From: a virus | Direction: 5' to 3' (one strand) | Virus record (IMG/VR): IMGVR_UViG_3300036832_001149 | Coordinates: 1-64,000 of that record | DNA: 64,000 bases | Part shown: positions 1-64,000 of the stretch, piece after piece | Layout: every line of letters starts with the position of its first letter | Position numbering within the stretch: position 1 is the stretch's first letter | Made by a program: the position numbers and the translations under genes | Notes under the pieces: generated by a model | Seen by the model: only the letters and a program-made list of their open reading frames with translations | What the model was told of the DNA's origin: nothing | Databases searched by the model: none

Positions 1-8
1 AGAAGTCG

Positions 9-1700
9 ATGGCCCACGCGACCCGCGACTTCGTCCACTCCGAGTCGGAGTACATCAAGTCGGTGGCCGAGTCGCTGGACCCGTGGGCCCAGGTCCAGGC
101 CCGGTCGACCACCGACGCCCAGCAGGCGCTGGCCAACATCGACCAGCAGAACAAGATGTTCGCCCAGGCCGGGCAGCAACTGGACCAACTGCGCAAGATG
201 GGCCTGAATCAGAACGTCATCGACGTGCTCGGGCTGTCCGACCCGAAGAACATGCAGCAGTTGAACCGCTTCTTCACCGACGTGGCGGCCAGCCCGGACC
301 TGGTCGGGGCCTTCAACGAATCCATCAAGGGGCGGCTGGACTGGACGGCCGGACTGGCCACCAACGAGTCCTCCACCCAGTGGCAGGCGATGGAGTACCA
401 GTTCAACACGGCGGCCAGCGACGCGGCCGACTCCTTCACCACCACCAGCGACCGGGCCCAGGCCGCGTTCGAGAAGCAGCAGACCCGCTCGGAGACCGCC
501 TTCGACAAGATGCTGGGCCGTAACGCCACCGACTTCCAGACGATGACCCAGCAGTCCCAGGCCGACTTCGCGCTCCAGATGGCCAACATGGCCTCGGACT
601 ACGAGACCTCGGTCCAGCGCTCGCTCAGCGCCGTCAACGACTTCGCCAACGAGGCGTACGGCACCAACGACCAGATCATGTCGGCGGCGATGGCGACCGC
701 CTCGGGGAACATGAAGATCTTCTTCCAGAACATCTCCGACGCCTACGGGGTCATGAAGTCCGGGGTCGATGCCGCCTCGGCCGGGGCCATCGCGGCGGCC
801 GCCGGTGGCTCCCCCGCCCTGGGCACGGCGAACAACCGGAACGCCACAGCCGGGACGCTGGGCTACAACGAGTCCGGTCAGGTCGGCACCTATGACGCCA
901 GTGGCAAGTTCAGCCCGTACACCGGTTTCGTCGGCCAGGCCCTGGCCAACTCGCTGCCCCAGATCGCCAACCCGACGACGGCCAGCAACGCCATCGACGC
1001 CAATACGGCCAACATGACCGTGTCCGACCACATGGCGATCATGAAGAAGGCCCTGGCCATCGCCGGGATGGAGGTCTCGGCGGCCAACCTGAACATGCTC
1101 GACATCCTGATCAGCCACGAATCGGGCTGGAACCCGAATGCGATCAACCTGTGGGACTCCAACGCCAAGGCCGGACACCCGAGCCAGGGGCTGATGCAGA
1201 CCATCCCCTCGACGTTCGAGGGCAACCGGGACAAGCGGCTGCCCGACTCCATCACCAACCCGATAGCCAACATGGTGGCCGGGTTGAACTACGTCAAGAA
1301 CCGCTACGGTTCTCTGGGCAACCTGGCCGGGGAGAAGAGTGTGGCCCACGGTGGTCCCTGGATCGGCTACGCGGCCGGTGGACTGTTCAACGCCCCGAAG
1401 AACATCCAGGTCGGTGAGGCGGGCCCGGAGATGGTGCTGCCGCTGAACAACCGAGGGGTCGACTTCCTGCTCTCGGTGTCCCGGCAACTGAACAACGACG
1501 GCTGGGCCGCCCGCAACTCCAACCAGTATGCGAGCCGGGTGGCCCCGTCCATCTCCACCACCACGGTCGACTCCTCGACCAACTTCACCGGCCCGGTCAC
1601 CGTCCAGGCCCAGGACCCGAACGCGATGGCCGACGCCCTGAAGCAGAAGGCCCGGATGATGGCGCTGACGCGCCCTGACATGGTCTCGGGGCTGGTATGA
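9..1700 (+). CDS. Tape measure protein, C-terminal part, with lytic transglycosylase (SLT) domain; begins before the window
   Basis: Ala/Gln-rich helical region, then HESGWNPNAINLWDSNAKAGHPSQGLMQTIPSTF (SLT motif) and YAAGG...VGEAGPEMVLPL typical of TMP C-termini; precedes tail genes. Confidence 0.9.
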   Translation: MAHATRDFVHSESEYIKSVAESLDPWAQVQARSTTDAQQALANIDQQNKMFAQAGQQLDQLRKMGLNQNVIDVLGLSDPKNMQQLNRFFTDVAASPDLVGAFNESIKGRLDWTAGLATNESSTQWQAMEYQFNTAASDAADSFTTTSDRAQAAFEKQQTRSETAFDKMLGRNATDFQTMTQQSQADFALQMANMASDYETSVQRSLSAVNDFANEAYGTNDQIMSAAMATASGNMKIFFQNISDAYGVMKSGVDAASAGAIAAAAGGSPALGTANNRNATAGTLGYNESGQVGTYDASGKFSPYTGFVGQALANSLPQIANPTTASNAIDANTANMTVSDHMAIMKKALAIAGMEVSAANLNMLDILISHESGWNPNAINLWDSNAKAGHPSQGLMQTIPSTFEGNRDKRLPDSITNPIANMVAGLNYVKNRYGSLGNLAGEKSVAHGGPWIGYAAGGLFNAPKNIQVGEAGPEMVLPLNNRGVDFLLSVSRQLNNDGWAARNSNQYASRVAPSISTTTVDSSTNFTGPVTVQAQDPNAMADALKQKARMMALTRPDMVSGLV

Positions 1701-2206
1701 CCACTCCGTACGACGATTCCCTGCCCGCCGTCGTCATCAGCGGCGGTGATGCCGCTCCGGCCCGCACGGAGGGTGATTTCGTCTTCGCCTGCCGGATGAC
1801 CGGGCCGCAGGGCTGGATCAACCTGGACGACCACGAGCGCTACATCGTCGGGGCGGAATCCTTCGCCACCTCGGCCACCACCTGGCGGCGGGTCCAGGTC
1901 CAGGGACCCTACGTGGCGGGCAAGTTCACCGTCTCGGCCGTGCCCGACCAGGTGACCGAGAACGTCACGGTGTACGTGCTGGGCAGCAGCCAGAGTGATC
2001 TCCAGGCCAACCTGGCCGCCCTGATCGACGCGGTCAGCCAGCCCTACTTCCAGTTCGTCTTCTCGATCGACGAGACCAGCTACATCTGGGACTGCGACTG
2101 CGCCGATTACACGGTGGCCTACACCACCGCCACCCTGAACGCCCGCCAGATCACCGTGAAGCTCCAGATCCTGCGGCATCCACTGCTCACGATGGGGACC
2201 GCCTGA
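1697..2206 (+). CDS. Minor tail protein (distal tail-like)
   Basis: ATGA overlap with TMP; synteny and size. Confidence 0.65.
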   Translation: MTTPYDDSLPAVVISGGDAAPARTEGDFVFACRMTGPQGWINLDDHERYIVGAESFATSATTWRRVQVQGPYVAGKFTVSAVPDQVTENVTVYVLGSSQSDLQANLAALIDAVSQPYFQFVFSIDETSYIWDCDCADYTVAYTTATLNARQITVKLQILRHPLLTMGTA

Positions 2207-2652
2207 TGACCAGCTTCGTGTCCAATGCCGGGGCGGCCCACGTGCTGGCCGTGCTGTTCGGGCGCACCGAGACGGCGTTGCCCAACTACTTCGTCGCCCT
2301 GTGCCAGCGGCTGCCCCAGATCAGCGACGCCGGGACGACCCTGGCCGAGCCGGGTCCGAGCAACGGCTACCAGCGGGTGATGCTGCCCAACTACGCCACC
2401 AGTTGGACCCTGTCCGGTTACAACGAGGCGGTCAACGCCATCGACCTCGTCTGGCCCACGGTGACCGACGACTGGGGAAAGCTAACGTCCTTCGCCATCA
2501 CCGATTCCCAGGAGGTCGGCACCGGACGGCTGCTGATCAGCGGACTGCTCAGCCCGCCGTTGCAGCCGCAACTGCTGACCCAGTTGCGGGTCCGGGCCGG
2601 GCAACTGGTCATCAACGCATCCTCGATGACCCCGAGCTATCAACCGACATGA
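2206..2652 (+). CDS. Minor tail protein
   Basis: YFVAL...EP...GYQRV...N...WPTVTDDWG...FAITD pattern of small phage tail proteins; coupled to previous gene. Confidence 0.65.
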   Translation: MTSFVSNAGAAHVLAVLFGRTETALPNYFVALCQRLPQISDAGTTLAEPGPSNGYQRVMLPNYATSWTLSGYNEAVNAIDLVWPTVTDDWGKLTSFAITDSQEVGTGRLLISGLLSPPLQPQLLTQLRVRAGQLVINASSMTPSYQPT

Positions 2653-3809
2653 GTGGTGGCATCTGGGGCACCGGCACCTGGGGGGTCGATGTCTGGGGCA
2701 CCCCGGTCATCGTTCCGCCGGACCCGGGCACCGCCCCGCCCGGGTCGGCCGGGGTCGGGCAGCCCGGTGGCAGCGGCTACACCGGGATCGGCGTCGTGGC
2801 CACCATCGAGTTGGGCGCGTCGATGATGATCACCCAGATGATCCAGTACGCCCCGCCCCCGCCCCAGGTGATCCCGCTGCGCAACTACCGCTCGGTGATG
2901 GACTCCTTCCGGGTACTGGGCGGCAAGCCGGTCGCCCCGCCGGTGATCGACGTGTCCATCCCGGTCGGGGTGACGGTCGGGCTGACCCAGGTGCCGGTGC
3001 CGAACTCCGCCCGGGCCCTGCCGCCGGACATCGACACCGGAGCCACCCTGCGCTGGTATGCCGACAGCTACTTCCTGCACTACTCCGGCAGCGGGCACGA
3101 GACCCAGTGGCTGGACACCGAGGGCGACGTGGCCTGGACGGCCTACGACACCTACCAGCCGGTGTTTGCCCCGGGCTACAACTACCTGATCCCGAGCCCG
3201 AACAGCGCCGAGTCGCTGACCCGACCGGCCCTGGTGTTCGACCCGACCCGGGGCACCTGCATGAACACCGATCTGTCCCTGGATGAGGTGAACAGCGTCG
3301 ATGACCTGGAATGGCTGATGGTGGTATGGAGCCACCCCCTGGCGGCCGGGGCCCAGGCCAGCACCATCCTGGACAACGGCGGACCGGTCCAGGGGCTCAT
3401 CGCCATGCCGTTCGCCGTGTCCGACTCGGTCGTCGGGATGCGCCAGGGGCTGTCCCGGTTCACCGGGGACGGGCTGTTGCTGTGGCAGGACCAGACCGGC
3501 TTCCCGATGTGGTGGGCCCAGATCAGCAACGGCCGCCCGGTCCTGGTCCGGGCCCGGTTCGGGGAACACCCGCTGTTGGAGTGCTGGGGGCCCAAGGGGA
3601 TACACATGGTCCACCGCAGCGTGCTCGACCAGCCCCGCCAGGCCCTGGCCTCCAACTACGTGCTGGGCCGGGAGTTCGGTCAGGTCTCGGCCCAGACCAA
3701 CGCCGGGATGCACCTGATGGAGATCAACTACTACGACCACGCCCTGGGCGATGACGAACTGGCCAGCGCCGTCCAGGCCCTCGACGCCTGTTATGCGGTG
3801 TCCTCGTGA
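2649..3809 (+). CDS. Minor tail protein
   Basis: Start MSGGIWG at ATGA overlap, inside ORF 2301..3809; tail-module synteny. Confidence 0.6.
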   Translation: MSGGIWGTGTWGVDVWGTPVIVPPDPGTAPPGSAGVGQPGGSGYTGIGVVATIELGASMMITQMIQYAPPPPQVIPLRNYRSVMDSFRVLGGKPVAPPVIDVSIPVGVTVGLTQVPVPNSARALPPDIDTGATLRWYADSYFLHYSGSGHETQWLDTEGDVAWTAYDTYQPVFAPGYNYLIPSPNSAESLTRPALVFDPTRGTCMNTDLSLDEVNSVDDLEWLMVVWSHPLAAGAQASTILDNGGPVQGLIAMPFAVSDSVVGMRQGLSRFTGDGLLLWQDQTGFPMWWAQISNGRPVLVRARFGEHPLLECWGPKGIHMVHRSVLDQPRQALASNYVLGREFGQVSAQTNAGMHLMEINYYDHALGDDELASAVQALDACYAVSS

Positions 3810-5995
3810 GCAGGCCGTGGACCCAGCAGGTGGTGGACCGCAGCGATGCCGGGAACCACCGGATCAAGATCACCGCGCCCGGCGGCAGTGCGATCGACGT
3901 CACCTACTTCCGGGGCATCCCGACCCAGTTGGGCAGCTATGCCTTCGGCGACCCGTTCGGGCCGTCGGTGGCCGCGATCGACTTCCCCCAGGTCAGCGTC
4001 TTCGACGCCGTCGGCGGGCCCGGGCTGGAGTGGTTGGTCGAGGGGGCCAATGTCGACATCCTGTGGGAGGAGCCGGACGGCAACCTCACCACGCTGTGGG
4101 AGGGCTTCATCGTCAGCCTGGCCTACAGCCAGGACGAGAACACCTCCAAGGTCTCGGTGCAGTGCAAGGGGGCGCTGTTCCAGGCCGACAACTTCGAGGC
4201 CTATCCGGAGTTCCCGCCGACCCCGATCCCCTACGAACTGTTGATCTACGAGGCGCTCAACCCCCTGCTCCGGCCGTCGTTGCGCACGGCTCCGCTGGTG
4301 ATCGAGTTCCCGGACGACTGGTCGACCGTGGTGCCCGCCTTCGGCGACGACCAGTACTACCTGCGCCCGTACGGGGTCACCCCGGGGGATAGGTGGACCG
4401 GCCTGTCCACCCGCAACACCGGGTCGTGGAACAAGGCACTGACCGGCCAGATCCAGGGCCTGCTGTCGTTGATGTTCACCGCCGACGGGTCGCAGTGGAC
4501 GGTGATGCTCGACCATGGCCGCACCCCTCAGCTACGGGTCCGGCCGGTCCTGTCCGAGCCGGACGAGAACACCCTGGAGGTCTGGGTCGGCCAGCCCGGG
4601 GTGGTGCTCAACCTGTCCGAGGACTGGACCCAGGCGGCCAACGTCTACTACGGCACGGGCACCGACACGTCCGGGGTGACCTACTCCAACACCCGGATCT
4701 CCAGCGACGGCACCCGTACCAGCTATGCCCCGTTCGCGGCCTCCCGCCAGGTCCACCCGTCCTCGATCCTGGTCAACCAGTCCTTCGACGCCTCGGTGAT
4801 GCGCCGGGAGACCCAGATCCAGTTCGACGGGGGGCTTTCCCCGTCGGCGGCGACCGGGGTGGCCCTGAACCAGTTGCAGCGCTCGGCCCATCCCGGCTAC
4901 ACCGGCAGCATCACCCTGAAGCTGGACCCGGCCTGCAACGACGTGACATTCTCCCGCTTCCTGATCCAACCCGGGATGTCGCTGCTGTTGCACGGCTTCA
5001 AGGGGATGCAGTCCGGTCTGTTGGTGCACATCGCCGAGGTCACCGTCAACATCGCCGAAGGATCACTGACACTCACGGTCGATTCCAAGTTCCGCGACCT
5101 GCTCACCATCCAGCAGGTCCAGGCCCGGTCCCGGGATGCGCTGTCCACGCTGCGGGCGTTGAAGCCGGGCAGCTTCTCCCCGGTCATCCAGGACCTGCGC
5201 CGACCGTGGAGCTACGCCGCCGGGTCCGGTGTGATCCCGTCCGCGCCGGGCGGGAAGGACCCGGACGCCACCGCGTTGTTCACCCAGCACGCCAGCGGCA
5301 GCGACACCTTCCCCTGGACCGACCTGACCACGGCGTACCCGCCGAAGTCCTACCCGCAGTTCTACATCGCCATCCCGCCCGCCTCGCCGGACTACAGCCA
5401 GAACTGGGCCCAGACGGTGGACCACTTCGGCATCCCGTGCCTGTTCGCCCAGGGCGGCACCATCCGGCTGACCCAGATCGCCGCCTACGACCAGGACGGC
5501 AAGGTGATGCCGATCCGCTTCCACGTCAGCGTCTACACCGCCAGCGGCATCAACCCGAGCAGCATGCCGATGGTTCCGGGGGCGGGACTGCCGGGCTATC
5601 TGGACAGCCTGGCCGGGCACGTCGGCCAGCACTACCCGTTCTTCCCGGGGGCATTCGAGACGGTCGATCCGAACGGTGCGCCCAAGGGCCCGGGCGATCT
5701 GACCATGAAACAGGACTCCATGATCACCGGCTGGGGCAACTACTACCAGGGGGCCGGGTACTACCCGAACCTGCAGACCGAGGGCGGCCAGCCGACCGGG
5801 ATGCTGGTCGACGAGACGACCTGGACCTTCGACACCACCAGCGACCCGAACTTCCAGTTGCGGCCGAACGAGAACTTCGCCCAGAACGCCGACTCCGGGC
5901 TGTTGTTCTTCATGATCTACGCCGAGAGCATCGTTCCGGGACAGTCGGTCTACTTCCTGGGCCGCTGCTTCCGGGCCGAGCCCGGCACCAGTTAG
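3806..5995 (+). CDS. Minor tail / baseplate hub-like protein (729 aa)
   Basis: Long ORF with host-like codon use, GTGA overlap, tail-module position. Confidence 0.65.
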   Translation: MSRPWTQQVVDRSDAGNHRIKITAPGGSAIDVTYFRGIPTQLGSYAFGDPFGPSVAAIDFPQVSVFDAVGGPGLEWLVEGANVDILWEEPDGNLTTLWEGFIVSLAYSQDENTSKVSVQCKGALFQADNFEAYPEFPPTPIPYELLIYEALNPLLRPSLRTAPLVIEFPDDWSTVVPAFGDDQYYLRPYGVTPGDRWTGLSTRNTGSWNKALTGQIQGLLSLMFTADGSQWTVMLDHGRTPQLRVRPVLSEPDENTLEVWVGQPGVVLNLSEDWTQAANVYYGTGTDTSGVTYSNTRISSDGTRTSYAPFAASRQVHPSSILVNQSFDASVMRRETQIQFDGGLSPSAATGVALNQLQRSAHPGYTGSITLKLDPACNDVTFSRFLIQPGMSLLLHGFKGMQSGLLVHIAEVTVNIAEGSLTLTVDSKFRDLLTIQQVQARSRDALSTLRALKPGSFSPVIQDLRRPWSYAAGSGVIPSAPGGKDPDATALFTQHASGSDTFPWTDLTTAYPPKSYPQFYIAIPPASPDYSQNWAQTVDHFGIPCLFAQGGTIRLTQIAAYDQDGKVMPIRFHVSVYTASGINPSSMPMVPGAGLPGYLDSLAGHVGQHYPFFPGAFETVDPNGAPKGPGDLTMKQDSMITGWGNYYQGAGYYPNLQTEGGQPTGMLVDETTWTFDTTSDPNFQLRPNENFAQNADSGLLFFMIYAESIVPGQSVYFLGRCFRAEPGTS

Positions 5996-6005
5996 GGGAT
6001 GAGAG

Positions 6006-6377
6006 ATGGACGGCGACGTCACCGACTGGCTGGTGGCCCAATGGCTCGGGTCCTTCACTCCGGCCTGGTTCAGCCTGCACGTGGCCAACCCGACCCGGGC
6101 GGGCGACATCGAGTCCGAGGTGGTCGGTGGCTCCTACACCCGGCTGACCGGTGGCTTCACCGCCTACGACGCGCGCACCATCTGGCTCGGGACCCCCCTG
6201 CTCTGGACCGGGATGCCTGCCGTGACGCCGACCTACGTCGGGGTCTGGAACGAGCAGTTCAACGGCCAGATGCTGGCCTCCGGGTCACTGCCCCAGCCGT
6301 ACCCGATAGTGGCCAGTGGGGCCTCGTTCGCCCTGGATGCCTACACATTCGCCATCTCGGTGGGACTGGCGGCCTGA
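6006..6377 (+). CDS. Minor tail protein, distantly similar to 2206..2652
   Basis: WFSLHVANP...EVVGGSYTR...VGVW motif. Confidence 0.6.
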   Translation: MDGDVTDWLVAQWLGSFTPAWFSLHVANPTRAGDIESEVVGGSYTRLTGGFTAYDARTIWLGTPLLWTGMPAVTPTYVGVWNEQFNGQMLASGSLPQPYPIVASGASFALDAYTFAISVGLAA

Positions 6378-6380
6378 TTT

Positions 6381-6430
6381 TGGGCATAAAAAAAGGACCC
6401 GGACCACCCCCTTCGGGGCGATCCGGGTCC
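6381..6430 (-). terminator. Intrinsic terminator at the convergence of tail and early blocks
   Basis: GGACCCGGA...TCCGGGTCC stem followed on the minus strand by TTTTTTTATGCCC. Confidence 0.8.
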
Positions 6431-6439
6431 AATTCGTGT

Positions 6440-6709
6440 TCACACCATTCTGAGTGGGAGTAGCACCAGGGTGATGTACGCCTCTCCATTCGACTGTATG
6501 ACCCATTCGGCTCGACCGACCTGAAAACTGGTCATCAGGTGATTTATCCCGACTGTCCCCGGGACCCCGGCCAGAGCGGGGTTCCAGAACGGCAGGGTGA
6601 TCATGTCGCCGAAGGCGGGAATGGTGGGAACCTCGATGCTCTCCAGCATCGGGAGGAGGTTCTTGCGGTCGATGTCCGGATATTCGGAGTAGTGCAGATG
6701 CACGATCAT
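6440..6709 (-). CDS. Hypothetical protein
   Basis: ORF in coupled minus-strand operon. Confidence 0.55.
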   Translation of the reverse strand: MIVHLHYSEYPDIDRKNLLPMLESIEVPTIPAFGDMITLPFWNPALAGVPGTVGINHLMTSFQVGRAEWVIQSNGEAYITLVLLPLRMV

Positions 6710-7116
6710 CCGACTTCCTCTTCCACTTCCTCCACCTCATCGGCGGGCCAGCCGCCCTGTTCGGCGGTCAGCAGTGATCCGACGATGAATCCGTCCATCC
6801 ACGAACCCATCATCCGTTGGCGCAGGTGCGGGTTGTTGTGGATGCCGGGGGCCAGGCGCATCAGCACGGCGTTGACCCGGCTGGTGGCCATGTAGTGCAT
6901 GGAATGCACATCGCCGCCCACCAGGGCGATGACCCCGGGGACGGCGCGTTCGGAATAGATGTCCTTGATGACGTCCATCGTTCGCGCGATGCGCGACATC
7001 AGGACGAAGGTCGGCCCGTCAGGGCGATGGGGGAATCTCGGGTCCGGTCGGGGCGGGCCCTGGTCGGCCAGTAGCTCGGCCCACACCTTCCGGGTCAACG
7101 GCGGTGGCTTTCTCAT
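6706..7116 (-). CDS. Hypothetical protein
   Basis: Start MRKPPP after AGGAGAC RBS. Confidence 0.55.
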   Translation of the reverse strand: MRKPPPLTRKVWAELLADQGPPRPDPRFPHRPDGPTFVLMSRIARTMDVIKDIYSERAVPGVIALVGGDVHSMHYMATSRVNAVLMRLAPGIHNNPHLRQRMMGSWMDGFIVGSLLTAEQGGWPADEVEEVEEEVG

Positions 7117-7531
7117 GAAGTCTCCTGACATCCTCGATCCCGAGCACCGTGACGGCCAGGTAGCCGTACGGGTGTTGCACCAACTGCATCTGGGCATCCG
7201 GTAGCCCCAGGTCGGTCAGGAGACGGTCCATCTCGCTCATGGCGGTCCGGATCGTCTCCCGCTGGTTGAGCACCTTCGAGCGCCGGGCCATCTCCTCATC
7301 CCAGGTCCGCAGGATCTCCCGGGAGGTCAGGGTCACGATCTCGTCCGGCCCGGCGTACTTCATGTCCAGCGCGCCGTGTTCCTTCTTCCAGCCGACGTAG
7401 ACCTCGCCCGCCTGGATCTGGCATAAGAATGACGTGCGTTCGGTTCGGCCCAGCACCGTCACCCGGGCCAGTTGGATGTCCCGTCCGGTGACGGCGTAGT
7501 CGTTGGCGAGCCGAATCTCGCTAGCCCTCAC
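7019..7531 (-). CDS. Hypothetical protein
   Basis: ORF with protein-like composition. Confidence 0.55.
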   Translation of the reverse strand: MRASEIRLANDYAVTGRDIQLARVTVLGRTERTSFLCQIQAGEVYVGWKKEHGALDMKYAGPDEIVTLTSREILRTWDEEMARRSKVLNQRETIRTAMSEMDRLLTDLGLPDAQMQLVQHPYGYLAVTVLGIEDVRRLHEKATAVDPEGVGRATGRPGPAPTGPEIPPSP

Positions 7532-7859
7532 GGTGCAGCCCCTGTCGCAGCGGCAGGGTTTCCAGCAGTGAGAGCCGGTCGAAGGAGACGTCCAGGTACC
7601 CCACCTGGGGATCGTCGCTGCCCTTCACCTTGATCAACACCCGGCAGCGCCAGTGCGGATCGGTCGGAAGGCCGTTCTTGTGCTCGTGGATGAGCAGTGG
7701 TTCCAGGACGTGCAGGCCGTCTGGGTCGGCCAGTCGGGCCAGTTCGTCCGGGTCCAGGGCCCGGTTGTACTCGGCCAGGATGGCCGCGTCGTTGATGGCG
7801 ATCAACTGCTCGGTGCTCGCCACCCGGTAGTGACTGTCGTGCTTCTGCACTGCTCTCAC
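7521..7859 (-). CDS. Hypothetical protein
   Basis: GTG after AAGGAGAAC. Confidence 0.55.
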   Translation of the reverse strand: MRAVQKHDSHYRVASTEQLIAINDAAILAEYNRALDPDELARLADPDGLHVLEPLLIHEHKNGLPTDPHWRCRVLIKVKGSDDPQVGYLDVSFDRLSLLETLPLRQGLHREG

Positions 7860-7885
7860 CGTTCTCCTTGTCGTTGTGTCGATGA

Positions 7886-8221
7886 CTACTTCGCGGAGCG
7901 GACCAAAGGCTCGCAGCCGTCGCATTCGCAGAACCACGGGCTCCACCAACGGGGATCTCCTTCTTCCAGCCACTTCATGTAGGTCGGGGTGATCGGGTGC
8001 TCGCTGATCTTCTCCAGGGCGTGTTTGGCGCAGACCGGATTGTCCTGGAACATCAGCAGCGGGACATCGTCCCGGTCCGTGTCATCGGCCCGCACCAGGG
8101 CGTCGCCGCAGACATGGCACAGGATGATCTTCGGGGCGGGCAGATCCGGGTAGCAGGTGGTGTAGTGCAGGAAGGACCGGAGGACCCAGTAGCGCTCGGG
8201 GACCTCGTCACTCCTGTCCAC
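7886..8221 (-). CDS. Hypothetical Cys-rich protein
   Basis: CHVC, CAKH and CECDGC motifs. Confidence 0.5.
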   Translation of the reverse strand: MDRSDEVPERYWVLRSFLHYTTCYPDLPAPKIILCHVCGDALVRADDTDRDDVPLLMFQDNPVCAKHALEKISEHPITPTYMKWLEEGDPRWWSPWFCECDGCEPLVRSAK

Positions 8222-8615
8222 GGTCGACCACCAGCTTCAGGGTGACCCCGTTGTTGCCCATCAGGCCCAGGACCATCGCGGCGGCCATCTCCTCGGTGAT
8301 CCCCACCGGCGGGATGGTGACCCCGGTCGGGAACTGCTGGTTGGCGTCGTTGGCGTCCGGATTGCTCATCCCGTACTCGTACTGGTAGGCCATCCCGGAC
8401 AGGAAACACCGGGTCATCAGGTCGGTGATCGCATTCGACATGATGGAGTTGGCCCGTTCCTCGTCGTCGGTGGGAACCTCCAGACTGGCCATGGTGTCGG
8501 TGAACACGCTCTGCATGGCCCGGTCTATGCGGTCGCTCTCGTCCGGGTCGAACTGGGACCGGTCGATATGGGTGATCAGGTCGCTTAACTCAGTGGAATC
8601 GTCCGGTTCGGACAT
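8208..8615 (-). CDS. Hypothetical acidic protein
   Basis: Start MSEPDD after AAGGAGACCC. Confidence 0.6.
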   Translation of the reverse strand: MSEPDDSTELSDLITHIDRSQFDPDESDRIDRAMQSVFTDTMASLEVPTDDEERANSIMSNAITDLMTRCFLSGMAYQYEYGMSNPDANDANQQFPTGVTIPPVGITEEMAAAMVLGLMGNNGVTLKLVVDRGQE

Positions 8616-8774
8616 GGGTCTCCTTGGGTGGATGAGGGTGGAGCAAAGGGTCGCGCGCGTCGCGCAGGTCGTGAGGGACAAGCCCACACCATTCCGGGGC
8701 CGGTTTCGCGCCTTGCCGCTTGGAGAACACTTTTCGCGGTTTGACGCGACGCGCGCTGGTCTGGAAAAACAGGA

Positions 8775-8803
8775 AACCCGCCCCCCAGGGTAGGGGGACG
8801 GGC
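8775..8803 (-). terminator. Probable terminator
   Basis: CCCG-CCCCC / GGGGG-CGGG hairpin followed by TTTCCTGTTTTT on the minus strand. Confidence 0.55.
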
Positions 8804-8808
8804 TGCGC

Positions 8809-9576
8809 TCATATAGCGGTGTACTTGGTGTGTCCGGATAGCCCCGAGGTGGGGCTGACGTACCTGGCGTCGGCGATGTCTTGCACGTAGTGCGACACCA
8901 ACCTCCAGTGCTCCCAGAGCGGTGCTCGGTCATCGGCCAGTGCGTCCGACTCAGCTTCATAGCTTTCGGCGAACGCCGTGTCGTGATTGCCGTCGTAATT
9001 GCCGAGCATCATGATCACACGCAGGTGTGCCTCCCACGGTCGGTCGAAGCCGACCCGGCGTGCCTCCAACACCAGGTTCCTATCCCACTCGGGATCGGAT
9101 CGCCGGATGACCGGCCGGATCACGTCCCGGTTGTAGTGGGTTACGTCCTGGTGCGGGAGAGATGCTTGCCCCCGGTAACGGGGGGTGGGCCTGATGTGGC
9201 AGTATTTCGAGGCGATCTTGACGTAGACGTTCTTCTGCTGCTCATCGGCCGGGTTCATGGACATGTACCGGAAGATGTCGTCACGGAACTTCAGTACCTT
9301 GCTCGCATGGCGTCCCCGGAACACCGGGACCTTGCGGGAACTGATCTCCTCGCCGTTCTCGTCGTACCTGGTGGGTGGGTCCGCCCAGTGGTCGAATACC
9401 GGGTCCCAGGTCTCCAGAGCCACACACACAGCCTCGATGAGGCTCTGCTGTAGTCCTTTCTCGCTATCGGACAGGTCGACCTCGATGGTCGGTTTGTCCT
9501 CGTATTGCGCTTTCTGATACGCCATCGTGTAACCGATGGGGATATGCCGGTCCGGCAGATAGTTGGTGCGCGGCAT
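8809..9576 (-). CDS. Hypothetical protein (255 aa) with its own promoter
   Basis: Start MPRTNY after GGAGAACACCG. Confidence 0.65.
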   Translation of the reverse strand: MPRTNYLPDRHIPIGYTMAYQKAQYEDKPTIEVDLSDSEKGLQQSLIEAVCVALETWDPVFDHWADPPTRYDENGEEISSRKVPVFRGRHASKVLKFRDDIFRYMSMNPADEQQKNVYVKIASKYCHIRPTPRYRGQASLPHQDVTHYNRDVIRPVIRRSDPEWDRNLVLEARRVGFDRPWEAHLRVIMMLGNYDGNHDTAFAESYEAESDALADDRAPLWEHWRLVSHYVQDIADARYVSPTSGLSGHTKYTAI

Positions 9577-9627
9577 CGGTGTTCTCCAATCGTGCAGGGT
9601 AGTAGCGCACACTATGTGCGTAATGTG

Positions 9628-9639
9628 ATTATACCACAA
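9628..9639 (-). promoter_or_regulatory. Extended -10 promoter TGTGG-TATAAT
   Basis: Consensus SigA -10 with TG extension upstream of 8809..9576. Confidence 0.7.
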
Positions 9640-9709
9640 TGGATAGTAGAAGGGCTGCCGCCCAACCCCATGAGCCTGGAGGTGGAACGGCAGCCACTTC
9701 TATCGTGTC

Positions 9710-10042
9710 CTACTCCGAGGAGATCGGAGCTTCTTCTTCTACCGGTTCCAGCCAACCGTCGGCCGGGCGGTAGTTGAACAGCCCACCGGCCATCGGCCGG
9801 AACTCGGCGAAGACCACGTGTTCGGCCTTGGACTGCGGGGTGCTGAAGTGCACGCCGTACCCGGGATCGGACCCCCAGCCCGGGCCGTAGCCCTCACAGG
9901 TGATCACGTCCCCGACCGACAACTGCTGCTGCCAGCCCTGGTGGGCATTGGGGTGCAGACGCATGGGAATCATGCCGTCCAGATACCCCGCCTTGAGCAA
10001 CCGGAACTTCTTCCCCTTCGGCCAGTCGCTACTGGTCGTCAT
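9710..10042 (-). CDS. Hypothetical protein
   Basis: ORF MTTSSDWPKG overlapping the ATPase stop. Confidence 0.55.
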   Translation of the reverse strand: MTTSSDWPKGKKFRLLKAGYLDGMIPMRLHPNAHQGWQQQLSVGDVITCEGYGPGWGSDPGYGVHFSTPQSKAEHVVFAEFRPMAGGLFNYRPADGWLEPVEEEAPISSE

Positions 10043-11507
10043 CACTGTCGACCGAGGCCAGCGTGAACCGGTGTTGCTTGTCCCGGTCGTAGATGCCGAC
10101 GTCGCCCCCGGCGATGACCTTGGTGACGACCTTCTGCATCGCCGCGTCCAGGGCATCGGGCGTGATGCCCTCGTGGGCCTCCCGCATCCGGTCCAACTGC
10201 GGGCGCAGCCCCCGGGCGGCGTGGACGAAGTCCTCCGTGGTGAAGAACTCCGCCTTGCCCCCGACCCGGGAGACCGAGTAGAACATCGCCCGGTCGATGG
10301 CCTCCTTGACGAAGGCGGGCAGGAAGCCCGTCATCGCCTCGGAGACCTGGTCGAAGTCGATGGCCGGGTCGAGCTTGCCCTCCGGGACGATGGCCTTGAC
10401 CAACCGCTCGAAGGATTCCCGGTCCAGCGCCCCGATGTCGACCATGCCGTCCAACCGGCCCGGCCGCAGCATCCCCTTGTGGATGCGGTTGACGTGGTTG
10501 GTGGTGAGCACCATCGCCAACTCGGTCCCCTTGGTCTGGATGCCGTCGAACATGTCCAGCAGCTTGCTGATCGCCTCCGGGTCACCGGACAGGGTCAGCT
10601 TGTCCACGTCCTCGTAGAACACCACGGAGGGCTGGTACAGCCGGGCCGTCTGCAGGGTGCGCTTGAGGTCGTCCTCCGGACGGCACTGGATGAACGACCA
10701 GTTGTGGGTGATGGCGATCTGGGCGGTGATCATCGCCGCCATGGACTTGCCGGTCCCGTACGGCCCGCCGAGCAGGATGGCCCGCTTGAGCGGCAGCCCC
10801 AGCGACCGGCAGACGTCGGTCTGCTCCAGCAGCGTCCAGATGTTGGCCCGCAACTGTGCGTTGACCTCGGCGGTGTAGACCACCCGGTCCCGGTCGACGG
10901 TGAACGGGTCGAGGAAGTGTGGCTCCTCGGCCCCGGTGAACGCCTTGCCCTTGTAGATCGAGTTGGTCTGCAACTCGTGCTCGACCAGCTTGAACAGGCC
11001 GTCCACCTGGGCGGCGTGTTTCTTGGCCGCCGTCACCGACATGACGAAGATCAACCCGAACTCGCGGTCCATGGTGGCCCCCAGGTCGATGGTCGCCTGG
11101 AGCGGGGCGAACTGGATGGTTCCCCACGGCACCTGCGCCGTCTGGTCCGGACCGACGTAGATGGTCCGCATCTGCGGCGGGTTGCTGCCGAAGAACGACC
11201 GCTGGGCCACCCCCCGACCGGAGGTGCCCCAGGTCCGCATCAATGCGGCCTGGAAGGCGTGGGCCCCGTCCCACGGCCGGAACCGGAAGGTGTTGGTGAA
11301 AGTGGTCTCCGTCTCCTGGGCCTCGGCATAGTCGATCAGGAACTTGATGTCCTCCGGCAGGGTGGTCACCTCCGGAAGCTGGTACCGGGTGCCCTCCTTA
11401 TGGATCTGGTCGGTGCCGACGCGCTGGCCCGACAGCTTGGCGAGGGTCTCCAGGATGGACTCCTGGATCTTCTCCTCTTGGGACTTGTTCATTACTGCTT
11501 CTGCCAT
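10029..11507 (-). CDS. AAA+ ATPase
   Basis: Walker A GPYGTGKS, Walker B VVFYEDVD, TTNH sensor, second region of homology MLRPGRLD. Confidence 0.92.
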   Translation of the reverse strand: MAEAVMNKSQEEKIQESILETLAKLSGQRVGTDQIHKEGTRYQLPEVTTLPEDIKFLIDYAEAQETETTFTNTFRFRPWDGAHAFQAALMRTWGTSGRGVAQRSFFGSNPPQMRTIYVGPDQTAQVPWGTIQFAPLQATIDLGATMDREFGLIFVMSVTAAKKHAAQVDGLFKLVEHELQTNSIYKGKAFTGAEEPHFLDPFTVDRDRVVYTAEVNAQLRANIWTLLEQTDVCRSLGLPLKRAILLGGPYGTGKSMAAMITAQIAITHNWSFIQCRPEDDLKRTLQTARLYQPSVVFYEDVDKLTLSGDPEAISKLLDMFDGIQTKGTELAMVLTTNHVNRIHKGMLRPGRLDGMVDIGALDRESFERLVKAIVPEGKLDPAIDFDQVSEAMTGFLPAFVKEAIDRAMFYSVSRVGGKAEFFTTEDFVHAARGLRPQLDRMREAHEGITPDALDAAMQKVVTKVIAGGDVGIYDRDKQHRFTLASVDSDDDQ

Positions 11508-11522
11508 GATTGGCGGTTCTCC

Positions 11523-11768
11523 TTAGCTTTGTCCGTCGGTGGCTTGTTCCATGCAGTACGCGCAGCGACTGTCGTTGCTGTTGTGTACGTGGGTGCCGTA
11601 CAGCACGTCCTCGGTGCTGACTTCTGCGCCGGTGCGGACCGCAAGTGCACCGCCCTTGGGCAGTACGACGGTCTTCAGGTACTTCTCCAGTTCGGTGTGG
11701 ATCTCGCGCAGGTCCTTGGATCGCATGGATGAAGCGCTGACCTGCAATGTGAATCGGTATAACGCCAT
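11523..11768 (-). CDS. Hypothetical protein
   Basis: GGAGGAGAAC RBS. Confidence 0.55.
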   Translation of the reverse strand: MALYRFTLQVSASSMRSKDLREIHTELEKYLKTVVLPKGGALAVRTGAEVSTEDVLYGTHVHNSNDSRCAYCMEQATDGQS

Positions 11769-11797
11769 AGGTTCTCCTCCTCTCTTAGGTGTGGTCG

Positions 11798-11832
11798 GGG
11801 CATGAAAAAGGACCGCCCGGTCGGGGCGGCCC
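11798..11832 (-). terminator. Probable terminator
   Basis: GC stem then TTTTTCATGCCC on the minus strand. Confidence 0.55.
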
Positions 11833-11862
11833 TCGGGCCAACGGCACTGTTCTCCTTCTCGG

Positions 11863-12051
11863 TTAGGGGTTTTCCACCTCTCGGGGGTGCAGCAGAAGTG
11901 CTGTTGCCATCTCGAACAGGTTCAGGTGATGCCCACAGGAGATGCGCCACCAGATGTTGTCGTCCTGGGCATAGGCGGCCAGGAAGTCCTCCAGTGGTGC
12001 CGTGGGCGCTCCGGGATCATCCAGCATCGCCTGGACGGTTGGGGGGATCAT
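11863..12051 (-). CDS. Hypothetical protein
   Basis: ATGA-coupled small ORF. Confidence 0.45.
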   Translation of the reverse strand: MIPPTVQAMLDDPGAPTAPLEDFLAAYAQDDNIWWRISCGHHLNLFEMATALLLHPREVENP

Positions 12052-12254
12052 GGGGCCTTCCACCCCTCGGGCGCGGTCGGCATCCCGATGATGACGTAGC
12101 ACTCGGTGCAGCAGAAGTGCCCGTTCTCCATGTTGAGGGTGGCCTCCTCGGCGAGCACGTAGTCGAGTGGTTCGATGTCCTCCCCGGTCTGCTCCGGCCA
12201 GTACTCGGGCAGCACGTCCGGGGTCCGGCGGCAGCGGAAGCAGCGGACGTCCAT
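12048..12254 (-). CDS. Small Zn-finger-like protein
   Basis: CFRC...CTEC. Confidence 0.55.
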   Translation of the reverse strand: MDVRCFRCRRTPDVLPEYWPEQTGEDIEPLDYVLAEEATLNMENGHFCCTECYVIIGMPTAPEGWKAP

Positions 12255-12709
12255 CAGGCGGGTTCCTTGTACGGCAGGCCGGTGATGTGGCGTTGCAACG
12301 TCTGGTAGAGCGCGGTGACCAGATTCATGTAGGCGGGGGTGGCGCGCAACGTGCACACGTAGCGCACCAAGCCATCCCACTTGTTCTCCCTGATGTAGGA
12401 AGCACAATCGTCGCATGCGGCCCAGTCCCCATCACTGAAGTTCCCCGGCATCCCCGGCATCTCGAACGATGTTGCCGGGACGATCCACAGGCTGCCCTGC
12501 ACTTGGTCGGCGTTGCAGAAGTCGCACCGGGGGCGGGACACGTCGTTGCGGCGCTGGGGGACCGCGACCGCCGGGTGGTCGGCTTCGGCGTCCCGGTCCT
12601 GGGCCGTGTGCTCGTACTCGGTCTTGTCCCACTGCGGCCACCGCTGTCTGCGGTCGAGCACCCGGCCGCAGACAGCACAGACCATGACCTTCTCATCGTC
12701 GTCTGACAT
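12254..12709 (-). CDS. Cys-rich hypothetical protein
   Basis: CAVC, CDFC, WAACDDC; AAGGAGAACACC RBS. Confidence 0.65.
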   Translation of the reverse strand: MSDDDEKVMVCAVCGRVLDRRQRWPQWDKTEYEHTAQDRDAEADHPAVAVPQRRNDVSRPRCDFCNADQVQGSLWIVPATSFEMPGMPGNFSDGDWAACDDCASYIRENKWDGLVRYVCTLRATPAYMNLVTALYQTLQRHITGLPYKEPA

Positions 12710-12719
12710 GGTGTTCTCC

Positions 12720-13844
12720 TTATCTCGCTAAGAGGTTTATATGCGGTCGGAGCAACAGTGGCTTGTCCTCAGGGCCGCAAATCGTGGGATTGATATAGAT
12801 GGCCCGCTGGTACCGCTCACCACCGTGGCCATACCACTGGTTGCGCCAGTGGCCCCGCCGCAGCCAGCGGTGGTCCCACTCGACCTCGATACCGTGTACC
12901 TCGCGCCGGTGCTGCTGTCGGCGCAGGGTGATGACGGTGACCGGACTGGCCGAGAACTTACGCCGTTTCAGCAGCTTGCCCACGGCCCGGTCCGGATAGA
13001 CGTACTCCCGGGCCGCGATGGTCTGCTGACACAGCCGCCAGAAGCAGACCAACTGCTTCAGGTGACTGCCCGCCATGTCCGACGTCACCGTGTCGTAGAC
13101 CGCCTGGATCGCGGCCAACTGTCCCCCGGTGAGGATCGAGTCCTCCTTGGCCACCACCACGTAGTGAGATTTGGTGGTGCTCACGGTGGTGTCCGCGTCG
13201 ATGTCGATGAACGGCTCGGCGCGTACGTCGTACTGGCTGTGCCAGTCCGTCGGCATCCCCGGCACCGCGTTCAACGCCCGGAGTGACTCGGTTTTCGGTG
13301 AGTGTTGGAGCAACTCGCCGAAGTACATCGGTTGGGATGCCATCAACATGTATCGGGCCAGACCGCTGGTGGGCGTCGACCTGAACAGTTGCTGATTGAC
13401 CTCGTCCTCCGGATCGTTCCGATCGGTGAACCAGTCGACCATCACCCCGACCTTCTGGGTATGGGTCGACACATGCTCGTATTGCAGCAACGACCACAGC
13501 ACGGCGTGCGCGTGCAGTGACCGGCCTCGTATGTCGCTGATCGCCAGGGGCTCCGGCAGGTAGAGGAACCCCTGGTTCGACGGCAGATCCTGCGGCATCA
13601 GCGGTTCGTCGGGCATCTCCCGAGCCGCCGCCGCGATCAACTGCGTCATCGGCACGGTGATGGTGAACGTCTCGGCCGCCCGCAGCGTGTCCGCCATCGC
13701 CTGGGCGTGGGTGCCTGGTGGGACGAGACCTCCGACGCTCTTCCTGTCTATCTTGTCGAAGCCGTCGATGTAGCGCTGGTAGAAGTCGGTGTGAAGGTCC
13801 TCCTCCAATCGCAGCTTGGCCAGGTGGGCATCCAGGTAGGCCAT
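12720..13844 (-). CDS. Hypothetical phage protein (374 aa)
   Basis: C-terminal HRWLRRGHWRNQWYG...IYINPTICGPEDKPL, a motif seen in actinophage proteins. Confidence 0.7.
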   Translation of the reverse strand: MAYLDAHLAKLRLEEDLHTDFYQRYIDGFDKIDRKSVGGLVPPGTHAQAMADTLRAAETFTITVPMTQLIAAAAREMPDEPLMPQDLPSNQGFLYLPEPLAISDIRGRSLHAHAVLWSLLQYEHVSTHTQKVGVMVDWFTDRNDPEDEVNQQLFRSTPTSGLARYMLMASQPMYFGELLQHSPKTESLRALNAVPGMPTDWHSQYDVRAEPFIDIDADTTVSTTKSHYVVVAKEDSILTGGQLAAIQAVYDTVTSDMAGSHLKQLVCFWRLCQQTIAAREYVYPDRAVGKLLKRRKFSASPVTVITLRRQQHRREVHGIEVEWDHRWLRRGHWRNQWYGHGGERYQRAIYINPTICGPEDKPLLLRPHINLLAR

Positions 13845-13847
13845 CTA

Positions 13848-14231
13848 TCACACCGCCACCGGGATGGGCTCGGCGGTGGTCTCGCTCCGGCGGATGTGGG
13901 CGTTGTTGTGCAGTCCCCAGCCGGAGCCCATCGTCACCTGCTTGTCGCAGAGCGAACATTGGACCAGGGCCCGGGTTCCGCCCCTCCTCGGCGCGGTGTC
14001 CCGGATCTTCTCGCCCATCCGCGAGCGATCTGGATGGGGTTGTTCGTCCTGGTAGCCGTAGTCGAGGATCTGCCGGACGGTCAGGCTCTCCGTGTGCTCG
14101 GCACAGGCGTCGATCTTGATCAGCTTGCCGTGTTGCAGGATGGTGGTGACCGCTTCGGTGGCGGGCACCTTGGTCTTGTTCTTCTTCAGGTCGATGTCAC
14201 ACCAGACGGACCTGACTAGTTCGACGGCCAC
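13848..14231 (-). CDS. Lsr2-like N-terminal domain plus C2H2-like Zn finger
   Basis: VWCDID...IKIDACAEHTESL resembles the Lsr2 dimerisation domain; C-terminal CSLC...H...H. Confidence 0.5.
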   Translation of the reverse strand: MAVELVRSVWCDIDLKKNKTKVPATEAVTTILQHGKLIKIDACAEHTESLTVRQILDYGYQDEQPHPDRSRMGEKIRDTAPRRGGTRALVQCSLCDKQVTMGSGWGLHNNAHIRRSETTAEPIPVAV

Positions 14232-14683
14232 TGCTTGTTCTCCTTCAATGCCTTGATGGTTCGCCCTGACCGGGGCATGTTCTTGGCGTCGTACTCGACG
14301 CCGCTGTCCACTTCGACGTAGTCGCCCCGGCTGACCGATTCCAGCCGCAGCGCGCCTTTACCTTCTGTGTTGACCCGACCGAATCCCTCCAACAGGTACA
14401 GCGGCTGACCGTCCTCGTCGCGGGGGTAGTTCATCCCCTTGGCCACGACGAGTCCGCGTTCGGTCCATTCCTCCCACTTGGTCACCCCGCAGTCACGCAG
14501 GCAGTGGAACGGGACGTACCAGTAGTGGAACCGGATGATGTGCTCGGCCCGGCCGGTCTGGGACCACGAGTGACCTTGCAAACGGCACTGGAGCACCTGG
14601 TCCGACCACTTCTGGGCGGCGTCGGCCACCACCTCGAAGTCGGCATTTCCGTCATTGATGGTCTTGCGGCGGCGTGGTGGCAT
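14216..14683 (-). CDS. Hypothetical protein
   Basis: Start MPPRRRK after AAGGAGAAC; C..H..CLRDC. Confidence 0.6.
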   Translation of the reverse strand: MPPRRRKTINDGNADFEVVADAAQKWSDQVLQCRLQGHSWSQTGRAEHIIRFHYWYVPFHCLRDCGVTKWEEWTERGLVVAKGMNYPRDEDGQPLYLLEGFGRVNTEGKGALRLESVSRGDYVEVDSGVEYDAKNMPRSGRTIKALKENKQWPSN

Positions 14684-14931
14684 TACAGTTCTCCTTCTTC
14701 CTGGGAAGCCCGGTCGAAGACCAGGGCGATGGACTTGACCTGGAGCGACGTGGGACAGGGCCACGGCACCTTGCAGACCGGGCAGTGGGCGAAGCTGTCC
14801 GGGGTGTGCAGGTCGGTCAACAGGACCAGTTCCTTGGCGGCCCAGAGCAGCGCCGACAGCAGCCGGTTGGCCTGGGCCAGGTTGGTTTCAGCCTGCTTGC
14901 GCCAGCGGTCCGCCTCTCTTTCAGTTGCCAT
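14683..14931 (-). CDS. Hypothetical protein
   Basis: H...CPVC..PWPCPT motif. Confidence 0.55.
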   Translation of the reverse strand: MATEREADRWRKQAETNLAQANRLLSALLWAAKELVLLTDLHTPDSFAHCPVCKVPWPCPTSLQVKSIALVFDRASQEEGEL

Positions 14932-15109
14932 GGATTCTTCCTTTCTCTTTCCGCAGTTCCTTCCAGAACCGGTCGTTCTCCTGCTCCTCCAGCAACTGTT
15001 GGAGGAGTCGTGCTTGGTGTCGGGGTTGGTAGACGTCCCGGTAGCCGATGACGGCAGCGGGACAGACCAGCAGGATGAAGACGATCTCGACGAAAGCGCC
15101 CCAGTTCAT
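14921..15109 (-). CDS. Small membrane protein
   Basis: N-terminal hydrophobic helix MNWGAFVEIVFILLVCPAAVIG. Confidence 0.5.
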   Translation of the reverse strand: MNWGAFVEIVFILLVCPAAVIGYRDVYQPRHQARLLQQLLEEQENDRFWKELRKEKGRIHGN

Positions 15110-15372
15110 CGGCGTCCGGTGATGCGACCGATCATCTCGGTGGCTTGGGCCGGGAACGTGACCTGATAGATCAGGAACCAGAGCACCACCAGCGGCCAGA
15201 AGAAGCTGGCCATGAAGGTCAGCACCATGACCGCGAACGGATCGGTCGGGTAGAGGTTCGGCTTGGGCGTCCGCTCCACCAGGTCCTCGTGCAGGGACGC
15301 CCACAGCCGCAGCAGCGCTATCCAGCAGAGCACCGTGCCGAGCAGGTAGAGCAGGATCAGTGGGAGCGTCAC
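15106..15372 (-). CDS. Membrane protein, two TM segments
   Basis: Two hydrophobic stretches, FFWPLV motif. Confidence 0.6.
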   Translation of the reverse strand: MTLPLILLYLLGTVLCWIALLRLWASLHEDLVERTPKPNLYPTDPFAVMVLTFMASFFWPLVVLWFLIYQVTFPAQATEMIGRITGRR

Positions 15373-15512
15373 ACGCCCTCCGGCATCTTCCAGTTGGACG
15401 GGTGCCGGGCGATGGCCGCCTTCCGGTCAGCCTCGTTGATCGGCTCGTCCCATTCCGGTTCCTCGGTCTCGGGCTCATCCGGGTCGGGGACAGTCGACTC
15501 CTGGTCCTTCAC
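15369..15512 (-). CDS. Small acidic protein (47 aa, not in ORF track)
   Basis: GTG after AGGAGAAC; reads VKDQESTVPDPDEPETEEPEWDEPINEADRKAAIARHPSNWKMPEGV; GTGA overlaps at both ends. Confidence 0.5.
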   Translation of the reverse strand: MKDQESTVPDPDEPETEEPEWDEPINEADRKAAIARHPSNWKMPEGV

Positions 15513-15724
15513 TGGTTCTCCTCCAGCACGATGACGTCCCGGTAGGCCCGACGACGCCCGAGGGTGACCTCGGTGAAGAGGTTGAACAGGGCGTTGCGGA
15601 CCATCACCGAGGTGTTCTCCGGGGCGTCCACGGTGAAGCCGAAGCTCATCCGTCCGATGGACTTGCCGTTGATTGAGCCCAGGGGGAATCGGACGTGGAT
15701 GGGCAGTGGCGTTGGTTGGCTCAT
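15509..15724 (-). CDS. Hypothetical protein
   Basis: AAGGAGAAC RBS, ATGA overlap. Confidence 0.55.
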   Translation of the reverse strand: MSQPTPLPIHVRFPLGSINGKSIGRMSFGFTVDAPENTSVMVRNALFNLFTEVTLGRRRAYRDVIVLEENQ

Positions 15725-16074
15725 GAGTTCTCCTTGTGGGTGACGGTGTCGTTGGATTCGACGGTGATGTCGGCCGTGTCGTGCCAGTCCTCGGCGAAGG
15801 TGTTGTCGGTGTTGACCTTGACGCGCACGGTCATGGCCTGGGGCATCCTCTTGTGCTCGTCGTTGTAGCGCGTCATCCGGGTGCCGATGAAGATCATCAG
15901 GTGATCCATCAGCACGTTCATCGCCTTCTCCGAGAACCCGTACTCCTCGCCGTCGCGGATGATGGCTCCCGGGGTCCGGGCCAGCCGGAACTCGAACTCG
16001 TCTCCGCTCTGGTCGAGGAACTGGTTCCAGATCTCCAGCTTCTGTTCGTCCTCGTCGGGACTGGGGTTGGTCAT
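15721..16074 (-). CDS. Hypothetical protein
   Basis: AGGAGAACACCAC-ATG. Confidence 0.6.
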   Translation of the reverse strand: MTNPSPDEDEQKLEIWNQFLDQSGDEFEFRLARTPGAIIRDGEEYGFSEKAMNVLMDHLMIFIGTRMTRYNDEHKRMPQAMTVRVKVNTDNTFAEDWHDTADITVESNDTVTHKENS

Positions 16075-16085
16075 GTGGTGTTCTC

Positions 16086-16307
16086 CTAGCTGCTGGATCG
16101 AATGAGGAAGAACCACATCAGCAGCGATGTGGCCAACAGTGTGTAGCGCAGGATCTGGTGTCGCTTCTGCTTGGACAGCCTCAACCAGAAGGGCTGGGCG
16201 TGCTGGTACAGGGCGATGACGGGGATGAACATCACCCAGAGCAGGACGACGTAGACCCCCCAGATCAGCAGGAACGGGGCGGCCAGCCCCAAGAGCAGAA
16301 AGACCAT
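16086..16307 (-). CDS. Membrane protein
   Basis: AGGAGAACAC-ATG; hydrophobic helices. Confidence 0.6.
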   Translation of the reverse strand: MVFLLLGLAAPFLLIWGVYVVLLWVMFIPVIALYQHAQPFWLRLSKQKRHQILRYTLLATSLLMWFFLIRSSS

Positions 16308-16315
16308 GTGTTCTC

Positions 16316-16675
16316 CTATCGGTCGTTGCTTATCGTTGGATGGGCGTCGACCAACGGGCAGTTGGAGTCGACGTACTTCATTCCGTGCAGCACCCCCAAG
16401 GGCTGCTGGTCGTTGCCTTGGACGAACACGTCCACACAGCCCGGGTGGCTCGTGTTCGGTCGGACGGTGTACACCCCGGCCGAATTGGACCGGGTGCACG
16501 GCAATGGAGAGGCCCGCTTCAGCGGAAGCAGGGTGGTGGACCCCTCCGACCGGCACTCCGGAGCGATGCTCCGGGCCCGATCCTGATTGACGATGGCCTG
16601 CCGCTGGAGCGGCGACGGACGCTCGGGACTGAGCGCTCTGTCGTTCCAGGCCAGCAGCAGGATGGCCAGGACCAC
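16316..16675 (-). CDS. Secreted or membrane-anchored hypothetical protein (start uncertain)
   Basis: Hydrophobic N-terminus, four Cys. Confidence 0.4.
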   Translation of the reverse strand: MVLAILLLAWNDRALSPERPSPLQRQAIVNQDRARSIAPECRSEGSTTLLPLKRASPLPCTRSNSAGVYTVRPNTSHPGCVDVFVQGNDQQPLGVLHGMKYVDSNCPLVDAHPTISNDR

Positions 16676-16787
16676 AAGAACAGCGAGTATCCGTCGCTGG
16701 ATCTGGTTCAGGATTTGATCACCCGCAACACGATCCAGGTCGAACCGATACCGAGCCCCATTCCGATGACACCGGCGGCGAGAACGA

Positions 16788-17048
16788 TCATTCCTCCGGT
16801 GCCTCTCCGGGACATTCGGTGTCCTGGTTGCCCCAGAACTTGTCGCAGAGGAAGCACACGACGATCGGCGGGACGGCCATGGTCGTGGCGTTCAGTGTCG
16901 TGTGGGTGGGCGGGTTCACGTAGTAGCCCACGTGGGTGAGCCACAGGTGCTGCTTGCGGCTTTCCGCCTCGGCTATCCGCCGCTCGAACTCTTCGTAGAT
17001 CGCATCGACGTCGAGCTTGATCACCCGATCGTCCGGTGTGTCGTTCAC
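16788..17048 (-). CDS. Zn-binding hypothetical protein, paralog of 17045..17368
   Basis: HLW...CFLCDKFW...CPGE. Confidence 0.6.
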   Translation of the reverse strand: MNDTPDDRVIKLDVDAIYEEFERRIAEAESRKQHLWLTHVGYYVNPPTHTTLNATTMAVPPIVVCFLCDKFWGNQDTECPGEAPEE

Positions 17049-17368
17049 TCGCTGGCCTTCGGCCGTGGCTCACCCGGGCAGGCCCGGTAATTCATCTGCT
17101 CCTGCCAGGGCTCCTCGCAGATGTAGCAGCCGACCGCCGGGGAAAACGCCATCGAATCGGCGTCCAGGATCGCCCCGTCGTGCAGCGGCGGGTCGGGGAT
17201 GTGGAAGCAGACCGTGGCGATCCACAGGTGGGTGCGGTATTTGATCGCCTGGTTGTACCGCTGGTCGAACCGCTCCTGGGCGGCGACCTGTCGATCGCCG
17301 CTGATGTGCTGGCTGAACCCGAGCGACTGGAACCGGTGGGCCAGGACGTCCTCTTCGTTGGAGGTCAC
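17045..17368 (-). CDS. Zn-binding hypothetical protein, paralog of 16788..17048
   Basis: HLW...CYICEEPW...CPGE. Confidence 0.6.
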   Translation of the reverse strand: MTSNEEDVLAHRFQSLGFSQHISGDRQVAAQERFDQRYNQAIKYRTHLWIATVCFHIPDPPLHDGAILDADSMAFSPAVGCYICEEPWQEQMNYRACPGEPRPKASE

Positions 17369-17871
17369 AGTGTCGCCTCGCCGTCCTCACCGGTCTTGAT
17401 GAGCCAGTCCAGACAGGCCACGACATCGGCGTGGGAGGTGCACTCGTTGAACAGCCCGATCCCGGTGTGACTGCAGTTCACGATGCACTCGTCGTCCTGG
17501 CAGCGCTCGGTCGTCAACGGGATGTGCGGGGAGTGCTCCTTGAATCCGTCCGCCGCCCGGTTGATCAGGTCGTACTCCTCCAGGCCCAATGCCTTCACGC
17601 CGATCCTGGCGTAGTCAGGGCTGGGCTCGTAGGGGAGTTCGTCCTCGCGGTGGACCGTGCTGATGTTCCATATGCCGTGCATGTTGCGAGTGGCAACAAG
17701 CAGGCCGGACAGGATAGCCGCATGTCCGGCGACGCAGGCCGGTGTGTTGCACAGGTTGTTCAGGCGGCTCCGGCTCCCGGCCATGGTTATCCAACTGCCC
17801 TGGTCGTGCCGCTCGGGCTCGAACAGGATGATGTCCCGCACCTGGCGGCACCGTTCGACGTTGATGGGCAT
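17365..17871 (-). CDS. Hypothetical phage protein
   Basis: PERHDQGSW...CNTPACVAGHA motif seen in actinophage proteins. Confidence 0.65.
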   Translation of the reverse strand: MPINVERCRQVRDIILFEPERHDQGSWITMAGSRSRLNNLCNTPACVAGHAAILSGLLVATRNMHGIWNISTVHREDELPYEPSPDYARIGVKALGLEEYDLINRAADGFKEHSPHIPLTTERCQDDECIVNCSHTGIGLFNECTSHADVVACLDWLIKTGEDGEATL

Positions 17872-17921
17872 TGCTTACTTCCTTTCGTCGGGGTTGATGA
17901 CGCTGTGCACTGTCGTGTCGA

Positions 17922-18644
17922 TCACGGCGTCGCATCCATCAGTGCGCGTAGCGCTTCGTAGAGACGACCGGCGTTCGTGGCTGAGGCTCGGGCCGGAACG
18001 ATCTCGATCTCCACCTTGTCGGTGTCACGGAAACGGGTGATCCGGTATTCGATCCCGGCCCGGTCGACTGCGACCACACCACGGAGTTCACGGGCATCTG
18101 GTCTGTCACGAAACGATCCGTGAAGATCGTCGGGATTTTCCCCTTTGTTGAGTTCGATCCCGTACCCCTCGGTCGAGAGCACCCAGGCGGCCCGGTCCCA
18201 GGTCAGGTCGCCGTTGGGCATGACCATGGACAGCATCATCTGTTGTGGATTGACCTTCTCCTCTCCGGTGGGTAGGTCGTTGTGACGGCCGAGCATCGTT
18301 TCGGCTACGAGGTTCAGGGCCTGGGCGAGCGACTTCCCGCCATAGCGGGAAGCTAGGGGCGGCAGGGGGAAAAGCTGCACGTTGTACTTGACCGCGTCCA
18401 AGCCGAGTTGGGTGAGTTGTTCGGCCACATCGGTCGGTGGCAGGTCGCGGTAGATCAGCCACAGCGTCGGATACTCGTCCCAGCCCACGTCGTTGATGCT
18501 CTCCTCGATCTGGAGCATCGTGACGGCCAGGGTGGCGGCGGTCGAGTCGCCGGTCTCCTCCAGGTACTTCACTACATCAGGGTGCATTTCTTCTGATTCC
18601 ACGAGATGTGCTCTCCTCATTCTGGTGGGGTGGGGAAACGACAA
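17922..18644 (-). CDS. Hypothetical protein (start uncertain)
   Basis: GWDEYPTLW...STEGY...RPDARELR. Confidence 0.6.
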   Translation of the reverse strand: MSFPHPTRMRRAHLVESEEMHPDVVKYLEETGDSTAATLAVTMLQIEESINDVGWDEYPTLWLIYRDLPPTDVAEQLTQLGLDAVKYNVQLFPLPPLASRYGGKSLAQALNLVAETMLGRHNDLPTGEEKVNPQQMMLSMVMPNGDLTWDRAAWVLSTEGYGIELNKGENPDDLHGSFRDRPDARELRGVVAVDRAGIEYRITRFRDTDKVEIEIVPARASATNAGRLYEALRALMDATP

Positions 18645-18672
18645 AAGGGGCCACCGGTGTGGTGGCCCCTTC
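18642..18672 (-). terminator. Probable terminator
   Basis: AAGGGGCCACC/GGTGGCCCCTT stem with following T run. Confidence 0.6.
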
Positions 18673-18678
18673 GGGGTG

Positions 18679-18942
18679 TCAGGCTGTGATGTACATCCAG
18701 GATTCGAGCAACTCCATGATCTGACTGGTGGTCATCCGCTCGGAATTGTCGAGGTAGAAGGCTCTCACGGCATCGTTTCCGTGCCGCTTGGCCTCCTCCA
18801 GACGTTCAGCCTGGCGATCGGACATCTCGATCGCAACATCGAGGAGGACTTGGATGTCCTCCCTGGGGCGATCGTCCTTCTTCTGATCCATCTGGATGTT
18901 CTCCTTGTGGCATGAGGCCCCCTCCCCTGTGGACGGGGCCAT
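18679..18942 (-). CDS. Hypothetical protein (real start probably MDQKKD)
   Basis: AAGGAGAAC RBS; own promoter upstream. Confidence 0.5.
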   Translation of the reverse strand: MAPSTGEGASCHKENIQMDQKKDDRPREDIQVLLDVAIEMSDRQAERLEEAKRHGNDAVRAFYLDNSERMTTSQIMELLESWMYITA

Positions 18943-18947
18943 GTACT

Positions 18948-18976
18948 ACTATACACCACTAGGATGCTATCTGCAA
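18948..18976 (-). promoter_or_regulatory. SigA-type promoter TTGCAG-N17-TATAGT
   Basis: Near-consensus hexamers, 17-nt spacer, TG extension. Confidence 0.65.
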
Positions 18977-18990
18977 TAACTGGCTCCTGG

Positions 18991-19578
18991 TCATATATGG
19001 TAATCAACGATGGTCAGCATGGCCTGGTCGGGTAGCCCTTCCAGGAAGTTCTGGTACCAGTCCTCCCAGGCCAGTTGATCCGATTCATCATCGGAGGACT
19101 GGCCGAACCAGCCCAGGCGACCAACCTCATGCCAGATGCCCTCGGCCAGCACGGCGTGGGTGCGCAGTGTTCGCATGGTGTCCCGGTCGATGTCGCCCTT
19201 GCGGGCCCGGTCCACGACGAGCGCACCTTTGGCTCCAGGCTGCTTGAGCAGCAGCAGGCCCGGCCAACGTCCGCCCACCTGATACCAGTCCCACTTGGAC
19301 CTCGGGTTGGCGGTCGACCAGGAGAACAGACCGTAGTCATCAGCGCCATATTCGTCATTGCCGTAGTGAGTGTTCAACCAGGCCGCTACCGCAACCGGGT
19401 CCAACAGATCGACGGTGGATTCGCCATTTTCGACGGCTTTGGCCACCACGGAGACCGGGTATACGGACGGGTCCAGGCCCGGCCGCTCCTTATAGGGTGT
19501 AAACAGAATATTTTCGTTATAAGGGGCCATCTGACCGTCGACATCGTCGCCAACGACCAGCACAGTTGCATGACTCAT
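18991..19578 (-). CDS. Conserved hypothetical phage protein
   Basis: MSHATVLV...NPRSKWDWYQVGGRW...GWFG...TIVDYHI, a pattern recognised from other phages. Confidence 0.7.
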   Translation of the reverse strand: MSHATVLVVGDDVDGQMAPYNENILFTPYKERPGLDPSVYPVSVVAKAVENGESTVDLLDPVAVAAWLNTHYGNDEYGADDYGLFSWSTANPRSKWDWYQVGGRWPGLLLLKQPGAKGALVVDRARKGDIDRDTMRTLRTHAVLAEGIWHEVGRLGWFGQSSDDESDQLAWEDWYQNFLEGLPDQAMLTIVDYHI

Positions 19579-19799
19579 GATTCGATTCTCTTTCGTTGGT
19601 GGGATGGTGATTCGTGCCGCATGATCCGACAAGTACGACAGGTGGGCTGGTCGTCCTCGGTGGTGAACCGGCCCAGGTAGATGTTGACCGGTCGCCCGCA
19701 GAGCGTCTGGCCCGAGGGACCGATGCCGGGCAGATCGAGCACCGCGTGCAGTTGGCCGCCGCCCCGTCCGCTGAAGTAGAACCACTCCAGGTCAGACAT
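19575..19799 (-). CDS. Small Zn-finger-like protein
   Basis: H...TLCG...CRTC. Confidence 0.5.
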   Translation of the reverse strand: MSDLEWFYFSGRGGGQLHAVLDLPGIGPSGQTLCGRPVNIYLGRFTTEDDQPTCRTCRIMRHESPSHQRKRIES

Positions 19800-20229
19800 C
19801 GTCCTGGCCGTCCTTCAGGAGCATCAGCGGTGTCGCCCGTTCCAGGGCCAAGGCCGCCCGCACCAGGGCCACCGCCACCCGGTGCCCCTCCACCGCCTCG
19901 TCCTCGGTGGCGTAGCGCCACATGTTCTCATCCAGCGCACCGCCGAAGATCATCGTCTCGAAGATGATCGGCGGACCGATCCGGGCGTAGTTCATGTCCA
20001 TGCCGATCCAGACCGTGGAGATCCGTACCTCGTCCTCGCTGCCCAGGCCCAGGATCGTCTCGGCGACCCGCATATAGCCGCGCGGGTAGTCCGGTCTGTC
20101 CTCCCGCCGTTTGGCCCAGCACATCAGGCACAGCGTCTTGCCCTGCCGGTCGTAGTACATCGGCAGGTACGACGGTCCGGCGGAGTCATCGTGCCCGCAG
20201 TCCCGCCAGAAGCCGTTCTGGTCGGTCAT
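19792..20229 (-). CDS. Hypothetical phage protein
   Basis: ISTVWIGMD...PIIFETMIFGG...RYATEDEAVEGH motif. Confidence 0.65.
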   Translation of the reverse strand: MTDQNGFWRDCGHDDSAGPSYLPMYYDRQGKTLCLMCWAKRREDRPDYPRGYMRVAETILGLGSEDEVRISTVWIGMDMNYARIGPPIIFETMIFGGALDENMWRYATEDEAVEGHRVAVALVRAALALERATPLMLLKDGQDDV

Positions 20230-20657
20230 GGCTCCCGCTCTACCTCCTCGTCGTCGGACGGGTCCCAGGGTGAGAACAGCGCGTCCCGCGTGCTGTCCCG
20301 GTTCGCCCAGGCGTAGGTCGGGCACGGCCACGCCCAGCCGCACTCGTTGCAGTCACCGGTCGTGCCGCCGTGCTCGTCGACCTGCTTGGCGTGCATCTCG
20401 GCAATGCGCTGCATCCGTTGTTCCACGCCGCTCGTCACGCTTTCCTTCCCGTCGGCATGGTCGGCGGCGATGGTCAGCACGGCCGCCAGTCGGCGGGCCC
20501 CGGCCGGGGTCAGCACGATGAGTTCTTCGGGTCGGGCCGGGTAGATCGTCACGGTCCGGTACCGGCTGGACGTGCCGTCCGCCCCGATGTCGCAGCCGAT
20601 GCCGGTATGGAAGGTGCGGACCCCGTCGTAGTCGGAGTACTCCACGTCGTCGGTCAT
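20226..20657 (-). CDS. Hypothetical protein
   Basis: CNECGWAWPCPT motif. Confidence 0.5.
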   Translation of the reverse strand: MTDDVEYSDYDGVRTFHTGIGCDIGADGTSSRYRTVTIYPARPEELIVLTPAGARRLAAVLTIAADHADGKESVTSGVEQRMQRIAEMHAKQVDEHGGTTGDCNECGWAWPCPTYAWANRDSTRDALFSPWDPSDDEEVEREP

Positions 20658-20914
20658 TTCCCGACCCTTTCCAGCCACTCACGCAGTGCCGCTGCCACGT
20701 CCGCGCGACTTGCTTGGCCACCGTTCATCAGCAGGCCGATGACCAGGGCACCCATCCCGTCGACCAATATGGTCATGTCACCGGCGGCGTCCACCTGGTC
20801 CCAGACCTGCTGGCGCAGCACGTCGTCGCGGGTCACCCCGGACAGGGTGTAGCTCAGGGCCAGCCGTATGCAGGCGTTGCTGTAGTCGTCGTCCGATCCC
20901 CATCGCGCGCTCAT
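20654..20914 (-). CDS. Hypothetical protein
   Basis: ATGA coupling. Confidence 0.5.
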   Translation of the reverse strand: MSARWGSDDDYSNACIRLALSYTLSGVTRDDVLRQQVWDQVDAAGDMTILVDGMGALVIGLLMNGGQASRADVAAALREWLERVGK

Positions 20915-21183
20915 TGCTCGGCCTTTACAGGACCGGTCCAGTCATGGCACGCCCCGCAGTAGCGTTCCTTGATGTCGTTCTCGTTGTACGACCTGCGTCC
21001 GCAGCGGGGGCAGGTGAACCACCACTCGACAAGTGGCTTCAGGTCCTGACCCTGGGCCCCCCAGCACCACTCGCACGCGGCACAGGACAACTCCGGCCCG
21101 CTGCCGATGTCATAGGGCTCCCGCACCGCCACCACGCCGCAGCTTGGGCAGGTCGTGGGTAATCGCCTCGGCTCGGTCATCAC
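20911..21183 (-). CDS. Double Zn-ribbon protein
   Basis: CPSC, CAAC, CPRC, CGAC. Confidence 0.6.
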   Translation of the reverse strand: MMTEPRRLPTTCPSCGVVAVREPYDIGSGPELSCAACEWCWGAQGQDLKPLVEWWFTCPRCGRRSYNENDIKERYCGACHDWTGPVKAEQ

Positions 21184-21464
21184 TCGGCCCCGCTGACGTC
21201 ATCGGGGATGGCGATGAGTTCCAGCTTCAGCCCCATGGCCTGGAACATCGCCACCAGGTGGCCGAACAGTTCACCGAGGGCCTCCTTGGGGTCGTCGTAG
21301 CCGTGCAGGACGATCCCGCCCGTCACGTCGTCGGACAGGAACACGATGCACTTGTCCTTCTCCTGGCTCTCCGGATGAGCGTCGAAGGTGTCGGTCATCG
21401 CATCGCAGATGCGGGTCAGGCGGTCCATCGGTTGGGAGGATTTCTTTACCATCGGGTTCTCCAT
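21180..21464 (-). CDS. Hypothetical protein
   Basis: ORF with GGAGAAC RBS. Confidence 0.55.
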   Translation of the reverse strand: MENPMVKKSSQPMDRLTRICDAMTDTFDAHPESQEKDKCIVFLSDDVTGGIVLHGYDDPKEALGELFGHLVAMFQAMGLKLELIAIPDDVSGAE

Positions 21465-21479
21465 TCTTGGTCGGAAACC

Positions 21480-21511
21480 AAAAAAGGGCCGCCTGGGCAG
21501 GCGGCCCCTTC
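21480..21511 (-). terminator. Probable terminator
   Basis: GGGCCGCCTG/CAGGCGGCCC stem then T run on the minus strand. Confidence 0.7.
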
Positions 21512-21522
21512 GGGGTCGGTGG

Positions 21523-21735
21523 TCAGTCAGACGTGCCGGGTCGGTTGACCTTGATGATGGGCCGGGATGGCTCTATCACCCGGGTTGTCATCTGCCTCCG
21601 GAGGAGGTCCAGGATCTCGTCGCTCTTGGCTTCCAAGAGTTCGATCTTGATCTCCAGGGCCCGGATGGCGGCGCTGGTTTCACGCAGCCGCACCAGGCTG
21701 ATGGCCAGCAACCGGCTCTCTTCCGATTCTGTCAT
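21523..21735 (-). CDS. Small coiled-coil protein
   Basis: AGGAGAACAC-ATG; heptad Leu/Ile pattern. Confidence 0.55.
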   Translation of the reverse strand: MTESEESRLLAISLVRLRETSAAIRALEIKIELLEAKSDEILDLLRRQMTTRVIEPSRPIIKVNRPGTSD

Positions 21736-21788
21736 GTGTTCTCCTGTGGGTATGGCTCCCCCACCCCTGTGGCGGGGGTAGCTCGGCT

Positions 21789-21817
21789 AGTCTACCACAC
21801 TATTACATCTGCCGTAA
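21789..21817 (-). promoter_or_regulatory. Promoter with ATAGTGTGG-TAGACT
   Basis: Copy of the repeated minus-strand promoter motif. Confidence 0.6.
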
Positions 21818-21879
21818 CCAGGCCGCTATCTTCGCCGGATGCGGACACGTGCGGGGACACGGTGGGAAGACTTGAGGCT

Positions 21880-22065
21880 ATGAGCACCGTGCGCAGGACG
21901 ACGATCCTGATCCTGCTCGGTGTCGCCGTGCTCGTCCTGGCGATCTTGATCCTGATCCGGAATCGCTCGCTGGACACCGATCTGCTGGCCGTCATCGGCG
22001 TGCTCGGGGGCGTGGCCATCGTGGTGGTGTCCCTGCCGACGACGAAGGACAAGGATGACGATTGA
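21880..22065 (+). CDS. Holin-like two-TM protein
   Basis: MSTVRRTTILILLGVAVLVLAILIL...LLAVIGVLGGVAIVVVSL, charged tail; beside the endolysin. Confidence 0.55.
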   Translation: MSTVRRTTILILLGVAVLVLAILILIRNRSLDTDLLAVIGVLGGVAIVVVSLPTTKDKDDD

Positions 22066-22157
22066 GCCGGGGTGACTGCTGGCTGCGGCTGTTCCTGCTG
22101 GTCGGGGCGCTGCTCGTCCTGGAGGTGCTCGTCTGGTGGTGGTGGTACGTCGGCTGA
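22062..22157 (+). CDS. Tiny single-TM protein (31 aa)
   Basis: TTGA overlap; LSRGDCWLRLFLLVGALLVLEVLVWWWWYVG. Confidence 0.4.
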   Translation: MSRGDCWLRLFLLVGALLVLEVLVWWWWYVG

Positions 22158-22160
22158 GCC

Positions 22161-23264
22161 CTACCAGGTGAACAGGTGCTGCCAGTCGTCGTTCCAGATC
22201 TCGCCGTAGCGGCTGGTGGTGGCCGCGTAGCGGTCCCGCTGCCACCGGGAGACGCCGTCGGCGGTCGGCTGCTCGAACAGCCCGTCGGCGAACCCGGCGT
22301 CGTAGCCCAGTTCGTTGATGCGGTCCTGGATGGCCTTCACGTCGGGCTGCTCGTTGGCGTTGAAACCGCCGTGCGACTCGTTCGGGCCGGTGATCAGGCC
22401 GAAGTACTCGCTGGTGGGCATGTAGCTCGGCCAGGGTCGGCGTAGCTGGCCACCACCGGGCGGCTGCGGGGCCGGGGTCGAGCCGCCGCCCCCGAACAGC
22501 GCGGACCAGTCGTCCGGGTGGATCAGGCCGGTCTGGGGCCGTCCGGTGGCGGCCTGCCAGCGCACCACCCCGTCGACCGTCTGCTGCTCGTACAGCCCGT
22601 CCACGTAGCCCGCGTTGAAGCCCAGGTCGTTGATCTTGTTCTGGATCTGGGTGACCCCGTTGCGCACGACGTCGTCGTCGTACTCATACGCCCCGGAGTG
22701 CTGCTCGTTCGGCCCGGTGACGATGCCGTACCAGTGCCCGGGCGGCAGGGACCAGACCCCGGGCGCGGGCATCGGGACCGGGGGAGCGCTGCCGCCCCCG
22801 GCGTTGATGACGTCGGCGATGGTGGCCAGCCGGTTGGTGTCGTTGGCGTAGGCCCGATAGAAGGAAAGGTGCACATGCCACAAATGGGACGAATCCCATT
22901 CGCCGTTGCCCTCGTGGCCGTTGGACAGGTCGTAGCTCTTGGTCACGCTGCCGTTGGTGGTCCCGCCGAACTCGCGCAGCCCGGATAGCCGGGAGTCGCC
23001 CGCCTTGGCTGCATCGAGCAGCCGCTGGGTCACCAGCTTCATGTCCCCGGAGTTGAAGGACACGTCCAGGGCCGAGGCGGCCTGGCCGTCGCCCTGCTTG
23101 TCCAGGGCGAGTTGGCGGGAGTAGTCGTTGGAGGGCAGCACGTCCCGGCAGCGGTGGTAGCCGTAGGTGTGGGCCGAGTCGCCGATGATGCCGGACATCT
23201 GCTTGCTGCCGATGGTGATGCGGTTGTACACGTTCTGAATCGCAGCGGGAGCGTATTCGGTCAT
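22161..23264 (-). CDS. Endolysin: probable Zn-peptidase-like catalytic domain plus two peptidoglycan-binding repeats
   Basis: GYH...ASALDV...HLWHVHLS metal-ligand pattern; two repeats ending DGL(Y/F)EQ.T.DGV.RWQ separated by Pro/Gly linkers. Confidence 0.8.
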   Translation of the reverse strand: MTEYAPAAIQNVYNRITIGSKQMSGIIGDSAHTYGYHRCRDVLPSNDYSRQLALDKQGDGQAASALDVSFNSGDMKLVTQRLLDAAKAGDSRLSGLREFGGTTNGSVTKSYDLSNGHEGNGEWDSSHLWHVHLSFYRAYANDTNRLATIADVINAGGGSAPPVPMPAPGVWSLPPGHWYGIVTGPNEQHSGAYEYDDDVVRNGVTQIQNKINDLGFNAGYVDGLYEQQTVDGVVRWQAATGRPQTGLIHPDDWSALFGGGGSTPAPQPPGGGQLRRPWPSYMPTSEYFGLITGPNESHGGFNANEQPDVKAIQDRINELGYDAGFADGLFEQPTADGVSRWQRDRYAATTSRYGEIWNDDWQHLFTW

Positions 23265-23294
23265 GCTCGCAGGCTAAACCCGAATGAGGTCCGG

Positions 23295-23338
23295 ACATAG
23301 GAAAGCCCCGCCTCCCGGGCTGGGATGGCGGGGCTTTC
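23295..23338. terminator. Terminator-like hairpin
   Basis: GAAAGCCCCGCC...GGCGGGGCTTTC. Confidence 0.65.
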
Positions 23339-23344
23339 GGGTCC

Positions 23345-23692
23345 CTAGTTGATCGTCTGCCACGAGTTTCCGTCGGACGACACCAGCACCTTGTGCTCGG
23401 CGGCGGGGTAGGAGCCGACGGTGACCTGGCACTCGAAGTAGTGGGCGTTCTCGTGGATGCAGTTGGCCGAGACGGTGGAGCCGTCGGTCACCTTGTCCTG
23501 GTAGCTCTGCTCGACCGACGTGGAGAGGGTTGCCTCGTCCATGTAGGTGGCGGATGAGCCGCTGTCGCCGCTGCTGTCGTTGTTGCTGTGCTCGCCGATG
23601 GCGATGACCACAACGGCCAGGATCAGCGCGATCCAGATCTTCCGGTGGCTCTTCTTCTTGGCCGGGGCCGGAGGGGTGGCGTCTTCGAACAT
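23345..23692 (-). CDS. Membrane-anchored protein with a Cys pair
   Basis: Single TM then S-rich linker and C...FECQVT; AAGGAGAACAAC-ATG; own promoter. Confidence 0.65.
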   Translation of the reverse strand: MFEDATPPAPAKKKSHRKIWIALILAVVVIAIGEHSNNDSSGDSGSSATYMDEATLSTSVEQSYQDKVTDGSTVSANCIHENAHYFECQVTVGSYPAAEHKVLVSSDGNSWQTIN

Positions 23693-23745
23693 GTTGTTCT
23701 CCTTGGGGTAGTCGGGCAGGTATCTCCTGCCTTTCACTATTACCC

Positions 23746-23757
23746 AGTATACCACAT
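23746..23757 (-). promoter_or_regulatory. Extended -10 promoter TGTGG-TATACT
   Basis: Repeated motif upstream of 23345..23692. Confidence 0.65.
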
Positions 23758-23769
23758 GATTAATTAACG

Positions 23770-23812
23770 GGCATAAGGAAAGCCCCACCGCTCAATTGAT
23801 TGCGGTGGGGCT
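23770..23812 (-). terminator. Probable terminator
   Basis: AGCCCCACCGC/GCGGTGGGGCT stem then TTTCCTTATGCCC. Confidence 0.65.
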
Positions 23813-23839
23813 CTCGGCTAGCGGTGGATCGGGATCGAC

Positions 23840-24112
23840 CTAGTCGTTGATGGCCTGCCAGGCGGCACCGAGGGCGGTAACGGCTCCCAGCGGCGGGTAG
23901 ATCGCGGTGGCGGCTGCGGTGGCCAGGACCCGGCGGGTGTTCCGCTTGAAGCGGGGGGTAACCCGCAACAGGGCCTGGTCGTCGTCGCCATCCAAGCTCA
24001 CGAACTTGCGGCTGGGGCGCTTCGGCGTCTCGGTCGCCGTGGCCTGGGTCGGTTCCGTCTCCGGAACCTCGGCCTCGACAGCGACGGTGGTCTTCTCGTT
24101 CTTCTCGCTCAT
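23840..24112 (-). CDS. Small protein with C-terminal hydrophobic segment
   Basis: Start MSEKNEK after GAGAACACA. Confidence 0.55.
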   Translation of the reverse strand: MSEKNEKTTVAVEAEVPETEPTQATATETPKRPSRKFVSLDGDDDQALLRVTPRFKRNTRRVLATAAATAIYPPLGAVTALGAAWQAIND

Positions 24113-24163
24113 TGTGTTCTCTTTTCTCTGGGGTGGGGAGCTATCTGCTCCCTCACTGACTCC

Positions 24164-24256
24164 ACTATAACACACTATGATTTCTGTTGTCAAGGTGAAA
24201 CGTGGAAAGCCACCTGAAATGGGTGGCTCGCTCTGCTGTTGACTGTACCACACTAT
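24164..24256 (-). promoter_or_regulatory. Two tandem promoters: TTGACA-N18-TATAGT and ATAGTGTGG-TACAGT
   Basis: Consensus -35/-10 at 24193-24164; second motif copy at 24256-24242. Confidence 0.75.
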
Positions 24257-24392
24257 AACAAGGAAGGCGAACAGACGGGCCCGGAAAAGCCGAAGAGCCA
24301 CCCGGTGTGAGGGGAGTGGCTCTTCGATGTGGTTACGCAGTGTTCAGTTGTACCGCCGAGAATACGTCTTCCCCTTCCGGGGAGCGAAGGGT

Positions 24393-24560
24393 TTACTCCT
24401 CCTCCAGTACGGCCACCACCTGGTCCAGCTTGGCATCCACCTCGTCCAGCTTGGAGACCAGCGTGGAGATCATCCGGGACATCTCCTGGATAACGGTGCC
24501 GAGCCGGTCGGCCACAGCGTTGGCCACCTCGTCGTTGTGCTGATCGTCAGCCATTCTCAT
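24393..24560 (-). CDS. Small coiled-coil protein (55 aa, not in ORF track)
   Basis: MRMADDQHNDEVANAVADRLGTVIQEMSRMISTLVSKLDEVDAKLDQVVAVLEEE; GAAGGAG RBS. Confidence 0.5.
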   Translation of the reverse strand: MRMADDQHNDEVANAVADRLGTVIQEMSRMISTLVSKLDEVDAKLDQVVAVLEEE

Positions 24561-24781
24561 GCTCCTTCGGTTACTTCGGCGGATTCCAGGGCGTGGAGTA
24601 TCTCGTACAGCGCGGAACAGATGCCCTCAATGGTGGCATCCACGTCCAGACCGGACATGGAGACGACCAGGGATACCTCATCCTGGTCCGGAGCCAACTC
24701 CACCAACAGGTAGGGGGTATCCCCGATCAGCCGGTAGTGCTCATAGGCAGTGGGTTCGTCTCGGAAAGCCACGTCCTCCAT
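24557..24781 (-). CDS. Hypothetical protein
   Basis: Coupled ORF. Confidence 0.45.
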   Translation of the reverse strand: MEDVAFRDEPTAYEHYRLIGDTPYLLVELAPDQDEVSLVVSMSGLDVDATIEGICSALYEILHALESAEVTEGA

Positions 24782-25398
24782 ACCGGAATCCTCTTCTCCT
24801 CGGCGGTCCGGATACAGTCTGCGGTACCCCGACCACCGGAGAAGGCCACCAGTATTCCGGGAGCGAAGTGCTCCAGCATCAGCCGGTTCCGCAGCGGTCC
24901 GGCCCGATTCCCGTAGAGGTTCCAGTCCGGTAGGTAGACCCGGACCGGACAGCCCGTCTTCACCGCCCAGCGGGCCGCGAGGGTATCGGCCCCGGCTGCC
25001 CCACCGTGGGCCAGCACCGAGATATCCAGCGAGTTCAGGGTTCGGGCCAGGTACCGGTCATCGGCGAAGTTCCGGCCTCCGGTCACCGCCACCCGTAATC
25101 CGGTCTCCCGGGGCGGGAACTGTTCCGGGTCGATGACCTTCCGCTGAGCGGTGGCCGCACATCCGGCATGCTGCAGAGCCCACCAGTTCCTCTCGGGTCG
25201 GATCAGCAGTTGACCGGCGTAGATCCGCATCCCGCACAGCCGACAGCGCTTGCCGATCAGCGACCCGGTCGCCCGGACCAACCGGACGGTGGAGGACTCA
25301 TCCTCACCCTCGGAGGGGATGAGCGGTGCTTCACCGTGGGGTGCGGCCGGACGATCGGAGTCCACTGGGGAAGCATAGGGCCCCGACCGGGTTGCCAT
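24727..25398 (-). CDS. YspA/SLOG-family (DUF2493-like) protein with N-terminal CxxC region
   Basis: RVAVTGGRNF...HGGAAGAD...W..YG.RAGPLRN..ML...VAF.GGRGT..C. Confidence 0.85.
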   Translation of the reverse strand: MATRSGPYASPVDSDRPAAPHGEAPLIPSEGEDESSTVRLVRATGSLIGKRCRLCGMRIYAGQLLIRPERNWWALQHAGCAATAQRKVIDPEQFPPRETGLRVAVTGGRNFADDRYLARTLNSLDISVLAHGGAAGADTLAARWAVKTGCPVRVYLPDWNLYGNRAGPLRNRLMLEHFAPGILVAFSGGRGTADCIRTAEEKRIPVWRTWLSETNPLPMSTTG

Positions 25399-25444
25399 CC
25401 GTATGTCGGGGCCCTGCTGCGGTGCTACGCATTACCAGTTATAC

Positions 25445-25858
25445 CCGTTTGTGGAACAACCACACCAGGAAACCCTTGTCGGGGAAAGCAGTCCCCACCC
25501 GGCTGCCGGGGGCCGCAGGCGGCCCCAAAGACACAAGACCCCCAGCGCATCCTCACCAGAAAAAATCATTCCTGGCTGCATCTTCTCCGCAACGGTCACC
25601 GGCTGTGAGGGAATCCCTCGGCTTGCCCGCCTACGTCAGCGGGTTCCGGCATGGCCGTACAACCTCCACTGACGAGGGTTTGACCTCGGGGGTAAGCCGG
25701 GCTCCAGTAGTAACTTCGCAAGCTGAGGGATCGTCGCTCCGACGTAGTACTCTGGGCTTGCGTTCTAGACAATCGCCACCCTACAACCGACCTCGGTCGG
25801 GGACCAGGGCGCGTAACGCCCGATTTGGGGATTGCACCCCGGTCGGGCGTTACTTTTT
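25445..25858 (+). ncRNA. Candidate highly structured ncRNA (~400 nt)
   Basis: 14-bp long-range helix 25613-25626/25718-25731, many hairpins, ends in a terminator; G-U pairs favour the + strand. Confidence 0.55.
25813..25858 (+). terminator. Intrinsic terminator
   Basis: GTAACGCCCGA...TCGGGCGTTAC then TTTTT. Confidence 0.8.
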
Positions 25859-25862
25859 CCCC

Positions 25863-26054
25863 ATGACGATCACCGAGCAGGCGGCGGCCCTGGCGGCCCG
25901 GTTGCCGCCCGACACGCGGGACGCGCTGGATGACTTGTATGACGAGGACCAGCGAGCAGAATGGCAGCGACGGTACTTCCTGTCCTGCGCTCGTCGCCGC
26001 CGCACAATGATCTTCTTGGCCCTCCGGGAGGCCGGGTACAGCACGTCCCCCTGA
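25863..26054 (+). CDS. Hypothetical protein (63 aa)
   Basis: MTITEQAAALAARL...; protein-like 3' end of ORF 25326..26054. Confidence 0.45.
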   Translation: MTITEQAAALAARLPPDTRDALDDLYDEDQRAEWQRRYFLSCARRRRTMIFLALREAGYSTSP

Positions 26055-26144
26055 GTCCGGTGAACCTTCACCCGGTTCTCCATTGGAGTCTGTCCTACTC
26101 TGGTGCATCTTGATCTAATCGTAATGTCCGAGTAGAACTGTGCC

Positions 26145-27368
26145 ATGCGGTTGCCATCGCCTGAAGCCCTCCTGCTCTCCTCCGTCCTGAACACCTCAGA
26201 CCTCTCCGAAGCCCTGCGCCGGGGTGTGTGCCCCGAGCACTTCACCGGCTACCGGGCCGAATGGGAGTTCCTGACCCGGTACAGCCGGGACTACCACGAC
26301 ACCCCGTCCCTGGACGTGGTGCTGTCGGTCTATCCGGAGTTCCCCTACCGCACCGGGGCGACCGAGGTGGCCTTCTTCGCCGACCAGGTCATCGAGCGGC
26401 ACAACCACCGCTCGGTCAAGGCGATGCTGCTGGCCTCGGCCGACCACCTGGCCTCGGGCGACCTGGGCCAGGCCGTGTCCGCGATGCGCTCGGTCAGCGT
26501 CACCGGGACATCCCTGCCGCCGACCGACGCCGTCCGCAGCTACTGCGTGGCCGACGAACTGGACGCCGAGCGGCAGAACGCGGTCCCCTATCCCTGGGCC
26601 ACCCTCCAGTCCCACACCGGGGGGATGTGGCCCGGGGATTTCGCTGTCTTCGCCGCCCGCACCACGGTGGGCAAGTCCTGGGGGCTGATCTACGCCGCCG
26701 TCAACGCGGTGATGCTCGGGCACACGGTGCGCTACTACAGCCTGGAGATGCCGACCGCCCAGATCGTGGCCCGGGTCCATGCGGTGCTGGGCAACCTGCT
26801 CGGCTTCCGCCTGTCCCACACCGCGCTGCACCACCGCAGCGTCGACCGCATCCTGTACAAGCGGCTGCTGGCCGAGATGGAGAAGAAGGTCCCGGGCGTG
26901 TTCGAGGTGATCGACACCAGTTCCGGGCGGATCACCCCGGCCTCGGTCGCCAACTGCACCGGGGTGGACCTGGTGCTGGTCGACCACATCGGCCTGATGA
27001 GCCAGCCCGACGGCCGCCGGGCCATCGAGGACTGGCGGGTGATGGCCACGGTGTCCAACATGCTCAAGGAGGTGGCCATCTCCTCGGCCGTGCCGGTCCT
27101 GGTCGCCTCCCAGATCAACCGGGAGGGCGGTCGGGGCAAGGCACTGCCGGGGATAGCCGATCTGGCCCAGAGCGACGCGATCGGGCAGGACGCCGACGTG
27201 CTGGTGACGATGCGCCGGATGGCCGGGCCGGTGATGAAGTACGCCCTGCCCAAGAACCGGCACGGGCTGAACGAGGTGAACTTCTATGGCCGGTTCGACC
27301 CGGACTACGGTCGGCTGTCCGAGATCACCCGGGAGACGGCGGAGGACCTGTGCGATGAGACCACGTGA
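26145..27368 (+). CDS. dnaB: DnaB-like replicative helicase
   Basis: AARTTVGKSW (Walker A variant), YSLEM, VLVDHIGLM, SQINRE, SDAIGQDAD, KNRHG. Confidence 0.92.
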   Translation: MRLPSPEALLLSSVLNTSDLSEALRRGVCPEHFTGYRAEWEFLTRYSRDYHDTPSLDVVLSVYPEFPYRTGATEVAFFADQVIERHNHRSVKAMLLASADHLASGDLGQAVSAMRSVSVTGTSLPPTDAVRSYCVADELDAERQNAVPYPWATLQSHTGGMWPGDFAVFAARTTVGKSWGLIYAAVNAVMLGHTVRYYSLEMPTAQIVARVHAVLGNLLGFRLSHTALHHRSVDRILYKRLLAEMEKKVPGVFEVIDTSSGRITPASVANCTGVDLVLVDHIGLMSQPDGRRAIEDWRVMATVSNMLKEVAISSAVPVLVASQINREGGRGKALPGIADLAQSDAIGQDADVLVTMRRMAGPVMKYALPKNRHGLNEVNFYGRFDPDYGRLSEITRETAEDLCDETT

Positions 27369-27768
27369 GGGGGCGAACCCGGACCAGTGGGACATCATGG
27401 ACGTCGGCTTCCTGGATTACTTCCGGGTGCTGGACTACATGGAACGCGGCAAGGACCTGGGCGGGACGGACATCTGGATCTCCCAGTGGTTCGACGCGCC
27501 GCACTGGCGGACCCTGCTCTACGGCCACTGCACCCATGAGGACACCGTGAGCCAGGGCGTGTACACCGTCCCGGACGACGTGCTGGCCACTACCAGCGAC
27601 CTGCCCCGGTTGACCGCCCTGGCCTTCATGGCCGCCCTGCGCGAGGCGTACCGGCGGTGCGGGATCTGGCCGTCGGGCTGGAAGGAGTGCCCGGACTGTG
27701 CCGGGGAGGGCATCGCCGATGGCGAACAGTGCGAGATGTGCCACGGCGAGGGGGGTTGGCATGACTGA
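27355..27768 (+). CDS. Hypothetical protein with DnaJ-like CxxCxGxG repeats
   Basis: CPDCAGEG...CEMCHGEG. Confidence 0.55.
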   Translation: MRPREGANPDQWDIMDVGFLDYFRVLDYMERGKDLGGTDIWISQWFDAPHWRTLLYGHCTHEDTVSQGVYTVPDDVLATTSDLPRLTALAFMAALREAYRRCGIWPSGWKECPDCAGEGIADGEQCEMCHGEGGWHD

Positions 27769-27940
27769 TCCGACGCAGACCTGCCAGATATGCGGCCGGG
27801 TCGTCACCGTCACCCCGGACGGTCGGGGCTTTCCGCCGGACATCGCCAAGCGGAAGCTGGCCAAGCTCTGCCGGGAGGACGGGCACAAGTCCGACCCGAG
27901 ATACCGGGCCGGTCTGTACCTCGTTCCCAAACAACCGTGA
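27761..27940 (+). CDS. Small hypothetical protein
   Basis: MTDPTQTCQICG; coupled to primase. Confidence 0.5.
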   Translation: MTDPTQTCQICGRVVTVTPDGRGFPPDIAKRKLAKLCREDGHKSDPRYRAGLYLVPKQP

Positions 27941-28758
27941 TCACGCTGACCCAGGCCCTGGCCAACGGCACCGGGACCGAGCGCAAGTTCTCCTGTCCGG
28001 TGCACCACGACACCAATCCATCGGCGTCGGTCAACGTGGTCAAGGGCAAGTGGTTCTGCTACGTCTGTCACGCCCACGGCACCCTGGACGGCGCGGTCTA
28101 CGACGATCTGGACGCCTACGCCATCCTGGACACCATCACCGCGATGCTCGACGAGCCCGAGAGCGAGTACCACTCGGAGGGGTGGCTGGACCAGTTCGAC
28201 GCCGGACGGCCGTGCGAGTACTGGCTGGCCCGCTTCGAGCCGGAGACGGTGGCCCACTTCCGGCTGGGCTATGACGCGGTCAAGGACGCGGCGACCTACC
28301 CGCTGCGCTCCCCGGCCGGGAACCTGATCGGGGTGGTCCGGCGCGACCTGGTCGGAACCTCGACCAAGTACCGCTACCCGTACCGGACCCGGACCACCGA
28401 CCTGTTGTTCAACTACGGCTTCGACCAGGTCGAGCAGGTGCTGCTGACCGAGGGCGCGACCGACGCCATGGCCGCCTGGGAGGCGGGCTACACGCCGGAG
28501 AACGGCAGCCTGGCGGTGGCCTGCTTCTCCAACCGGCTCTCGGCCCATCAGACGTGGCTGCTGAACCGGATCAGCCCGGAACGGATCGTGGTCTGCTTCG
28601 ACGACGACGAGGCCGGACGGGTCGGAGTCGCGCAGGTCCAACAGGCGCTGGCCGGAGAATACCCTGTGTTTCGCGCGGTATTCGGTGGGGCCAAGGACCT
28701 GGCCGAACTGTCCCCCGACCTCCGCAGGAAGAGCGTCCGGCAGGCTATTGCACTCTGA
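27937..28758 (+). CDS. DNA primase (Zn finger plus TOPRIM)
   Basis: CPVHHDTNPS...WFCYVC; LTEGATDAM; CFDDDEAG; KDLAE. Confidence 0.9.
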   Translation: MITLTQALANGTGTERKFSCPVHHDTNPSASVNVVKGKWFCYVCHAHGTLDGAVYDDLDAYAILDTITAMLDEPESEYHSEGWLDQFDAGRPCEYWLARFEPETVAHFRLGYDAVKDAATYPLRSPAGNLIGVVRRDLVGTSTKYRYPYRTRTTDLLFNYGFDQVEQVLLTEGATDAMAAWEAGYTPENGSLAVACFSNRLSAHQTWLLNRISPERIVVCFDDDEAGRVGVAQVQQALAGEYPVFRAVFGGAKDLAELSPDLRRKSVRQAIAL

Positions 28759-28817
28759 CTAAAACAGGGATACGTTTGGTATCCAGAAAGTGAACCATAG
28801 TCAGAGGAGAGACGATC

Positions 28818-29255
28818 ATGACAGCCTTGCGGGTCACCCGTTCCGGGGCCCCTCCCGGGAACTACGCCGCGAAGATAACCGCCCTGGCCCAGGGGTTGAA
28901 GAACGCCAAGGAAGCACTGGAGGCGGCCCAGGAGGCCGTGACGGTGCTCCAGAACGAGATGCTGACGGCGATGTCGGCCCAGGGGTTGGCGTCCACGACC
29001 GTCGCGCTGGGCGATGCCCGCTACAAGGTCACCATGGTGGCCGGGGAGCGGCTGGAGATCGACGAGGGCGGCCTGCGCAAGGACCTGTCCGCGCCGGTGT
29101 TCGACAAGCTGTGCAACCTGAAGATCGACCGCACCAAGCTGGAACTGGCCATCGCCGAAGGCCGGGTCGACCCCGTCGTGGTGGCCTCCCACACCACCCA
29201 TCGGCACAACCGGCCGTTCGTGAAGCTGACCGTGGTGGCCGGGAGCGAGCAGTGA
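28818..29255 (+). CDS. Hypothetical protein (coiled-coil N-terminus)
   Basis: GAGGAGAG RBS; IDE..L...KIDRTKLELAI. Confidence 0.6.
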   Translation: MTALRVTRSGAPPGNYAAKITALAQGLKNAKEALEAAQEAVTVLQNEMLTAMSAQGLASTTVALGDARYKVTMVAGERLEIDEGGLRKDLSAPVFDKLCNLKIDRTKLELAIAEGRVDPVVVASHTTHRHNRPFVKLTVVAGSEQ

Positions 29256-29683
29256 TGGTCACCAAGGCGAAGCCGAAGCTGGCCCAGTTGGCCCGGGGGA
29301 AAACTGTCACACCGGTGGTGCAGGATGCCGTTGTCGAGGAAGGCGATGGGCGGGGCAACCCGGTCCACCGTTTCGTGGCCCAGTTGCGGGAGAAGGACGG
29401 CATCAACTACCTGACCACCGCCGAGGTGGCCAAGACGCTCGGTGTCTCGACCAACTGGGTCCGCAAGATCCAGCGACAGAAGATGTTCGGGGTGCCGAGC
29501 CTGGCCACCCAGTTGGGCCAGATCACCGTCTACCTCTACACGCCCGAGGACGTGGACAAGGTTCGCCGGTACCTGGCCGATCGACAGACCGTTTTTACCA
29601 ACCCGGCCCAGGGACGGGCCGATTCATGGGAGGACGTGGTGAGTCGCCGTGAGCGAACCCCGCAAGATGAAGATCGTCCGTAG
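29255..29683 (+). CDS. MerR/excisionase-like HTH DNA-binding protein
   Basis: YLTTAEVAKTLGVSTNWVR...YLYTPEDV. Confidence 0.75.
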   Translation: MVTKAKPKLAQLARGKTVTPVVQDAVVEEGDGRGNPVHRFVAQLREKDGINYLTTAEVAKTLGVSTNWVRKIQRQKMFGVPSLATQLGQITVYLYTPEDVDKVRRYLADRQTVFTNPAQGRADSWEDVVSRRERTPQDEDRP

Positions 29684-29972
29684 TTCCGTCAGTGCGCCGA
29701 GGACGATCGAGGCCGAACCGGCCAAGGAAGTCGTCCGGCCGCTGGACGAGCAGGACTCGATCCAGCCGCTGCACTCGGGTGACCGGATCGAGTACGGGGT
29801 CACCCACGAACTGAGCGTGGACGGCGACAAGGCCTGGGTGCGCTACGGCGTCACCAGCACGCTGTCCGAGGGTGAGTCGGTCGAGGCGGCCAACCGCCGG
29901 GTGACCGAGTTCGTCAATGCAGTTGTCATGCAGTCCGCCACCGAGGTGGCTCAACAGATCATGCGAGGTTGA
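29649..29972 (+). CDS. Hypothetical protein
   Basis: ORF in replication operon. Confidence 0.6.
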   Translation: MSEPRKMKIVRSSVSAPRTIEAEPAKEVVRPLDEQDSIQPLHSGDRIEYGVTHELSVDGDKAWVRYGVTSTLSEGESVEAANRRVTEFVNAVVMQSATEVAQQIMRG

Positions 29973-30874
29973 TTAAATTGAAGTTCGGCAGACGTGTCGG
30001 CGAGGCTGGCATCACCAATCAGAGCGCCGCGACGGGGGATTGGCCCAAGAGCCTGCGCAAGGGCGAGACCCGGGTCCGGTTCCTGTCCGAGATCAGCGAC
30101 TGGAACGAGTACTGGGAGCACTTCGACGATACGGTGAAGTTCTTCCCCTGCACCGGGGACAAGAGCACCTGCCCCGGCTGCACCAGCCCGGTCGAGCGCA
30201 CGGCCAAGGCGTCCAAGCGCTACCTGGCCCCGGTCCTGGACCCCAAGACCGGCAAGGTCTGGGGATTGAAGATGGGGATCGACCTGGCTAACCGGATGAG
30301 CCTGCGCAGTGACCGCAACAACGGCACGGTGGTCAACCGGGACTACACCCTGATCCGCACCGGCGACGGCCTGGACACCGAGTACGACGTGGAGCAGGAG
30401 GAGATCGTCGCCATCAACCTGGACGTCTACCGCGAGTCCATCGACATGGACGAACTGTTGATGACCCAGTTCCTGGCCGCCTGGCCGGACGCCCCGGAGA
30501 TGAACGGTAACCGGCCGAGCGCACCCCCGGTCAAGGCGACGGCCAAGGCCGCTCCCCGGGCCCCCCGGCAGCGCAAGCCCGAGCCGGAGGACGAGCCGAC
30601 CGAGTCCCAGAAGATCACCGAGAACCTGCGGGCCAAGGCCAAGGCCAAGGCGGAGGCCGAACTGGCCAGTGATGAGCCCCCTTTTGAGCAGAAGGCCGGG
30701 GACGAGACCGACGCCTCCAGCGACGAGCAGACGGTGGAGATCACCGAGGAGGACCTGCGCAAGATGCCCCGGCAGGACCTGATCAAGCTGGCCCGGCAGG
30801 CCGACATCTCGATCACCCTGACGATGAGCCGGGAGGAGATCGTCAACCTCTTCCTGGACCAGTTCGCGGTCTGA
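29969..30874 (+). CDS. Single-stranded DNA-binding protein (gp32-like) with C-terminal Rho-N/HEH-like helix bundle
   Basis: RVRFL...YWEH...PC...CPGC...RTGDGLDTEY; tail EEDLRKMPRQDLIKLA...SREEIV. Confidence 0.7.
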   Translation: MIKLKFGRRVGEAGITNQSAATGDWPKSLRKGETRVRFLSEISDWNEYWEHFDDTVKFFPCTGDKSTCPGCTSPVERTAKASKRYLAPVLDPKTGKVWGLKMGIDLANRMSLRSDRNNGTVVNRDYTLIRTGDGLDTEYDVEQEEIVAINLDVYRESIDMDELLMTQFLAAWPDAPEMNGNRPSAPPVKATAKAAPRAPRQRKPEPEDEPTESQKITENLRAKAKAKAEAELASDEPPFEQKAGDETDASSDEQTVEITEEDLRKMPRQDLIKLARQADISITLTMSREEIVNLFLDQFAV

Positions 30875-30901
30875 CAGCGGGCCCGCGAGGAGTGGACTTC
30901 G

Positions 30902-31315
30902 ATGAAGTTCCGCAGGTGTGTGGTGTGCGGCCTGCTGGTGGCGGGCGGACAGGTCATGCACCGCTCCTGCGGGACCGTGGCATTCGAGCCATCGTCCATG
31001 AATGGACGCAATGACAACGAGGCTCAGCGCGATGGAGGGATAGCAGCGCTGCCTCGTTCGGGTACCAAACGCCGATTGATTTACGACGAGATCATCGCGG
31101 CTGAGCGTGAAGGTCGCATCAATGACGAACTGTGCGACGCAATCGATATCCCATACAACAGTGTCGGACCTCGGGTACGTGAACTGCGCGGCGCGAAGAT
31201 TCTGGGGTCGGACCCGCCTCGGTATCACCCGATCCTGGTGAAGGACTCCGGTCGCAGACGTCCGGGGAAGTCTGGTGTCGGACAGATGATCTGGATAGGG
31301 GTGCAATACCAATGA
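30902..31315 (+). CDS. Probable wHTH protein (start uncertain)
   Basis: DELCDAIDIPYNSVGPRVRELR...DSGRRR. Confidence 0.55.
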   Translation: MKFRRCVVCGLLVAGGQVMHRSCGTVAFEPSSMNGRNDNEAQRDGGIAALPRSGTKRRLIYDEIIAAEREGRINDELCDAIDIPYNSVGPRVRELRGAKILGSDPPRYHPILVKDSGRRRPGKSGVGQMIWIGVQYQ

Positions 31316-31605
31316 GGATGCTGGTCGACAGGGAGGATTGTCTGCTCTGTCCGAGGTGCGGTTTCGAGTACACGCACGTCGATCTGGTCACGGTGGCGGC
31401 CAGGCAGACCGAAGACGAGCAAGAGATCTTCTTTCAGATGGATAGCCGGGGAGGCGTCTCCGAGTACGTCGAAGCGCCGGTCGGGCGGCGTGTCGGCGAC
31501 GGTCGCAGGCACCGGTTCGTGTTGCACGGGACCTGCGAGAACGGGTGCCGGTTCGCGCTCGTCTTCACCCAGCACAAGGGCATCACACTCGTGGAGGCGG
31601 TCTGA
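31312..31605 (+). CDS. Hypothetical protein
   Basis: LLCPRCG..YTH...CENG...QHKG. Confidence 0.6.
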   Translation: MRMLVDREDCLLCPRCGFEYTHVDLVTVAARQTEDEQEIFFQMDSRGGVSEYVEAPVGRRVGDGRRHRFVLHGTCENGCRFALVFTQHKGITLVEAV

Positions 31606-31833
31606 ATGACCGAGGATCAGGACCCCGTTCAGGTAGCCCGGTTGCTGGCCTCGCTCAATGAACACCGGCATGTCATCCAGTTCCGGGACGACGGGTGGAC
31701 CATCGCCCACCCGTTGCCCGAACGCCTGGACGGCTCGCTGTTCGACTGCCCGATGATCTGGCGGGACGACGACCCCGGCGTGCGTGGCCGCTTCTGGCTC
31801 GGTGAGGACGGCACGCTCGGGGGGCCTCTATGA
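31606..31833 (+). CDS. Hypothetical protein
   Basis: GWTIAHPLPER; coupled. Confidence 0.5.
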   Translation: MTEDQDPVQVARLLASLNEHRHVIQFRDDGWTIAHPLPERLDGSLFDCPMIWRDDDPGVRGRFWLGEDGTLGGPL

Positions 31834-32075
31834 GGCTTCGCCGCAGACTGAACGACGCCGAGGTGCACATGTTCATGAACGCGCTCACCCCGGGCGTGGT
31901 GGTGGAGTACCTCGGCCGGGACCGGGTTCGTCTCACCATGCCCGACGACTACTGGTACCCGTTGCGGGTGCGGCTCAAATACGGCAAGGAGCCGCACACC
32001 ATCACGCTGAGCCGGACGCGCCACGGCGTGAAGAAGAACGTCTGGCGACTCATCGACGAAGGATTCATGCAATGA
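31830..32075 (+). CDS. Hypothetical protein
   Basis: ATGA overlaps on both sides. Confidence 0.55.
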   Translation: MRLRRRLNDAEVHMFMNALTPGVVVEYLGRDRVRLTMPDDYWYPLRVRLKYGKEPHTITLSRTRHGVKKNVWRLIDEGFMQ

Positions 32076-34720
32076 GGTTCAGCCGACACTCCGACGAGGT
32101 CTTCGGACATCTGCACGTCCACTCGACCTACTCCAGTGGCGACGCCATCTCCTCGGTCGCCACCCTGGTCGCCCAGGCCACGGCCAACGGCCAGCCGATG
32201 CTGGGGCTGACCGACCACGGCAACATGTCCGGGGCGGTCAGCCTCTACACCGAGGCCATGAAGGCGGGCATCAGGCCGTTCATCGGCGAGGAGTTCTACA
32301 TCGTGCGCGACCGGGCCGACAAGAAGGCCAAGCGCCACCATCTCGGGGTGTTGGCCACCACGTCGGAGGGCTACCGCAACATCGTCGCGCTGTCCTCGCG
32401 CAGCCACGCGCAGTTCTACCACAAGCCCCTGCTCGACCTGAACGATCTCGCTGAGATCGCCGATGACGGTCGGTTGCGGGGGCTTGTCGCGTTGTCCGGG
32501 TGCTACTCCGGGCTGCCGACCCAGGATCTGCTCAACTACGGCGCGGACCAGGCCCGGACGATGCTGGGCTGCTACAGCCGGTGGTTCGACCAGGTCTACG
32601 TGGAACTGATGAACCACGGCATCATCTGGGACGACCTGTCCACCGACGCCGACATCAACGACGCCCTGTTCGACCTGGCCCAGCAGATGGGGCTGCCGGT
32701 GCTGGTGACCGGGGACGTGCACTACTGCCATCCCGAGCAGAAGCACCTGCACGACTCGTTCAAGCGGCTGGTCTCCTACGGCTCGGGTGATGACGACGGG
32801 GTGTTCCGGGGCGCGGGCTACTACCTGGCCGACACCCCGACGATGAAGAAGGCCCATCCCGCCGCACACTGGATTCAGGGATTGGCCGGGGCGAAGGACA
32901 TACAACAGCGGTGGGACCTGTCGATTCCGCAACTGGACCACTACTCCTACCGGGTTCCCATCATCTCGGCCGACCCGGTGGCCGAACTCCGCAAGAGGGT
33001 TGGGGGCCACGCCGGGGAGCAGCACCTACAACTGCTGGACGAGGAACTCGGCGTCATCGAGAAGACCGGCATGTCCGGCTACATGCTGCTGGTGGCCGAG
33101 GTGACCGACTACCTGCGCGAGCAGGGCATCATCTACCAGGTCCGGGGCTCGGCCTCGGGCAGCCTGGTCTGCTACCGGCTGGGGATCACCGCCGTGGACC
33201 CGGTCGCCCGCAAGCTGCGCTACGAGCGGTTCATCAGCACCGACCGGACCAAGCCACCGGACATCGACATCGACGTGGACTTCCTGCGCCGGGGTGAGGT
33301 GCTGGACTGGCTGCGGGAGCACTTCTCGGTGCACCAGATCGGCACCTACCTCGACCTCGGGCTCACCGACGGCGAGGACGGCAAGGGCAGCCTGGTGGTG
33401 AAGTACATGGCCAAGTCCCGGGCCAAAGGCCTGTTGATCTCCTGGGACCAGGTCCCGGAGGAGGACAAGATCACGCTGGCGGCGTTGGCCAACATCAAGG
33501 TCAACTCCGGCTACGGGGTGCACGCGGCCGGGCTGGTGCTGACCACGTCGGAGGCCGAGTTCGCCACCCTGGTGCCGACCATGTTCGTGGCCTCGTCCAA
33601 GACCACGGTCAGCCAGTACACGATGGGCGACGTCGAGCGGCTCGGGCTGGTCAAGCTGGACCTGCTCGGGCTGCGGGCGCTGTCGACCATCCGGGGCTGC
33701 CTGGAGAACATCGACCGTGATCCCCGGGCCGGGCTGGACTGGATACCGGAGAACGACGCCGAGACGCTGAACACGGTCCGCCGGGGCGACACCGTCGGGG
33801 TGTTCCAGTTCGACGGCTACACCAACCGGCGCGGGGCCAGGGACATGCGGGTCACCAACCTGGACGACATCATCGCGGTGATGGCGCTGTACCGCCCGGC
33901 GGTGATGGGCAGCGGCGGCACGGCCGAGTACCTGGCCCGCCGCTTCGGCAAGCACAAGGTGCCCACCCTGCACCCGGTGCTGGCCGCCTCGCTGCACGAC
34001 ACGCACGGGTTGGTCGTCTTCCAGGAGCAGGTCATCGACATCCTGCGGGCGCTCGGGATGAACCCGGACGACCTGACCGCGCTGCTGAAGGCGGTGAAGG
34101 CGTCCAACAACAACGTGGTCGCCGCCGCCGAGGTGATCGCCTCCTACGGCAGCCAGGTGTTCACGATGGCCGACAAGGCCGGGGTGCCCGAGGCCGAGGC
34201 CAACCTGCTGTGGCGCGCCATCGAGGGCTATGCCGACTATGGGTTCAACCGGGCCCACGCCACCGTCTACGGGCTGACGGCCTACCGCACGGCCTACCTG
34301 AAGACCCACCACACGGTGGCCTACTTCGCCGCCCTGCTGTCCAGCTTCGAGGGGACCAAGGAGAAGGAGCCGTTCTACCGCAGCGACGCCCGCAACCACG
34401 GGGTGCGCATCCGCCCGGCGGTGATCAACGTCAGCAACGTCTCCTACACCTACGACCGGTCCACCGGGACGGTGCGGCGTGGGCTGTGCTCGATCAAGGG
34501 GATCGGGGTCAAGGCGGCCGAACACCTGGCCGCCCACGGTCCCTACACCTCGCTGGCCGACCTCATCGCCAAGTGCGGCACCAAGCCGGTGACCGGGGGC
34601 AAGGACTACCTGCGGACCGGGTTGCTGACCGATCTGTGCGGAACCCTGGAGGTCCTGTACCTGTCCGGGGCGCTGGACGACCTGGACCTGATGCTGCCCG
34701 AACCGGTGGTGAAGGCATGA
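32072..34720 (+). CDS. dnaE: DNA polymerase III alpha subunit-like (C family) with PHP domain
   Basis: HLHVHSTYS, LTDHG, TGDVHY, RGSASGSLV, PPDIDID, HAAG, KLDLLGL, GVFQF, YGFNRAHA. Confidence 0.95.
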   Translation: MRFSRHSDEVFGHLHVHSTYSSGDAISSVATLVAQATANGQPMLGLTDHGNMSGAVSLYTEAMKAGIRPFIGEEFYIVRDRADKKAKRHHLGVLATTSEGYRNIVALSSRSHAQFYHKPLLDLNDLAEIADDGRLRGLVALSGCYSGLPTQDLLNYGADQARTMLGCYSRWFDQVYVELMNHGIIWDDLSTDADINDALFDLAQQMGLPVLVTGDVHYCHPEQKHLHDSFKRLVSYGSGDDDGVFRGAGYYLADTPTMKKAHPAAHWIQGLAGAKDIQQRWDLSIPQLDHYSYRVPIISADPVAELRKRVGGHAGEQHLQLLDEELGVIEKTGMSGYMLLVAEVTDYLREQGIIYQVRGSASGSLVCYRLGITAVDPVARKLRYERFISTDRTKPPDIDIDVDFLRRGEVLDWLREHFSVHQIGTYLDLGLTDGEDGKGSLVVKYMAKSRAKGLLISWDQVPEEDKITLAALANIKVNSGYGVHAAGLVLTTSEAEFATLVPTMFVASSKTTVSQYTMGDVERLGLVKLDLLGLRALSTIRGCLENIDRDPRAGLDWIPENDAETLNTVRRGDTVGVFQFDGYTNRRGARDMRVTNLDDIIAVMALYRPAVMGSGGTAEYLARRFGKHKVPTLHPVLAASLHDTHGLVVFQEQVIDILRALGMNPDDLTALLKAVKASNNNVVAAAEVIASYGSQVFTMADKAGVPEAEANLLWRAIEGYADYGFNRAHATVYGLTAYRTAYLKTHHTVAYFAALLSSFEGTKEKEPFYRSDARNHGVRIRPAVINVSNVSYTYDRSTGTVRRGLCSIKGIGVKAAEHLAAHGPYTSLADLIAKCGTKPVTGGKDYLRTGLLTDLCGTLEVLYLSGALDDLDLMLPEPVVKA

Positions 34721-35214
34721 GCAGCCATGCCTACCGGGTGGCCCGGGAACGGTCCGACGGGCGGTGCGAGGTGATGGTCAGCACCGGGTTGATCTGGGAC
34801 CGCTGCCCGCACGACGCCACCGACGTGCACCATGCGCTGCCCCGCTCGCGCGGCGGCCTGCTGCTGGACCTGGCCAAGGAGAGCTACCACCTGATCTGCG
34901 TCTGTCGGGGCCATCACAGCCTCGCCCACGGCAACCCGACGAAGGCCATCTACAGCGGGTTGACCATCGAGGGATTCGTGGTCACGGACAAGAACACGCT
35001 TCGGCCGGTCTACACCGGGCCCGATCACTTCCTGAGCCAGAGGTACGGACCGAACAGAGGGACGAACCATGTCATTGAAGAAGCTGTTGGCGGTGGATCT
35101 GCCCATCACACCGCGCCACGACCGCTGGCTGGGCCTGCACGCCGACGACCCGCTGCCGAAGTGGGTCGCGGACTGGGTCGCCGGGCAACTGATCACGCCC
35201 CAGAGAAACCGTGA
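34717..35214 (+). CDS. HNH endonuclease
   Basis: RSDGRCE...C...DVHHALPRSRGG...LICVCRGHH. Confidence 0.75.
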   Translation: MSSHAYRVARERSDGRCEVMVSTGLIWDRCPHDATDVHHALPRSRGGLLLDLAKESYHLICVCRGHHSLAHGNPTKAIYSGLTIEGFVVTDKNTLRPVYTGPDHFLSQRYGPNRGTNHVIEEAVGGGSAHHTAPRPLAGPARRRPAAEVGRGLGRRATDHAPEKP

Positions 35215-35851
35215 CGCCACCTTCTCGGCCTCCTCGACCGGGCGGTGCGAGCGCCAGCAGGTGCTGCGCTTCCTGGCCCATCCGGTGTCCGAGAGCTACG
35301 ACCCGCAGTTGAACCACCGGTTCCAGGTCGGGGACTGGGGCCATCTGCGGTGGCAGGCCCAGGGGCTGTCGGCCGGGTGGCTGGCCCGGGCCGAGGTGCC
35401 GGTGCGGCTGGACGAGTTCGACATGTCCGGGACGATGGACGGCCTGCTCGACACCGGGGAGGGCTTCGAGTTCAAGACGATCAACCATCCCGGGTTCAAC
35501 ACGGTGATGAAGGACAAGGCCCCGAAGTACGACCACGTCCTGCAGGTCACCGCCTACATGATGGCGACCGGGATCAAGCGGTTCTCGATCGTCTACGAGT
35601 CGACATTCTCCGGGGAGTGGAAGGAGTTCGTCGTCGAGCACAGCCCGGAACTGGAGTCCCTGGTCATCGAGGCGCTGGAGCGGATGGCCCGGTCCCGGGC
35701 GGACCGGGTGCTGCCCCCGGTGCGCAGCGAGTGCGAGGACAAGGTGGGCACCGTCTACGCCCAGTGCCCGTACCGCAAGGACTGCCTGACCTGGCACCGG
35801 GGAGGTGTGACATGGCCGAGTCGGACGCTGCGCATCCCGATCGAAGTCTGA
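35069..35851 (+). CDS. Cas4-like PD-(D/E)xK exonuclease
   Basis: SASS.G.CERQ, GTMDG, FEFKT, QVTAYM, C-terminal C...CPYRKDC. Confidence 0.85.
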   Translation: MSLKKLLAVDLPITPRHDRWLGLHADDPLPKWVADWVAGQLITPQRNRDATFSASSTGRCERQQVLRFLAHPVSESYDPQLNHRFQVGDWGHLRWQAQGLSAGWLARAEVPVRLDEFDMSGTMDGLLDTGEGFEFKTINHPGFNTVMKDKAPKYDHVLQVTAYMMATGIKRFSIVYESTFSGEWKEFVVEHSPELESLVIEALERMARSRADRVLPPVRSECEDKVGTVYAQCPYRKDCLTWHRGGVTWPSRTLRIPIEV

Positions 35852-36255
35852 CCATCCCGGTCCGGCACCGCCGGATGGCGATGACCCGACGGCTGCGGGA
35901 CGTGCCGCTGGCCATCGGGCTGCCGACCCTGGAGGAGTTGGAGGATGAGTTCTTCGGCTACGTGGACGTCCTGCTCGGCCGCCAGGAACCACCCATCGAC
36001 AACGGCATCATGACGCTGATGGAGGTGTCCGATGCCTATCTGGCCCGGGGCTACGAGGTGGAGATGATGATCCTGGCCGCCGAGCGCAGCAAGGACATCA
36101 TGCGTTCCAGCCCGTACTCCAAGTTCCGCACCGGCGAACTGCGCAGCTTCATCGAACTGGCCCGCAAGGCGACCGACCTGGGCTCGCGCCGGTTGACGAT
36201 GGCCCGGCTGGAGCACGACATGAAGGGCGACATGGGCATGGTGGAGCGCTCGTGA
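35812..36255 (+). CDS. Hypothetical protein
   Basis: GGAGG RBS; helical protein LMEVSDAYLARGYE...FRTGELRSFIEL. Confidence 0.65.
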   Translation: MAESDAAHPDRSLTIPVRHRRMAMTRRLRDVPLAIGLPTLEELEDEFFGYVDVLLGRQEPPIDNGIMTLMEVSDAYLARGYEVEMMILAAERSKDIMRSSPYSKFRTGELRSFIELARKATDLGSRRLTMARLEHDMKGDMGMVERS

Positions 36256-36773
36256 TCTGCATCGGCATCGACCCGGCCAAGTGGGGTTTCGACGCGATCT
36301 CACTGGCCGACGAGCACATCGTGGACAAGCGCACGTTCCTGTCGGACATGAATACCACCTACAAACTACCGGCAACCTCGTTGCAGTTGGTCAAGTCCTC
36401 GATCCGAATGATGATGGATAAAGCGATGCGGCAGAATCACGCCGTGGCCGTGTTCTGCGAGGAGCCGGTGGCGGCCGGGGCGCGCAACCTGCGTACCTAC
36501 GGCCAGTTGGCGATGACGGTGGGGGCGATCATCAGTGCGGTAGCCGAATACACTCCGCGTTGCTATTTAGTTCCGGTAGCCAAGTGGAAAATGAATACGG
36601 TGGGTAAGGGGAACGCATCGAAGACAGAGGTTGGACTCTGGCTCAATCAGACACACCCGAGATACGCTGCGGCCTGTGGTGGCCGCCAAGACCTCATTGA
36701 TGCCTGTTGCATATCGCTCTACGGGATCGGTGTACTCGCCGACGCAGAGAGCTTCACCCCGCAGCCGGAGTGA
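36252..36773 (+). CDS. RuvC-like Holliday junction resolvase
   Basis: IGIDP, VFCEEP, WK...GKGNASK.EV, DLIDA. Confidence 0.85.
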   Translation: MICIGIDPAKWGFDAISLADEHIVDKRTFLSDMNTTYKLPATSLQLVKSSIRMMMDKAMRQNHAVAVFCEEPVAAGARNLRTYGQLAMTVGAIISAVAEYTPRCYLVPVAKWKMNTVGKGNASKTEVGLWLNQTHPRYAAACGGRQDLIDACCISLYGIGVLADAESFTPQPE

Positions 36774-37242
36774 TGCGGTCGGCTTGTTCACCGGTCAGTG
36801 GAACTATCCGAACTGGTATGACCAGGGAAGCTGTCTGGACCTTCCATTGGCGATGTTCTTCGGCGAGGAGAACGAGACCGACACCCAGTTGATCGGACCC
36901 AGCGTCCTGCATCGGGCCCAACGGATATGCGCAGGCTGTCCGGTACAGGCGCAGTGCCTGACGTACTCACTGGACAAACACATCCTGCACGGGATCTGGG
37001 CCGGGACATCCGGCCGGACCCGGGCCCGGATCTGGGCGATGGAACGACGGGGCGAGGTCACCCGGACCGAGGTCCTCGACGACTTCGCCAGCGGCAACGG
37101 AGAGCGCTACGAGAAGCTCCCGCGCCGTCGGTCAACTGGAGACGTCACGTTCGATCAGCCGGTAGATGCTGGTCTTGGACAGGTCGGCCAGAGCTTCCGG
37201 GGCCACCTTGAACCCCGTGTAGGGCAGCCACTCCACCCGTAG
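36631..37242 (+). CDS. WhiB-family transcription factor (true start probably near 36780)
   Basis: W..QGSC...FF...AQRICAGCPVQAQCL...GIWAGTS...R. Confidence 0.9.
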   Translation: MDSGSIRHTRDTLRPVVAAKTSLMPVAYRSTGSVYSPTQRASPRSRSDAVGLFTGQWNYPNWYDQGSCLDLPLAMFFGEENETDTQLIGPSVLHRAQRICAGCPVQAQCLTYSLDKHILHGIWAGTSGRTRARIWAMERRGEVTRTEVLDDFASGNGERYEKLPRRRSTGDVTFDQPVDAGLGQVGQSFRGHLEPRVGQPLHP

Positions 37243-37413
37243 CGGGCGCAGCGACATCACCTGATACCACGCCTTGTCCCCCTTGCCCGGCCCGACCTGG
37301 ATCGGGAAGACGGCCCCGACGATCTCGCCGTACGCCAGCATCCGGGTCCGCGCCCGCGCCTCATCCAGGGTGAGAACGGTGTTGTCCGACGCCTGGGCCG
37401 TGATCACTGTCAT
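37132..37413 (-). CDS. Hypothetical protein, possibly leaderless
   Basis: ORF with AT-rich hexamer 5-6 nt before ATG. Confidence 0.45.
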   Translation of the reverse strand: MTVITAQASDNTVLTLDEARARTRMLAYGEIVGAVFPIQVGPGKGDKAWYQVMSLRPLRVEWLPYTGFKVAPEALADLSKTSIYRLIERDVSS

Positions 37414-37484
37414 GCCCCAATATTGACAGAAAACGATTAATCCCTCTACGAGAGATTCAGCCAGGAAGGGGGTACACAGAGAAC

Positions 37485-37640
37485 ATGCTCATCCTCGGTG
37501 TGATCCTGCTGGTCCTCGGCTTCGTGCTCGGTATCTCGATCCTGTGGATCATCGGGATACTGCTGGTCATCGTCGGTGCGGTGCTCTGGCTGCTGGGCGG
37601 CACCGGCCGCCCGGTCGGCGGTCGCCGCTATTGGTATTGA
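37485..37640 (+). CDS. DUF6131-family small membrane protein (51 aa, not in ORF track)
   Basis: MLILGVILLVLGFVLGISILWIIGILLVIVGAVLWLLGGTGRPVGGRRYWY. Confidence 0.8.
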   Translation: MLILGVILLVLGFVLGISILWIIGILLVIVGAVLWLLGGTGRPVGGRRYWY

Positions 37641-37661
37641 CGCTGCGCCGCCTGCAGCACA

Positions 37662-37704
37662 AAGGACCCACTCCGGATCAAATGGAGTGGGTCCTCTGCT
37701 TTTC
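37662..37704 (+). terminator. Probable terminator
   Basis: AGGACCCACTCC/GGAGTGGGTCCT stem. Confidence 0.65.
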
Positions 37705-37792
37705 AGGACTCAGGATGGCACGGGGGGGCAACAACCCTGAGCACATTCCAGGGTACGTCCGTTTGGGACCGGGAGGCTTTATCCTCACCCGT

Positions 37793-38407
37793 GTGGAATC
37801 TGTGGAATCCGGTGACGAGCAGCAGAGCAACCGGGTCCTCCGATTGGTGCTGCGCCGCCCGGATGCGGAGGCCCAGGTCGAGGAGTTGGCCGCCATCCCG
37901 GACGGCTTCGACAAGATCTTCACCAAGCCCTACTACGCCCACCAGTTGCGGCTGGCCGGGCACGACTGGGTCTGGATCGCGGCCAAGATCGGCTACAAGA
38001 CCCCGTACACGGCCGAGGCGGCGGTGCGCCGCTGGCTGACCAAGAAGGTCGAGGGCAAGCACCTGCCCAACACCCGGGCGATGTTGCAAGCCGAGGCGGT
38101 CAAGCTCGACCTGGACCGGTTGGACCGGCTGATGGCCGCCTACTGGGACGAGGCGATCGGCGGTGACCTGGACTCGGCCAAGTACGTGCTCCAGGTGATC
38201 GCCCAACGGGCCAAGCATCTCGCGCCGGATAACGCTGGCGGGGTCGCGGCCGTCACCGCCCAGTTCAACACCCTGGTCGTGGGCGGGTCGGAGACGGAGT
38301 ATGTCGGGGCCCTGCTGCGGGCCCGGGATTCCCTGGGCCCGGCCCACCGGTCGACCGAGCCGGATGACGAGCCGCGCGTGGTGGACTTGGAACCGGTGAA
38401 GGAGTGA
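37793..38407 (+). CDS. Terminase small subunit / HTH protein (start uncertain)
   Basis: LRLAG..W..IAAKIGY...LDRLDRLMAAYW..A..GD..SA..VL.VI..RAK pattern; upstream of terL. Confidence 0.7.
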   Translation: MESVESGDEQQSNRVLRLVLRRPDAEAQVEELAAIPDGFDKIFTKPYYAHQLRLAGHDWVWIAAKIGYKTPYTAEAAVRRWLTKKVEGKHLPNTRAMLQAEAVKLDLDRLDRLMAAYWDEAIGGDLDSAKYVLQVIAQRAKHLAPDNAGGVAAVTAQFNTLVVGGSETEYVGALLRARDSLGPAHRSTEPDDEPRVVDLEPVKE

Positions 38408-38411
38408 TGAC

Positions 38412-39110
38412 ATGGGCAATCTGCACACCCCGCTGACCAACACCCCGGTCGTGGACTGGACCGATACCGCCGTCGGCCCGGACGTGCCGCAGTCGATGAT
38501 GAACGCGCTCGGCTCACTGGAGCGCTACGCCAACGTCCCGGTCCCGGACGCGCCCACCCGCGAGACCCTGATGCCGACGGCGCAGCGCTACGTCGGCCAG
38601 GTCACCTACAACGTGGCGACCGACACCTTCGAGTACTGGAACGGCACGAAGTGGAACGCGCTCAACCGGGCGGCCACGCTACCCGGCACGATCCACACCA
38701 TGAGTTATCCGGGAGTTGTCCTCCAACCCAACGCCTACTACGACTACCGGGTCGCGGTGAATATCACCTCGCCCTGCGTCGTGGTGATCTGGGGCAAGAT
38801 CGGTGGTTACACCAATATCGGCCCTGGTCAGTGGGGCGGCCTGCTCATCCAGATGTTGCACAACGAGGGGGTGTGGGCCAATCACGGAGGAGTGAACGCC
38901 TTCTACCCGGCCAGCTACGGTGGTGGCCAGTTGGACCTCGGAAGTTGGGGGCGCTGGGTCTGTGATCCGGGTGCGCACACGTTCGGGGTACGGGCCGTGG
39001 CCCAGGGGGGAAGCAACGCCGTCTATCTAGGTTTGACGAGTGTGATGTTGATGAAGGTCTCCGGGGTGGCCAACAGCGCGGCCGGGGTCAACGCCTACGG
39101 GGACTGGTGA
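38412..39110 (+). CDS. Fibre / minor virion protein
   Basis: R...GQVTYNVATDTFEYWNGTKW module with beta-rich C-terminus. Confidence 0.55.
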   Translation: MGNLHTPLTNTPVVDWTDTAVGPDVPQSMMNALGSLERYANVPVPDAPTRETLMPTAQRYVGQVTYNVATDTFEYWNGTKWNALNRAATLPGTIHTMSYPGVVLQPNAYYDYRVAVNITSPCVVVIWGKIGGYTNIGPGQWGGLLIQMLHNEGVWANHGGVNAFYPASYGGGQLDLGSWGRWVCDPGAHTFGVRAVAQGGSNAVYLGLTSVMLMKVSGVANSAAGVNAYGDW

Positions 39111-39111
39111 G

Positions 39112-40002
39112 ATGTCCGTCGACACCCAGGTGACCGACCCTGTCCCGGACCAGCAACTTGTCGCGGCGGCGATGTACAACCCGAAGCCGCAACCGGTCAC
39201 GGCCGAGCAGTTCCTGGCCGCGAAGACGGCGATGACCTTGACGACGTTGCTGGCGACGACGACCGACTACACGATCAATCCGACCGGGGTGCGCTCGGCC
39301 CACTGCCAGTCCCATGCGGACTCGGGCAAGGCGTATGTCATGAACGACACGGACTGGCTGGTGCTCGGCCCGAACCTGGAGGCGATCTACACCAACACCC
39401 AGTTCACCGCGCTGTTCGGTGCCGCGCCAGGCAACTCGATGTCCTTCTCGTTCGGCCCGACCCCGTCCGATCCGATGACGGTGCAGGTGATCGTCTTCAT
39501 CGGCGGGGCGGCCGGAACGGTGGACATCGACTGGGGTGACAACACCACGCACTACACCGGGTCGGTCGGGGTCGGCATCAACCCCACGCTCACCCACACC
39601 TACACGACGGAGTCCTTCTTCACGCTCTGGGTGGCCTACTCGGTCGGGGGTGTACAGACGGTGGCCCAGGGCGGCAGCTTCCAGGCGAAGGCACCCATCC
39701 CGCCCCAGAGCGCTATCTCCATGATGGGGCCGGGCGGTCAGCCGATCACCGAGGGTGGTCCGATGCCCACCTCGGCGGCGGGGAACTATGGCTTCGCCCT
39801 GCCGCCCGGGAACAACCCGACCGGTATCGGAATGTTCGTCACCGCGCCGGACATGCCGTACCGGGATGCGGGCTTGTATGGCGAGGGGATCGGAAGCATG
39901 GGAACGTACACGGACGAGGAGATGGCTGCCTTGAACGAGCAGAATCCCTACTTCGAGGCACCGACCCAGCCGACCCCGCCGCCGGGCGCACCAACACCGT
40001 GA
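39112..40002 (+). CDS. Virion protein with PKD-like domain
   Basis: VDIDWGDNT...LTHTYT. Confidence 0.55.
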   Translation: MSVDTQVTDPVPDQQLVAAAMYNPKPQPVTAEQFLAAKTAMTLTTLLATTTDYTINPTGVRSAHCQSHADSGKAYVMNDTDWLVLGPNLEAIYTNTQFTALFGAAPGNSMSFSFGPTPSDPMTVQVIVFIGGAAGTVDIDWGDNTTHYTGSVGVGINPTLTHTYTTESFFTLWVAYSVGGVQTVAQGGSFQAKAPIPPQSAISMMGPGGQPITEGGPMPTSAAGNYGFALPPGNNPTGIGMFVTAPDMPYRDAGLYGEGIGSMGTYTDEEMAALNEQNPYFEAPTQPTPPPGAPTP

Positions 40003-40012
40003 GGAGGCGACC

Positions 40013-40789
40013 ATGTCGGCTGGAGTAGCGGATTTCGTCATCGAACAGGGTGCGGACTGGGCCGTGCAGGTCTACTGGCGCAACGAACAGAGCGGTCACG
40101 CCATCCCGGCCCAGGGGCCGATGGACATGGACATCGTCTCGGCGGTGACCGGCCAGCGGCTGATCCGGCTGGATGACGGGGCCAATGGCGGCATCCAGAA
40201 CGGTGGTGCGCCCTTCGGCATCATCCAGTTGGAGATCACCCGGGACACCACGATCAACTTCGCGGTCGGCAACTACGTCTACGACCTCTACGTCTACTCG
40301 GTCGGGCCGCCGCTCAGCCGGGTCCGGATACTGCGGGGCAGCGTCAGTGTGGCGTCGGCGATCACCGATCTCGGGGTGACGACGGGCGTCAATCCCGGGG
40401 TGCAGCCGCCGGACATCATCATGAACACCTCGGTGGCGGGCGGCGTGGTCTATTTCAGTTTCGACGGCAACAATCCGACCAACCAGTACGACAACCCAGA
40501 GAACGGCCTGCCCCAGCGGGCCGGTCTGATCGGGGCGGGCGGTTACCCGCCCGCCGCCACGGTGGTCTATGGCGGGAGTGCCGGGAGCGGTGCGCTGGCC
40601 GACCCGCAGGGCCGGGCGATCACCGGGAACCAGGTGAATGCCTGGCTGGCCGCAGGCGCGATCATCACGATGATCTACAACGTGACCACCAAGGGCATGA
40701 CCATCAGCAAGGTGGAGACCACTCCCGGTGGCCTGCCCTCACCGCCGACGGCGATGCTGCTGGCCGGGGCCGATTCAGGAGGTGAGTGA
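40013..40789 (+). CDS. Virion protein with BppU-like adaptor N-terminus
   Basis: FVIEQGADW...G.I.L.I...T......YVYDL...RILRGSV.V. Confidence 0.6.
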   Translation: MSAGVADFVIEQGADWAVQVYWRNEQSGHAIPAQGPMDMDIVSAVTGQRLIRLDDGANGGIQNGGAPFGIIQLEITRDTTINFAVGNYVYDLYVYSVGPPLSRVRILRGSVSVASAITDLGVTTGVNPGVQPPDIIMNTSVAGGVVYFSFDGNNPTNQYDNPENGLPQRAGLIGAGGYPPAATVVYGGSAGSGALADPQGRAITGNQVNAWLAAGAIITMIYNVTTKGMTISKVETTPGGLPSPPTAMLLAGADSGGE

Positions 40790-41193
40790 TGCCCGATCAG
40801 GTAGTGCGAGTGACCAACGGTTCATCGTTGGTGGTGCGGACCGGTTCGATCCTCGGGGTGGGCCCGTCCGGTCCCATCGGCCCGCAGGGCTCACCCGGCC
40901 CGCAGGGCGTTCAGGGCACCATCCTGTTCACCAGCCCGACCCCACCACCGTCCAACTACAGTCCGGCCCCGCGCACCGGTGACCTGTGGGTGGACCCGGC
41001 CACCGGCCTGTTGTCCGTCTACAACTCCACCACCGGCAACTGGGTGGCGGGCACGACCAGCATCAAGGGCCCGCAGGGCATCCAGGGCATCCTCGGCCCG
41101 ACCGGTCCGCAGGGCATCCAGGGCATCCCGGGAACGGCGGCCAACGGGTTCAACACCTTCAACGACCTGCTCCCACCGGCCAAGCGGCACTAG
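40786..41193 (+). CDS. Collagen-like fibre protein
   Basis: G-X-Y repeats flanking GDLWVDPATG. Confidence 0.7.
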   Translation: MMPDQVVRVTNGSSLVVRTGSILGVGPSGPIGPQGSPGPQGVQGTILFTSPTPPPSNYSPAPRTGDLWVDPATGLLSVYNSTTGNWVAGTTSIKGPQGIQGILGPTGPQGIQGIPGTAANGFNTFNDLLPPAKRH

Positions 41194-41199
41194 CGCCCG

Positions 41200-41943
41200 G
41201 TGACCGTACCCACCACTCCGACCGGGCCGAGCACCGCTGAACTTCATCCCCGGCTCGCCCAGCGGTCGCTCTCACCCGGAGCGAGCGGCAGTTCCGTCGC
41301 GCTGGCCGAGATCGCCGGTCGGGTGGCGGAAGTAGAGCAGGACCTGACTGATCTGCCCTCGCTGGATGCGCTCGCCGGTATGCCCACGGGCGGGGCCACG
41401 GGCACCATCCTGACCAAGAAGACCGAGCAGAACTATGACACGGCGTGGACGGCAGTCACCCGGGCCGAACCTCCGAGCATCGCCCTCAGGGTCGGCGCGA
41501 ACCAGGTCATCAGTACGGTCAACGGGACGTTCTACCGGCCGGACATGAGCGTGTACGTCGACCCGTCAGGGCCACTGGCGAACAATCAGACGTTCTTCAC
41601 CGCCATAACCGGCGGTGGAAACACCCGGGTCCAGGTCCTCCAGGACGGCACCTACGCCATCAGCGCCTCGTTGAAGATCTCGCAGGCCCCGGCCGCCCCC
41701 TACACGCTCCTGCTGAGTCAGTACCTGTCCTGGACGGGGGCAGGCCGCCGGGTGCTCGCACACTCCGGTGTTCCTTCCGGGGTCTGGGAATCGGCGGTCT
41801 CGGCCGTGACCCGGCTCAACGCCGGGGTCTTCCTCGACGTCCAGATCGAGGCATTGAGCACCGGTACCGCTACCGTCTATAGGGATTCGCTCACGGGCGG
41901 TCTGGTCTCCGATGCCGGGAACTTCACCGTCGTCAAGCTCTGA
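41200..41943 (+). CDS. Fibre protein with C1q/TNF-like beta domain
   Basis: PTGGATGTILTKKTEQNYDTAW; DGTYAISA...RLNAG..L.V. Confidence 0.55.
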   Translation: MTVPTTPTGPSTAELHPRLAQRSLSPGASGSSVALAEIAGRVAEVEQDLTDLPSLDALAGMPTGGATGTILTKKTEQNYDTAWTAVTRAEPPSIALRVGANQVISTVNGTFYRPDMSVYVDPSGPLANNQTFFTAITGGGNTRVQVLQDGTYAISASLKISQAPAAPYTLLLSQYLSWTGAGRRVLAHSGVPSGVWESAVSAVTRLNAGVFLDVQIEALSTGTATVYRDSLTGGLVSDAGNFTVVKL

Positions 41944-41955
41944 CCAGGAGGCACC

Positions 41956-42552
41956 ATGACCACTCCACCGCCAGGGGACGGTCGTAACCAGGTGGTCGAC
42001 CTGTCGGTGATCGACACGGACTGGGGCAATGCCATCGCCGACCGGACCGTCCAGTCCTACGCCAACCAGTCCGATCTGAACTCCGTGTGGGGCGCGGCCC
42101 GCAACGGCTCGACGGCCTACACCGTCGACACCGACGAGTTCTGGGTCCGCCAGGGCGGGGTCTGGAAGCGGACTCCGGGCGGGTATATCGGCGGGGTGGT
42201 CGGTCCGGCCGTCCAGATCGCCTGCCAGGCCTGGACCACCCTGATCGAGTACGACTTCCCGGCCAAGGTCGGCCGGAGATACCTGCTCGACGGCTACGTC
42301 GATTCACAGCAGATCACCGCCAACGGGGCAACCGGGGTCGTGATCCGGGACGACCAGGGTCTCCAGCGGTGGCTCAAATACGAGAGCATCCTGGTCCCGG
42401 GTGCATCCCTGGCCGGGTCGTGCACGATGATCTACACCCCGACCGCGACCAAGACGGCCGCGATCCAGTTGGTTGGGGGGACCTCGGCCGGACAACTGGT
42501 CATCCCGGCCAACTGGGCCCAGATCCAGGTCATCGACATCGGCGGATTATGA
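41956..42552 (+). CDS. Minor virion protein
   Basis: WGNAIADRTVQSYAN...AYTVDTD...W...I.V.DIG. Confidence 0.55.
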   Translation: MTTPPPGDGRNQVVDLSVIDTDWGNAIADRTVQSYANQSDLNSVWGAARNGSTAYTVDTDEFWVRQGGVWKRTPGGYIGGVVGPAVQIACQAWTTLIEYDFPAKVGRRYLLDGYVDSQQITANGATGVVIRDDQGLQRWLKYESILVPGASLAGSCTMIYTPTATKTAAIQLVGGTSAGQLVIPANWAQIQVIDIGGL

Positions 42553-44069
42553 CCGGAACGCTGCAACTGCTCCGGCCCCCGAAGACGAGGACCGAGCTTT
42601 ATCTGCTCACCCAGGTCCTGTGGAACGTCACCATCCCATCCAAACGGGTCTGCCCGCACCACTCCAGCCCGTTCGACGCCTACGCCGAGGCGTTCTTCGC
42701 CGAGACCCCGGTCAGCGTCTGGCTGGCCAGTCGCGGTCTGGGCGGCAAGAGCCGCACACTGGCCTACCTGACCCTGACCGAGGCGGTCGTGCTCGGGGCC
42801 AACGCCACCCTGCTCGGCGGCTCGCTGGCCCAGTCCCAGAACGTCCACGAGGCGATGCAGGAGGGCTGGGAGGCCCCGCTCGCCCCGACCCAGATGGTCC
42901 GCAGCGACACCTCGACCAAGCTGGTGCTGACCAATGACGCCACCGTCCGCCCGCTGACCGCGTCGCAGCGCACCGTGCGTGGTCCCCACCCGCACCGGCT
43001 GCGGATGGACGAGGCCGACGAGATGGACCAGGCGATCTTCGACGCGGCCCTGGGCCAGGCGCTGGCCAGCAAGGGCATCCAGAGCCACACGGCGGTCTCC
43101 TCGACCCACCAGTACCCGAACGGCACCTTCACCGAGGTGCTGCGCCGGGCCGGTGAGCGGAACTGGCCGGTGCACCGCTGGTGCTGGAAGGAGTCCAGCA
43201 ACGACTACGACGGCTGGCTCACGCCGGAGATGATCGAGCGCAAGCGCGCCGAGATCCCGGAGGAGATGTGGAAGGTCGAGTTCGACCTCCAGGAGCCCTC
43301 GGTCGGCAACCGGGCCTTCAACACCGATGCGGTCGAGCGGATGTTCTCGCTGCCATCCGAGCAGGAGTACACCCGCACGGTGCGTGTCGACCTGGAGCGC
43401 TACGAGTTCGAGCCGCCCCAGCGGGCGGCCGAGTACGTGATCGCGGCCGACTGGGCCAAGGAGCAGGACTACACGGTCATCTGCGTGTTCCGCACCGAGC
43501 GCCGCCCGATGAAGCTGGTCTGGTACTACCGGGCCCGGCGGCGGCCCTACCCGGTGATGATCAAGGAGTTCAACGACCAGATGCAGCGCTACTACGCGCG
43601 CGGCATCCACGACGCGACCGGGGTCGGCAACGCCATCAACGACCTGCTGGACATGCGGGCGACCAAGTTCGTGATGGTGGGCCGGGAGCGGGACGACCTG
43701 CTGTCGGAGTATGTGGCGGCGGTGGAGCGCGACCTGGTCCGGGCCCCGCGCATCCCCTCGGCCTACACAGCCCACCTGTACTGCTCGGTGGAGGACCTGT
43801 ACATGCACCGCGAGTACTACTCCAGCCACCTGCCGGACGAGGTCTGCTCGATGGCCCTGTGCTGGCACCTGGCCAAGCGCGGGGTGCTCATCGGCCCCGA
43901 CGTGGTGCCGCGCAGCGAGGAGCCCTCGGACATCATGTCCAAGCTGGTCGGCACCGCCTCGAAGTCCTCGATGGTCGAGTACAACCTGCCGGACGGGCTG
44001 AAGTTCCCCTGGGTGCCTGACGGACAAGTCCATCGCCAGGATTACGGAACACACTTCTTGGATGTGTGA
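42549..44069 (+). CDS. Terminase large subunit
   Basis: ASRGLGGKS (Walker A), LRMDEADEMD (Walker B), AADWAKEQDYTV and HDATGVG, HLPD (RNase H-like nuclease); ATGA start. Confidence 0.9.
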   Translation: MTGTLQLLRPPKTRTELYLLTQVLWNVTIPSKRVCPHHSSPFDAYAEAFFAETPVSVWLASRGLGGKSRTLAYLTLTEAVVLGANATLLGGSLAQSQNVHEAMQEGWEAPLAPTQMVRSDTSTKLVLTNDATVRPLTASQRTVRGPHPHRLRMDEADEMDQAIFDAALGQALASKGIQSHTAVSSTHQYPNGTFTEVLRRAGERNWPVHRWCWKESSNDYDGWLTPEMIERKRAEIPEEMWKVEFDLQEPSVGNRAFNTDAVERMFSLPSEQEYTRTVRVDLERYEFEPPQRAAEYVIAADWAKEQDYTVICVFRTERRPMKLVWYYRARRRPYPVMIKEFNDQMQRYYARGIHDATGVGNAINDLLDMRATKFVMVGRERDDLLSEYVAAVERDLVRAPRIPSAYTAHLYCSVEDLYMHREYYSSHLPDEVCSMALCWHLAKRGVLIGPDVVPRSEEPSDIMSKLVGTASKSSMVEYNLPDGLKFPWVPDGQVHRQDYGTHFLDV

Positions 44070-44506
44070 CTTGATCTCGCTCGACAGTTGATGCGATTGC
44101 ATTCTCGACACTTGCGCTTGGTCGGTTGACGGGGCCAACGGTAAGTGTTCTCTGGTGTGTACTCATGTCCCAGTGGGCAGTGTGTCTTGTTCAGTTCGTG
44201 GTGGTGACCGTGCGCGATCTTGTCGAGCATGTTCTCCGACTTGGTGCCCCAACGCAGGTTGGCCGCACGATTGTCCAAACGATCTCCGTTGAGATGACGA
44301 ACCTCGTGCCCCGGTGGACGACTGCCATGGAACGCTTCACAGACCAGTTGGTGGACGCGACGAGCCGAAGAATAATGGCCGTTCCAGGCATTGAAGACCT
44401 CGTAGCCCTGCTTGGTTACTTTTGTCTTGCGAACGCTCTTGGGTCCCTGGATAAGGCCATCATCGCTGGCGAAGTAGCCAGGGAGACTCGGGATGGGTAG
44501 CCACAT
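44042..44506 (-). CDS. NUMOD4-HNH homing endonuclease
   Basis: WLPIP..PGY..SD.G; VHQLVCEAFHG...RHLNGDRLDNRAANLRWGT.SEN; KTHCPLGHEY...CREC. Confidence 0.9.
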   Translation of the reverse strand: MWLPIPSLPGYFASDDGLIQGPKSVRKTKVTKQGYEVFNAWNGHYSSARRVHQLVCEAFHGSRPPGHEVRHLNGDRLDNRAANLRWGTKSENMLDKIAHGHHHELNKTHCPLGHEYTPENTYRWPRQPTKRKCRECNRINCRARSSHTSKKCVP

Positions 44507-44536
44507 GGAGACATACTAGGGGAAGTTCCTGTTTTT

Positions 44537-44566
44537 GGGCATAAAAAAAGGCCCCCGAAGGGGCCT
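44537..44566 (-). terminator. Intrinsic terminator
   Basis: AGGCCCC-TTCG-GGGGCC then TTTTTTTATGCCC. Confidence 0.85.
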
Positions 44567-44855
44567 GGTGCGGTGAACCAGCCAGGGGCTTCCTCTCTTC
44601 CTGGCTGGTCCGCCACATCCCCCCGGTGACGCTGAGGGGAGGGTCTTGAGGTGAACCGTGATGGTCACAGTGTTCGATAGTCACGTTCGGGGAGGGTAAC
44701 CGTTCACTCTTACCGGCTACCGGTCCCCTACTGCCTTTCTAGTTACGGACCATGGTTGACGGTCCTGTATCGCGCGCCGGGTTCTCCTCGTCGGGTCTCC
44801 GTCGAAACTCACTGTTCGATCGTGCCTCGATGTTCTGGATCGTCGTCGTCGGCGA
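44540..44855 (-). ncRNA. Candidate ncRNA A
   Basis: Promoter 44890-44863, no convincing ORF, several hairpins, terminator at 44565-44540. Confidence 0.45.
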
Positions 44856-44927
44856 TGTCTTCATACTACCACACTATTACATCAGTACAAACACCGAAGG
44901 CCCCGGATTTCTCCGGGGCCCTCCTGG

Positions 44928-45107
44928 TCACAGTCCGTTGATCCGTCGTATGCGCGCCTTCTCCTGCTCCTCGATGAGCCGGGCGATCTGTCGGTCCTCC
45001 CGCTCGATGCGGGTGGTCTCCTGCTGGATCTTCCGGGAGGTCTTGGTGCGCTTGTTGCGCGGACCCAGGAACTGACTTGCGACGATGAGCAGGTCGATGG
45101 GGTTCAT
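44928..45107 (-). CDS. Small basic helical protein (59 aa, not in ORF track)
   Basis: TGTGG-TATACT promoter, GAAAGGAG RBS, MNPIDLLIVASQFLGPRNKRTKTSRKIQQETTRIEREDRQIARLIEEQEKARIRRINGL, then hairpin 44897-44923. Confidence 0.7.
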   Translation of the reverse strand: MNPIDLLIVASQFLGPRNKRTKTSRKIQQETTRIEREDRQIARLIEEQEKARIRRINGL

Positions 45108-45151
45108 CGCTTCTCCTTTCTGTCACTGTCAGTATACCACACTATGATATC

Positions 45152-45406
45152 GGACATAAGAAGAGGGGACCGCGCCAACCTTCCTCAACCGGCTGGGGGG
45201 AGACCTATCCGGTGTGAAGGCGCGATCCCCTCAACGTGCCGAGCCCCGACTCGAACGGGGAGCAGACCACGACTGCTCGGCGACCGACACCAGCAAGAGA
45301 CGTGCTATTGGATCTTGGCCCCGATCGTGGGCCGGTTATGTTCGGAGAACTCTTCCGGCCCGACGATGCTCGCGCTGTCCGCACACGACTGCTCGGTGTG
45401 GTGTCC
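45152..45406 (-). ncRNA. Candidate ncRNA B with tRNA-like minihelix
   Basis: TTGACA-N18-TATAGT promoter; GACACCA/TGGTGTC closing stem; T-loop TTCGAGT; 14-bp terminal helix then T-rich tail. Confidence 0.6.
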
Positions 45407-45411
45407 CTGTC

Positions 45412-45441
45412 ACTATACATCACTATGACATCGGCTGTCAA
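45412..45441 (-). promoter_or_regulatory. Consensus SigA promoter TTGACA-N18-TATAGT
   Basis: Read directly from the reverse complement. Confidence 0.8.
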
Positions 45442-45483
45442 TAGAGCAATGTCCGTACTTCCAGGTCGGGCGATGCGACCATC

Positions 45484-47232
45484 ATGACCATGACCAGCGC
45501 CGGTGGAGACATCCGAGGATATGGGCCCGGTTCGGGTCCGGGCACGACCAACGTGCCGAACAACGCCAGTGTGGGCCAGGAGGAGGTGCCCAACCGCACC
45601 AGCCCGTACCAGGAACTCGGCGTCACCGGCCTCAAGCGCTGGTCGGGCTATGTCGACGAGGAGTTCCTGCCCGCGCTGCGCGGGCGCAAGGCCATCCAGA
45701 TCTTCAAGGAGATGAGCGAGAACGACGCCATCGTCGGCTCGCTGCTGTTCTCCATCGACATGCTGATCCGCGCGGTCGACTGGCATGTGCAGCCCGCCTC
45801 GTCCTCCCAGCCCGACCAGATGGCGGCCCAGTTCGTCGAGTCGTGCATGAAGGACATGTCCCACACCTGGGACGAACTGGTCTCCGAGATCCTGTCCATG
45901 CTGGTCTACGGCTGGTCGTGGCACGAGGTGGTGTACAAGAAGCGCGCCGGTCCCAACCGCAACCAGGAACTGAACTCCAACTACGACGATGGCCTGATCG
46001 GCTGGCGCAAGATCCCCATCCGGGCCCAGGAGACCTGGCTGCAGTGGGTGTTCGACGACTCCGGCGAGACCACGGCCTTGGTCCAACTGGCCCCGCCGAC
46101 CTACCAGCGCACGGTCATCCCCCGGTCCAAGAGCCTGCTGTTCCGCTACAGCACGGCCAAGAACAACCCCGAGGGCCGCTCCATCCTGCGCAACTCCTAC
46201 CGGTCCTGGTACTTCAAGAAGCGGCTGGAGGAGTTCGAGGGCATCGGCATCGAGCGCGACCTGGCCGGTCTGCCGGTGGCCTACATCCCGGCCGACTACC
46301 TCAACGCCAAGCCGGACACCCCGCAGTACAAGATCGTCGATGCCTTCCGCCGCATGGTGCGCAGCGTGCGCCGCGACGAGCAGGAGGGGGTCATCATGCC
46401 GATGGCCTACGACGAGGACACCAAGCAGCCGCTGTACAAGTTCGAGTTGATGACCTCGGGCGGGGCCCGGCAGTTCGACACCAACACCATCATCAGCCGC
46501 TACGAGCAGCGCATCCTGATGACCGTGCTGGCCGACTTCATCATGGTCGGGCACCAGGACACCGGCAGCTACGCGCTGCACGTGGACAAGACCGGCATCT
46601 TCCGCTCGGCCCTGAACGCGGTGGTCAAGTCCGTCGCCGACGTGTTCAACCGCATCGAGATCCCGAGGCTGTTCGCCCTCAACGGCTGGTCGATCGAGTC
46701 GTTGCCGGTGCTCACCCCGACCGACGTGGACCCGCCCGACCTGGCCCAGTTGGGCGCGTTCGTCCAGCAGATGAGCGCGGCCGGGATGACCTTCTTCCCG
46801 GACGAGGACCTGGAGGCGTTCCTGCGCACCACGGCCAAGCTGCCCCCGGTCAGCCCCGAGGTGGCGGCCGAGCGCACGCAGCAGGCGAACCAGCAGCAGG
46901 CGATGGAACTGGCCCAGCAGCAGATGGAACTGGCCACCTCCCACCAGGGGCTGGAACAGGGCCAGCAGGGCATGGAACAGACCGACCAGTCGATGTCCCA
47001 CGCCGACCAGCAGCAGCAACTGGCCCAACAGCAGGCCGAGATGCAGGCCCAGACCGCCCAGTCGAACCTGGCCACCGGTTCCGAGCAGGCCCAGCAGCAG
47101 CGGGAGACGCACACGATGAACGTGGCCCGCTTCGTGCAGAGCTACAAGGACTCCGAGGCGGCCCGGCGCAACCCGAACGTGCAGGGCCCGGGTCAGGGCA
47201 AGACCACCGGCAAGTACACCGCGAAGAGATGA
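45484..47232 (+). CDS. Portal protein (DUF935/Mu gp29-like) with Gln-rich C-terminal extension
   Basis: ELGVTGL..WSG.V.EEFLP.LRG, NNPEGRSILRN.YR.W.FK, GIERDLAGLP, GSYAL; follows terL. Confidence 0.88.
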   Translation: MTMTSAGGDIRGYGPGSGPGTTNVPNNASVGQEEVPNRTSPYQELGVTGLKRWSGYVDEEFLPALRGRKAIQIFKEMSENDAIVGSLLFSIDMLIRAVDWHVQPASSSQPDQMAAQFVESCMKDMSHTWDELVSEILSMLVYGWSWHEVVYKKRAGPNRNQELNSNYDDGLIGWRKIPIRAQETWLQWVFDDSGETTALVQLAPPTYQRTVIPRSKSLLFRYSTAKNNPEGRSILRNSYRSWYFKKRLEEFEGIGIERDLAGLPVAYIPADYLNAKPDTPQYKIVDAFRRMVRSVRRDEQEGVIMPMAYDEDTKQPLYKFELMTSGGARQFDTNTIISRYEQRILMTVLADFIMVGHQDTGSYALHVDKTGIFRSALNAVVKSVADVFNRIEIPRLFALNGWSIESLPVLTPTDVDPPDLAQLGAFVQQMSAAGMTFFPDEDLEAFLRTTAKLPPVSPEVAAERTQQANQQQAMELAQQQMELATSHQGLEQGQQGMEQTDQSMSHADQQQQLAQQQAEMQAQTAQSNLATGSEQAQQQRETHTMNVARFVQSYKDSEAARRNPNVQGPGQGKTTGKYTAKR

Positions 47233-47239
47233 GGGCGGC

Positions 47240-50200
47240 ATGAGCACGATGGCCAAGCGCAAGCCGGTCCGGCTGGACCACCACCACTTCGGCGAGTCGC
47301 CGGACGACCCCACCTTCAACATCGACGCCGCCCGCCAGTCCCACGCCGATGTGATGCGGCGCTGGGACGACCCGGTCGAGGGGGACGACTTCAAGGCGCT
47401 GATGCTGCACACCATCCAGAACGCCACCGCCGTGCAGATCGAGAAGCACCGGGCCGACATCCAGGCGTTCCTGGACGCCTTCGGGGCCACCCAGAAGGAG
47501 ACGGTGGGCAAGGCCATCGTCAAGGCGTATGTGGCCAACTCGGTCAGCGCCGCCCGGGAGTTCGGCATCAAGGACGCCGGACAGCAGTTCGGCAAGGACT
47601 CCGCCTGGGATGAGAGCAAGTGGACGCGCAACCACGGCCAGTTCAGCAGTTACCGGGGCGGCCGGGTGGGTCAGAAGCTGTCCGACCGACGCTTCGAACC
47701 GGCCGCCACCGGGGCTGATCTCGGCTACGGCAGTCAGGGGCGCAGCTACGACGAGCACCTGCGCCAGCAGGCCCTGTTGGCCCAGGCCGCCCGCATCGGG
47801 GCGGCGGCCGGGAGCCGGGAACAGGAGGTGCTGTACCGGATCAAGGACAAGAAGGGCAACGTCCGCGACGTGGTCCCGGGCAAGGGCCAGGTGCCCAAGC
47901 TCAAGCGCGGCGAGCGGCTGCTCGGCCCCCGGGGCACCGGCATCAAGGGCGACGACCTGACGATGAACGACGTCGGCTTCAACCTGATCCAGGCGCTGGG
48001 CGTCCCGGCCGAGAAGGCCCGGCGGTCGGTCGATGCCGCCGGTCGCACGGTGGGTGCGGGCAGCGACTTCGCCACCGAGTGGAACAACCACGCCAACGCC
48101 AATTACGGCACCGAGAAGGGCGCGGCCTACCACAACATCAAGGCCGGGGCCGATGCGCTGCAGGCCATCGCGGGCGGCAACCCCAAGGCCCAGGTGGCCA
48201 TCACCGTCGGCAAGTGGGTCGGCACCCACGGCCCGGAGGCGGAGAAGGTGCTCGGCCCGCACGCCCGCAAGACGGCCTACAAGTACCGGGGGGTCGAGCG
48301 GGCCGCCCGGGACCTGCCGATCCGGCAGGGCGGCATGACCGACCGGGACTACCACGACCGGCTGGTGGCCAAGATCGCGGGCAACATCCCCTCGGCCGGG
48401 GTGCACGCGCTCAACCTGGCCTCGGGCCACACCGCGCCCAGCCACGGCTACCTGATCAACGACAAGGGCAAGGTCATCACCGAGGCGCACGGCTACGGGG
48501 ACGACCACTACCTGCCGTTCAAGCTCTCCGTGCTGAACCGGATGCGGGGCGGCTCCTACATCCGCACCCGCTCGACCGGGGGTCCCACCACCGAGGACAT
48601 CTACGCCACCGCGATCAGCGGGGGCACCGGGTTCACCGTGGCCAGCCGCCAGGGCACCTACGAGGTGGCCTTCGACTCCGACTTCACCCACCACAAGCGC
48701 TTCGGCGACATCGCGCTGGGGATGAGCAAGCGCTACGGCAAGATCCTGGACGCGGTGTCCAGCGGCAAGGTGGTGGCCAAGGGCGAGGTGACCGACAAGC
48801 AGTACCAGGACTGGGTCGTCAAGGGGATGGAGCAGTTCGAGCACGACCCCAACCAGTTCCAATTGGCCCACGACTACGCCAAGGGGCTGGCCGAGCAGCA
48901 GGAGAGCAAGCACGGCCGCCCGCTGTCCCTCGACGGCGAGGGCTACGAATACGCGCTGAAGGCGTTGCACAGCCAGTACCCGTACTACATCGCCAGCACG
49001 GCCTACACCCGGCCCAACGACCAGCGGTTCTGGGACATCAGCGGCGAGGACGGGCACATCGCCCGGATCGGCAGCAGCCACGAGCGGGACACCGGCTACG
49101 TCAAGGCCCGGCACATCAAGTCGGCCGACGCCCTGGTCGGTTACTACGACCCGAGCATCGCCGGGGAGTCCAAGGGCCCCACCGGCCAGCCCACCGGCTC
49201 GGGCAAGGTGAGCGGCGACCTGGCCCACTACGCCAACTGGCGGCACAACCCCTACAACGCCGACAGCCCGGCAGCCCGCAAGGCCCAGGGCGAGGCGGAC
49301 CGGCGGTCCCGGGAGCAGGCCGAGGCCCAGGCCCGACACGCGGCCGAGAACCGGGCCCAGCACGGTGCGACCGGCGGGGTCGGGTCCAACACCGTCCAGC
49401 AGGGCAGCCAACTGCGCAACACCGGCCAGGGGGCGGGCCGGGTCAGCCTGGCGACCGGGCTGGACGCCCGGGGCCAGCGGCTGATGGACATGGTCAAGGC
49501 GGTGCACACGTACCGCACCCAGCACGGCCAGGGGGTCGGGGCCGAGATCGTGCAGTGGCACGCCAACCCCGACGCCTTCGCCCAGGACTACGCGGCCAAC
49601 CCGAACAAGGTCGAGGCCCAGGTGATGGAGCGGTACAACCGGCTGCCGGGCAACCCCACCTCCATCTCGCTGCGCCAGCACCCGGACGAGGAGGTGGACA
49701 CGAGGATGAACCAGGCCGACGACGAGTGGGCGATGAATGAACTGCGCAGCCACCTGCAGACGCCCGAGTCCCAGGACATCCGGGAGGCGCTGGCCGAGAC
49801 GGGCGGGGTGATGTACCACGAGGACCCGGACACGCATGTCGACGCCGACCCGGCGGCGCGGTGGGACGCCTATCACTTCGTGCTGCCCCGACAGGACCTG
49901 TTGAACCGGGCGTTCGAGGACGTCGAGGACCCGGGCGAGAAGGCGGGGCTGATCCACCGGGCCAACGAGATGATGGACAAGGAGCTTGAACTGGACCAGA
50001 TCGAGCAGAACAACGAGGTTCCCTACGAGGACAAGTGGAACCCGGAGGATGCCGACTACGAGGCCGAAGGAGAACCGAAGGAGGCGCACATCCCGGGAAT
50101 CAGCCATGAGCAGGCGCGGGCGCTGCAGGTCTCGGCCGTGGGCAGTGCCCTGACCCAGGTCGCCGACGCCCACCGCCTGGAAAAGCCCACCGGGGCGGGC

Positions 50201-50575
50201 ATCGAGGACCTGGACGACCGGCTGCGGTGGGAGAAGCAGCGGGCGGCCCTGAACAACCACATCGCGGCCTGGGAGGAGAACCCGATGGACGAGGATGACT
50301 ACCGGGATGCCGTGTTCGGCCTGGGGACGTTGCTGAAGGACCCGACCACGGCCGACCTGGGTGGCTATGAGGTGGACCTGCCGGGCGGGCGGGCCACCCT
50401 GAGCCAACTGCACCGGGGCCTGGCCCTGACGGCCGAGCAGAAGCGCCACGGCCTGGGCAAGCGGTACACGGTCGTCAAGCGCACCCCTCGGTACCGCAGC
50501 ACGGGCTGGAGTGCCCGGCCAGCCGTGCTCAAGGTGCGGGTGAAGCGGACCGGGGTGAAGGAAAGGACACGGTGA
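47240..50575 (+). CDS. Large head-associated protein (1111 aa)
   Basis: Between portal and MuF; WDESKWTR..GQF motif; degenerate JAB-like segment; acidic C-terminus. Confidence 0.65.
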   Translation: MSTMAKRKPVRLDHHHFGESPDDPTFNIDAARQSHADVMRRWDDPVEGDDFKALMLHTIQNATAVQIEKHRADIQAFLDAFGATQKETVGKAIVKAYVANSVSAAREFGIKDAGQQFGKDSAWDESKWTRNHGQFSSYRGGRVGQKLSDRRFEPAATGADLGYGSQGRSYDEHLRQQALLAQAARIGAAAGSREQEVLYRIKDKKGNVRDVVPGKGQVPKLKRGERLLGPRGTGIKGDDLTMNDVGFNLIQALGVPAEKARRSVDAAGRTVGAGSDFATEWNNHANANYGTEKGAAYHNIKAGADALQAIAGGNPKAQVAITVGKWVGTHGPEAEKVLGPHARKTAYKYRGVERAARDLPIRQGGMTDRDYHDRLVAKIAGNIPSAGVHALNLASGHTAPSHGYLINDKGKVITEAHGYGDDHYLPFKLSVLNRMRGGSYIRTRSTGGPTTEDIYATAISGGTGFTVASRQGTYEVAFDSDFTHHKRFGDIALGMSKRYGKILDAVSSGKVVAKGEVTDKQYQDWVVKGMEQFEHDPNQFQLAHDYAKGLAEQQESKHGRPLSLDGEGYEYALKALHSQYPYYIASTAYTRPNDQRFWDISGEDGHIARIGSSHERDTGYVKARHIKSADALVGYYDPSIAGESKGPTGQPTGSGKVSGDLAHYANWRHNPYNADSPAARKAQGEADRRSREQAEAQARHAAENRAQHGATGGVGSNTVQQGSQLRNTGQGAGRVSLATGLDARGQRLMDMVKAVHTYRTQHGQGVGAEIVQWHANPDAFAQDYAANPNKVEAQVMERYNRLPGNPTSISLRQHPDEEVDTRMNQADDEWAMNELRSHLQTPESQDIREALAETGGVMYHEDPDTHVDADPAARWDAYHFVLPRQDLLNRAFEDVEDPGEKAGLIHRANEMMDKELELDQIEQNNEVPYEDKWNPEDADYEAEGEPKEAHIPGISHEQARALQVSAVGSALTQVADAHRLEKPTGAGIEDLDDRLRWEKQRAALNNHIAAWEENPMDEDDYRDAVFGLGTLLKDPTTADLGGYEVDLPGGRATLSQLHRGLALTAEQKRHGLGKRYTVVKRTPRYRSTGWSARPAVLKVRVKRTGVKERTR

Positions 50576-50589
50576 ACAAGGAAGGAAAA

Positions 50590-50627
50590 TGGCATAAAAA
50601 AAGAGCCGACCCACTATGGTCGACTCT
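50590..50627 (-). terminator. Minus-oriented terminator between plus-strand genes
   Basis: AGAGTCGACC/GGTCGGCTCT stem with G-U pair then TTTTTTATGCC. Confidence 0.6.
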
Positions 50628-50667
50628 GATGAAATCGGACATCCCCCTCCGTGGAAAGGAGTAGCTC

Positions 50668-52503
50668 ATGACCTCAGCGGTGTCGAGATCATCTTCTCTT
50701 GATCTGGATGAGGGCCTCGCGGGCTCGTCCCTCTTCCAGCCCTACGATCCGATGAATCTCTTCTCCCCTGATGTCCTGGCATCTCCTTCCACTACCCCCT
50801 CCGGGCAACGACCCTTTGTTTCCGGGCCTAGTTCAGTCGCTCGACACCACCACAACGAAGCGCTGATTGCATCAGCCCTTCTCCTTGGTGCTGTCTCGCT
50901 CCTTCACCACTCTAACAAACGAGATAAAGAAATATCACAGGTTTCTGTGATTCCTGGCATCCGGGGGTCACAAATTGGTAACAGTTCTGCACCACTGAGT
51001 TTCTACCTCAACTCGGCGGCGTGGTTACGCGGTGCGGTAATGGCCGATACCGCCACCCAGATGGCCTCGGTACTGCCCGGAATACTGCAGCCAGCCGCCC
51101 AGGCTGGCATCAAGTTGGGTATGGATGCTTTGTTCCGCCACACCCTTGGCGGTGGCCTTCCCGCTGCACAACGCAGAGAACTGGCCAACTCCACCAACCT
51201 GGTCTCCCGGACCTGGCTGCACCGCTATGCGGCCCAACTGGGGAAAGGAGTCGGAGAGGCATCCGCTGACGGGCTGTTGGTCTCGCTGTCCACGCTGCAG
51301 CGCAGTTCCCTGACCGAAGACCTGGCCTGGCGGGTACTGCATTCAGCGGCCGGACTACCACCGGGTCAGAGTGTCTCCGTGCTGCGGGTGGCCCAGAATC
51401 GGCTGAACACAGCGCTGAACACCCGTAAGCCCATCACTCCGCTAGATCTCGGTCAGGATGTCGGCCAACTGCTGCTGGCGCGCCGGGCGCGCCTGATCGC
51501 AGACAACGAGTCCGTCGTGGCCCGCAACTTCGGTACCCAGTTGCTGCTGATGAACGCGGTCAAGCAGGGCTACCTGCCCGCCGATGCCAAGAAGGTATGG
51601 GTCACCGCTGTGGATGAACGGGTCTGCCCGGTCTGCGCTCCGATGGACTCGGTGGCGGTGGGGATCGAGGAGTCCTTCACCGTCCGCCCGCATAGGGGAG
51701 TGCTGAGCCATGAGGTCCGGCTGTGGGTGCCACCGGCCCATCCGCTGTGCCGCTGCCGCATCGTCCCGGAACGGGCCATCGAACACGGCATCATCACCCG
51801 CACCGCGCGGTTCAGCCGCACGGATGGGAGGGCCCGGCTCACCAGCCGACTGGATGACCTGGTGGCCCGTCACACCACTCCGGGCTGGATGGACTCCGAG
51901 GTCGACAAGGGCTGGTCCCAGGCACTGCACCCGCGTTCCACCTCAGGCAAGTTCATCGTGGCCGGGGCTGTGGTCGGCGCGGTCGCCGCTCGTGAGCTTG
52001 CCGATCTGCGCCGTATCCAGTTGCAGACCAAGCAGGGCTACGCGGTGTCCTCCGGCTTCGTGCCGCGCAAGCGCTATCGCACCATTCGGGGCATCAGCGA
52101 CGCCCCGGCCGGAACGGTGATCACCCAGGCCAACCATCCCGAAGGCACCTACCTGGTGTCCTCCGCCGCGCTGCGCAACTACCGGTTCTCACCGGCCCGG
52201 CGGCCCGAGGGACACATGGAGCATCTGACCGAGGCGATGCGGCGACAGGGTTTCACCCAGCCGATCCAGATGCGGATCTACAGCGGCGATTCCCCGCGCG
52301 CCGCCGAGGTGTGGGACGGTCATCACCGCCTGTCGGTGGCTGACCAATTGGGCATCAAGGCGGTTCCGGCCACGGTGGTGCATGTCGATGAGCCGCCATT
52401 CCGGCCGACCAAGGTGTTGCACGTCTGGCGGATCACCCATCAACGTTGGCATGGGCGCACCCTGGCGCATGCAGCAGTGACCGGACAGACCAAGGAGGCT
52501 TGA
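50668..52503 (+). CDS. MuF-family head morphogenesis protein with C-terminal ParB/Srx-like domain
   Basis: KKVWVTAVDERVCPVC...PPAHPLCRC; LTEAMRRQGFTQPI...VWDGHHRL.VA..LGIKAVP. Confidence 0.85.
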   Translation: MTSAVSRSSSLDLDEGLAGSSLFQPYDPMNLFSPDVLASPSTTPSGQRPFVSGPSSVARHHHNEALIASALLLGAVSLLHHSNKRDKEISQVSVIPGIRGSQIGNSSAPLSFYLNSAAWLRGAVMADTATQMASVLPGILQPAAQAGIKLGMDALFRHTLGGGLPAAQRRELANSTNLVSRTWLHRYAAQLGKGVGEASADGLLVSLSTLQRSSLTEDLAWRVLHSAAGLPPGQSVSVLRVAQNRLNTALNTRKPITPLDLGQDVGQLLLARRARLIADNESVVARNFGTQLLLMNAVKQGYLPADAKKVWVTAVDERVCPVCAPMDSVAVGIEESFTVRPHRGVLSHEVRLWVPPAHPLCRCRIVPERAIEHGIITRTARFSRTDGRARLTSRLDDLVARHTTPGWMDSEVDKGWSQALHPRSTSGKFIVAGAVVGAVAARELADLRRIQLQTKQGYAVSSGFVPRKRYRTIRGISDAPAGTVITQANHPEGTYLVSSAALRNYRFSPARRPEGHMEHLTEAMRRQGFTQPIQMRIYSGDSPRAAEVWDGHHRLSVADQLGIKAVPATVVHVDEPPFRPTKVLHVWRITHQRWHGRTLAHAAVTGQTKEA

Positions 52504-52506
52504 TAC

Positions 52507-53907
52507 ATGGATGCCAGTGACGCGGTGGCCACCCTGCACCGGATCGATCCCGATTTCCGGGACATCTGCGCGGCGTTGTATCCCGGCCTGGAGCCGCGCG
52601 AGGTGGCCGATGCCGTCTACGGTGTTGCCACCAACGGCGGCGTAGCCAAGGGCGAACCGGACAGTGCTGACGTGCATGTGCCGACGACCAACTGGCGCAA
52701 CGGTCGTGGTCACACCAAGGGCCGGGGTCGACGCAAGATCGACACCGACGTGACCTCCACCCGGTTCGTAGCCAAGGCCGTCACCTCGACCATGCCCGGT
52801 CAGACCAACCACTCCGGCGCGGCCCGCAAGATCGGTCTGGCCACCACGGCGGTCGGCACCGGCATCAGCGCGGTGTCGCTGCCCAAGCACCTCAAGCACC
52901 TGCCCGCCGCGATGAAGAACGCCAAGACCGGCCCCAGTGTGGGCGAGGGCATCAAGAGTTCGGTCCGGGCGGTGCGACAGTTCTCCAAGCCCGAGGGCGA
53001 CTCGGCCCTCAAGGGCACGGCCGGGGCGGTGAAGGCCGGGCTGAACGTCGCCCGGGAGAACCCACGCATCAGTGCTGGGCTGCTGCTGGGGGCGACCGCC
53101 GTGCACACGGCCAACCTCGGTGGTGAGGCCATCGCCACCCACGTGCTGCACAGTGGCGGGACGAAGCCGCCCACGATCGACCAGCCCGACATCCACAAGT
53201 CGTGGGCCACGGCCCAGGCGATGTTGGTGCAGGCCAACCGAGCGGGCCTGATCACCAAGGCCGAGGCGCTGCGGCTGGGTCGGGCCGTCTACACCGACCT
53301 GGCCAAGACCGACGGCCACGAGATCATCTCCGGCAACCTGAAGCTGACCCAGTTGAAGGCCCCGCCGCCGGTGAAGGTCGACCAGCCCAAGCTGTCCCCG
53401 ACCCGCATCGGGCTGCCCAAGCCGGGCAAGTCCGGCGCGGGATCGTCCGGCAAGACCAGCAACAAGAGCGTGAAAAAGAGCGAGCCGTCCATCGAGATGT
53501 CCGGTGAGATCTCCAAGCTCAACGAGGACAAGCAGCAGTGCTTCGGCTGGTGCAGCGTGGTCAAGGTCGACGGCAAGGACGTCGTGGACAAGCAGAACGA
53601 CCTGATCGACATCGACGACCTGGAGACCTCGGCCTACGACTACATGCTCACCTCGCGCAAGGGCGGCGACATGCACCGGCGCGCCTCCGACGGCGGGGTG
53701 CACCACGTGGCCGACGTGATCGAGTCCTTCGTGCTGACCCCGGAGAAGATCTCCAAGATGGGCCTGCCTGACAATATGCAGCAGGGCTGGTGGATCGGCA
53801 TGCAGGTGCACGACGACGGGCTGTGGGACGACGTGAAATCGGGCCGCAAGCGGAGGTTCTCCGTGCACGGGACCGGGAAGAGATCCGAGGTGTTGGTCGA
53901 TGCGTGA
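52507..53907 (+). CDS. XkdF-like (S78-type) prohead serine protease with long N-terminal extension
   Basis: FGWCSV...D.QND.ID..DLE.SAYDYM...GGDMH...IESFV...GWWIG..V.D..LW..VKSG....FSVHG. Confidence 0.85.
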   Translation: MDASDAVATLHRIDPDFRDICAALYPGLEPREVADAVYGVATNGGVAKGEPDSADVHVPTTNWRNGRGHTKGRGRRKIDTDVTSTRFVAKAVTSTMPGQTNHSGAARKIGLATTAVGTGISAVSLPKHLKHLPAAMKNAKTGPSVGEGIKSSVRAVRQFSKPEGDSALKGTAGAVKAGLNVARENPRISAGLLLGATAVHTANLGGEAIATHVLHSGGTKPPTIDQPDIHKSWATAQAMLVQANRAGLITKAEALRLGRAVYTDLAKTDGHEIISGNLKLTQLKAPPPVKVDQPKLSPTRIGLPKPGKSGAGSSGKTSNKSVKKSEPSIEMSGEISKLNEDKQQCFGWCSVVKVDGKDVVDKQNDLIDIDDLETSAYDYMLTSRKGGDMHRRASDGGVHHVADVIESFVLTPEKISKMGLPDNMQQGWWIGMQVHDDGLWDDVKSGRKRRFSVHGTGKRSEVLVDA

Positions 53908-54265
53908 TGCGTTCGGGGTGGAACGACCCGACCTGGACGGAGTAGCCAAGGCGGCCTACAAGGACAGCAACCAGACGCTGTCCGGTCCCGGGAAGGCGGC
54001 CGTCACCGGTGGGGCCGGTCTCACGGGGGCGGGCGGTGGACTGCTGCACGGTGGATACAAGACGGTCCAGCGGACCAAGTGGGCCGGTCAGCCCCAGGCC
54101 CATCTGGCCAACGGGGTCAAGCTGATGCCCAATCCCAGCCACCCGGACGTGGCCGCACTGCGGTTGGGCCGCCAGGCGGTACGCGGCGGGGCGGCCACCA
54201 CCGCCCTCGGCGTGGGTCTGGGTGCGGCCGGGCTGGCCCGGGGCTGGCAGCGCAAGAACCGGTAG
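53900..54265 (+). CDS. Cationic glycine-zipper protein with DAFGV leader
   Basis: MRDAFGVERPDLDGVAK; GxxxG-rich hydrophobic segments; basic tail. Confidence 0.7.
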   Translation: MRDAFGVERPDLDGVAKAAYKDSNQTLSGPGKAAVTGGAGLTGAGGGLLHGGYKTVQRTKWAGQPQAHLANGVKLMPNPSHPDVAALRLGRQAVRGGAATTALGVGLGAAGLARGWQRKNR

Positions 54266-54274
54266 GAGGCGGAT

Positions 54275-54364
54275 ATGACCGAGATTCAGGGCTGGTTCCT
54301 CGTGGTCGAGGTCGGCATCATCGCGTTGGCGGTGCTGCTCGGGGACCGCTGGCCGCGCCGATGA
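54275..54364 (+). CDS. Tiny TM protein (29 aa)
   Basis: AGGAGG RBS; MTEIQGWFLVVEVGIIALAVLLGDRWPRR; ATGA overlap. Confidence 0.55.
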   Translation: MTEIQGWFLVVEVGIIALAVLLGDRWPRR

Positions 54365-54807
54365 CCGACGTCTATCCCACCACCGCGCTGCTGCGCTCGC
54401 GCCGGGAACAGCCGCCGCCGGTCACCACCTACGGTGGGCCGGTCGAGGTGACGACCTTCACCACCACCTCGGTCATCGCGCTGCCCCAGCCGGTCAACCT
54501 GTCCCTGTACGCCGGGGATGACTTCTACCTCGACCTGGTGCTGACCAGCGCCGTGGACGCCTCCGCGCTCGACCTGTCCGGGTGCAGTTGCCAGGCCCAG
54601 ATCCGGGCCACCGCCGCCGACAGCACGGTGCTGGCCGCGTTCGTGACCTCCATCCTGGGCAACGTCGTCACCCTGCACCTGTCGCACACCGTCTCGGCCA
54701 CCCTGGTCCCGGGTGTGTGGGATGCCCAGTTGATCGCGGCCAACGGCGATATCGTCACCCTGGTCGCCGGATCGGTGACCGTGGCCCCGGAGGTGACCCG
54801 CCCATGA
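54361..54807 (+). CDS. BppU-like adaptor protein, paralog of 58854..59201
   Basis: [13 protein letters not shown]...GNVVTLHL...GVWDAQL...TLVAG.VT...EVTR. Confidence 0.7.
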   Translation: MTDVYPTTALLRSRREQPPPVTTYGGPVEVTTFTTTSVIALPQPVNLSLYAGDDFYLDLVLTSAVDASALDLSGCSCQAQIRATAADSTVLAAFVTSILGNVVTLHLSHTVSATLVPGVWDAQLIAANGDIVTLVAGSVTVAPEVTRP

Positions 54808-54980
54808 CCGAGCCCGGCGTCGACCAGCAGCAGTTCACCACCGCCACGCCCCAGTCCGTGCCGGTCGCGGTGGTCATAAAGCCCTCCGGACCGCCGCCGG
54901 TGATCACCTTCCCGACCGGGTCCGAGCCGCCGCTGGCCGGGATCGCCAACGGCACCCTGCTGGTCGAGTACACCCCGTGA
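54804..54980 (+). CDS. Small virion-associated protein
   Basis: ATGA overlap; Pro-rich, ends GTLLVEYTP. Confidence 0.5.
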   Translation: MTEPGVDQQQFTTATPQSVPVAVVIKPSGPPPVITFPTGSEPPLAGIANGTLLVEYTP

Positions 54981-54990
54981 AGGAGATGCC

Positions 54991-55536
54991 ATGAGCGCCA
55001 TAGTCCCCGGCGAGATATTGCTGAAGTACTCGACCACCTCCGGGTCGGCCGGGAACACCACCACCGGAGCGCCCACCACCTCGCTGGGCAAGTACATCTC
55101 CAGCACCCAGTGGGTCGGGGGTGGGTCCAACGACCTGTTCGACGACATCAGCGCGGCCGAGAACGCGGCCTCGACCGTCGACTACCGCTGTGTGTTCGTG
55201 CACAACACCAACGCCGCCAACGCCATGCAGAACACCGTCGCGTACCTCTCGGCCGAGGTCGCGGGCGGGGCCAGCATCGCCATCGGGGTCGATACCACCG
55301 CCGCGTCCGCGCTCGGCTCGGCCGCCGCCCAGGCGCTGTCCATCGCCAACGAGACGACCGCCCCGGTCGGGGTGACCTTCTCCTCGCCGACGAGCGCCGG
55401 GGCCGGTATCCCCCTCGGCTCGATCGCTGTCGGGCAGGTCCGGGCGTTCTGGGTCCGGCGCACGGCGGCCAACACCTCCGCGCTGTCCAACGACGGCGTC
55501 ACGATCGCCGTCCAGTGCGACACCGGCAGCCTCTGA
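54991..55536 (+). CDS. Virion structural protein
   Basis: LGKYISST...LFDDISAAEN.....YRCVFVHN...WVRR motif; AAGGAG RBS. Confidence 0.7.
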   Translation: MSAIVPGEILLKYSTTSGSAGNTTTGAPTTSLGKYISSTQWVGGGSNDLFDDISAAENAASTVDYRCVFVHNTNAANAMQNTVAYLSAEVAGGASIAIGVDTTAASALGSAAAQALSIANETTAPVGVTFSSPTSAGAGIPLGSIAVGQVRAFWVRRTAANTSALSNDGVTIAVQCDTGSL

Positions 55537-55563
55537 TCGACCCCACCCGAAAGGGGTGAGACA

Positions 55564-58500
55564 GTGGCTTCTTTGGATGACCGTTCGATTTTTGGTGTCC
55601 GTTCGATCACCCCCTCGGCGACCCCCGGTGGGGATGGCGGGCCACTGACGAACACGGTCCCGTCGATCGTTACCAGCGACAAGCTCGTCGCGTTCTGCCT
55701 CATCGACGACAATCTGCCGCTGTCCGCCCCGGTGAACGCGGGCTACACGTGGGTGCCACTGGGACCGCAGGTCGGTCCTACGACCACCGGCCCCAGCGGC
55801 GGCGTCAATATGGCGGCGTTCCTCTGCGCCGCGCCCGCTGCCGGGTCCAACGTCGTGTTCACCCACGGGTCCGGTTCGGGCGGCGACGACAAGGTCCAGA
55901 GCATCTGGGTGCTCATCGGGGCCGGGGCGGTCGATGCCGTTGCCAGTACGACGGATGCGGTGGCGACGCCCGGTAGCGCGCTGGCCCCGTCGGCCAACCC
56001 GACCACCGTGGGCGACATCCTGATATGCGCGATCGAGTTGGACGCAGGCCAGGTGACCGTCGTTCCTCCGGCCGCCATGACGGCCGGGGCACCGGTCAAG
56101 AACGACTACCTCTCCTACGGCGACGCCTACAAGATTCTGTCCTCGTCCGGCGCGACCGGGACCCAGGCGTTCTCCGGCGTGACCGCCGGGCAGCATTACA
56201 ACGCACTGAGCATCACCATCGCCTCGGCCGCCGCCGCCTCCGCCCTCACCACCCGGGCGACGACGTGGAACGTGGCGTCCACCACGACGACGGTGTCCAC
56301 CACCCGCACCACCAACTGGGCGGTGGTGGCCGGGCCGGTGGCCGCCTACAACTTCAACGAGGGCACCGGCACCACCTCGGTCGACTGCACCGGCAACGGC
56401 CACACCGCCACCGTCAAGGCCGGGGCCTGGGTCACCGGCCACACCGGCACCGGCATCGGCAGCATCGCCAACGCGGCCACCGCCATGCCGTACCCGAGTG
56501 TGCCGAACACGTTCACGATGATGTGCTGGGTCCAGTTGACCGGCTACGGCTGGGCCGCCTGGATCAGCAACAACGGCGGGTCGAGCGGCCTGTCGGTCTT
56601 CCTGCAGGCCGATCCGTCCGGCACGCCCTACTTCGGCACGTACTACGGCGAGGCGCACACCACCACGCCGATCCCGCTCAACACCTGGACCCACCTGGCC
56701 GGGACGTGGGACGGGTCCCTGCTGAGGTTGTTCGTCAACGGTGTGAACGTCGCCTCGGGGCCGATGAACGCGAACGCATCCGGCTTCTTCTCGCCCGGAC
56801 AGACGTTCACCCTCGGGGTCGGGGCCAACCTGATCCAGGACGACACCCGGTTCTTCGCCTTCGACCTGTCGGCGGCCGACATCGTCGCCTACATGAACAC
56901 CCCGGTCGCGCCACCGGTCGTGACGGCGCGGGCCAGCCGGTCCACCACCTGGAACGTGGCCTCCGGCCTCACCACGGTCGGCGGCGTCACCCGCGCCACC
57001 ACCTGGAAGATCGCCGGGCGGGCCACCGTCCAGCGGGCGACCTCCTGGAGCCTGATCGGCCTCAACCCCTTCGCCAAGTCGGTGCACCCCAGCGGGCGCT
57101 ACCTGCTCGACCAGTTCGGCCAGCCCTACTTCGTCCTGGGTGACGGGCAGTGGACGATGCCATCGCGGATACTGTCCGCGAGTGACCGGGCGACGTACTG
57201 GACCAACCGGGCGGCCAATGGGTTCAACTGCGTCCTGATCGACGTCATCGACGGGCCGGGCAAGTTCAACCCGACCTCGGACCCCAGCCATTACCTGACG
57301 TTCGCCGGTGACTACCCGTTCGGCGGGGTCAACCACGACGACATCACCAGCCTCACCCCGTCCCACTGGAACCGGATCGACACCATCGTCAACGAGGCCG
57401 AGGCGGCCGGGAACACGGTGTGGCTGGTTCCCACCAACGGCCAGGACATGATCGCCACCCTGAACAACGCCGGGACGGCGAACTGCCAGGCCTACGGGGT
57501 GCTGCTGGGCAACCGGTACAAGAACAAGACGAACCTCATCTGGCTGTTCGGCGAGGATTACACCCCGACGACCCAGGCCGACGCCTCGCAACTGGCCGTC
57601 ATGGCCGGTATCCGCAGCACCGGCGACACCCACCTGTCCTCCATGGAGATGTTCAACATGTTCTCCATCTCCTCGGACTGGACCCACTACCCCGGGAACA
57701 TCAACATCAACTGGGTCTACTCCTACCCGGCGGTCTACTCCGAGACCCGGCTGGCCTACGCGGCCAATGCCGGACCGACCCTGATGGGCGAGTCGGCCTA
57801 CGAGAACGAGTGGTCCTCCACGGACCTCACCCACCACAAGGAGATGGGCTGGGCCCTCACCTCCGGGGCCGCCGCCGGGTTCATCAAGGGCAACAACCCG
57901 TGCTGGAACATCCACTTGGCCGGTCCCAGCGGCGGTCCCAACGGACCGTGGACGAACATCACCAACACCAACGTCGACATCGCGTTCGGCAAGCTCAAGG
58001 CCTGGTACACCGGCCTGATCGGCTGGTTCCGGCTGGCCCCGGACCTGGCCAACACCTTCCTCACGGCCGGGATGGGCGTGAAGAAGGACACCAGTACCTC
58101 CACGACCAACGACGACTCCGACTACGGCACGGCGGCGCTGGCGACCGATCGCTCGTTCGGGCTCATCTTCGCCCCGGCCAACCGGGACCTCACGGTGGAC
58201 ACGACCCAGGTCAACGCGGTCTCCTCGACGTCCTGGGTCGACGCCAGCAACCCGCAGCACACCGTGGCCGCCCCCTCGACCGGGACCCCCACCGCCACCG
58301 TGTTCGCCTACCCGGGGTTGAACCAGAACGGCGACTACGCCTGGTACCTGCTCATCCAGGGCGTGCCCCTGGTCCAGGTCACCACCAGTCGGGCCACCAC
58401 CTGGACGGTCCGGACGTCGGTCGGGGTGAGCCGGTCCACCATCTGGAACGTCAACGCCACGCTGGTCCATGTCACGATCAGCCGGGCCACCACCTGGACC

Positions 58501-58791
58501 GTCGCCGCCGCCACGACGGTCCCGGTCACCACCAGCCGGTCGACCACCTGGACCGTCCGGACGCCGGTCTCGGCCAACCGGACCACCACCTGGACGGTCC
58601 GCACGTCGGTCCCGGTCACCCGGATGACCTGGTGGAAGGTCGCCTCGACCAGGATCGCCCTGGGATCGGTCGTCATCGACGGGGTGCGCACGCCGGTGGC
58701 CAGCCTGGGGGTGGTCATCGACGGGGTGAACAAGCCGGTGGTCAACCAGTGGGTCGTCAGCGGCGGGGTGAAGAAGGCGGTCGTCGGCTGA
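55564..58791 (+). CDS. Fibre/spike: LamG-like domain plus DUF4038 (apiosidase-like) glycoside hydrolase, linked by R(A/S/T)TTW repeats
   Basis: AAYNFNEGTGT...WTHLAGTWDGS.LRLFVNG (LamG); RYLLDQFGQPYFVLGD..W...R...GFN...GESAYE (DUF4038). Confidence 0.75.
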   Translation: MASLDDRSIFGVRSITPSATPGGDGGPLTNTVPSIVTSDKLVAFCLIDDNLPLSAPVNAGYTWVPLGPQVGPTTTGPSGGVNMAAFLCAAPAAGSNVVFTHGSGSGGDDKVQSIWVLIGAGAVDAVASTTDAVATPGSALAPSANPTTVGDILICAIELDAGQVTVVPPAAMTAGAPVKNDYLSYGDAYKILSSSGATGTQAFSGVTAGQHYNALSITIASAAAASALTTRATTWNVASTTTTVSTTRTTNWAVVAGPVAAYNFNEGTGTTSVDCTGNGHTATVKAGAWVTGHTGTGIGSIANAATAMPYPSVPNTFTMMCWVQLTGYGWAAWISNNGGSSGLSVFLQADPSGTPYFGTYYGEAHTTTPIPLNTWTHLAGTWDGSLLRLFVNGVNVASGPMNANASGFFSPGQTFTLGVGANLIQDDTRFFAFDLSAADIVAYMNTPVAPPVVTARASRSTTWNVASGLTTVGGVTRATTWKIAGRATVQRATSWSLIGLNPFAKSVHPSGRYLLDQFGQPYFVLGDGQWTMPSRILSASDRATYWTNRAANGFNCVLIDVIDGPGKFNPTSDPSHYLTFAGDYPFGGVNHDDITSLTPSHWNRIDTIVNEAEAAGNTVWLVPTNGQDMIATLNNAGTANCQAYGVLLGNRYKNKTNLIWLFGEDYTPTTQADASQLAVMAGIRSTGDTHLSSMEMFNMFSISSDWTHYPGNININWVYSYPAVYSETRLAYAANAGPTLMGESAYENEWSSTDLTHHKEMGWALTSGAAAGFIKGNNPCWNIHLAGPSGGPNGPWTNITNTNVDIAFGKLKAWYTGLIGWFRLAPDLANTFLTAGMGVKKDTSTSTTNDDSDYGTAALATDRSFGLIFAPANRDLTVDTTQVNAVSSTSWVDASNPQHTVAAPSTGTPTATVFAYPGLNQNGDYAWYLLIQGVPLVQVTTSRATTWTVRTSVGVSRSTIWNVNATLVHVTISRATTWTVAAATTVPVTTSRSTTWTVRTPVSANRTTTWTVRTSVPVTRMTWWKVASTRIALGSVVIDGVRTPVASLGVVIDGVNKPVVNQWVVSGGVKKAVVG

Positions 58792-58853
58792 ACAGACACC
58801 CCCGGCACACTTAGAGCGCAAGGAGGCGTGATGCCGACCCACCAGGACACCCC

Positions 58854-59201
58854 ATGACCAGCCCGGCCACCACCGTCACCGCGCTGCCGATCGAGGTCGA
58901 TCTCGTCCTCTATCAGGGCGACGACTTCTACCTCGACCTGATCGTGTCCAACCCGGACGGCACCGACGCCGACCTGTCCACCGCGATCGCCACGGCCGAG
59001 ATCCACACGAACACCGCCACCACCACCCCGCTGGCCGTGTTCAACGCCACCATCATCGGCAACGTGATCCATCTGCACCTGCCCAGCGGCGAGTCGACCA
59101 ATCTCACCGCCCCGGGCGTGTGGGACTGCCAGATCGCCACCCCCGACATCACCACGCTGGTGGCCGGGAGGGTCACCCCCACCGCCGAGGTGACCCGATG
59201 A
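58854..59201 (+). CDS. BppU-like adaptor protein
   Basis: [13 protein letters not shown]...GNVIHLHL...GVWDCQI...TLVAG.VT...EVTR. Confidence 0.7.
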
Positions 59202-61357
59202 ACGAGGGATATCAGGTCTCGGCCGAGACCACTCAGCCCTACCAGGTCGCCACCGCCACCCGGGCCGCGTCCACCGTCGCCGCCAGTGGCAGTGGCCCCC
59301 AGGGTGAACAGGGACCACCGGGTCCGGTCGGCCCCCAGGGACCACAGGGCACTACCGGGAACACCGGCCCGACCGGCAGCACCGGCCCCCAGGGCGTCCA
59401 GGGGCCCACCGGGGCCAAGGGCAATACCGGCAGCGCCGGGCCGGTTGGCAGCACCGGTCCAACCGGCAGCACCGGGCCGCAGGGTGGCTCGGGGGTCCAG
59501 GGCATCCAGGGGATACCGGGCCTGGCCGGTCTGGTCCCCAACATCCAGATATTCACCGTCAATGGGAACTCCACCTGGACCAAACCGGCCAACGCGGTCA
59601 CCGTGGACGTGTTCCTCATCGGCGCGGGCGGCGCTGGTGGTGGTGGCGCGAAGACGACCGCCGGGACCGCCTGCTCCGGTGGTGCGGGTGGCGCGTCGGG
59701 CGGCATCAGCATGGCCACGTTCCAGGCTTCGGACCTACCGGCCACGGCGACGGTCGGCGTCCGCGCCGGTGGCACGGGCGGTGTCGGCGCGACTGCCGTC
59801 GGCTCGGGTGGGACCGGATCAACCGTCGGCAACTGCACGTGGTTCGGGCCGGACGTAAACAGTTACAACTCCTGGCTCCAGGCGCGCCAGGGTAGCTCCG
59901 GTGGCGGTGGTCTGATCAACACCGTGGCGACGGGCGGCATCATCCAGCCCGCCAGCGGCACCGAGCAGGTGAGCGTTGCGGGTCAGTCATCCGGCAACGG
60001 CGCGGCGTTAGCGCCCGGGATCGCGTATCCGGGTTGCGTACCCGGATCGGCGGGCGCTGGTATCGCCGCAGCAGGCAGCGTGTTCATCGCCGGTGGCTCT
60101 GGCGGCGTAACGATCTGGGCGCAGCAGGGTCCGGCAGCCGCAGCCGGTGGCGCGACGGACGGCGCGAGCGGGGCCAACTGGACCCTGGCCAGCCCGGGTG
60201 GACCCGGTGGCGGTGGCGGGGGTGGGGCGTCGAGCATCGCCGGGAACGGTGGTAACGGCGGTAGCGGCGGCTACGGTTCCGGTGGGGCCGGGGGCGGGTC
60301 CTCCATCGGCGGGAACGGCGGGAACGGCGGGAACGGCGGTGGCGGCTTAGCCATTATCACCGCGTGGTGCACCCAGTCCTCAGCCGCAGGCAATCCGGGT
60401 CCGACCGGCCCGGCTGGACCACAGGGTGCGACTGGCCCGACCGGACCTGCGGGTGCCACCGGTCCACAGGGCAATGCTGGTCCCACCGGGTCAACGGGGC
60501 CAGCGGGGCCTGCCGGATCGGCACCACAAATAACGGCCTACACGGTTGCTGGCTCGTTCACGTACAACATTCCGACCGGCACAACGTTGCTCGACATTCA
60601 GTTGGGCGGCCCCGGTGGTGGCGGTGGGTCCGGTGCCTGCACGGCCAGCGGGACGGCTTGCAGCGGCGGCAGTGGTGGCGGTGGTGGTGGGTACTCGCAT
60701 CGCCTCATCCCCGTTGCATCGCTTAGTTCAACGACGCTCAACGTGTACACGATGGCGGGCGGGGCAGGTGGCGCGGCGCAATCGACCGCGAGCGCGACCG
60801 GACTACCCGGGTCGAACGGTGTGGGGAACTGCTCTGTCCGAGCCGGGGGCCTGTATCTGACCATCGCGACCCCCGGTCAGGGCGGGCCCGGTGGCGTCAT
60901 CAATGGCACAGCCGCTTCGGCAGCGGGTGGATATGGTTCTGACTACCAATCGACAGCAGGCGCGGCGGCTCCGGTCGGCGGAACCTCCGGACGCCAGTCC
61001 ACCTCGTTCGGGTGCGCGGCGGGTGGGGCTGGGGCCGGACTCGCTGCCGCGCCGGTCGGGCTCGTCGGGACGGGTGGCGGGTGTGGGGCCGGAACATCGC
61101 CCGCGAGCAGTGGTGGAGCCCCGGGTGTAGCCGGTGGAGGCAATGCTGGAATACCCTCGCCCGTCATTTGGATCGGTCCCGGCGCTGGCGGCGGTGGCGG
61201 TGGCTCGAACGCGGCTGGGACGGGTGGAGCGGGCGGAAGTGGTGTCTATGGCGGCGGCGGCGGCGGTGGCGGCGCGTCGCTCAACGGGTCACTGTCTGGA
61301 GCGGGAGCACCGGGCGCTGATGGTTGGTGTCTCATCACGGCCTACGGTGCCCCGTAG
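59198..61357 (+). CDS. Collagen-like, glycine-rich fibre protein
   Basis: Two G-X-Y tracts, each followed by a Gly-rich domain starting (F/Y)TV.G..T(W/Y)..P...GGGG. Confidence 0.8.
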
Positions 61358-61393
61358 TGATCGCAGAAGCAGCATGACGAACGGAGAAGACCG

Positions 61394-61663
61394 ATGAGCT
61401 ACCTGACACAGACCGAGATAGCTGAGGACTGGTTCATGCGCAACCGCGTGGCCGCTGCCGCAGCGGACGAGCACGTCGAGGGCGATCCTGACCTCTGGTC
61501 CCAGGAGCATCGTCGGGAGTGGGCTGGTGCCCCGGGCTGGGATGCGGCCTGGGAGTCGGCCAAGGTCAGCCACGAGGACGAACCCGACTACCAGCCCGGC
61601 CATGACGAGTCCGTCATCACCGACGAGATGATCCTGTCCCAGGTCCAGTCGATGAACCCCTGA
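61394..61663 (+). CDS. Conserved small protein, fibre-chaperone-like position
   Basis: MSY...IA.D...R.RVAA...WA.APGW..AW..A...VITD.MILS.VQ. Confidence 0.7.
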   Translation: MSYLTQTEIAEDWFMRNRVAAAAADEHVEGDPDLWSQEHRREWAGAPGWDAAWESAKVSHEDEPDYQPGHDESVITDEMILSQVQSMNP

Positions 61664-61722
61664 CAATGACACCGCTGGGCTGAGCAGACAGTCCTAGCAC
61701 ACTGGTCACCAAGGAGGTGCAG

Positions 61723-62769
61723 ATGCCGTTTGCCAGCAAGGCCCAGGCGCGGTACCTGCATGCCCGGCACCCGGGCATCGCCGCCCGCTGGGAGAAGCAC
61801 ACCCCGGCCAAGAAGCGCCGCGCGCTGCCCGAGCACGTCGGCAAGGCGGGGGAGACCAAGGTCCAGCGCTATCAGCGCCACCAGCGCCAGGCTGCCGCCG
61901 CCATCACCGCCACCACCGCCATCCCGGCCCTGCTGGCGCTGCGCTCGGGTCGGATGGCCACACTGGCCGGGGCGGGCACGGCCGAACATGCGCTGCACTC
62001 CGGCACGCAGTTGCGCCACGCGGCCACCGCGACCGGGCTGGGCGGCCTGGCCGGGGCGACCAACGCCCTGCCCACCCCGAAGCGGTTTCTCCAACAGAAC
62101 AAGCACAATCAGGCCCCGAAGAAGCCAGCCGCCTCGGGCTATGTCAAGACTGGTATCACCGCCAAGCGGGACACAACGGAAGTAGGTAGGGCAATGACGT
62201 ACATCGACGCTTTCGGAGTGGCTCGGGACGACCTGGTCGCCAAGGCCGACAAGAAGAATGCGACATCGGGCCGGTTGGCCACCGGAGCACTGTTCCCCGG
62301 GGTCCACGGGGCCGTCGCCGGGAAGCCCGGGAAGAAGCTGAAGGCGGCCGGGACCGAGTTGGGGATCGGACTGGCCGGGGGGATGCTGGGGCACGCCATC
62401 CACCCGGCTGCCGCCACGGCCGGTAACCTCGTCGGGGCGGCAGCCGGGACCAACATCGCCCACAACCAGGGCTACCTGAAGCCGCAGAAGACCAGGGTGA
62501 TCAAGGCCAACCGGAAGACCCCCTCGGTGGGCCGGTTGGCCACTGGTGGGGTCTTCCCCGGCTTCCATGGGGCGGTGGCGGGCAAGCCGGGCCAGTACCG
62601 CAAGTTGAAGGCGGCCGGGACCGAACTCGGTTCGTCCACGCTCGGGAGTGCGGTCGGGCATGCCGTCGGCGGTCCGGTGGGCAGTTCGGCCGGGAACCTG
62701 GCCGGAGCGGTGGGCGGCACCGCCATCGCCCACAACCAGGGCTGGCTGAAGCGACAGAAGAAGGCGTAG
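61723..62769 (+). CDS. Cationic polyprotein-like protein; possible internal start at 62194 (MTYIDAFGV)
   Basis: AAGGAGG RBS; MPFASKAQARYLHARHPGIAARW N-terminus; tandem ~85-aa glycine-zipper duplication. Confidence 0.7.
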   Translation: MPFASKAQARYLHARHPGIAARWEKHTPAKKRRALPEHVGKAGETKVQRYQRHQRQAAAAITATTAIPALLALRSGRMATLAGAGTAEHALHSGTQLRHAATATGLGGLAGATNALPTPKRFLQQNKHNQAPKKPAASGYVKTGITAKRDTTEVGRAMTYIDAFGVARDDLVAKADKKNATSGRLATGALFPGVHGAVAGKPGKKLKAAGTELGIGLAGGMLGHAIHPAAATAGNLVGAAAGTNIAHNQGYLKPQKTRVIKANRKTPSVGRLATGGVFPGFHGAVAGKPGQYRKLKAAGTELGSSTLGSAVGHAVGGPVGSSAGNLAGAVGGTAIAHNQGWLKRQKKA

Positions 62770-62772
62770 GAG

Positions 62773-63681
62773 ATGAGCCCCATCCCTGATGCGTTCAAAG
62801 AACACGCCGGACGCCATCACTTCACCCCCGACGCGCCGAGCGCCAAGGCCGCCCAGAAGAAGCACGCCGGTCGCTTCCACCCGGACTTCGTGCGCCACAT
62901 CGGCGCGCACACCTTCGACGGCAAGGACTCCAAGGAATCCAAGGACTCTCCGAAGAAGTCGAAGGACCCGAAGGACGACGGCGACACCGGTCGGTTCGTG
63001 TTTCCGGCCAAGAAGGGGCACAAGAGCAAGCCCCGGCGTCCGGCCGCGTTCTCCGAGACTGGCATCGGCAAGTTCGGTCCGTCCGGTTCCGGGTACCAGC
63101 GGCCGAAGCAGAGTCCCGGGCAGGTGGGCGCGAGCGTGGGCGGGGCCGTCGCCGGGTTGGCGTCGGAGAAGGTGCGGCCCGGCTCGACCGCTGCCGGTCA
63201 CCTGATGCGCAGCACCAACCTGCCCAAGCTGGCCGGTGGGATGGGCGCGGGCCATTACACCCCCGGAACCCCGAGGAACTTCGGCAGTCCCACGCTGGGC
63301 ACCTCGGCCACCGGGGCGGCCGTCCACGCCTTCCGCCAACCGGCGGCCGAAGGGGCGGCGGCGGGCACGCTGCCCAAGCTGGGCCGGGCGGCCGGTGCCT
63401 TCGCCCGGGGCATTCCGCGCTCGCCCGGGGCGGCCGTCGTCGCGGGCGGGACGCTGGCCGGGGCCGGGATCGGCGCGGAGGTCAGCCACCACCGCAAGCA
63501 GAAGCAGCAGTCGTTCAACCCGTACCTGGCCAAGGGCTTCCACCCGAAGGCGCGCCCGGCGGTCGTGGCCCCGGTGGTGCCCGAGGTCTGGGACCGGCCG
63601 TCGTGGGACATGGTCCCGCTGCGCACGGTGGACGGAATCCCGGACAACCAGCACGGTTCCTACACCGAGCGGTTCGGGTGA
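62773..63681 (+). CDS. Cationic Gly/Ala-rich protein
   Basis: AGGAG RBS; His/Lys-rich leader then glycine-zipper segments between IGK and LAK. Confidence 0.65.
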   Translation: MSPIPDAFKEHAGRHHFTPDAPSAKAAQKKHAGRFHPDFVRHIGAHTFDGKDSKESKDSPKKSKDPKDDGDTGRFVFPAKKGHKSKPRRPAAFSETGIGKFGPSGSGYQRPKQSPGQVGASVGGAVAGLASEKVRPGSTAAGHLMRSTNLPKLAGGMGAGHYTPGTPRNFGSPTLGTSATGAAVHAFRQPAAEGAAAGTLPKLGRAAGAFARGIPRSPGAAVVAGGTLAGAGIGAEVSHHRKQKQQSFNPYLAKGFHPKARPAVVAPVVPEVWDRPSWDMVPLRTVDGIPDNQHGSYTERFG

Positions 63682-63712
63682 CAAGACAGCCCTTGCCAGA
63701 ATGGGGAGCGAG

Positions 63713-64000
63713 ATGAAGCGAGTCAACAAGCTCAGCAACATGGCGATCGACGAGGTATCCCTGGTCGATTCGGACGCCAATGGCTACGCCGAGATGCTTA
63801 TCGCAAAACGGGACACGACGGAGGAGCAGATGCCCGAAAACGAAGATGAACTGACCTTCTCCGAGGACGATCTCGTCTACGACGACGCGGGGAACGCCTA
63901 CCTGCCGATCCAGGTCGGTGACGACGGTGGTGGGGACGGTGAGGGGCCGGAGTACTACGTCGAGGACGACGACGACGATGCCGAGGCCGAGGACACGTCC
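63713..64000 (+). CDS. Probable scaffold protein with protease-type N-terminal strand (runs off the window)
   Basis: MKRVNKLSNMAIDEVSLVDSDANGYAEMLIAKR followed by a very acidic sequence. Confidence 0.7.
   Translation, partial: MKRVNKLSNMAIDEVSLVDSDANGYAEMLIAKRDTTEEQMPENEDELTFSEDDLVYDDAGNAYLPIQVGDDGGGDGEGPEYYVEDDDDDAEAEDTS

Follow-up and report, generated by a model that had tools for sequence, protein, structure and literature searches.

A candidate divergent control region at an inversion junction ahead of the replication genes of an uncultured soil phage

Gene layout at the strand switch

The DNA analysed here, referred to as the window, is a stretch of 64,000 nucleotides that corresponds to bases 1-64000 of a 75,534-bp IMG/VR virus record with 66% GC, rated 94% complete by CheckV. 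Identical or near-identical contigs carrying all or parts of this stretch are found in three soil metagenome DNA runs, and the runs listed as containing the sequence include no RNA run. A blastn search against 50,697 phage records returned no match to it, and the best helicase identity among deposited phages was at most 30%, to Gordonia and Brevibacterium phages. The phage is an uncultured soil phage that is poorly related to known ones. Its host is presumably actinobacterial, judging by GC content and by distant helicase matches to Gordonia and Brevibacterium phages only.

The locus of interest is a spacer at 25399-25862, flanked on one side by a SLOG/YspA gene that points leftward and on the other by a rightward block composed of a 63-aa gene, a DnaB-like replicative helicase, and a primase. 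This arrangement bears out the strand switch before dnaB reported in an earlier note on the same DNA. The SLOG/YspA-family gene (24727..25398, − strand) matches Pfam PF10686 at 2e-16 and phrog_289. Its start is uncertain, since an ATG at 25398 lies in the loop of a hairpin described below (hairpin A) and an in-frame GTG is found at 25365. Leftward from the junction, the order is SLOG, a 74-aa gene (24557..24781, − strand), a 55-aa gene, and then the early operon. On the opposite side, the helicase (26145..27368, + strand) is assigned by PF03796 at 8e-26 and phrog_19 at 7e-52, and the primase is encoded at 27790-28758 on the same strand.

Coding potential and a conserved 63-aa gene

Genes of this phage typically display 80-100% GC at third codon positions. 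From 25399 to about 25840, GC3 remains flat at 0.5-0.7 in all phases, whereas the flanking genes show the codon signal. A dnaB-type phase signal returns from about 25840 and extends to 26054. An open reading frame at 25326..26054 runs across much of this region, and comparison with 1.84 billion representative proteins yielded 10 matches, each of 48-85 aa and each confined to residues 180-241. No relatives of its first 179 codons were recovered in the same search. The small relatives align from their N-termini and share the motif RLPxxVxDALDDLY...W..RY..C.RRR.TM. Because homologues match the frame only from the ATG at 25863, the non-coding stretch is placed at 25399-25862. The earlier note had considered the overlapping frames non-coding; this holds for the first 179 codons, with their flat GC3 and lack of relatives, whereas the last 63 codons constitute a real, conserved gene.

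The 63-aa gene (25863..26054, + strand; GC3 0.8) is 49% identical to the reading frame directly before the helicase in a related phage, L004. It begins 5 nt past position 25858, where the earlier note had ended a candidate structured RNA. The gene has no Shine-Dalgarno sequence, and TACTTT (25851-56) sits 6 nt ahead of its ATG. Neither Pfam nor PHROG contains a family for these proteins, whose extended motif continues as ..TM..LAL..AGYP. The product may act as a partner of the helicase or as a small protein that binds nucleic acid. The alignment of the small proteins was too variable to serve as a query in contig searches.

A terminator and a related hairpin bracket the spacer

The right-hand end of the spacer carries an intrinsic terminator on the + strand (25813..25858). 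It is defined by an 11-12-bp outer stem (25813-23 with 25843-53), an inner GGGG/CCCC hairpin, and a T5 tract at 25854-58. It combines a GC-rich stem with a U5 tract and, at a ΔG of −30.9, ranks with the strongest terminators of the genome, in agreement with the strong terminator that had been proposed. On the − strand, no U tract follows the hairpin. Two strong + strand terminators were found in total; of these, only the one at 25813-25858 coincides with a gene boundary and is not preceded by a + strand gene. The other terminator-like hairpin (37645-37703, ΔG −29.8, T4) lies inside the 5′ part of the gene at 37544-38407. On these sequence features, some + strand transcript probably ends at 25858.

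At the SLOG end of the spacer, hairpin A (25376..25416) consists of a 12-bp stem, with one G-U pair on the + strand, and a 17-nt loop. Its ΔG is −30.0 on the + strand and −27.8 on the − strand. Compared with the reverse complement of the terminator hairpin, 23 of 29 positions are identical, loops included. Its counterpart before SLOG in L004 (1789-1826) has the same GCAGCA...CTATG flanks around a different stem sequence. A viral-contig search with the hairpin consensus CCCGACCGGGKTGCMATCC gave three matches, none of which carried the hairpin.

A separate observation concerns the right arm of hairpin A, where an exact 22-nt direct repeat, GTATGTCGGGGCCCTGCTGCGG, occurs at 25401-25422 and again at 38299-38320, inside the gene at 37544-38407 (phrog_645, labelled RNase E). 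The mRNA of that gene would thereby have 22 nt in perfect complementarity to a − strand SLOG leader. By a rough estimate that was not computed with a tool, such a repeat would be expected by chance about 3e-4 times.

Related phages and an inverted SLOG module

Relatives of the helicase were sought in broader collections. A large protein collection contained helicases at 56-75% identity, among them P0002, P0003, and P0004 at 70-75%. Scans of viral, metagenome, and genome contig collections with a helicase profile identified L004 as the closest locus (58% DnaB identity), a complete 80-kb genome with terminal repeats. L085, a 3.2-kb contig, has a DnaB of 57% identity, and other loci are more distant. 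A search with the SLOG protein found no viral contig.

When the spacer was compared with 139 fetched loci by blastn, nhmmer, and tblastx, only the 63-aa gene and an element preceding dnaB in L004 gave matches. A single-sequence covariance model (R1) of the domain around a 14-bp helix in the spacer had no match at E<1 in 24 related loci plus the whole L004 and L003 records, with L088, L091, and L095 left out of the search. In the related loci, of which the closest shares 58% DnaB identity, the structured RNA proposed earlier therefore has no nucleotide, translated, or covariance-model counterpart. The soil-run contigs are identical or near-identical and thus supply no variants for covariation.

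L004 does provide a comparison of gene order. There, an early promoter on the − strand (about 1255-1275) is followed by about 560 nt of non-coding DNA, SLOG, a 72-aa ORF, a 58-aa ORF, and DnaB, with SLOG, both small ORFs, and DnaB all on one strand. The SLOG protein of the window is 38% identical to that of L004, and its 74-aa neighbour matches the 72-aa ORF by blastp (35% identity, E 2e-11). In the window, both genes lie opposite to the dnaB strand. Since their homologues occupy the dnaB strand in L004, the two phages carry the SLOG/74-aa module, together with its 5′ hairpin, in opposite orientations. The inverted spans are 24557-25416 in the window and 1789-2700 in L004, and the two helicases are 58% identical. 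No flanking long inverted repeats and no nearby recombinase were seen at the module. As long flanking inverted repeats are missing, nothing suggests an active invertase switch, and an invertible segment was dismissed on that ground.

The two loci also differ in what lies around the module. In L004, the GC hairpin at 1789-1826 sits 16 nt before the SLOG start, and a − strand terminator (1708-1745) is found only about 45 nt beyond it. In the window, 400 nt separate hairpin A from the terminator. No such spacer precedes the small pre-dnaB gene in L004, and the corresponding L004 spacer (1280-1841) is not unusually structured, with z about −1 on both strands. On this sequence comparison, the central 400 nt is lineage-specific material placed between two elements of a shared arrangement. 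Any direction assigned to the inversion, and any reading of the spacer as an insertion, would be drawn from one relative. L085 presents at least 600 nt upstream of dnaB (1-618) with no ORF showing a codon signal, and with long G runs (GGGGGGTAGGGGGG, GGGGGGGGG, and GGGGGGG). No small gene stands ahead of dnaB in that contig.

Promoter candidates on both sides of the terminator

A promoter-like element, TTGATC-17-TAGAAC (26110..26138, + strand), ends 6 nt before the dnaB ATG, as in a leaderless design. The same place is occupied by TTGCGT-17-TAGAAA in L004 and by TTGCGA-17-TAGAAC in L085. In a three-way alignment of the window, L004, and L085, the TTG, TAA, and GAGTAGAA columns are invariant, and nhmmer also aligns the L004 sequence. 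The conserved non-coding block ahead of dnaB in the three phages (26040-26144 in the window, 2846-3000 in L004, and 500-618 in L085) reads TCCATTGGA..TCTG followed by TTGnnn-17-(GAG)TAGAA[CA], 6-7 nt before the start codon. This element probably serves as a leaderless promoter whose −10 box, unusually, ends in C or A.

Within the spacer, a pattern scan of the region 25744..25787 returned two overlapping and divergent candidates. One is directed rightward (+ strand), TTGCGT (25758-63)-18-TACAAC (25782-87), and the other leftward (− strand), TTGTCT (25772-67)-17-TACTAC (25749-44). Together they surround the only TCTAGA of the genome (25764-69). The pattern TTGNNN-17/18-TA[CG][AT]AC occurs at five genome sites compared with 1.0 ± 1.1 in shuffles, and three of the five fall in 25744-26138; having been partly chosen after these sites had been seen, it is weak evidence and only a lead. 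None of the candidate −10 boxes TACAAC, TACTAC, and TAGAAC ends in the customary T, and two of them were selected only once they had been seen. Promoters, start sites, and termination in the spacer are given here as predictions.

The phage-specific early promoter motif AGTGTGGTAnAnT, often preceded by ATAG, has nine strong sites in the genome, all on the − strand (9628, 18948, 21789, 23746, 24164, 24242, 44863, 45131, and 45412). Those nearest to the spacer are 24164 and 24242, and the early promoter of L004 carries the same motif. No early-type motif was found in 25380-26160.

The rightward candidate raises the question of an attenuator, in which a leader starting near 25794 would run into a regulated ("switchable") terminator placed before the 63-aa gene and dnaB. 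The geometry fits this proposal: 26 nt separate the candidate promoter from the terminator stem downstream, the ATG that follows 5 nt after the terminator belongs to a gene that has no Shine-Dalgarno sequence, and the 63-aa gene needs a promoter after the inversion. Set against this are the terminator stem itself, which forms with a pair probability of 0.995-0.998 in every one of five sequence contexts, and the lack in those contexts of any antiterminator pairing that would compete with it. With terminator pairs at 0.995 or above everywhere, no alternative RNA fold can switch the terminator, although a protein acting on it could. Moreover, the leader matches no riboswitch or leader family and contains no leader peptide, and dnaB has its own conserved promoter. 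Overall, we regard attenuation as improbable.

Local hairpins rather than one folded RNA

The earlier note had interpreted the spacer as a single structured RNA of about 400 nt on the + strand, held together by long-range helices and possibly by a pseudoknot. Every pairing that it quoted is present in the sequence, some within 1 nt of re-placed coordinates. The longest is a 14-bp helix formed by ATCCCTCGGCTTGC (25613-25626) and GCAAGCTGAGGGAT (25718-25731), which encloses 91 nt (25613..25731). Its single G-U pair on the + strand becomes a C-A mismatch on the − strand. The remaining pairings are CGTCAG/CTGACG (25634-39/25669-74), CCTCAC/GTGAGG (25551-56/25605-10), GGGGA/TCCCC (25481-85/25492-96), GGGGCCG/CGGCCCC (25509-15/25520-26), and CCGAC/GTCGG (25787-91/25796-800).

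Such helices are not evenly distributed. Helices of 12 bp or more, ungapped and closing within 160 nt, number 19 in the genome, compared with 9.7 ± 3.0 in shuffles. Three of these 19 fall in 25376-25853, where about 0.06 would be expected, so their clustering in this interval exceeds chance. Two of the three are local hairpins, namely hairpin A and the terminator. The third, the 14-bp helix, is matched but not exceeded in length within this genome-wide set; shuffled genomes average 0.87 such helices.

Boltzmann ensembles assign most of the pairing to local elements. Between hairpin A and the terminator, the lineage-specific non-coding spacer (25417..25812) holds hairpins at 25450-64, 25481-96, 25509-26, 25634-74, 25717-62, and 25787-800, and it also holds two mutually exclusive longer folds. 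The hairpins at 25450-64, 25481-96, 25509-26, and 25787-800, like the terminator, are robust (P 0.86-0.995). The hairpin at 25717..25762 on the + strand pairs CGCAAGCU with GGCUUGCG, AGGG with CUCU, and CGUCG with CGACG, and reaches a pair probability of 0.97-0.99 in the 414-nt context, with a ΔG of −24.2 on the + strand and −18.6 on the − strand. The 14-bp helix, by comparison, has a pair probability of about 0.001, and at most 0.003, in three contexts of 299 to 442 nt. It remains unpopulated because the hairpin at 25717-25762 takes its 3′ arm; the 5′ arm can pair alternatively with 25690-99, in a helix whose left side is 25619-28. Forcing the helix costs 6-8 kcal/mol in the longer contexts, and it belongs to the minimum-energy fold only in the isolated piece 25605-25740 (−62.1 kcal/mol). 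CCTCAC/GTGAGG is equally rare: of the two contexts that include both of its arms, neither gives it a probability above 0.003. CGTCAG and CTGACG form the base of one nested hairpin (P 0.85). As they pair with each other in a nested stem, no pseudoknot is implied, and that part of the proposal falls away.

Folding energies were compared with dinucleotide shuffles. The interval 25445-25858 has a z of −3.09 on the + strand and −2.62 on the − strand. With the terminator removed (25445-25808), the values drop to −1.60, with 6 of 100 shuffles as good, and −0.37. Judged by the refuting condition given in the earlier note, the 400-nt body does not clearly outdo shuffled sequence. Flanking coding sequence goes down to z −2.7 in 200-nt windows. 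Beyond the terminator, the sole and modest stand-out is 25605-25775 on the + strand (z −2.81; 1 of 200 shuffles). The orientation proposed earlier is in part retained, in that the + strand gives the 3′ half a somewhat better fold and is also favoured by the G-U pair of the 14-bp helix, but the gain is modest. With its long-range helices outcompeted and little structure left after removal of the terminator, the single RNA of about 400 nt is not sustained.

A genuine + strand structured non-coding RNA in a broader sense, of about 250-400 nt, ending at the terminator, specific to this lineage, and acting on host or phage expression, can still be put forward. It would account for a non-coding stretch that leads into a strong + strand terminator although no gene on that strand precedes it, for the better + strand fold of the 3′ half with the z of 25605-25775, and for the enrichment in long helices, and it would have precedents in the long non-coding RNAs at operon starts known in L5, D29, and StarStuff (PMC5712189). 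Yet all nine early-type promoter sites lie elsewhere and on the other strand, the energy without the terminator is unremarkable, and the enclosing helices are unpopulated. The lack of any Rfam match or homologue in related records, and the mere 45 nt or so between the corresponding hairpin and terminator in L004, weigh against it as well. Taken together, this makes such an RNA rather unlikely. A more specific version envisages a lineage-specific + strand RNA of about 100-400 nt that ends at 25813-25858, with a central domain switching between the 14-bp helix, which would close a four-way junction, and the hairpin at 25717-25762, and that would act in the hand-over from early to replication functions; we consider this version unlikely.

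The strand comparison also bears on the possibility that most of the stretch is a long 5′ UTR of a leftward SLOG mRNA. Transcription would start at a − strand promoter near 25744-25772, and hairpin A would control SLOG translation, the start codon lying in or just after the hairpin. The early promoters at 24164 and 24242 lie downstream of SLOG and the next two genes, which hence need a promoter on their right, for which TTGTCT-17-TACTAC and a TATAAC at 25443-25438 are − strand candidates. Hairpin A is also conserved in the SLOG sense in L004. Conversely, the − strand z without the terminator is negligible, the + strand is favoured both by the hairpin energies and by the G-U pair of the 14-bp helix, and the SLOG leader of L004 is at most about 100 nt. 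If TATAAC were the promoter, the leader would span only about 35 nt and the spacer would be left unexplained. A long SLOG leader of this kind is doubtful.

No known RNA family and no hallmarks of an origin

The earlier note had not recognised the element as tmRNA, RNase P, SRP, or an intron, and database searches concur. Rfam 15, whose families also include riboswitches and GOLLD/ROOL, gave no match at gathering thresholds in the whole window, and ARAGORN reported no tRNA or tmRNA in it. With permissive filters over 25200-26200, the best Rfam scores were 19.6 bits against a threshold of 60 and 16.1 bits against 38, which is noise. For a riboswitch-like or leader sensing domain upstream of the terminator, there was likewise no Rfam match and no conservation in related loci.

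An origin-associated role had been suggested too, and the spacer could be or contain the phage replication origin, with the hairpins acting as DNA structures or protein-binding sites. The position next to DnaB and primase, the long non-coding stretches near dnaB in the window, L004, and L085, and the concentration here of long inverted repeats (3 of the 19 longest genome-wide) are compatible with this idea. The usual hallmarks are nevertheless missing. In none of the three spacers (window, L004, and L085) does an iteron-like repeat family rise above shuffles, and every match to a DnaA box has at least two mismatches. As for an AT-rich unwinding element, the maximum within 25399-25860 is 55% AT in 40 nt, while 15 other genome sites reach 60-70%. 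GC skew is uninformative on the origin, and the three spacers have no sequence in common. An origin at this site is therefore very improbable.

A proposed divergent control region at the inversion junction

The most likely identity of the stretch is an ordinary region of promoters and a terminator. More specifically, we assign a probability of about 0.5 to the interpretation of 25399-25862 as a lineage-specific divergent control region at the inversion junction. Inversion of the SLOG/74-aa module relative to L004 would have deprived the 63-aa gene of its preceding operon, and two related hairpins would enclose a spacer of about 400 nt that is specific to this lineage. One of them, hairpin A, belongs to the SLOG 5′ end and is kept in L004. 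The terminator would stop rightward transcripts that arise in or to the left of the spacer, and the replication genes, driven by promoters of their own, would be insulated or attenuated by it. Conservation across three phages backs the promoter-like element ahead of dnaB, and the other promoters are predictions. Nothing requires the other hairpins, all of them local, to belong to a single RNA. The most that may be made is a short RNA or leader on the + strand, about 65-100 nt long, running from the TTGCGT-18-TACAAC candidate to the terminator.

Two features sit uneasily with a control region of this kind. First, 400 nt is long for promoters alone. Second, the fold of 25605-25775 on the + strand and the concentration of the longest helices stand out, so that part of the spacer may function as RNA. 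Across its forms, long or short, a discrete + strand RNA is a minority prospect.

Comparison with known systems and implications

Divergent promoter and operator regions of phages resemble the locus in several respects, including the strand switch, the candidate back-to-back promoters, the 5′ hairpins on both flanking transcripts, and the lineage-specific sequence. At about 455 nt, the present region is unusually long for this class, and neither a repeated operator motif nor an adjacent repressor gene was identified. The terminator, in turn, is comparable to the insulator-type intrinsic terminators of phage operon boundaries, as a GC-rich stem-loop followed at once by U5, on one strand only, and located directly upstream of a gene block that appears to be promoted separately. 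It differs from them in that no gene is annotated upstream on the same strand, and in having a nested inner hairpin. In addition, a hairpin found 400 nt away, where the divergent gene begins, is a near-copy (23/29) of its stem-loop in inverted orientation.

A third comparison involves the cluster A mycobacteriophages L5, D29, and StarStuff, in which a non-coding leader RNA from Pleft has been documented by RNA-seq and Northern blot (PMC5712189). These RNAs start at a mapped strong promoter and have no canonical terminator (PMC5712189). The similarity lies in a stretch of several hundred nucleotides, poorly conserved in sequence and with no credible ORFs, that heads a block of non-structural genes in an actinobacteriophage. 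Here, by contrast, the spacer is a candidate that possesses a canonical terminator and has no early-type promoter. Membership in this group finds no backing either in the early motif, which is absent from 25380-26160, or in blastn matches among the 50,697 phage records.

If a discrete RNA were confirmed, it would add one more phage non-coding RNA, of interest mainly since the RNAs of cluster A mycobacteriophages are abundant but unexplained. If the ordinary interpretation is correct, the value of the locus lies in annotation, as it would define the boundary between early and replication modules in an uncultured soil actinophage. It would also add a conserved promoter of the leaderless type before dnaB, define the gene family, 63 aa in this phage, that accompanies this helicase, and record the inversion of a SLOG module between related phages.

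What the first reader, a model, noticed from the sequence alone, without database searches (positions are those of the whole stretch)
44530..45445. Antisense three-unit cassette (RNA B, 59-aa ORF, RNA A) between terminase and portal
Seen: three consecutive minus-strand promoter-to-terminator units in ~900 bp; only the middle one has an RBS and a credible ORF. The outer units (~255 and ~315 nt) are rich in hairpins. All three promoters share the ATAGTG motif of the early genes. Inference: a self-contained early-expressed RNA/protein module (regulatory, toxin-antitoxin-like or anti-defence) that would also oppose premature terL-portal read-through.
Basis: partly seen in the sequence, partly recalled or inferred. 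Interest (0 to 1): 0.75.

Follow-up and report, generated by a model that had tools for sequence, protein, structure and literature searches.

The report
Phage cassette of two new RNAs
Between the DNA-packaging and portal genes of an uncultured soil phage lies a backward-facing cassette, conserved in its closest relatives, that makes one small protein and two previously undescribed folded RNAs, one carrying a tRNA look-alike; what they do is still unknown.

Summary
On the minus strand between terL (42549-44069) and portal (45484-47232) lie three promoter-to-terminator units. Their promoters belong to a motif (ATAGTGNNNTANNNT) found 6 times in the window, all on the minus strand (0.02 expected).

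Only the middle unit codes for protein. Its 59-aa product has homologues (56-103 aa) only in related uncultured phages.

The cassette keeps its order in the four closest relatives I could fetch. It is absent from more distant relatives, where terL abuts portal.

RNA A (unit 3) is a new structured RNA. Across five genomes, 27 base pairs are kept: 134 of 135 cells are canonical and 19 pairs show changes on both sides. Each core folds on its own into the same rod, all reading frames are closed, and Rfam has no match.

RNA B is more variable. In 3 of 5 genomes it carries a tRNA-like minihelix (6-bp acceptor, canonical T arm, no anticodon arm).

Unit borders are composite terminator-promoter junctions, like the PeSLs of T4-type phages. 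That fits the shuffling of modules seen between relatives.

A toxin-antitoxin reading is not supported, and function remains unknown. This scan earlier noted analogous antisense RNA/tRNA units between terminase and portal in E. coli phages; I checked this in phiV10.

The parts
45412..45441 (-). Promoter of unit 1 (TTGACA-18-TATAGT; contains ATAGTG twice)
   Evidence: (11 of 12 matches). family D1: 85% identical over 33 nt to the unit 2 promoter region.
45160..45405 (-). RNA B (unit 1), about 245 nt: stem-closed 5' domain, tRNA-like minihelix, terminator hairpin
   Evidence: MFE -115.4 kcal/mol, z -3.2. No credible ORF. No Rfam match.
45286..45405 (-). 5' domain of RNA B, closed by GACACCA (45405-45399) pairing with UGGUGUC (45292-45286)
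   Evidence: By my reading of the sequence, L005 has an analogous 7-bp closing stem directly before its tRNA-like element; the full-length L005 fold does not recover it.
45237..45281 (-). tRNA-like minihelix: 6-bp acceptor-like stem, short 4-bp arm, canonical T arm (CCCCG-UUCGAGU-CGGGG), discriminator A, no anticodon arm, no CCA
   Evidence: Conserved in L005 and L006: 33 of 33 cells canonical and 6 of 11 pairs with changes on both sides. ARAGORN calls no tRNA or tmRNA.
45163..45233 (-). Terminator hairpin T1 of unit 1 (14-bp outer stem, tail UCUUCUUAUG)
   Evidence: A similar hairpin and tail precede the small gene's promoter in L003.
45131..45145 (-). Promoter of unit 2 (ATAGTG-TGGTATACT, extended -10)
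44928..45107 (-). 59-aa ORF (RBS GAAAGGAG at 45120-45113): short hydrophobic N-terminus, then a basic and charged helical region ending in an Arg-rich ...ARIRRINGL
   Evidence: homologues in L003-L006 and L087, plus P0126-P0128 at 59-73% identity. No Pfam or PHROG family.
44896..44923 (-). Terminator T2 of unit 2
   Evidence: 12 pairs, 9 of them G-C.
44863..44877 (-). Promoter of unit 3 (ATAGTG-TGGTAGTAT)
44542..44857 (-). RNA A (unit 3), about 315 nt: a conserved structured RNA
   Evidence: Homologues at L003:2685-3116, L004:4462-4722, L005:1712-2130 and L006:4622-4922, all on the minus strand.
44769..44856 (-). 5' domain of RNA A. Helix P1 locks the 5' end (44856-44852 pairs with 44773-44769). 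Hairpin P2 (44818-44803) carries a GNRA-type loop (GUGA or GAGA flanked by A)
   Evidence: In L006, P1 changes to UGGUA/UACCA. The P2 stem differs in all five genomes while staying paired.
44651..44767 (-). Rod of RNA A: outer helix, inner helix, an irregular helix between the conserved strands GUAACUAGAAAGG and GACUAUCGAAC, and a variable tip hairpin
   Evidence: the same nested fold is the MFE in all five genomes, z from -1.5 to -4.3..
44542..44566 (-). Terminator T3 (AGGCCCCTTCGGGGGCCT followed by TTTTTTT)
   Evidence: The same tail, TTTTTTTATGCCCAAAA, ends the leftward arm at 6403-6375.
44042..44506 (-). HNH_3 endonuclease gene: a variable passenger, not part of the conserved core
   Evidence: 5e-18; phrog_1492, 1e-52. 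Among the relatives it is present only in L005, at 71% amino-acid identity.

Best explanation
This is an accessory ('moron'-type) cassette inserted backwards at the terL-portal junction of one clade of uncultured high-G+C phages. It consists of independent transcription units read by the host RNA polymerase. Each unit is bounded by a composite terminator-promoter junction: hairpin, then YUUUAUGYCC, then about 8 nt, then cATAGTG-TGGTATAGT.

Its products are as follows.
1. RNA B, about 245 nt. It has a stem-closed 5' domain, then a tRNA-like minihelix, then a terminator hairpin. The minihelix most likely acts as a handle for tRNA-processing enzymes (RNase P, RNase Z). These would cut the 5' domain free. 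In the relatives L005 and L006, they would cut it away from the small gene's mRNA.
2. A 59-aa basic, mostly helical protein.
3. RNA A, about 315 nt. Its 5' end is locked in a helix. It has a GNRA-type hairpin and a rod of about 100 nt with conserved internal loops. I read it as a stable, trans-acting, protein-binding RNA. Its most likely partner is either the co-conserved Arg-rich small protein or a host protein.

Shown here: the units, their conservation and order, the non-coding nature of the outer units, and the base pairing of RNA A and of the minihelix.

Inferred: early timing, processing at the minihelix, formation of a ribonucleoprotein, and any action on the host.
For: Units and promoter family:
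- (6 sites against 0.02 expected).
- 26 sites of the same extended -10 family in six genomes, most of them 25-30 nt after a terminator stem.

Insertion and conservation:
- terL abuts portal (gap of about 180 bp) in most relatives with 47-67% portal identity.
- The closest relatives (72-87%) have gaps of 1.4-2.5 kb holding the same kind of minus-strand cassette.
- G+C falls to 57.5% in the cassette against about 68% in the flanks.

Small protein:
- Nine homologues with a protein-like conservation pattern.
- In L087 the gene is translationally coupled (ATGA) to the upstream ORF.

RNA A:
- nhmmer finds it only in the five cassettes.
- 27 pairs across 5 genomes: 134 of 135 cells canonical, 19 pairs changed on both sides. 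With the 3' partner slid by 1-2 columns, only 29-41% are canonical.
- The rod is the MFE fold in each genome taken separately.
- Five G-U pairs would be A-C mismatches on the other strand, so the minus strand is the RNA strand.
- Stops in all frames of the conserved block (read from the sequence) and no conserved ORF.

Minihelix:
- 33 of 33 cells canonical and 6 of 11 pairs compensatory.
- T loops UUCGAGU and UUCGACU, with the G-C pair closing the T stem kept.
- In L005 and L006 it sits directly before the RBS of the small gene.

Design of a stable RNA:
- In RNA A and in RNA B of the window, the first paired stem starts about 7 nt after the -10 element, and each unit ends in a hairpin.
Against: - There are no expression data. 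No RNA run holds the stretch.
- Only five sequences of RNA A and three of the minihelix could be obtained.
- I picked the helices by eye before counting, so the counts lean towards them. P4, and the K helices of L006, are aligned by position only.
- In full-length folds, several helices have low probability. P1, P3 and P5 score 0.00 in L006. The L005 minihelix is not in the MFE of its full leader.
- The two local hairpins P3 and P5 and the nested rod cannot be told apart by covariation.
- RNA B as a whole is not conserved: L003 and L004 have other RNAs in its place.
- The acceptor-like stem has 6 bp rather than 7, so recognition by tRNA enzymes is not assured.
- The purine-rich loop motif is not significantly enriched.
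- Nothing links RNA A to the small protein except synteny.
Confidence: 0.55

Rival explanations
1. The 'RNAs' are cis-acting leaders rather than RNA genes. RNA B and/or RNA A would modify the transcribing polymerase, or switch fold, so that transcription runs through the terminators T1-T3 into the following genes (small ORF, HNH). This would resemble the put RNAs of HK022 or an N/nut-type system, with the Arg-rich small protein binding the GNRA-type hairpin P2.
For: - In L005 and L006 the RNA B equivalent really is the 5' leader of the small gene, with no terminator between them.
- T1 and T2 have interrupted U tails, so some read-through is plausible.
- A 13-nt exact repeat (45396-45384 and 45280-45268) allows alternative pairings in RNA B.
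- Hairpin P2 (a G+C stem with a GNRA-type loop) resembles boxB in style; this comparison rests on my own knowledge.
- Earlier notes of this scan proposed put-like leaders for the analogous E. coli phage units (unchecked AI notes).
Against: - In the window, L003 and L004, every unit has its own consensus promoter, so read-through is not needed for expression.
- RNA A ends in a canonical strong terminator.
- The genes after RNA A differ in every genome: HNH, and unrelated ORFs of 54, 88 and 136 aa.
- No similarity to any Rfam antiterminator or riboswitch family.
Confidence: 0.15
2. The outer units have no function of their own. On this reading they are decayed leftovers (a degenerate tRNA gene, old leaders) between terminator-promoter junctions, kept only as spacers or transcriptional insulators of a recombination hotspot.
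For: - The terL-portal junction is an insertion hotspot with unrelated contents in different relatives.
- 'Empty' promoter-plus-terminator units exist at window 24256-24200 and at L003 2145-2090.
- RNA B is replaced by other sequences in L003 and L004.
Against: - RNA A is kept at the same place in five genomes whose portals differ by 13-28%.
- Its helices survive many double substitutions, and its single-stranded blocks are nearly invariant.
- The T arm and acceptor stem of the minihelix are kept intact through compensatory changes in three lineages. Decay would not produce that.
Confidence: 0.12
3. A toxin-antitoxin-like pair (type I or type III). The 59-aa protein would be toxic, and RNA A or RNA B would neutralise it or its mRNA.
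For: - The small protein and RNA A are always neighbours.
- The protein is small, with a hydrophobic start and a charged tail.
Against: - No tandem-repeat RNA is present.
- There is no excess complementarity between RNA A and the small gene's start region in five genomes, z from -0.8 to +1.0.
- The RNAs are not antisense to the gene.
- The hydrophobic stretch is about 12 residues with an Asp, too short to span a membrane (read from the sequence).
- No PADLOC search was run.
Confidence: 0.05
4. The outer units encode short translated peptides, for example the 41-aa ATG ORF at 44864-44739.
For: Short ORFs of 21-74 aa can be drawn in both units.
Against: - None has an RBS.
- The ATG of the 41-aa ORF lies inside the -10 hexamer.
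- Its counterpart in L003 stops after 11 codons (read).
- The most conserved block has stops in all three frames.
- The conservation pattern is that of paired helices, not of codons.
Confidence: 0.03

Closest known systems
PeSLs (promoter-early stem-loops) of T4-type phages: composite terminator/promoter cassettes that flank ORFans and mediate modular shuffling (PMC2839356, PMC4122927)
   Same: - Strong sigma-70-like promoters are joined to terminator stem-loops at a nearly fixed distance and repeated at every unit border.
- They bracket small non-essential cargo in a region whose content differs between close relatives.
- 'Empty' junctions occur.
   Different: - The phage group is different: a high-G+C, probably actinobacterial host.
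- The motif sequence is different.
- The cargo here includes conserved non-coding RNAs, not only ORFans.
- Recombination between the junctions, and mini-circles, have not been shown.
The antisense tRNA-Arg(UCU) unit between terminase and portal of phiV10/epsilon15-like coliphages
   Same: Checked here in phiV10. Between terL (712-2187) and portal (3578-5257), on the opposite strand, it has:
- an unannotated leader of about 400 nt;
- a tRNA at 2929-2853;
- two hairpin-terminated segments;
- a small gene;
- a final terminator.
Position, orientation and order (leader RNA, tRNA element, terminators, small gene) are the same as in the window.
   Different: - phiV10 carries a true tRNA with an anticodon, whereas here there is only an acceptor/T-arm look-alike.
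- I did not compare the sequences or folds of the leaders.
- The phages and hosts are unrelated, so the likeness may simply reflect a shared insertion hotspot.
- The functional readings for the coliphage unit (put-like leader, anti-CBASS passenger) come from unchecked notes of this scan.
Phage morons (a gene with its own promoter and terminator inserted between conserved late genes, as in lambdoid phages and HK97; own knowledge)
   Same: - Its own promoter and terminator.
- Inserted between two conserved late genes.
- Lower G+C than the flanks.
- Absent from more distant relatives.
   Different: - Two of the three units carry RNA rather than protein.
- The phage shows no tyrosine integrase, so lysogenic expression, the usual rationale for morons, probably does not apply.
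tRNA-like modules of non-tRNA RNAs: the tmRNA tRNA-like domain, bacterial Y RNA (YrlA), and the stable RNAs C and D of the T4 tRNA cluster (own knowledge)
   Same: - Acceptor-like stem stacked on a canonical T arm, with no anticodon arm.
- It is attached to a larger structured domain.
- A 5'-proximal segment could alternatively pair with the 3' acceptor strand, as in tmRNA.
   Different: - ARAGORN finds no tmRNA.
- There is no G3-U70 pair.
- No Ro/TROVE or RtcB gene is present in the phage.
- There is no Rfam match to YrlA or Y RNA.
- The acceptor stem has 6 bp.
HK022 put RNAs and lambda N/nut (processive antitermination; own knowledge)
   Same: - Structured RNA lies just downstream of early promoters and ahead of terminators.
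- An Arg-rich small protein is encoded next to a GNRA-type hairpin.
   Different: - Each unit has its own promoter.
- Neither sequence nor structural similarity was tested, because no put or nut model was available.
- The genes downstream are not conserved.

Membership tests
tRNA | Cloverleaf with an anticodon arm, recognised by tRNA finders | tested here: not met
   ARAGORN finds nothing in the window or in L003-L006 and L087. Only 15-18 nt lie between the acceptor 5' strand and the T stem in the window and L005.
tRNA | T arm: 5-bp stem closed by G53-C61, and a 7-nt loop UUCRANY | tested here: met
   Loops are UUCGAGU, UUCGACU and UUCGAGU. The last stem pair is G-C in all three genomes.
tRNA | 7-bp acceptor stem | tested here: not met
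   The stem has 6 bp in all three genomes.
tmRNA | tRNA-like domain with a G3-U70 pair, plus a tag reading frame; detected by ARAGORN | tested here: not met
   No tmRNA is called. The third acceptor pair is C-G in all three genomes. I did not search separately for a tag frame.
Bacterial Y RNA (YrlA) / Ro system | Rfam model match, and a neighbouring Ro (TROVE) gene | tested here: not met
   No Rfam match even at permissive thresholds. No TROVE or RtcB gene in the 75.5-kb record. A host-encoded Ro cannot be excluded.
PeSL composite terminator/promoter cassettes | A strong sigma-70-like promoter joined to a terminator stem-loop, repeated at the borders of small cargo units | tested here: met
   26 promoter sites in six genomes, most of them directly after a terminator hairpin and a YUUUAUGYCC tail.
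PeSL composite terminator/promoter cassettes | Located in regions whose gene content differs between close relatives | tested here: met
   Unit content between portal and the small gene, and after RNA A, differs in every relative.
PeSL composite terminator/promoter cassettes | Recombination between the junctions (indels with crossovers inside the motif, mini-circles) | not testable with these tools
   This needs inverse PCR or near-identical genome pairs. Only the same phage was found in a second run.
PeSL composite terminator/promoter cassettes | T4-type myovirus genome | tested here: not met
   The portal is of the Mu / P23-45 type and the polymerase is a PolIII-alpha type. The genome is 75.5 kb at 66% G+C. 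The nearest GenBank portals are from Arthrobacter phages at 45% identity. This is an analogue, not a member.
Type III toxin-antitoxin (ToxIN-like) | Tandem-repeat antitoxin RNA, then a terminator, then the toxin gene | tested here: not met
   There are no tandem repeats in the RNA units.
Type I toxin-antitoxin | A small membrane peptide, and an RNA complementary to its mRNA | tested here: not met
   Duplex energies between RNA A and the start region are no better than for shuffles in five genomes. The hydrophobic segment is too short. RNA B against the mRNA was not tested.
Any Rfam 15 family | Score at or above the gathering threshold | tested here: not met
   The window gives 0 hits. The best sub-threshold hit, Atu_C8 at 31 bits against a threshold of 50, covers only the terminator part. 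The relatives give nothing below E = 0.28.

The most novel reading that the evidence does not exclude
RNA A and the co-conserved Arg-rich 59-aa protein form a small ribonucleoprotein, made from strong host-type promoters early in infection. It would act on a host machine such as RNA polymerase (termination), tRNA-processing enzymes, or an RNA-sensing defence. On this reading, backward-facing RNA-rich units at the terminase-portal junction, each with a structured leader followed by a tRNA or tRNA look-alike, are a recurrent device of unrelated tailed phages (here and in phiV10-like coliphages) rather than a coincidence of insertion hotspots.
Probability: 0.12. Interest if true: 0.8.

Novelty: new variant of a known kind. 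Interest (0 to 1): 0.5.

Why it matters
- Phage-encoded structured RNAs are far less charted than phage proteins. This locus yields two RNA families absent from Rfam 15. One of them (RNA A) has comparative support good enough to justify experiments.
- It provides a small protein family restricted to this phage clade.
- It shows that the composite terminator-promoter junctions described for T4-type phages have a counterpart in a high-G+C phage lineage, where they carry RNA genes as cargo.
- The likeness in layout to the tRNA-Arg unit of phiV10-like coliphages raises a question. Is a leader RNA followed by a tRNA-type element a general way for phages to make and process early stable RNAs?
- The practical value is limited for now, because neither the host nor the function is known.

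Tried and rejected
- **Rfam.** Searched at gathering and at permissive thresholds on the window and on four relatives. Nothing useful was found.
- **ARAGORN.** No tRNA or tmRNA.
- **GenBank phages.**
  - No DNA match, near or distant.
  - No match to the 59-aa protein.
  - terL matches only a Thermus phage, at 25% identity.
- **Getting more homologues.**
  - IMG/VR scans with portal, terL, the 59-aa protein and a DNA pattern gave only L003-L006. L085 and L086 were chance hits inside a coding region.
  - The one metagenome scan added only L087.
  - The one genome-contig scan gave 28 hits in unrelated phyla. nhmmer shows these to be chance matches.
- **Expression.** No RNA holder is listed for the stretch. 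Laying contigs of two soil runs showed only the same phage and a fragment of an L006-like phage.
- I dropped that step and redid the pair counts from coordinates only.
- **Alignment limits.** MAFFT alignments (A1, A3) put several helix arms out of register, and mafft-qinsi was not installed. For that reason I used neither count of structure pairs nor a covariance model.
- **Other negative results.**
  - Complementarity of RNA A to the small gene's start region: none.
  - Enrichment of AGNGAR loops: not significant.
  - ESM Atlas: no lead.
  - TROVE, RtcB and tyrosine integrase in the phage: none. This argues against a Y-RNA/Ro system and against an attP remnant.
  - The supplement of the IMG/VR structured-RNA catalogue (PMC10690425) is not held, so I cannot say whether these RNAs are among its 10,006 candidates.
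Full report
**Setting**

The window is bases 1-64000 of a 75.5-kb IMG/VR virus record, estimated 94% complete, with about 66% G+C.
- A leftward arm of small genes runs from about 25 kb down to about 6 kb.
- A rightward arm from about 25 kb holds a DnaB-type helicase, a primase and a PolIII-alpha polymerase.
- Further right come a collagen/BclA-like fibre protein, terL (42549-44069) and a Mu/P23-45-type portal (45484-47232).
- No GenBank phage is close. The best portal matches are Arthrobacter phages at 45% identity, and terL matches only a Thermus phage at 25%.
- The record has no tyrosine integrase.

**The observation**

The 1414 bp between terL and portal are read on the minus strand.

Their promoters share ATAGTGNNNTANNNT. 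This motif occurs six times in the window, always on the minus strand, against 0.02 expected. The other three copies sit at the head of the leftward arm and drive small protein genes through short hairpin leaders.

A wider table of extended -10 sites in six genomes gives the consensus cATAGTG-TGGTATAGT. It has no conserved -35, and it usually lies 25-30 nt after a terminator stem and a YUUUAUGYCC tail. P1 and P2 are 85% identical over 33 nt.

Both outer units fold better than shuffles, at z = -3.2 and -3.0.

It follows unit 3 and overlaps the end of terL by 28 nt, convergently.

**Comparative context**

I fetched 80 portal relatives from IMG/VR and 80 from metagenomes.
- In relatives with 47-67% portal identity, terL abuts portal with a gap of about 180 bp.
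- Some relatives have other protein genes inserted there (L013, L014, L034, L035, L038, L062).
- Only the closest relatives hold minus-strand cassettes of the same make, with the same promoters and terminators. These are L003 (84%), L004 (80%), L005 (72%) and L006 (87%). Their gaps are 1.8-2.5 kb.
- L087 (80%) shows the start of one before its contig ends.

The cassette is therefore an insertion specific to one clade, at a junction that is a hotspot. G+C drops to 57.5% within it.

**The middle unit codes for a protein**

Homologues of the 59-aa ORF lie at the same place in L003-L006 and L087. A search of 5.8 billion proteins finds only members of this clade, 56-103 aa long. Three of them are 59-73% identical to the window's protein.

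The pattern is protein-like: MNP(I/L)DL(I/L)LV..., then a basic stretch, then RIEREDRQI.(K/R)LI.EQE.AR.RRINGL. In L087 the gene is coupled by ATGA to an upstream coiled-coil ORF. No Pfam, PHROG or Atlas lead was found.

**RNA A (unit 3)**

An nhmmer profile of RNA A finds only the five cassette copies among 190 loci. There are no homologues in 185,579 representative prokaryote genomes beyond chance pattern hits.

The 5' two-thirds is conserved. Reading the sequences by coordinates, I find the following.
- **P1** pairs the very 5' end with a segment 57-78 nt downstream. It is AUCGC/GCGAU in three genomes, AUCGC/GUGAU in L005 and UGGUA/UACCA in L006.
- **P2** is a hairpin whose stem differs in all five genomes. 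Its loop is a GNRA-type GUGA or GAGA flanked by A.
- **The rod** has an outer helix (CUGGACC/GGUCCAG, with A-U changing to G-C), an inner helix (AUGGUC/GACCAU), and an irregular helix. The irregular helix forms between the nearly invariant strands GUAACUAGAAAGG and GACUAUCGAAC.
- **The tip hairpin** has an unrelated sequence in every genome.

Over 27 pairs and five genomes, 134 of 135 cells are canonical and 19 pairs change on both sides. When the 3' partner is slid by 1-2 positions, only 29-41% are canonical.

Independently of my choice of helices, each of the five rod segments folds by itself into the same nested shape, with z from -1.5 to -4.3.

Five G-U pairs fix the strand. The conserved block has stops in all three frames, and the 41-aa ORF of the window is not conserved.

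Caveats:
- There are only five sequences.
- I chose the helices before counting.
- Several helices are not favoured in full-length folds.
- The two local hairpins (P3, P5) and the nested rod are equally compatible with the covariation.

**RNA B (unit 1)**

In the window, RNA B is a 5' domain closed by GACACCA/UGGUGUC, then a 45-nt tRNA-like minihelix (45281-45237), then a long terminator hairpin.

The minihelix has a 6-bp acceptor-like stem, a 4-bp arm, a canonical T arm and a discriminator A followed by CG. It has no anticodon arm and no CCA.

It recurs in L005 and L006 with all 33 cells canonical and 6 of 11 pairs compensatory. There it sits in the 5' leader of the small gene, directly before the RBS. 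L003 and L004 have other RNAs instead, so RNA B as a whole is variable.

ARAGORN, Rfam and searches for Ro and RtcB are all negative.

A 13-nt exact repeat in the window lets a segment near the 5' end pair with the 3' acceptor strand instead. So does a 5'-proximal complement in L006 and, by my reading of the sequence, one in L005. I note this alternative long-range fold but cannot decide on it.

**How it probably works**

The units are bounded by composite terminator-promoter junctions. These match, in logic but not in sequence, the PeSLs of T4-type phages. PeSLs flank small cargo genes, isolate them transcriptionally and promote modular shuffling (PMC2839356, PMC4122927).

That fits two things seen here:
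- the differing cargo between relatives;
- the 'empty' junctions at window 24256-24200 and at L003 2145-2090.

Within this frame, RNA A and the small protein are the conserved cargo. RNA A has the build of a stable, folded, protein-binding RNA: its 5' end is in a helix, it has a GNRA loop, it has a rod with conserved internal loops, and it ends in a strong terminator. Its partner is unknown. Synteny points to the Arg-rich small protein, but that is inference.

The minihelix is best read as a processing handle for tRNA enzymes. Early timing is inferred from the shared promoter family.

A toxin-antitoxin reading finds no support.

The cis-leader or antitermination reading remains the main rival. 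It draws on L005 and L006, where the RNA is a true leader. It is weakened by the separate promoter of every unit and by the unconserved downstream genes.

**Comparison with an earlier lead of this scan**

Notes on E. coli phages describe backward-facing units between terminase and portal, with a structured leader, tRNA-Arg, terminated modules and a small gene.

I checked the layout in phiV10. Between terL and portal, on the minus strand, it has an unannotated stretch of about 400 nt, tRNA-Arg(UCU) at 2929-2853, two terminators, a small gene and a final terminator.

The layout parallels the window's. Whether this is more than a shared hotspot is open.

**What could not be done**

- No RNA runs are listed for the stretch.

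**Verdict**

This is a real, conserved phage cassette with two new structured RNAs and a clade-specific small protein. Its architecture is understood; its function is not.

Noticed in passing
window 44042-44506 (-): HNH_3 homing-type endonuclease gene directly after RNA A. A TAGTAT -10-like hexamer lies 6 nt before its ATG, so the mRNA may be leaderless. Its 3' end overlaps the 3' end of terL by 28 nt, convergently. A homologue (71% amino-acid identity) is found only in L005, so it is a mobile passenger.
   Followed up: partly
window 24200-24256 (-); L003 2090-2145 (-): 'Empty' units: a consensus promoter followed within about 15-20 nt by a terminator hairpin, giving an RNA of about 45 nt. They look like scars of cargo loss between terminator-promoter junctions.
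   Followed up: no
window 6375-6403 (-); 44542-44566 (-); L003 about 2090-2110 (-): The same terminator tail, TTTTTTTATGCCCAAAA(n)CAG, ends the leftward arm, RNA A and the L003 cassette. A shorter YTTATGYCC follows most terminators of this phage group.
   Followed up: partly
window 45384-45396 and 45268-45280: An exact 13-nt direct repeat (CCGAGCAGTCGTG on the minus strand). One copy is near the 5' end of RNA B; the other forms the 5' acceptor strand and arm of the minihelix. L006 and, by my reading of the sequence, L005 also have a 5'-proximal segment able to pair with the 3' acceptor strand. This suggests an alternative fold in which the whole RNA is a large tRNA-like molecule.
   Followed up: partly
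L003:3845-4189 (-), L005:1340-1591 (-), L006:5503-5706 (-), L087 about 190-335 (-): A second family of small coiled-coil ORFs (48-114 aa, several ending in ...DC or ...QC) rides in the relatives' cassettes. It is absent from the window.
   Followed up: no
L013, L014, L034, L035, L038, L062 (terL-portal gaps): The terL-portal junction is an insertion hotspot. More distant relatives carry unrelated protein genes there, on the same strand as terL by my reading of the printed sequence. L062 has small antisense ORFs with promoters of a different type.
   Followed up: partly
window 44668-44681 and 44810-44823: Inside RNA A, the conserved strand ACUAUCGAACACUG resembles the P2 hairpin region ACGAUCGAACAGUG (86% identity). 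This may be an internal duplication; I looked at it only in the window.
   Followed up: no
window 42549-44069 (+) and 47240-50575 (+): terL is very divergent: a weak Pfam Terminase_6C hit, and only a 25%-identity match to a Thermus phage among GenBank phages. The 1111-aa protein after portal has no Pfam or PHROG family.
   Followed up: no
window 44783-44790 (-): An SD-like AGGAGAAC, the phage's usual RBS, lies in the 5' domain of RNA A. The next AUG is 29 nt away and opens a 4-codon frame, and the motif is not conserved in the relatives.
   Followed up: partly

Follow-up and report, generated by a model that had tools for sequence, protein, structure and literature searches.

The 64,000-nt stretch analysed here (the window) is the part from base 1 to base 64000 of a phage genome that measures 75,534 bp, has 66% G+C and derives from a soil metagenome assembly. 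With genes called heuristically, from GC3 plus Shine-Dalgarno (SD) sequences, small minus-strand (early) genes form a block at about 6.7-26 kb, with sigma-70-like promoters upstream that share the element ATAGTG..GTAnnnT. The plus strand encodes, at 42087-44069, the large subunit of the terminase, weakly matched in PHROG, and, at 45484-47232, the portal (Portal_Mu, phrog_113); the interval between these two genes contains three further early-type promoters on the minus strand. Read from these promoters, the antisense cassette consists of a non-coding unit that we call RNA B, a 59-aa open reading frame (ORF), a second non-coding unit, RNA A, and then an HNH endonuclease gene (44042..44506, -; Pfam HNH_3 5e-18; phrog_1492 1e-52).

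Promoter P1 of RNA B (45412..45441, -) reads TTGACA, 18 nt, TATAGT, with 11/12 consensus matches, and carries the ATAGTG..GTA element as in the early promoters. Promoter P2 (about 45128-45158, -) precedes the 59-aa ORF and promoter P3 (44863-44890, -) precedes RNA A; the promoter motif of RNA B also occurs near positions 24256, 24178, 21803, 18961, 45145 and 44877. The 59-aa ORF (44928..45107, -), with the ribosome-binding site (RBS) AAGGAGAAG, encodes a small protein with a hydrophobic N-terminus for which Pfam and PHROG searches gave no match.

Searches of RNA and sequence collections returned little for the cassette. Rfam, at the gathering threshold over the whole window and at E <= 10 over 44000-45600, gave nothing meaningful, and ARAGORN found no tRNA or tmRNA. 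An Rfam match in the cassette to Atu_C8 was discounted, as its score is driven by the terminator. BLAST of the cassette against the phage collection, in near and distant modes, gave no match, and the exact loop patterns of the cassette were not found in IMG/VR. The DNA sequencing runs that contain the cassette sequence are soil metagenomes, with no RNA datasets listed among them, and their fragments are almost all near-identical to the window. Because these fragments are invariant across the loops and the RNA A sites, they are uninformative on variation there; one short diverged fragment (X3; 8 differences/143 nt) covers no more than promoter P1 and the 5' end of RNA B.

Structure and motifs of the two cassette RNAs

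RNA B is a non-coding unit of about 245 nt (45160..45405, -; fold z = -3.3) in which a tRNA-like minihelix separates hairpin 1 from hairpin 2, the terminator. It contains no ORF with an RBS, has no Rfam or ARAGORN match, and is predicted to have its own promoter (P1) and an intrinsic terminator, formed by hairpin 2 and the U-rich tail that follows it. Hairpin 1 (45322..45368, -) carries in its apical part the heptamer GUUCUCC (45350-45344), an exact complement of GGAGAAC. In the terminator-like hairpin 2 (45163..45232, -) the apical loop of 16 nt holds GGUCUCC (45205-45199) and then a run of six C. The minihelix (45237..45281, -), with an acceptor-like stem and a T-arm with the loop UUCGAGU, was recognized by reading the sequence and by a BLAST hit to a relative of this phage (L004, see below).

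RNA A (44545..44858, -) is likewise non-coding, about 315 nt long, and extends from P3 to a terminator at 44566-44549. Its linker carries GGAGACC (44800-44794) and GGAGAAC (44787-44781) next to each other (44781..44800, -), both within an imperfect, roughly 13-nt tandem repeat. A sequence-only reading of this DNA had proposed that both loops of RNA B repress early-gene translation globally by pairing with SD variants, and that RNA A acts as a sponge for RNA B. All four heptamers are present on the minus strand exactly where that reading had placed them, and the RNA A motifs indeed stand side by side with no start codon at RBS distance (no ATG, GTG or TTG within 12 nt downstream of either). Its description of the RNA B heptamers as lying in the loops of two long hairpins is right in that they occupy the apical parts of the two longest hairpins, but at hairpin 1 the predicted fold pairs GUUC with the GAAC beside it (P about 0.99), so that only UCC remains as a triloop, and opening the heptamer would cost 4.2 kcal/mol. 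At loop 2, UCUCC is predicted to be free (P 0.95) and the GG weakly paired. Complementarity of the RNA B motifs to the RBS motifs is exactly 7 nt, without extension.

We compared these occurrences with dinucleotide shuffles. The probability of finding GTTCTCC in RNA B was 0.04 and that of finding both RNA B heptamers 0.002, the second motif pair (GGUCUCC/GGAGACC) having been chosen after the fact; for both motifs in RNA A it was 0.012. Interaction energies were calculated with a helix-only model in which accessibility was taken from ViennaRNA unpaired probabilities and bulges were ignored. Across 33 early starts, RNA B reached a mean of -3.6 kcal/mol, compared with -2.4 +/- 0.7 in 250 shuffles (P about 0.04), a signal due for the most part to UCUCC, the 5-nt free stretch of loop 2. 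A value of -6 kcal/mol is attained at only 2/33 early starts (P = 0.26), and the scores of late starts come close to those of early starts. For RNA B, the interaction prediction with shuffled controls thus gave a divided answer, favourable in the mean energy and unfavourable in the count of strong sites.

GGAGAAC is a start motif of the early genes

The heptamer GGAGAAC is present in 17 of the 33 early (minus-strand) translation-initiation regions and in 0 of the 51 late (plus-strand) ones. In the early regions that carry it, it sits 2-6 nt before the start codon; in most early genes, 5-7 nt separate the end of GGAG from the start codon. Alignment of the early genes on GGAG shows that the next bases are A (20/23), A (18/23) and C (20/23), with conservation ending exactly at this C, whereas late genes lack such a pattern. 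Copies of GGAGAAC number 33 on the minus strand versus 12 on the plus strand, and a similar strand bias (25 versus 8) is found in a complete relative, G001. GGAGAAC is a genuine class-specific, single-orientation start motif of the early genes, (A)AGGAGAAC. Copies of GGAGAAC in the late region of a related contig, G007, were considered as RBSs and rejected, as they are Glu-Asn codons.

Only a single early gene has GGAGACC as its RBS. The proposal that both heptamers are RBS variants of many early genes therefore describes GGAGAAC well and is wrong for GGAGACC, and loop 2 with its GGUCUCC concerns that single gene.

The complement of the start motif, GTTCTCC, occurs 3 times in about 20.6 kb of early-strand sequence: in a coding region, in hairpin 1 of RNA B, and in a structured element that we call R1. 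Two of the three copies are thus in apical regions of non-coding hairpins, an arrangement whose probability under chance we put at about 10^-2 to 10^-3, as a rough estimate reached by reasoning rather than by a formal test.

A conserved GUUCUCC loop within the early block

R1 (8649..8762, -) consists of a 14-bp closing helix, a hairpin (P2 of R1) whose loop contains GUUCUCC at 8728-8722, and a third, irregular hairpin. Directly upstream is a terminator-like hairpin with a U-rich tract (8764..8802, -) whose position is kept in G001 and G007; R1 follows this terminator, and no promoter is visible for it. The gene downstream of R1 (8615-8208, within the feature 8208..8623, -) encodes 135 aa of no known family, with the RBS AAGGAGACC, and is the sole early gene with GGAGACC.

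Of the 8 same-strand GTTCTCC copies in G001, one lies in an intergenic hairpin loop, and this hairpin element is homologous by BLAST to 8616-8808 of the window. R1 homologs come from G001 (L091) and from contig G007 (L093). Among the three phages, the P2 loop is 15-16 nt long and its flanks differ, while GUUCUCC is invariant; the P2 stem shows a C-G to A-U change and the closing helix shows compensatory changes. In the consensus fold, 5/32 pairs have double changes, a count of low statistical power that comes from three sequences of one clade, and covariance-model scores are 98-124 bits. GUUCUCC in R1 is, judging from this pattern of change, under apparent selection.

In each of the three phages the prediction leaves the R1 heptamer accessible, with an opening energy of 1.0-1.4 kcal/mol, and the invariant block of the loop coincides base for base with the complement of the 7 informative positions of the RBS motif. 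For R1 of the window, pairing at -6 kcal/mol or lower is predicted with 15/33 early starts, compared with 0.8 +/- 1.2 in shuffles (0/400 reach 15), and with 4/51 late starts. The idea of an RNA loop aimed at the early RBSs consequently finds its support mainly at R1, a site to which the sequence-only reading had not assigned it, and much less at RNA B, where loop 1 is predicted to be partly occluded and lacks a homolog. The possibility that RNA B arose as a duplicate of R1 was also considered, and was rejected since local alignment of the two is no better than that of shuffles (P = 0.38).

We searched for R1 beyond these three phages. A degenerate R1 pattern gave 119 IMG/VR hits, of which 0 were confirmed by the covariance model, and protein-based retrieval of further R1 loci returned only the two known relatives; one further protein homolog, P0002, lies on a 72-kb ENA contig. 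At E <= 1, R1 was not found in five complete distant relatives, a search in which a model built from three close sequences could miss diverged copies, so that the absence is given no weight here; the same five phages lack the GGAGAAC strand bias.

The cassette in four related phages

Four relatives were retrieved by their portal, at 72-87% portal identity (L001, L002, L003 and L004, of which L002 is the complete genome G001). All four carry an antisense cassette at the same position, with variable content, and all have the same promoter type, the small protein corresponding to the 59-aa ORF, and an RNA A homolog. GGAGAAC is the RBS of cassette ORFs in these relatives.

The core of RNA A, three hairpins with compensatory changes, is kept in all four, as is the block GACUAUCGAA..ACUGUGRCC. 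Its linker is variable, and GGAGACC and GGAGAAC are absent there. On the cassette strand, neither GTTCTCC nor GGTCTCC was found in any of the four. None of the four motifs thus occurs in the homologous cassettes, although all four phages use GGAGAAC as an RBS. A metagenome scan with the RNA A core motif recovered L088, which is the same contig as L002, and otherwise only unrelated, chance-level hits. Among the results of the RNA A core scan was one four-member set with another element, for which there is no Rfam match.

Conservation of RNA B is of a different kind. Hairpin 1 has no homolog in the four relatives; the stem base of hairpin 2 is homologous to the terminator hairpin of L001, and its apex differs. 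Only the tRNA-like minihelix recurs (L003 and L004), and there it lies within the leader of the small ORF. The RNA B loops are therefore not conserved. Loop conservation was the measure that the sequence-only reading had proposed for itself, and by this measure its RNA B/RNA A model fails.

The part assigned to RNA A was examined further. Its two sites are predicted to be largely paired, with opening energies of 3.2-4.2 kcal/mol, and remain closed when the homology-supported hairpins are imposed on the fold (3.2 and 4.2 kcal/mol). For the two contacts proposed to join RNA A to RNA B, the total energies are -1.4 and -3.8 kcal/mol. Exact complementary 7-mers between the two RNAs number 13 versus 9.1 expected (P = 0.18), and the best real contact is weaker than that in 99% of shuffled RNA A sequences, which are themselves less structured. 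Accessible sites, binding better than chance and conserved sites, the properties by which we judged a sponge, were all lacking, and a sponge function for RNA A is not upheld by weak duplexes between largely paired, unconserved sites whose 7-mers are at chance level. RNA A is a genuine conserved structured RNA and probably not a sponge.

A parallel in Cluster K mycobacteriophages

The start-associated sequence (SAS) of Cluster K was described in 2011 as a 13-nt sequence upstream of 13-19 non-structural genes, and whether a phage RNA or protein binds it was left open (Pope et al., PMC3203893). The role of SAS was still called unknown in papers of 2024-2025. In Adephagia we counted 16 forward SAS copies and 1 reversed copy. 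On the transcribed strand, the reversed copy makes up all 10 nt of the apical loop in a hairpin of very high stability (58,654-58,724; z = -6.7), situated within the 432-nt gap between genes 92 and 93. Late transcription starts between these two genes by RNA-seq (PMC11373665). The anti-SAS hairpin is present in 126 Cluster K records; across 11 diverse records its loop is invariant in 10, and stem positions change with compensation. No mention of this hairpin was found in the Cluster K SAS literature covered, the ZoeJ paper lying outside that coverage.

GGAGAAC and SAS share several properties. Each consists of an SD core with an extension beyond the 16S pairing, each stands a few bases before the start codon, and each is used in one orientation and for non-structural or early genes only. 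GGAGAAC extends past the SD-16S pairing at a short set distance, as reckoned against a presumed 16S tail of the host. The reversed SAS of Adephagia, in a conserved hairpin loop, also resembles R1, whose loop holds the reverse complement of GGAGAAC. The two systems differ in sequence, with the 13-nt GGGATAGGAGCCC in Cluster K versus the 7-9-nt (A)AGGAGAAC here, and in lineage and host. ESAS-like inverted repeats, a Cluster K feature, are absent in this phage, and the Cluster K hairpin lies at a late transcription start, whereas R1 directly follows a terminator within the early block. Judged by sequence and placement, the GGAGAAC motif is an analogue of Cluster K SAS and not a member of it. The same layout, an early start motif and one complementary hairpin loop, is thus found in two unrelated actinophage lineages.

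Discussion

The explanation that best accounts for these results as a whole, which we hold tentatively and would stop short of calling probable, is that GUUCUCC loops tune early translation, with R1 as the effector and hairpin 1 of RNA B as a second copy. Early mRNAs would be bound at their GGAGAAC ribosome-binding sites by GUUCUCC loops through base-pairing, and this pairing would tune, most likely repress, translation of the early genes. In this scheme the conserved effector would be R1, and hairpin 1 of RNA B would add a lineage-specific second copy, less accessible and expressed from a strong near-consensus promoter, and RNA B and RNA A would represent two non-coding units of a fast-evolving cassette driven by the early promoter class. 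We infer that pairing occurs in vivo, as well as its sign and timing. Loop 1 of RNA B is plausibly a second anti-start-motif loop; loop 2 with its GGUCUCC, and the GGAGACC/GGAGAAC pair of RNA A, are probably coincidental. The order of candidates changes with this reading, and R1, at 8.7 kb, now ranks ahead of RNA B and RNA A. The explanation is weakened because hairpin 1 of RNA B has no homolog in the four cassettes, has its GUUC predicted to be paired and matches over 7 nt only, and because R1 is known from three sequences, follows a terminator and has no visible promoter.

Coincidence, which we regard as rather unlikely, would make RNA A and RNA B either early non-coding RNAs or structures for processing or termination, with roles unrelated to the RBS motif and with 7-mers that arose by chance in GC-rich, purine- or pyrimidine-biased loops. 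It would account for the chance-level 7-mer complementarity between RNA A and RNA B (13 versus 9.1, P = 0.18), for the absence of the four motifs from the related cassettes, for the weak net energies, and for a GGAGACC that is the RBS of a single gene and belongs to a motif pair picked post hoc. It accords poorly with the shuffle probabilities for both heptamers in RNA B (P = 0.002) and both in RNA A (P = 0.012), with the location of two of the three early-strand GTTCTCC copies in apical hairpin regions, and with the same heptamer being under apparent selection in R1.

We think it improbable that the cassette transcripts act in cis, as antisense RNAs fully complementary to late plus-strand read-through, through interference or RNase III processing to which the loops would be irrelevant. 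The cassette is indeed antisense between terminase and portal, and this position is held in the four relatives despite variable content. Such a role would presuppose late transcription across the cassette and would leave unexplained both the conserved internal structure of RNA A and the heptamer; it is also compatible with tuning of early translation by GUUCUCC loops rather than exclusive of it.

Less probable still is a protein partner for the GUUCUCC loops of R1 and of hairpin 1 in RNA B, or an action of these loops that is confined, in cis, to the neighbouring gene. R1 does lie in the 5' leader of its downstream gene, whose SD, GGAGACC, can form 5-6 pairs with the loop. This SD is GGAGACC in two of the phages and AAGGAGCGA in the G007 ortholog; since GUUCUCC is unchanged in G007, the R1 loop is not tracking its own SD. 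A protein site, for its part, is unlikely to be the exact complement of 7 conserved RBS bases. The full model, with global repression of early translation by the two RNA B loops and titration of RNA B by RNA A, although it draws on four reciprocal 7-mers, an order that fits an antiparallel double contact (RNA A 5' site with RNA B 3' loop) and strong early-type promoters for all three cassette units, is highly improbable in view of RNA A sites that lie in a linker not conserved in four homologs and are mostly paired even under homology-based constraints, duplexes of only -1.4 and -3.8 kcal/mol whose best contact falls below that of 99% of the (less structured) shuffled RNA A, and a GGAGACC that is no common RBS.

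Tuning of early translation by GUUCUCC loops would have partial counterparts among known regulators. The actinobacterial 6C RNA, RsaE/RoxS and S. aureus RNAIII use pyrimidine-rich apical loops to pair with the G-rich RBSs of many mRNAs. RNA B resembles them in presenting C/U-rich loops on stable hairpins, its loop 2 with the six-C run included, and differs in being phage-encoded, in having no Rfam match and in that the proposed target is the phage-specific SD extension AAC, not the generic GGAG core. A search with the 6C RNA model (RF01066) over 44000-45600 found no match, whether the gathering threshold or E <= 10 was applied. In phage T4, the endoribonuclease RegB cuts within GGAG and RegA is a repressor; here too a phage function would shut down many early mRNAs at their RBSs, but RegA and RegB are proteins and the candidate effector of this phage is an RNA loop. 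Lambda OOP and P22 Sar are small phage cis-antisense RNAs with full complementarity to the overlapping transcript. The cassette RNAs are like them in having their own promoter and terminator and in being transcribed against a neighbouring operon, whereas the model of the sequence-only reading needs pairing in trans by 7-nt loops.

The Cluster K parallel leads to a broader conjecture, possible but on the doubtful side, that actinophages with an early start motif also encode a hairpin RNA whose loop is the complement of the motif and which switches translation of the early regulon. Candidates for such a hairpin are R1 and RNA B hairpin 1 in this phage and the anti-SAS hairpin in Cluster K. If true, this would constitute an RNA-based counterpart of T4 RegA/RegB and would answer the question of what recognizes SAS motifs; a phage RNA loop as the SAS partner would represent a new form of viral control that governs the translation of an entire class of genes. 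The idea is directly testable through Cluster K, because Adephagia grows on M. smegmatis, a laboratory strain, and recombineering and RNA-seq data exist. As for the part of RNA B that does recur among the relatives, an L004-like contig with the tRNA-like minihelix is present in the same soil sample.

Loops complementary to ribosome-binding sites

On the minus strand of the window at 8649-8762, in the early block and immediately past a terminator, lies R1, a structured element some 115 nt long that is conserved in genomes G001 (L091, 193-325) and G007 (L093, 127-242). One of its hairpin loops contains an invariant GUUCUCC, the complement of the early RBS motif GGAGAAC, which is predicted to be accessible.

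In the relative G001, a minus-strand hairpin of a cassette RNA, at about 3790-3815 of L002, presents the loop AUCCCUCCC, which is the complement of a generic GGAGG-type SD. The apex of the corresponding hairpin in L001 is rich in C. A recurring theme of the cassette RNAs may be apical loops rich in pyrimidines. The Cluster K mycobacteriophages hold only one reversed copy of their start-associated sequence, and this copy forms the apical loop, with the sequence CCUCCUAUCC, of a very stable and conserved hairpin (L228 33650-33730, from Adephagia JF704105, record 58,654-58,724; also L229-L238). The hairpin sits in the gap between genes 92 and 93, where a late transcription start has been reported (PMC11373665).

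The RNA A family

RNA A belongs to a family of structured RNAs with five members, found on the minus strand of the window at 44640-44772 and in the four relatives sharing the cassette (L001 2600-2732; L002 2550-2652; L003 1935-2046; L004 2755-2850). Its members share the conserved block GACUAUCGAA..ACUGUGRCC and hairpins whose strands covary (GGRYC/GRYCC and CUGUGRCC/GGYCCAG); the family had no match in Rfam. Separately, four related soil metagenome contigs (L082, L085, L086 and L090) have in common an element of about 130 nt following a promoter-like site, likewise with no match in Rfam, inside which lies the 21-nt block GACUAUCGAAGGACUGUGGCC of the L002 RNA A core. This likeness is probably due to chance.

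The small cassette protein and the tRNA-like minihelix

The small ORF of the cassette (window 44928-45107, minus strand) encodes a conserved protein with homologues in L001-L004, 59-100 aa in length, in which a hydrophobic N-terminal segment is followed by a highly charged tail; comparison with Pfam and PHROG placed it in no family. RNA B contains a tRNA-like minihelix, made up of an acceptor-like stem and a T-arm with the loop UUCGAnU, that is kept in three phages (window 45237-45281, minus strand; L003 about 2515-2565; L004 about 3240-3285) and may be a processing signal of the RNase P/Z type. In L003 and L004, the RBS of the small ORF lies directly 3' of the minihelix. The 5' strand of the minihelix recurs as a 13-nt repeat near the 5' end of RNA B (45395-45383).
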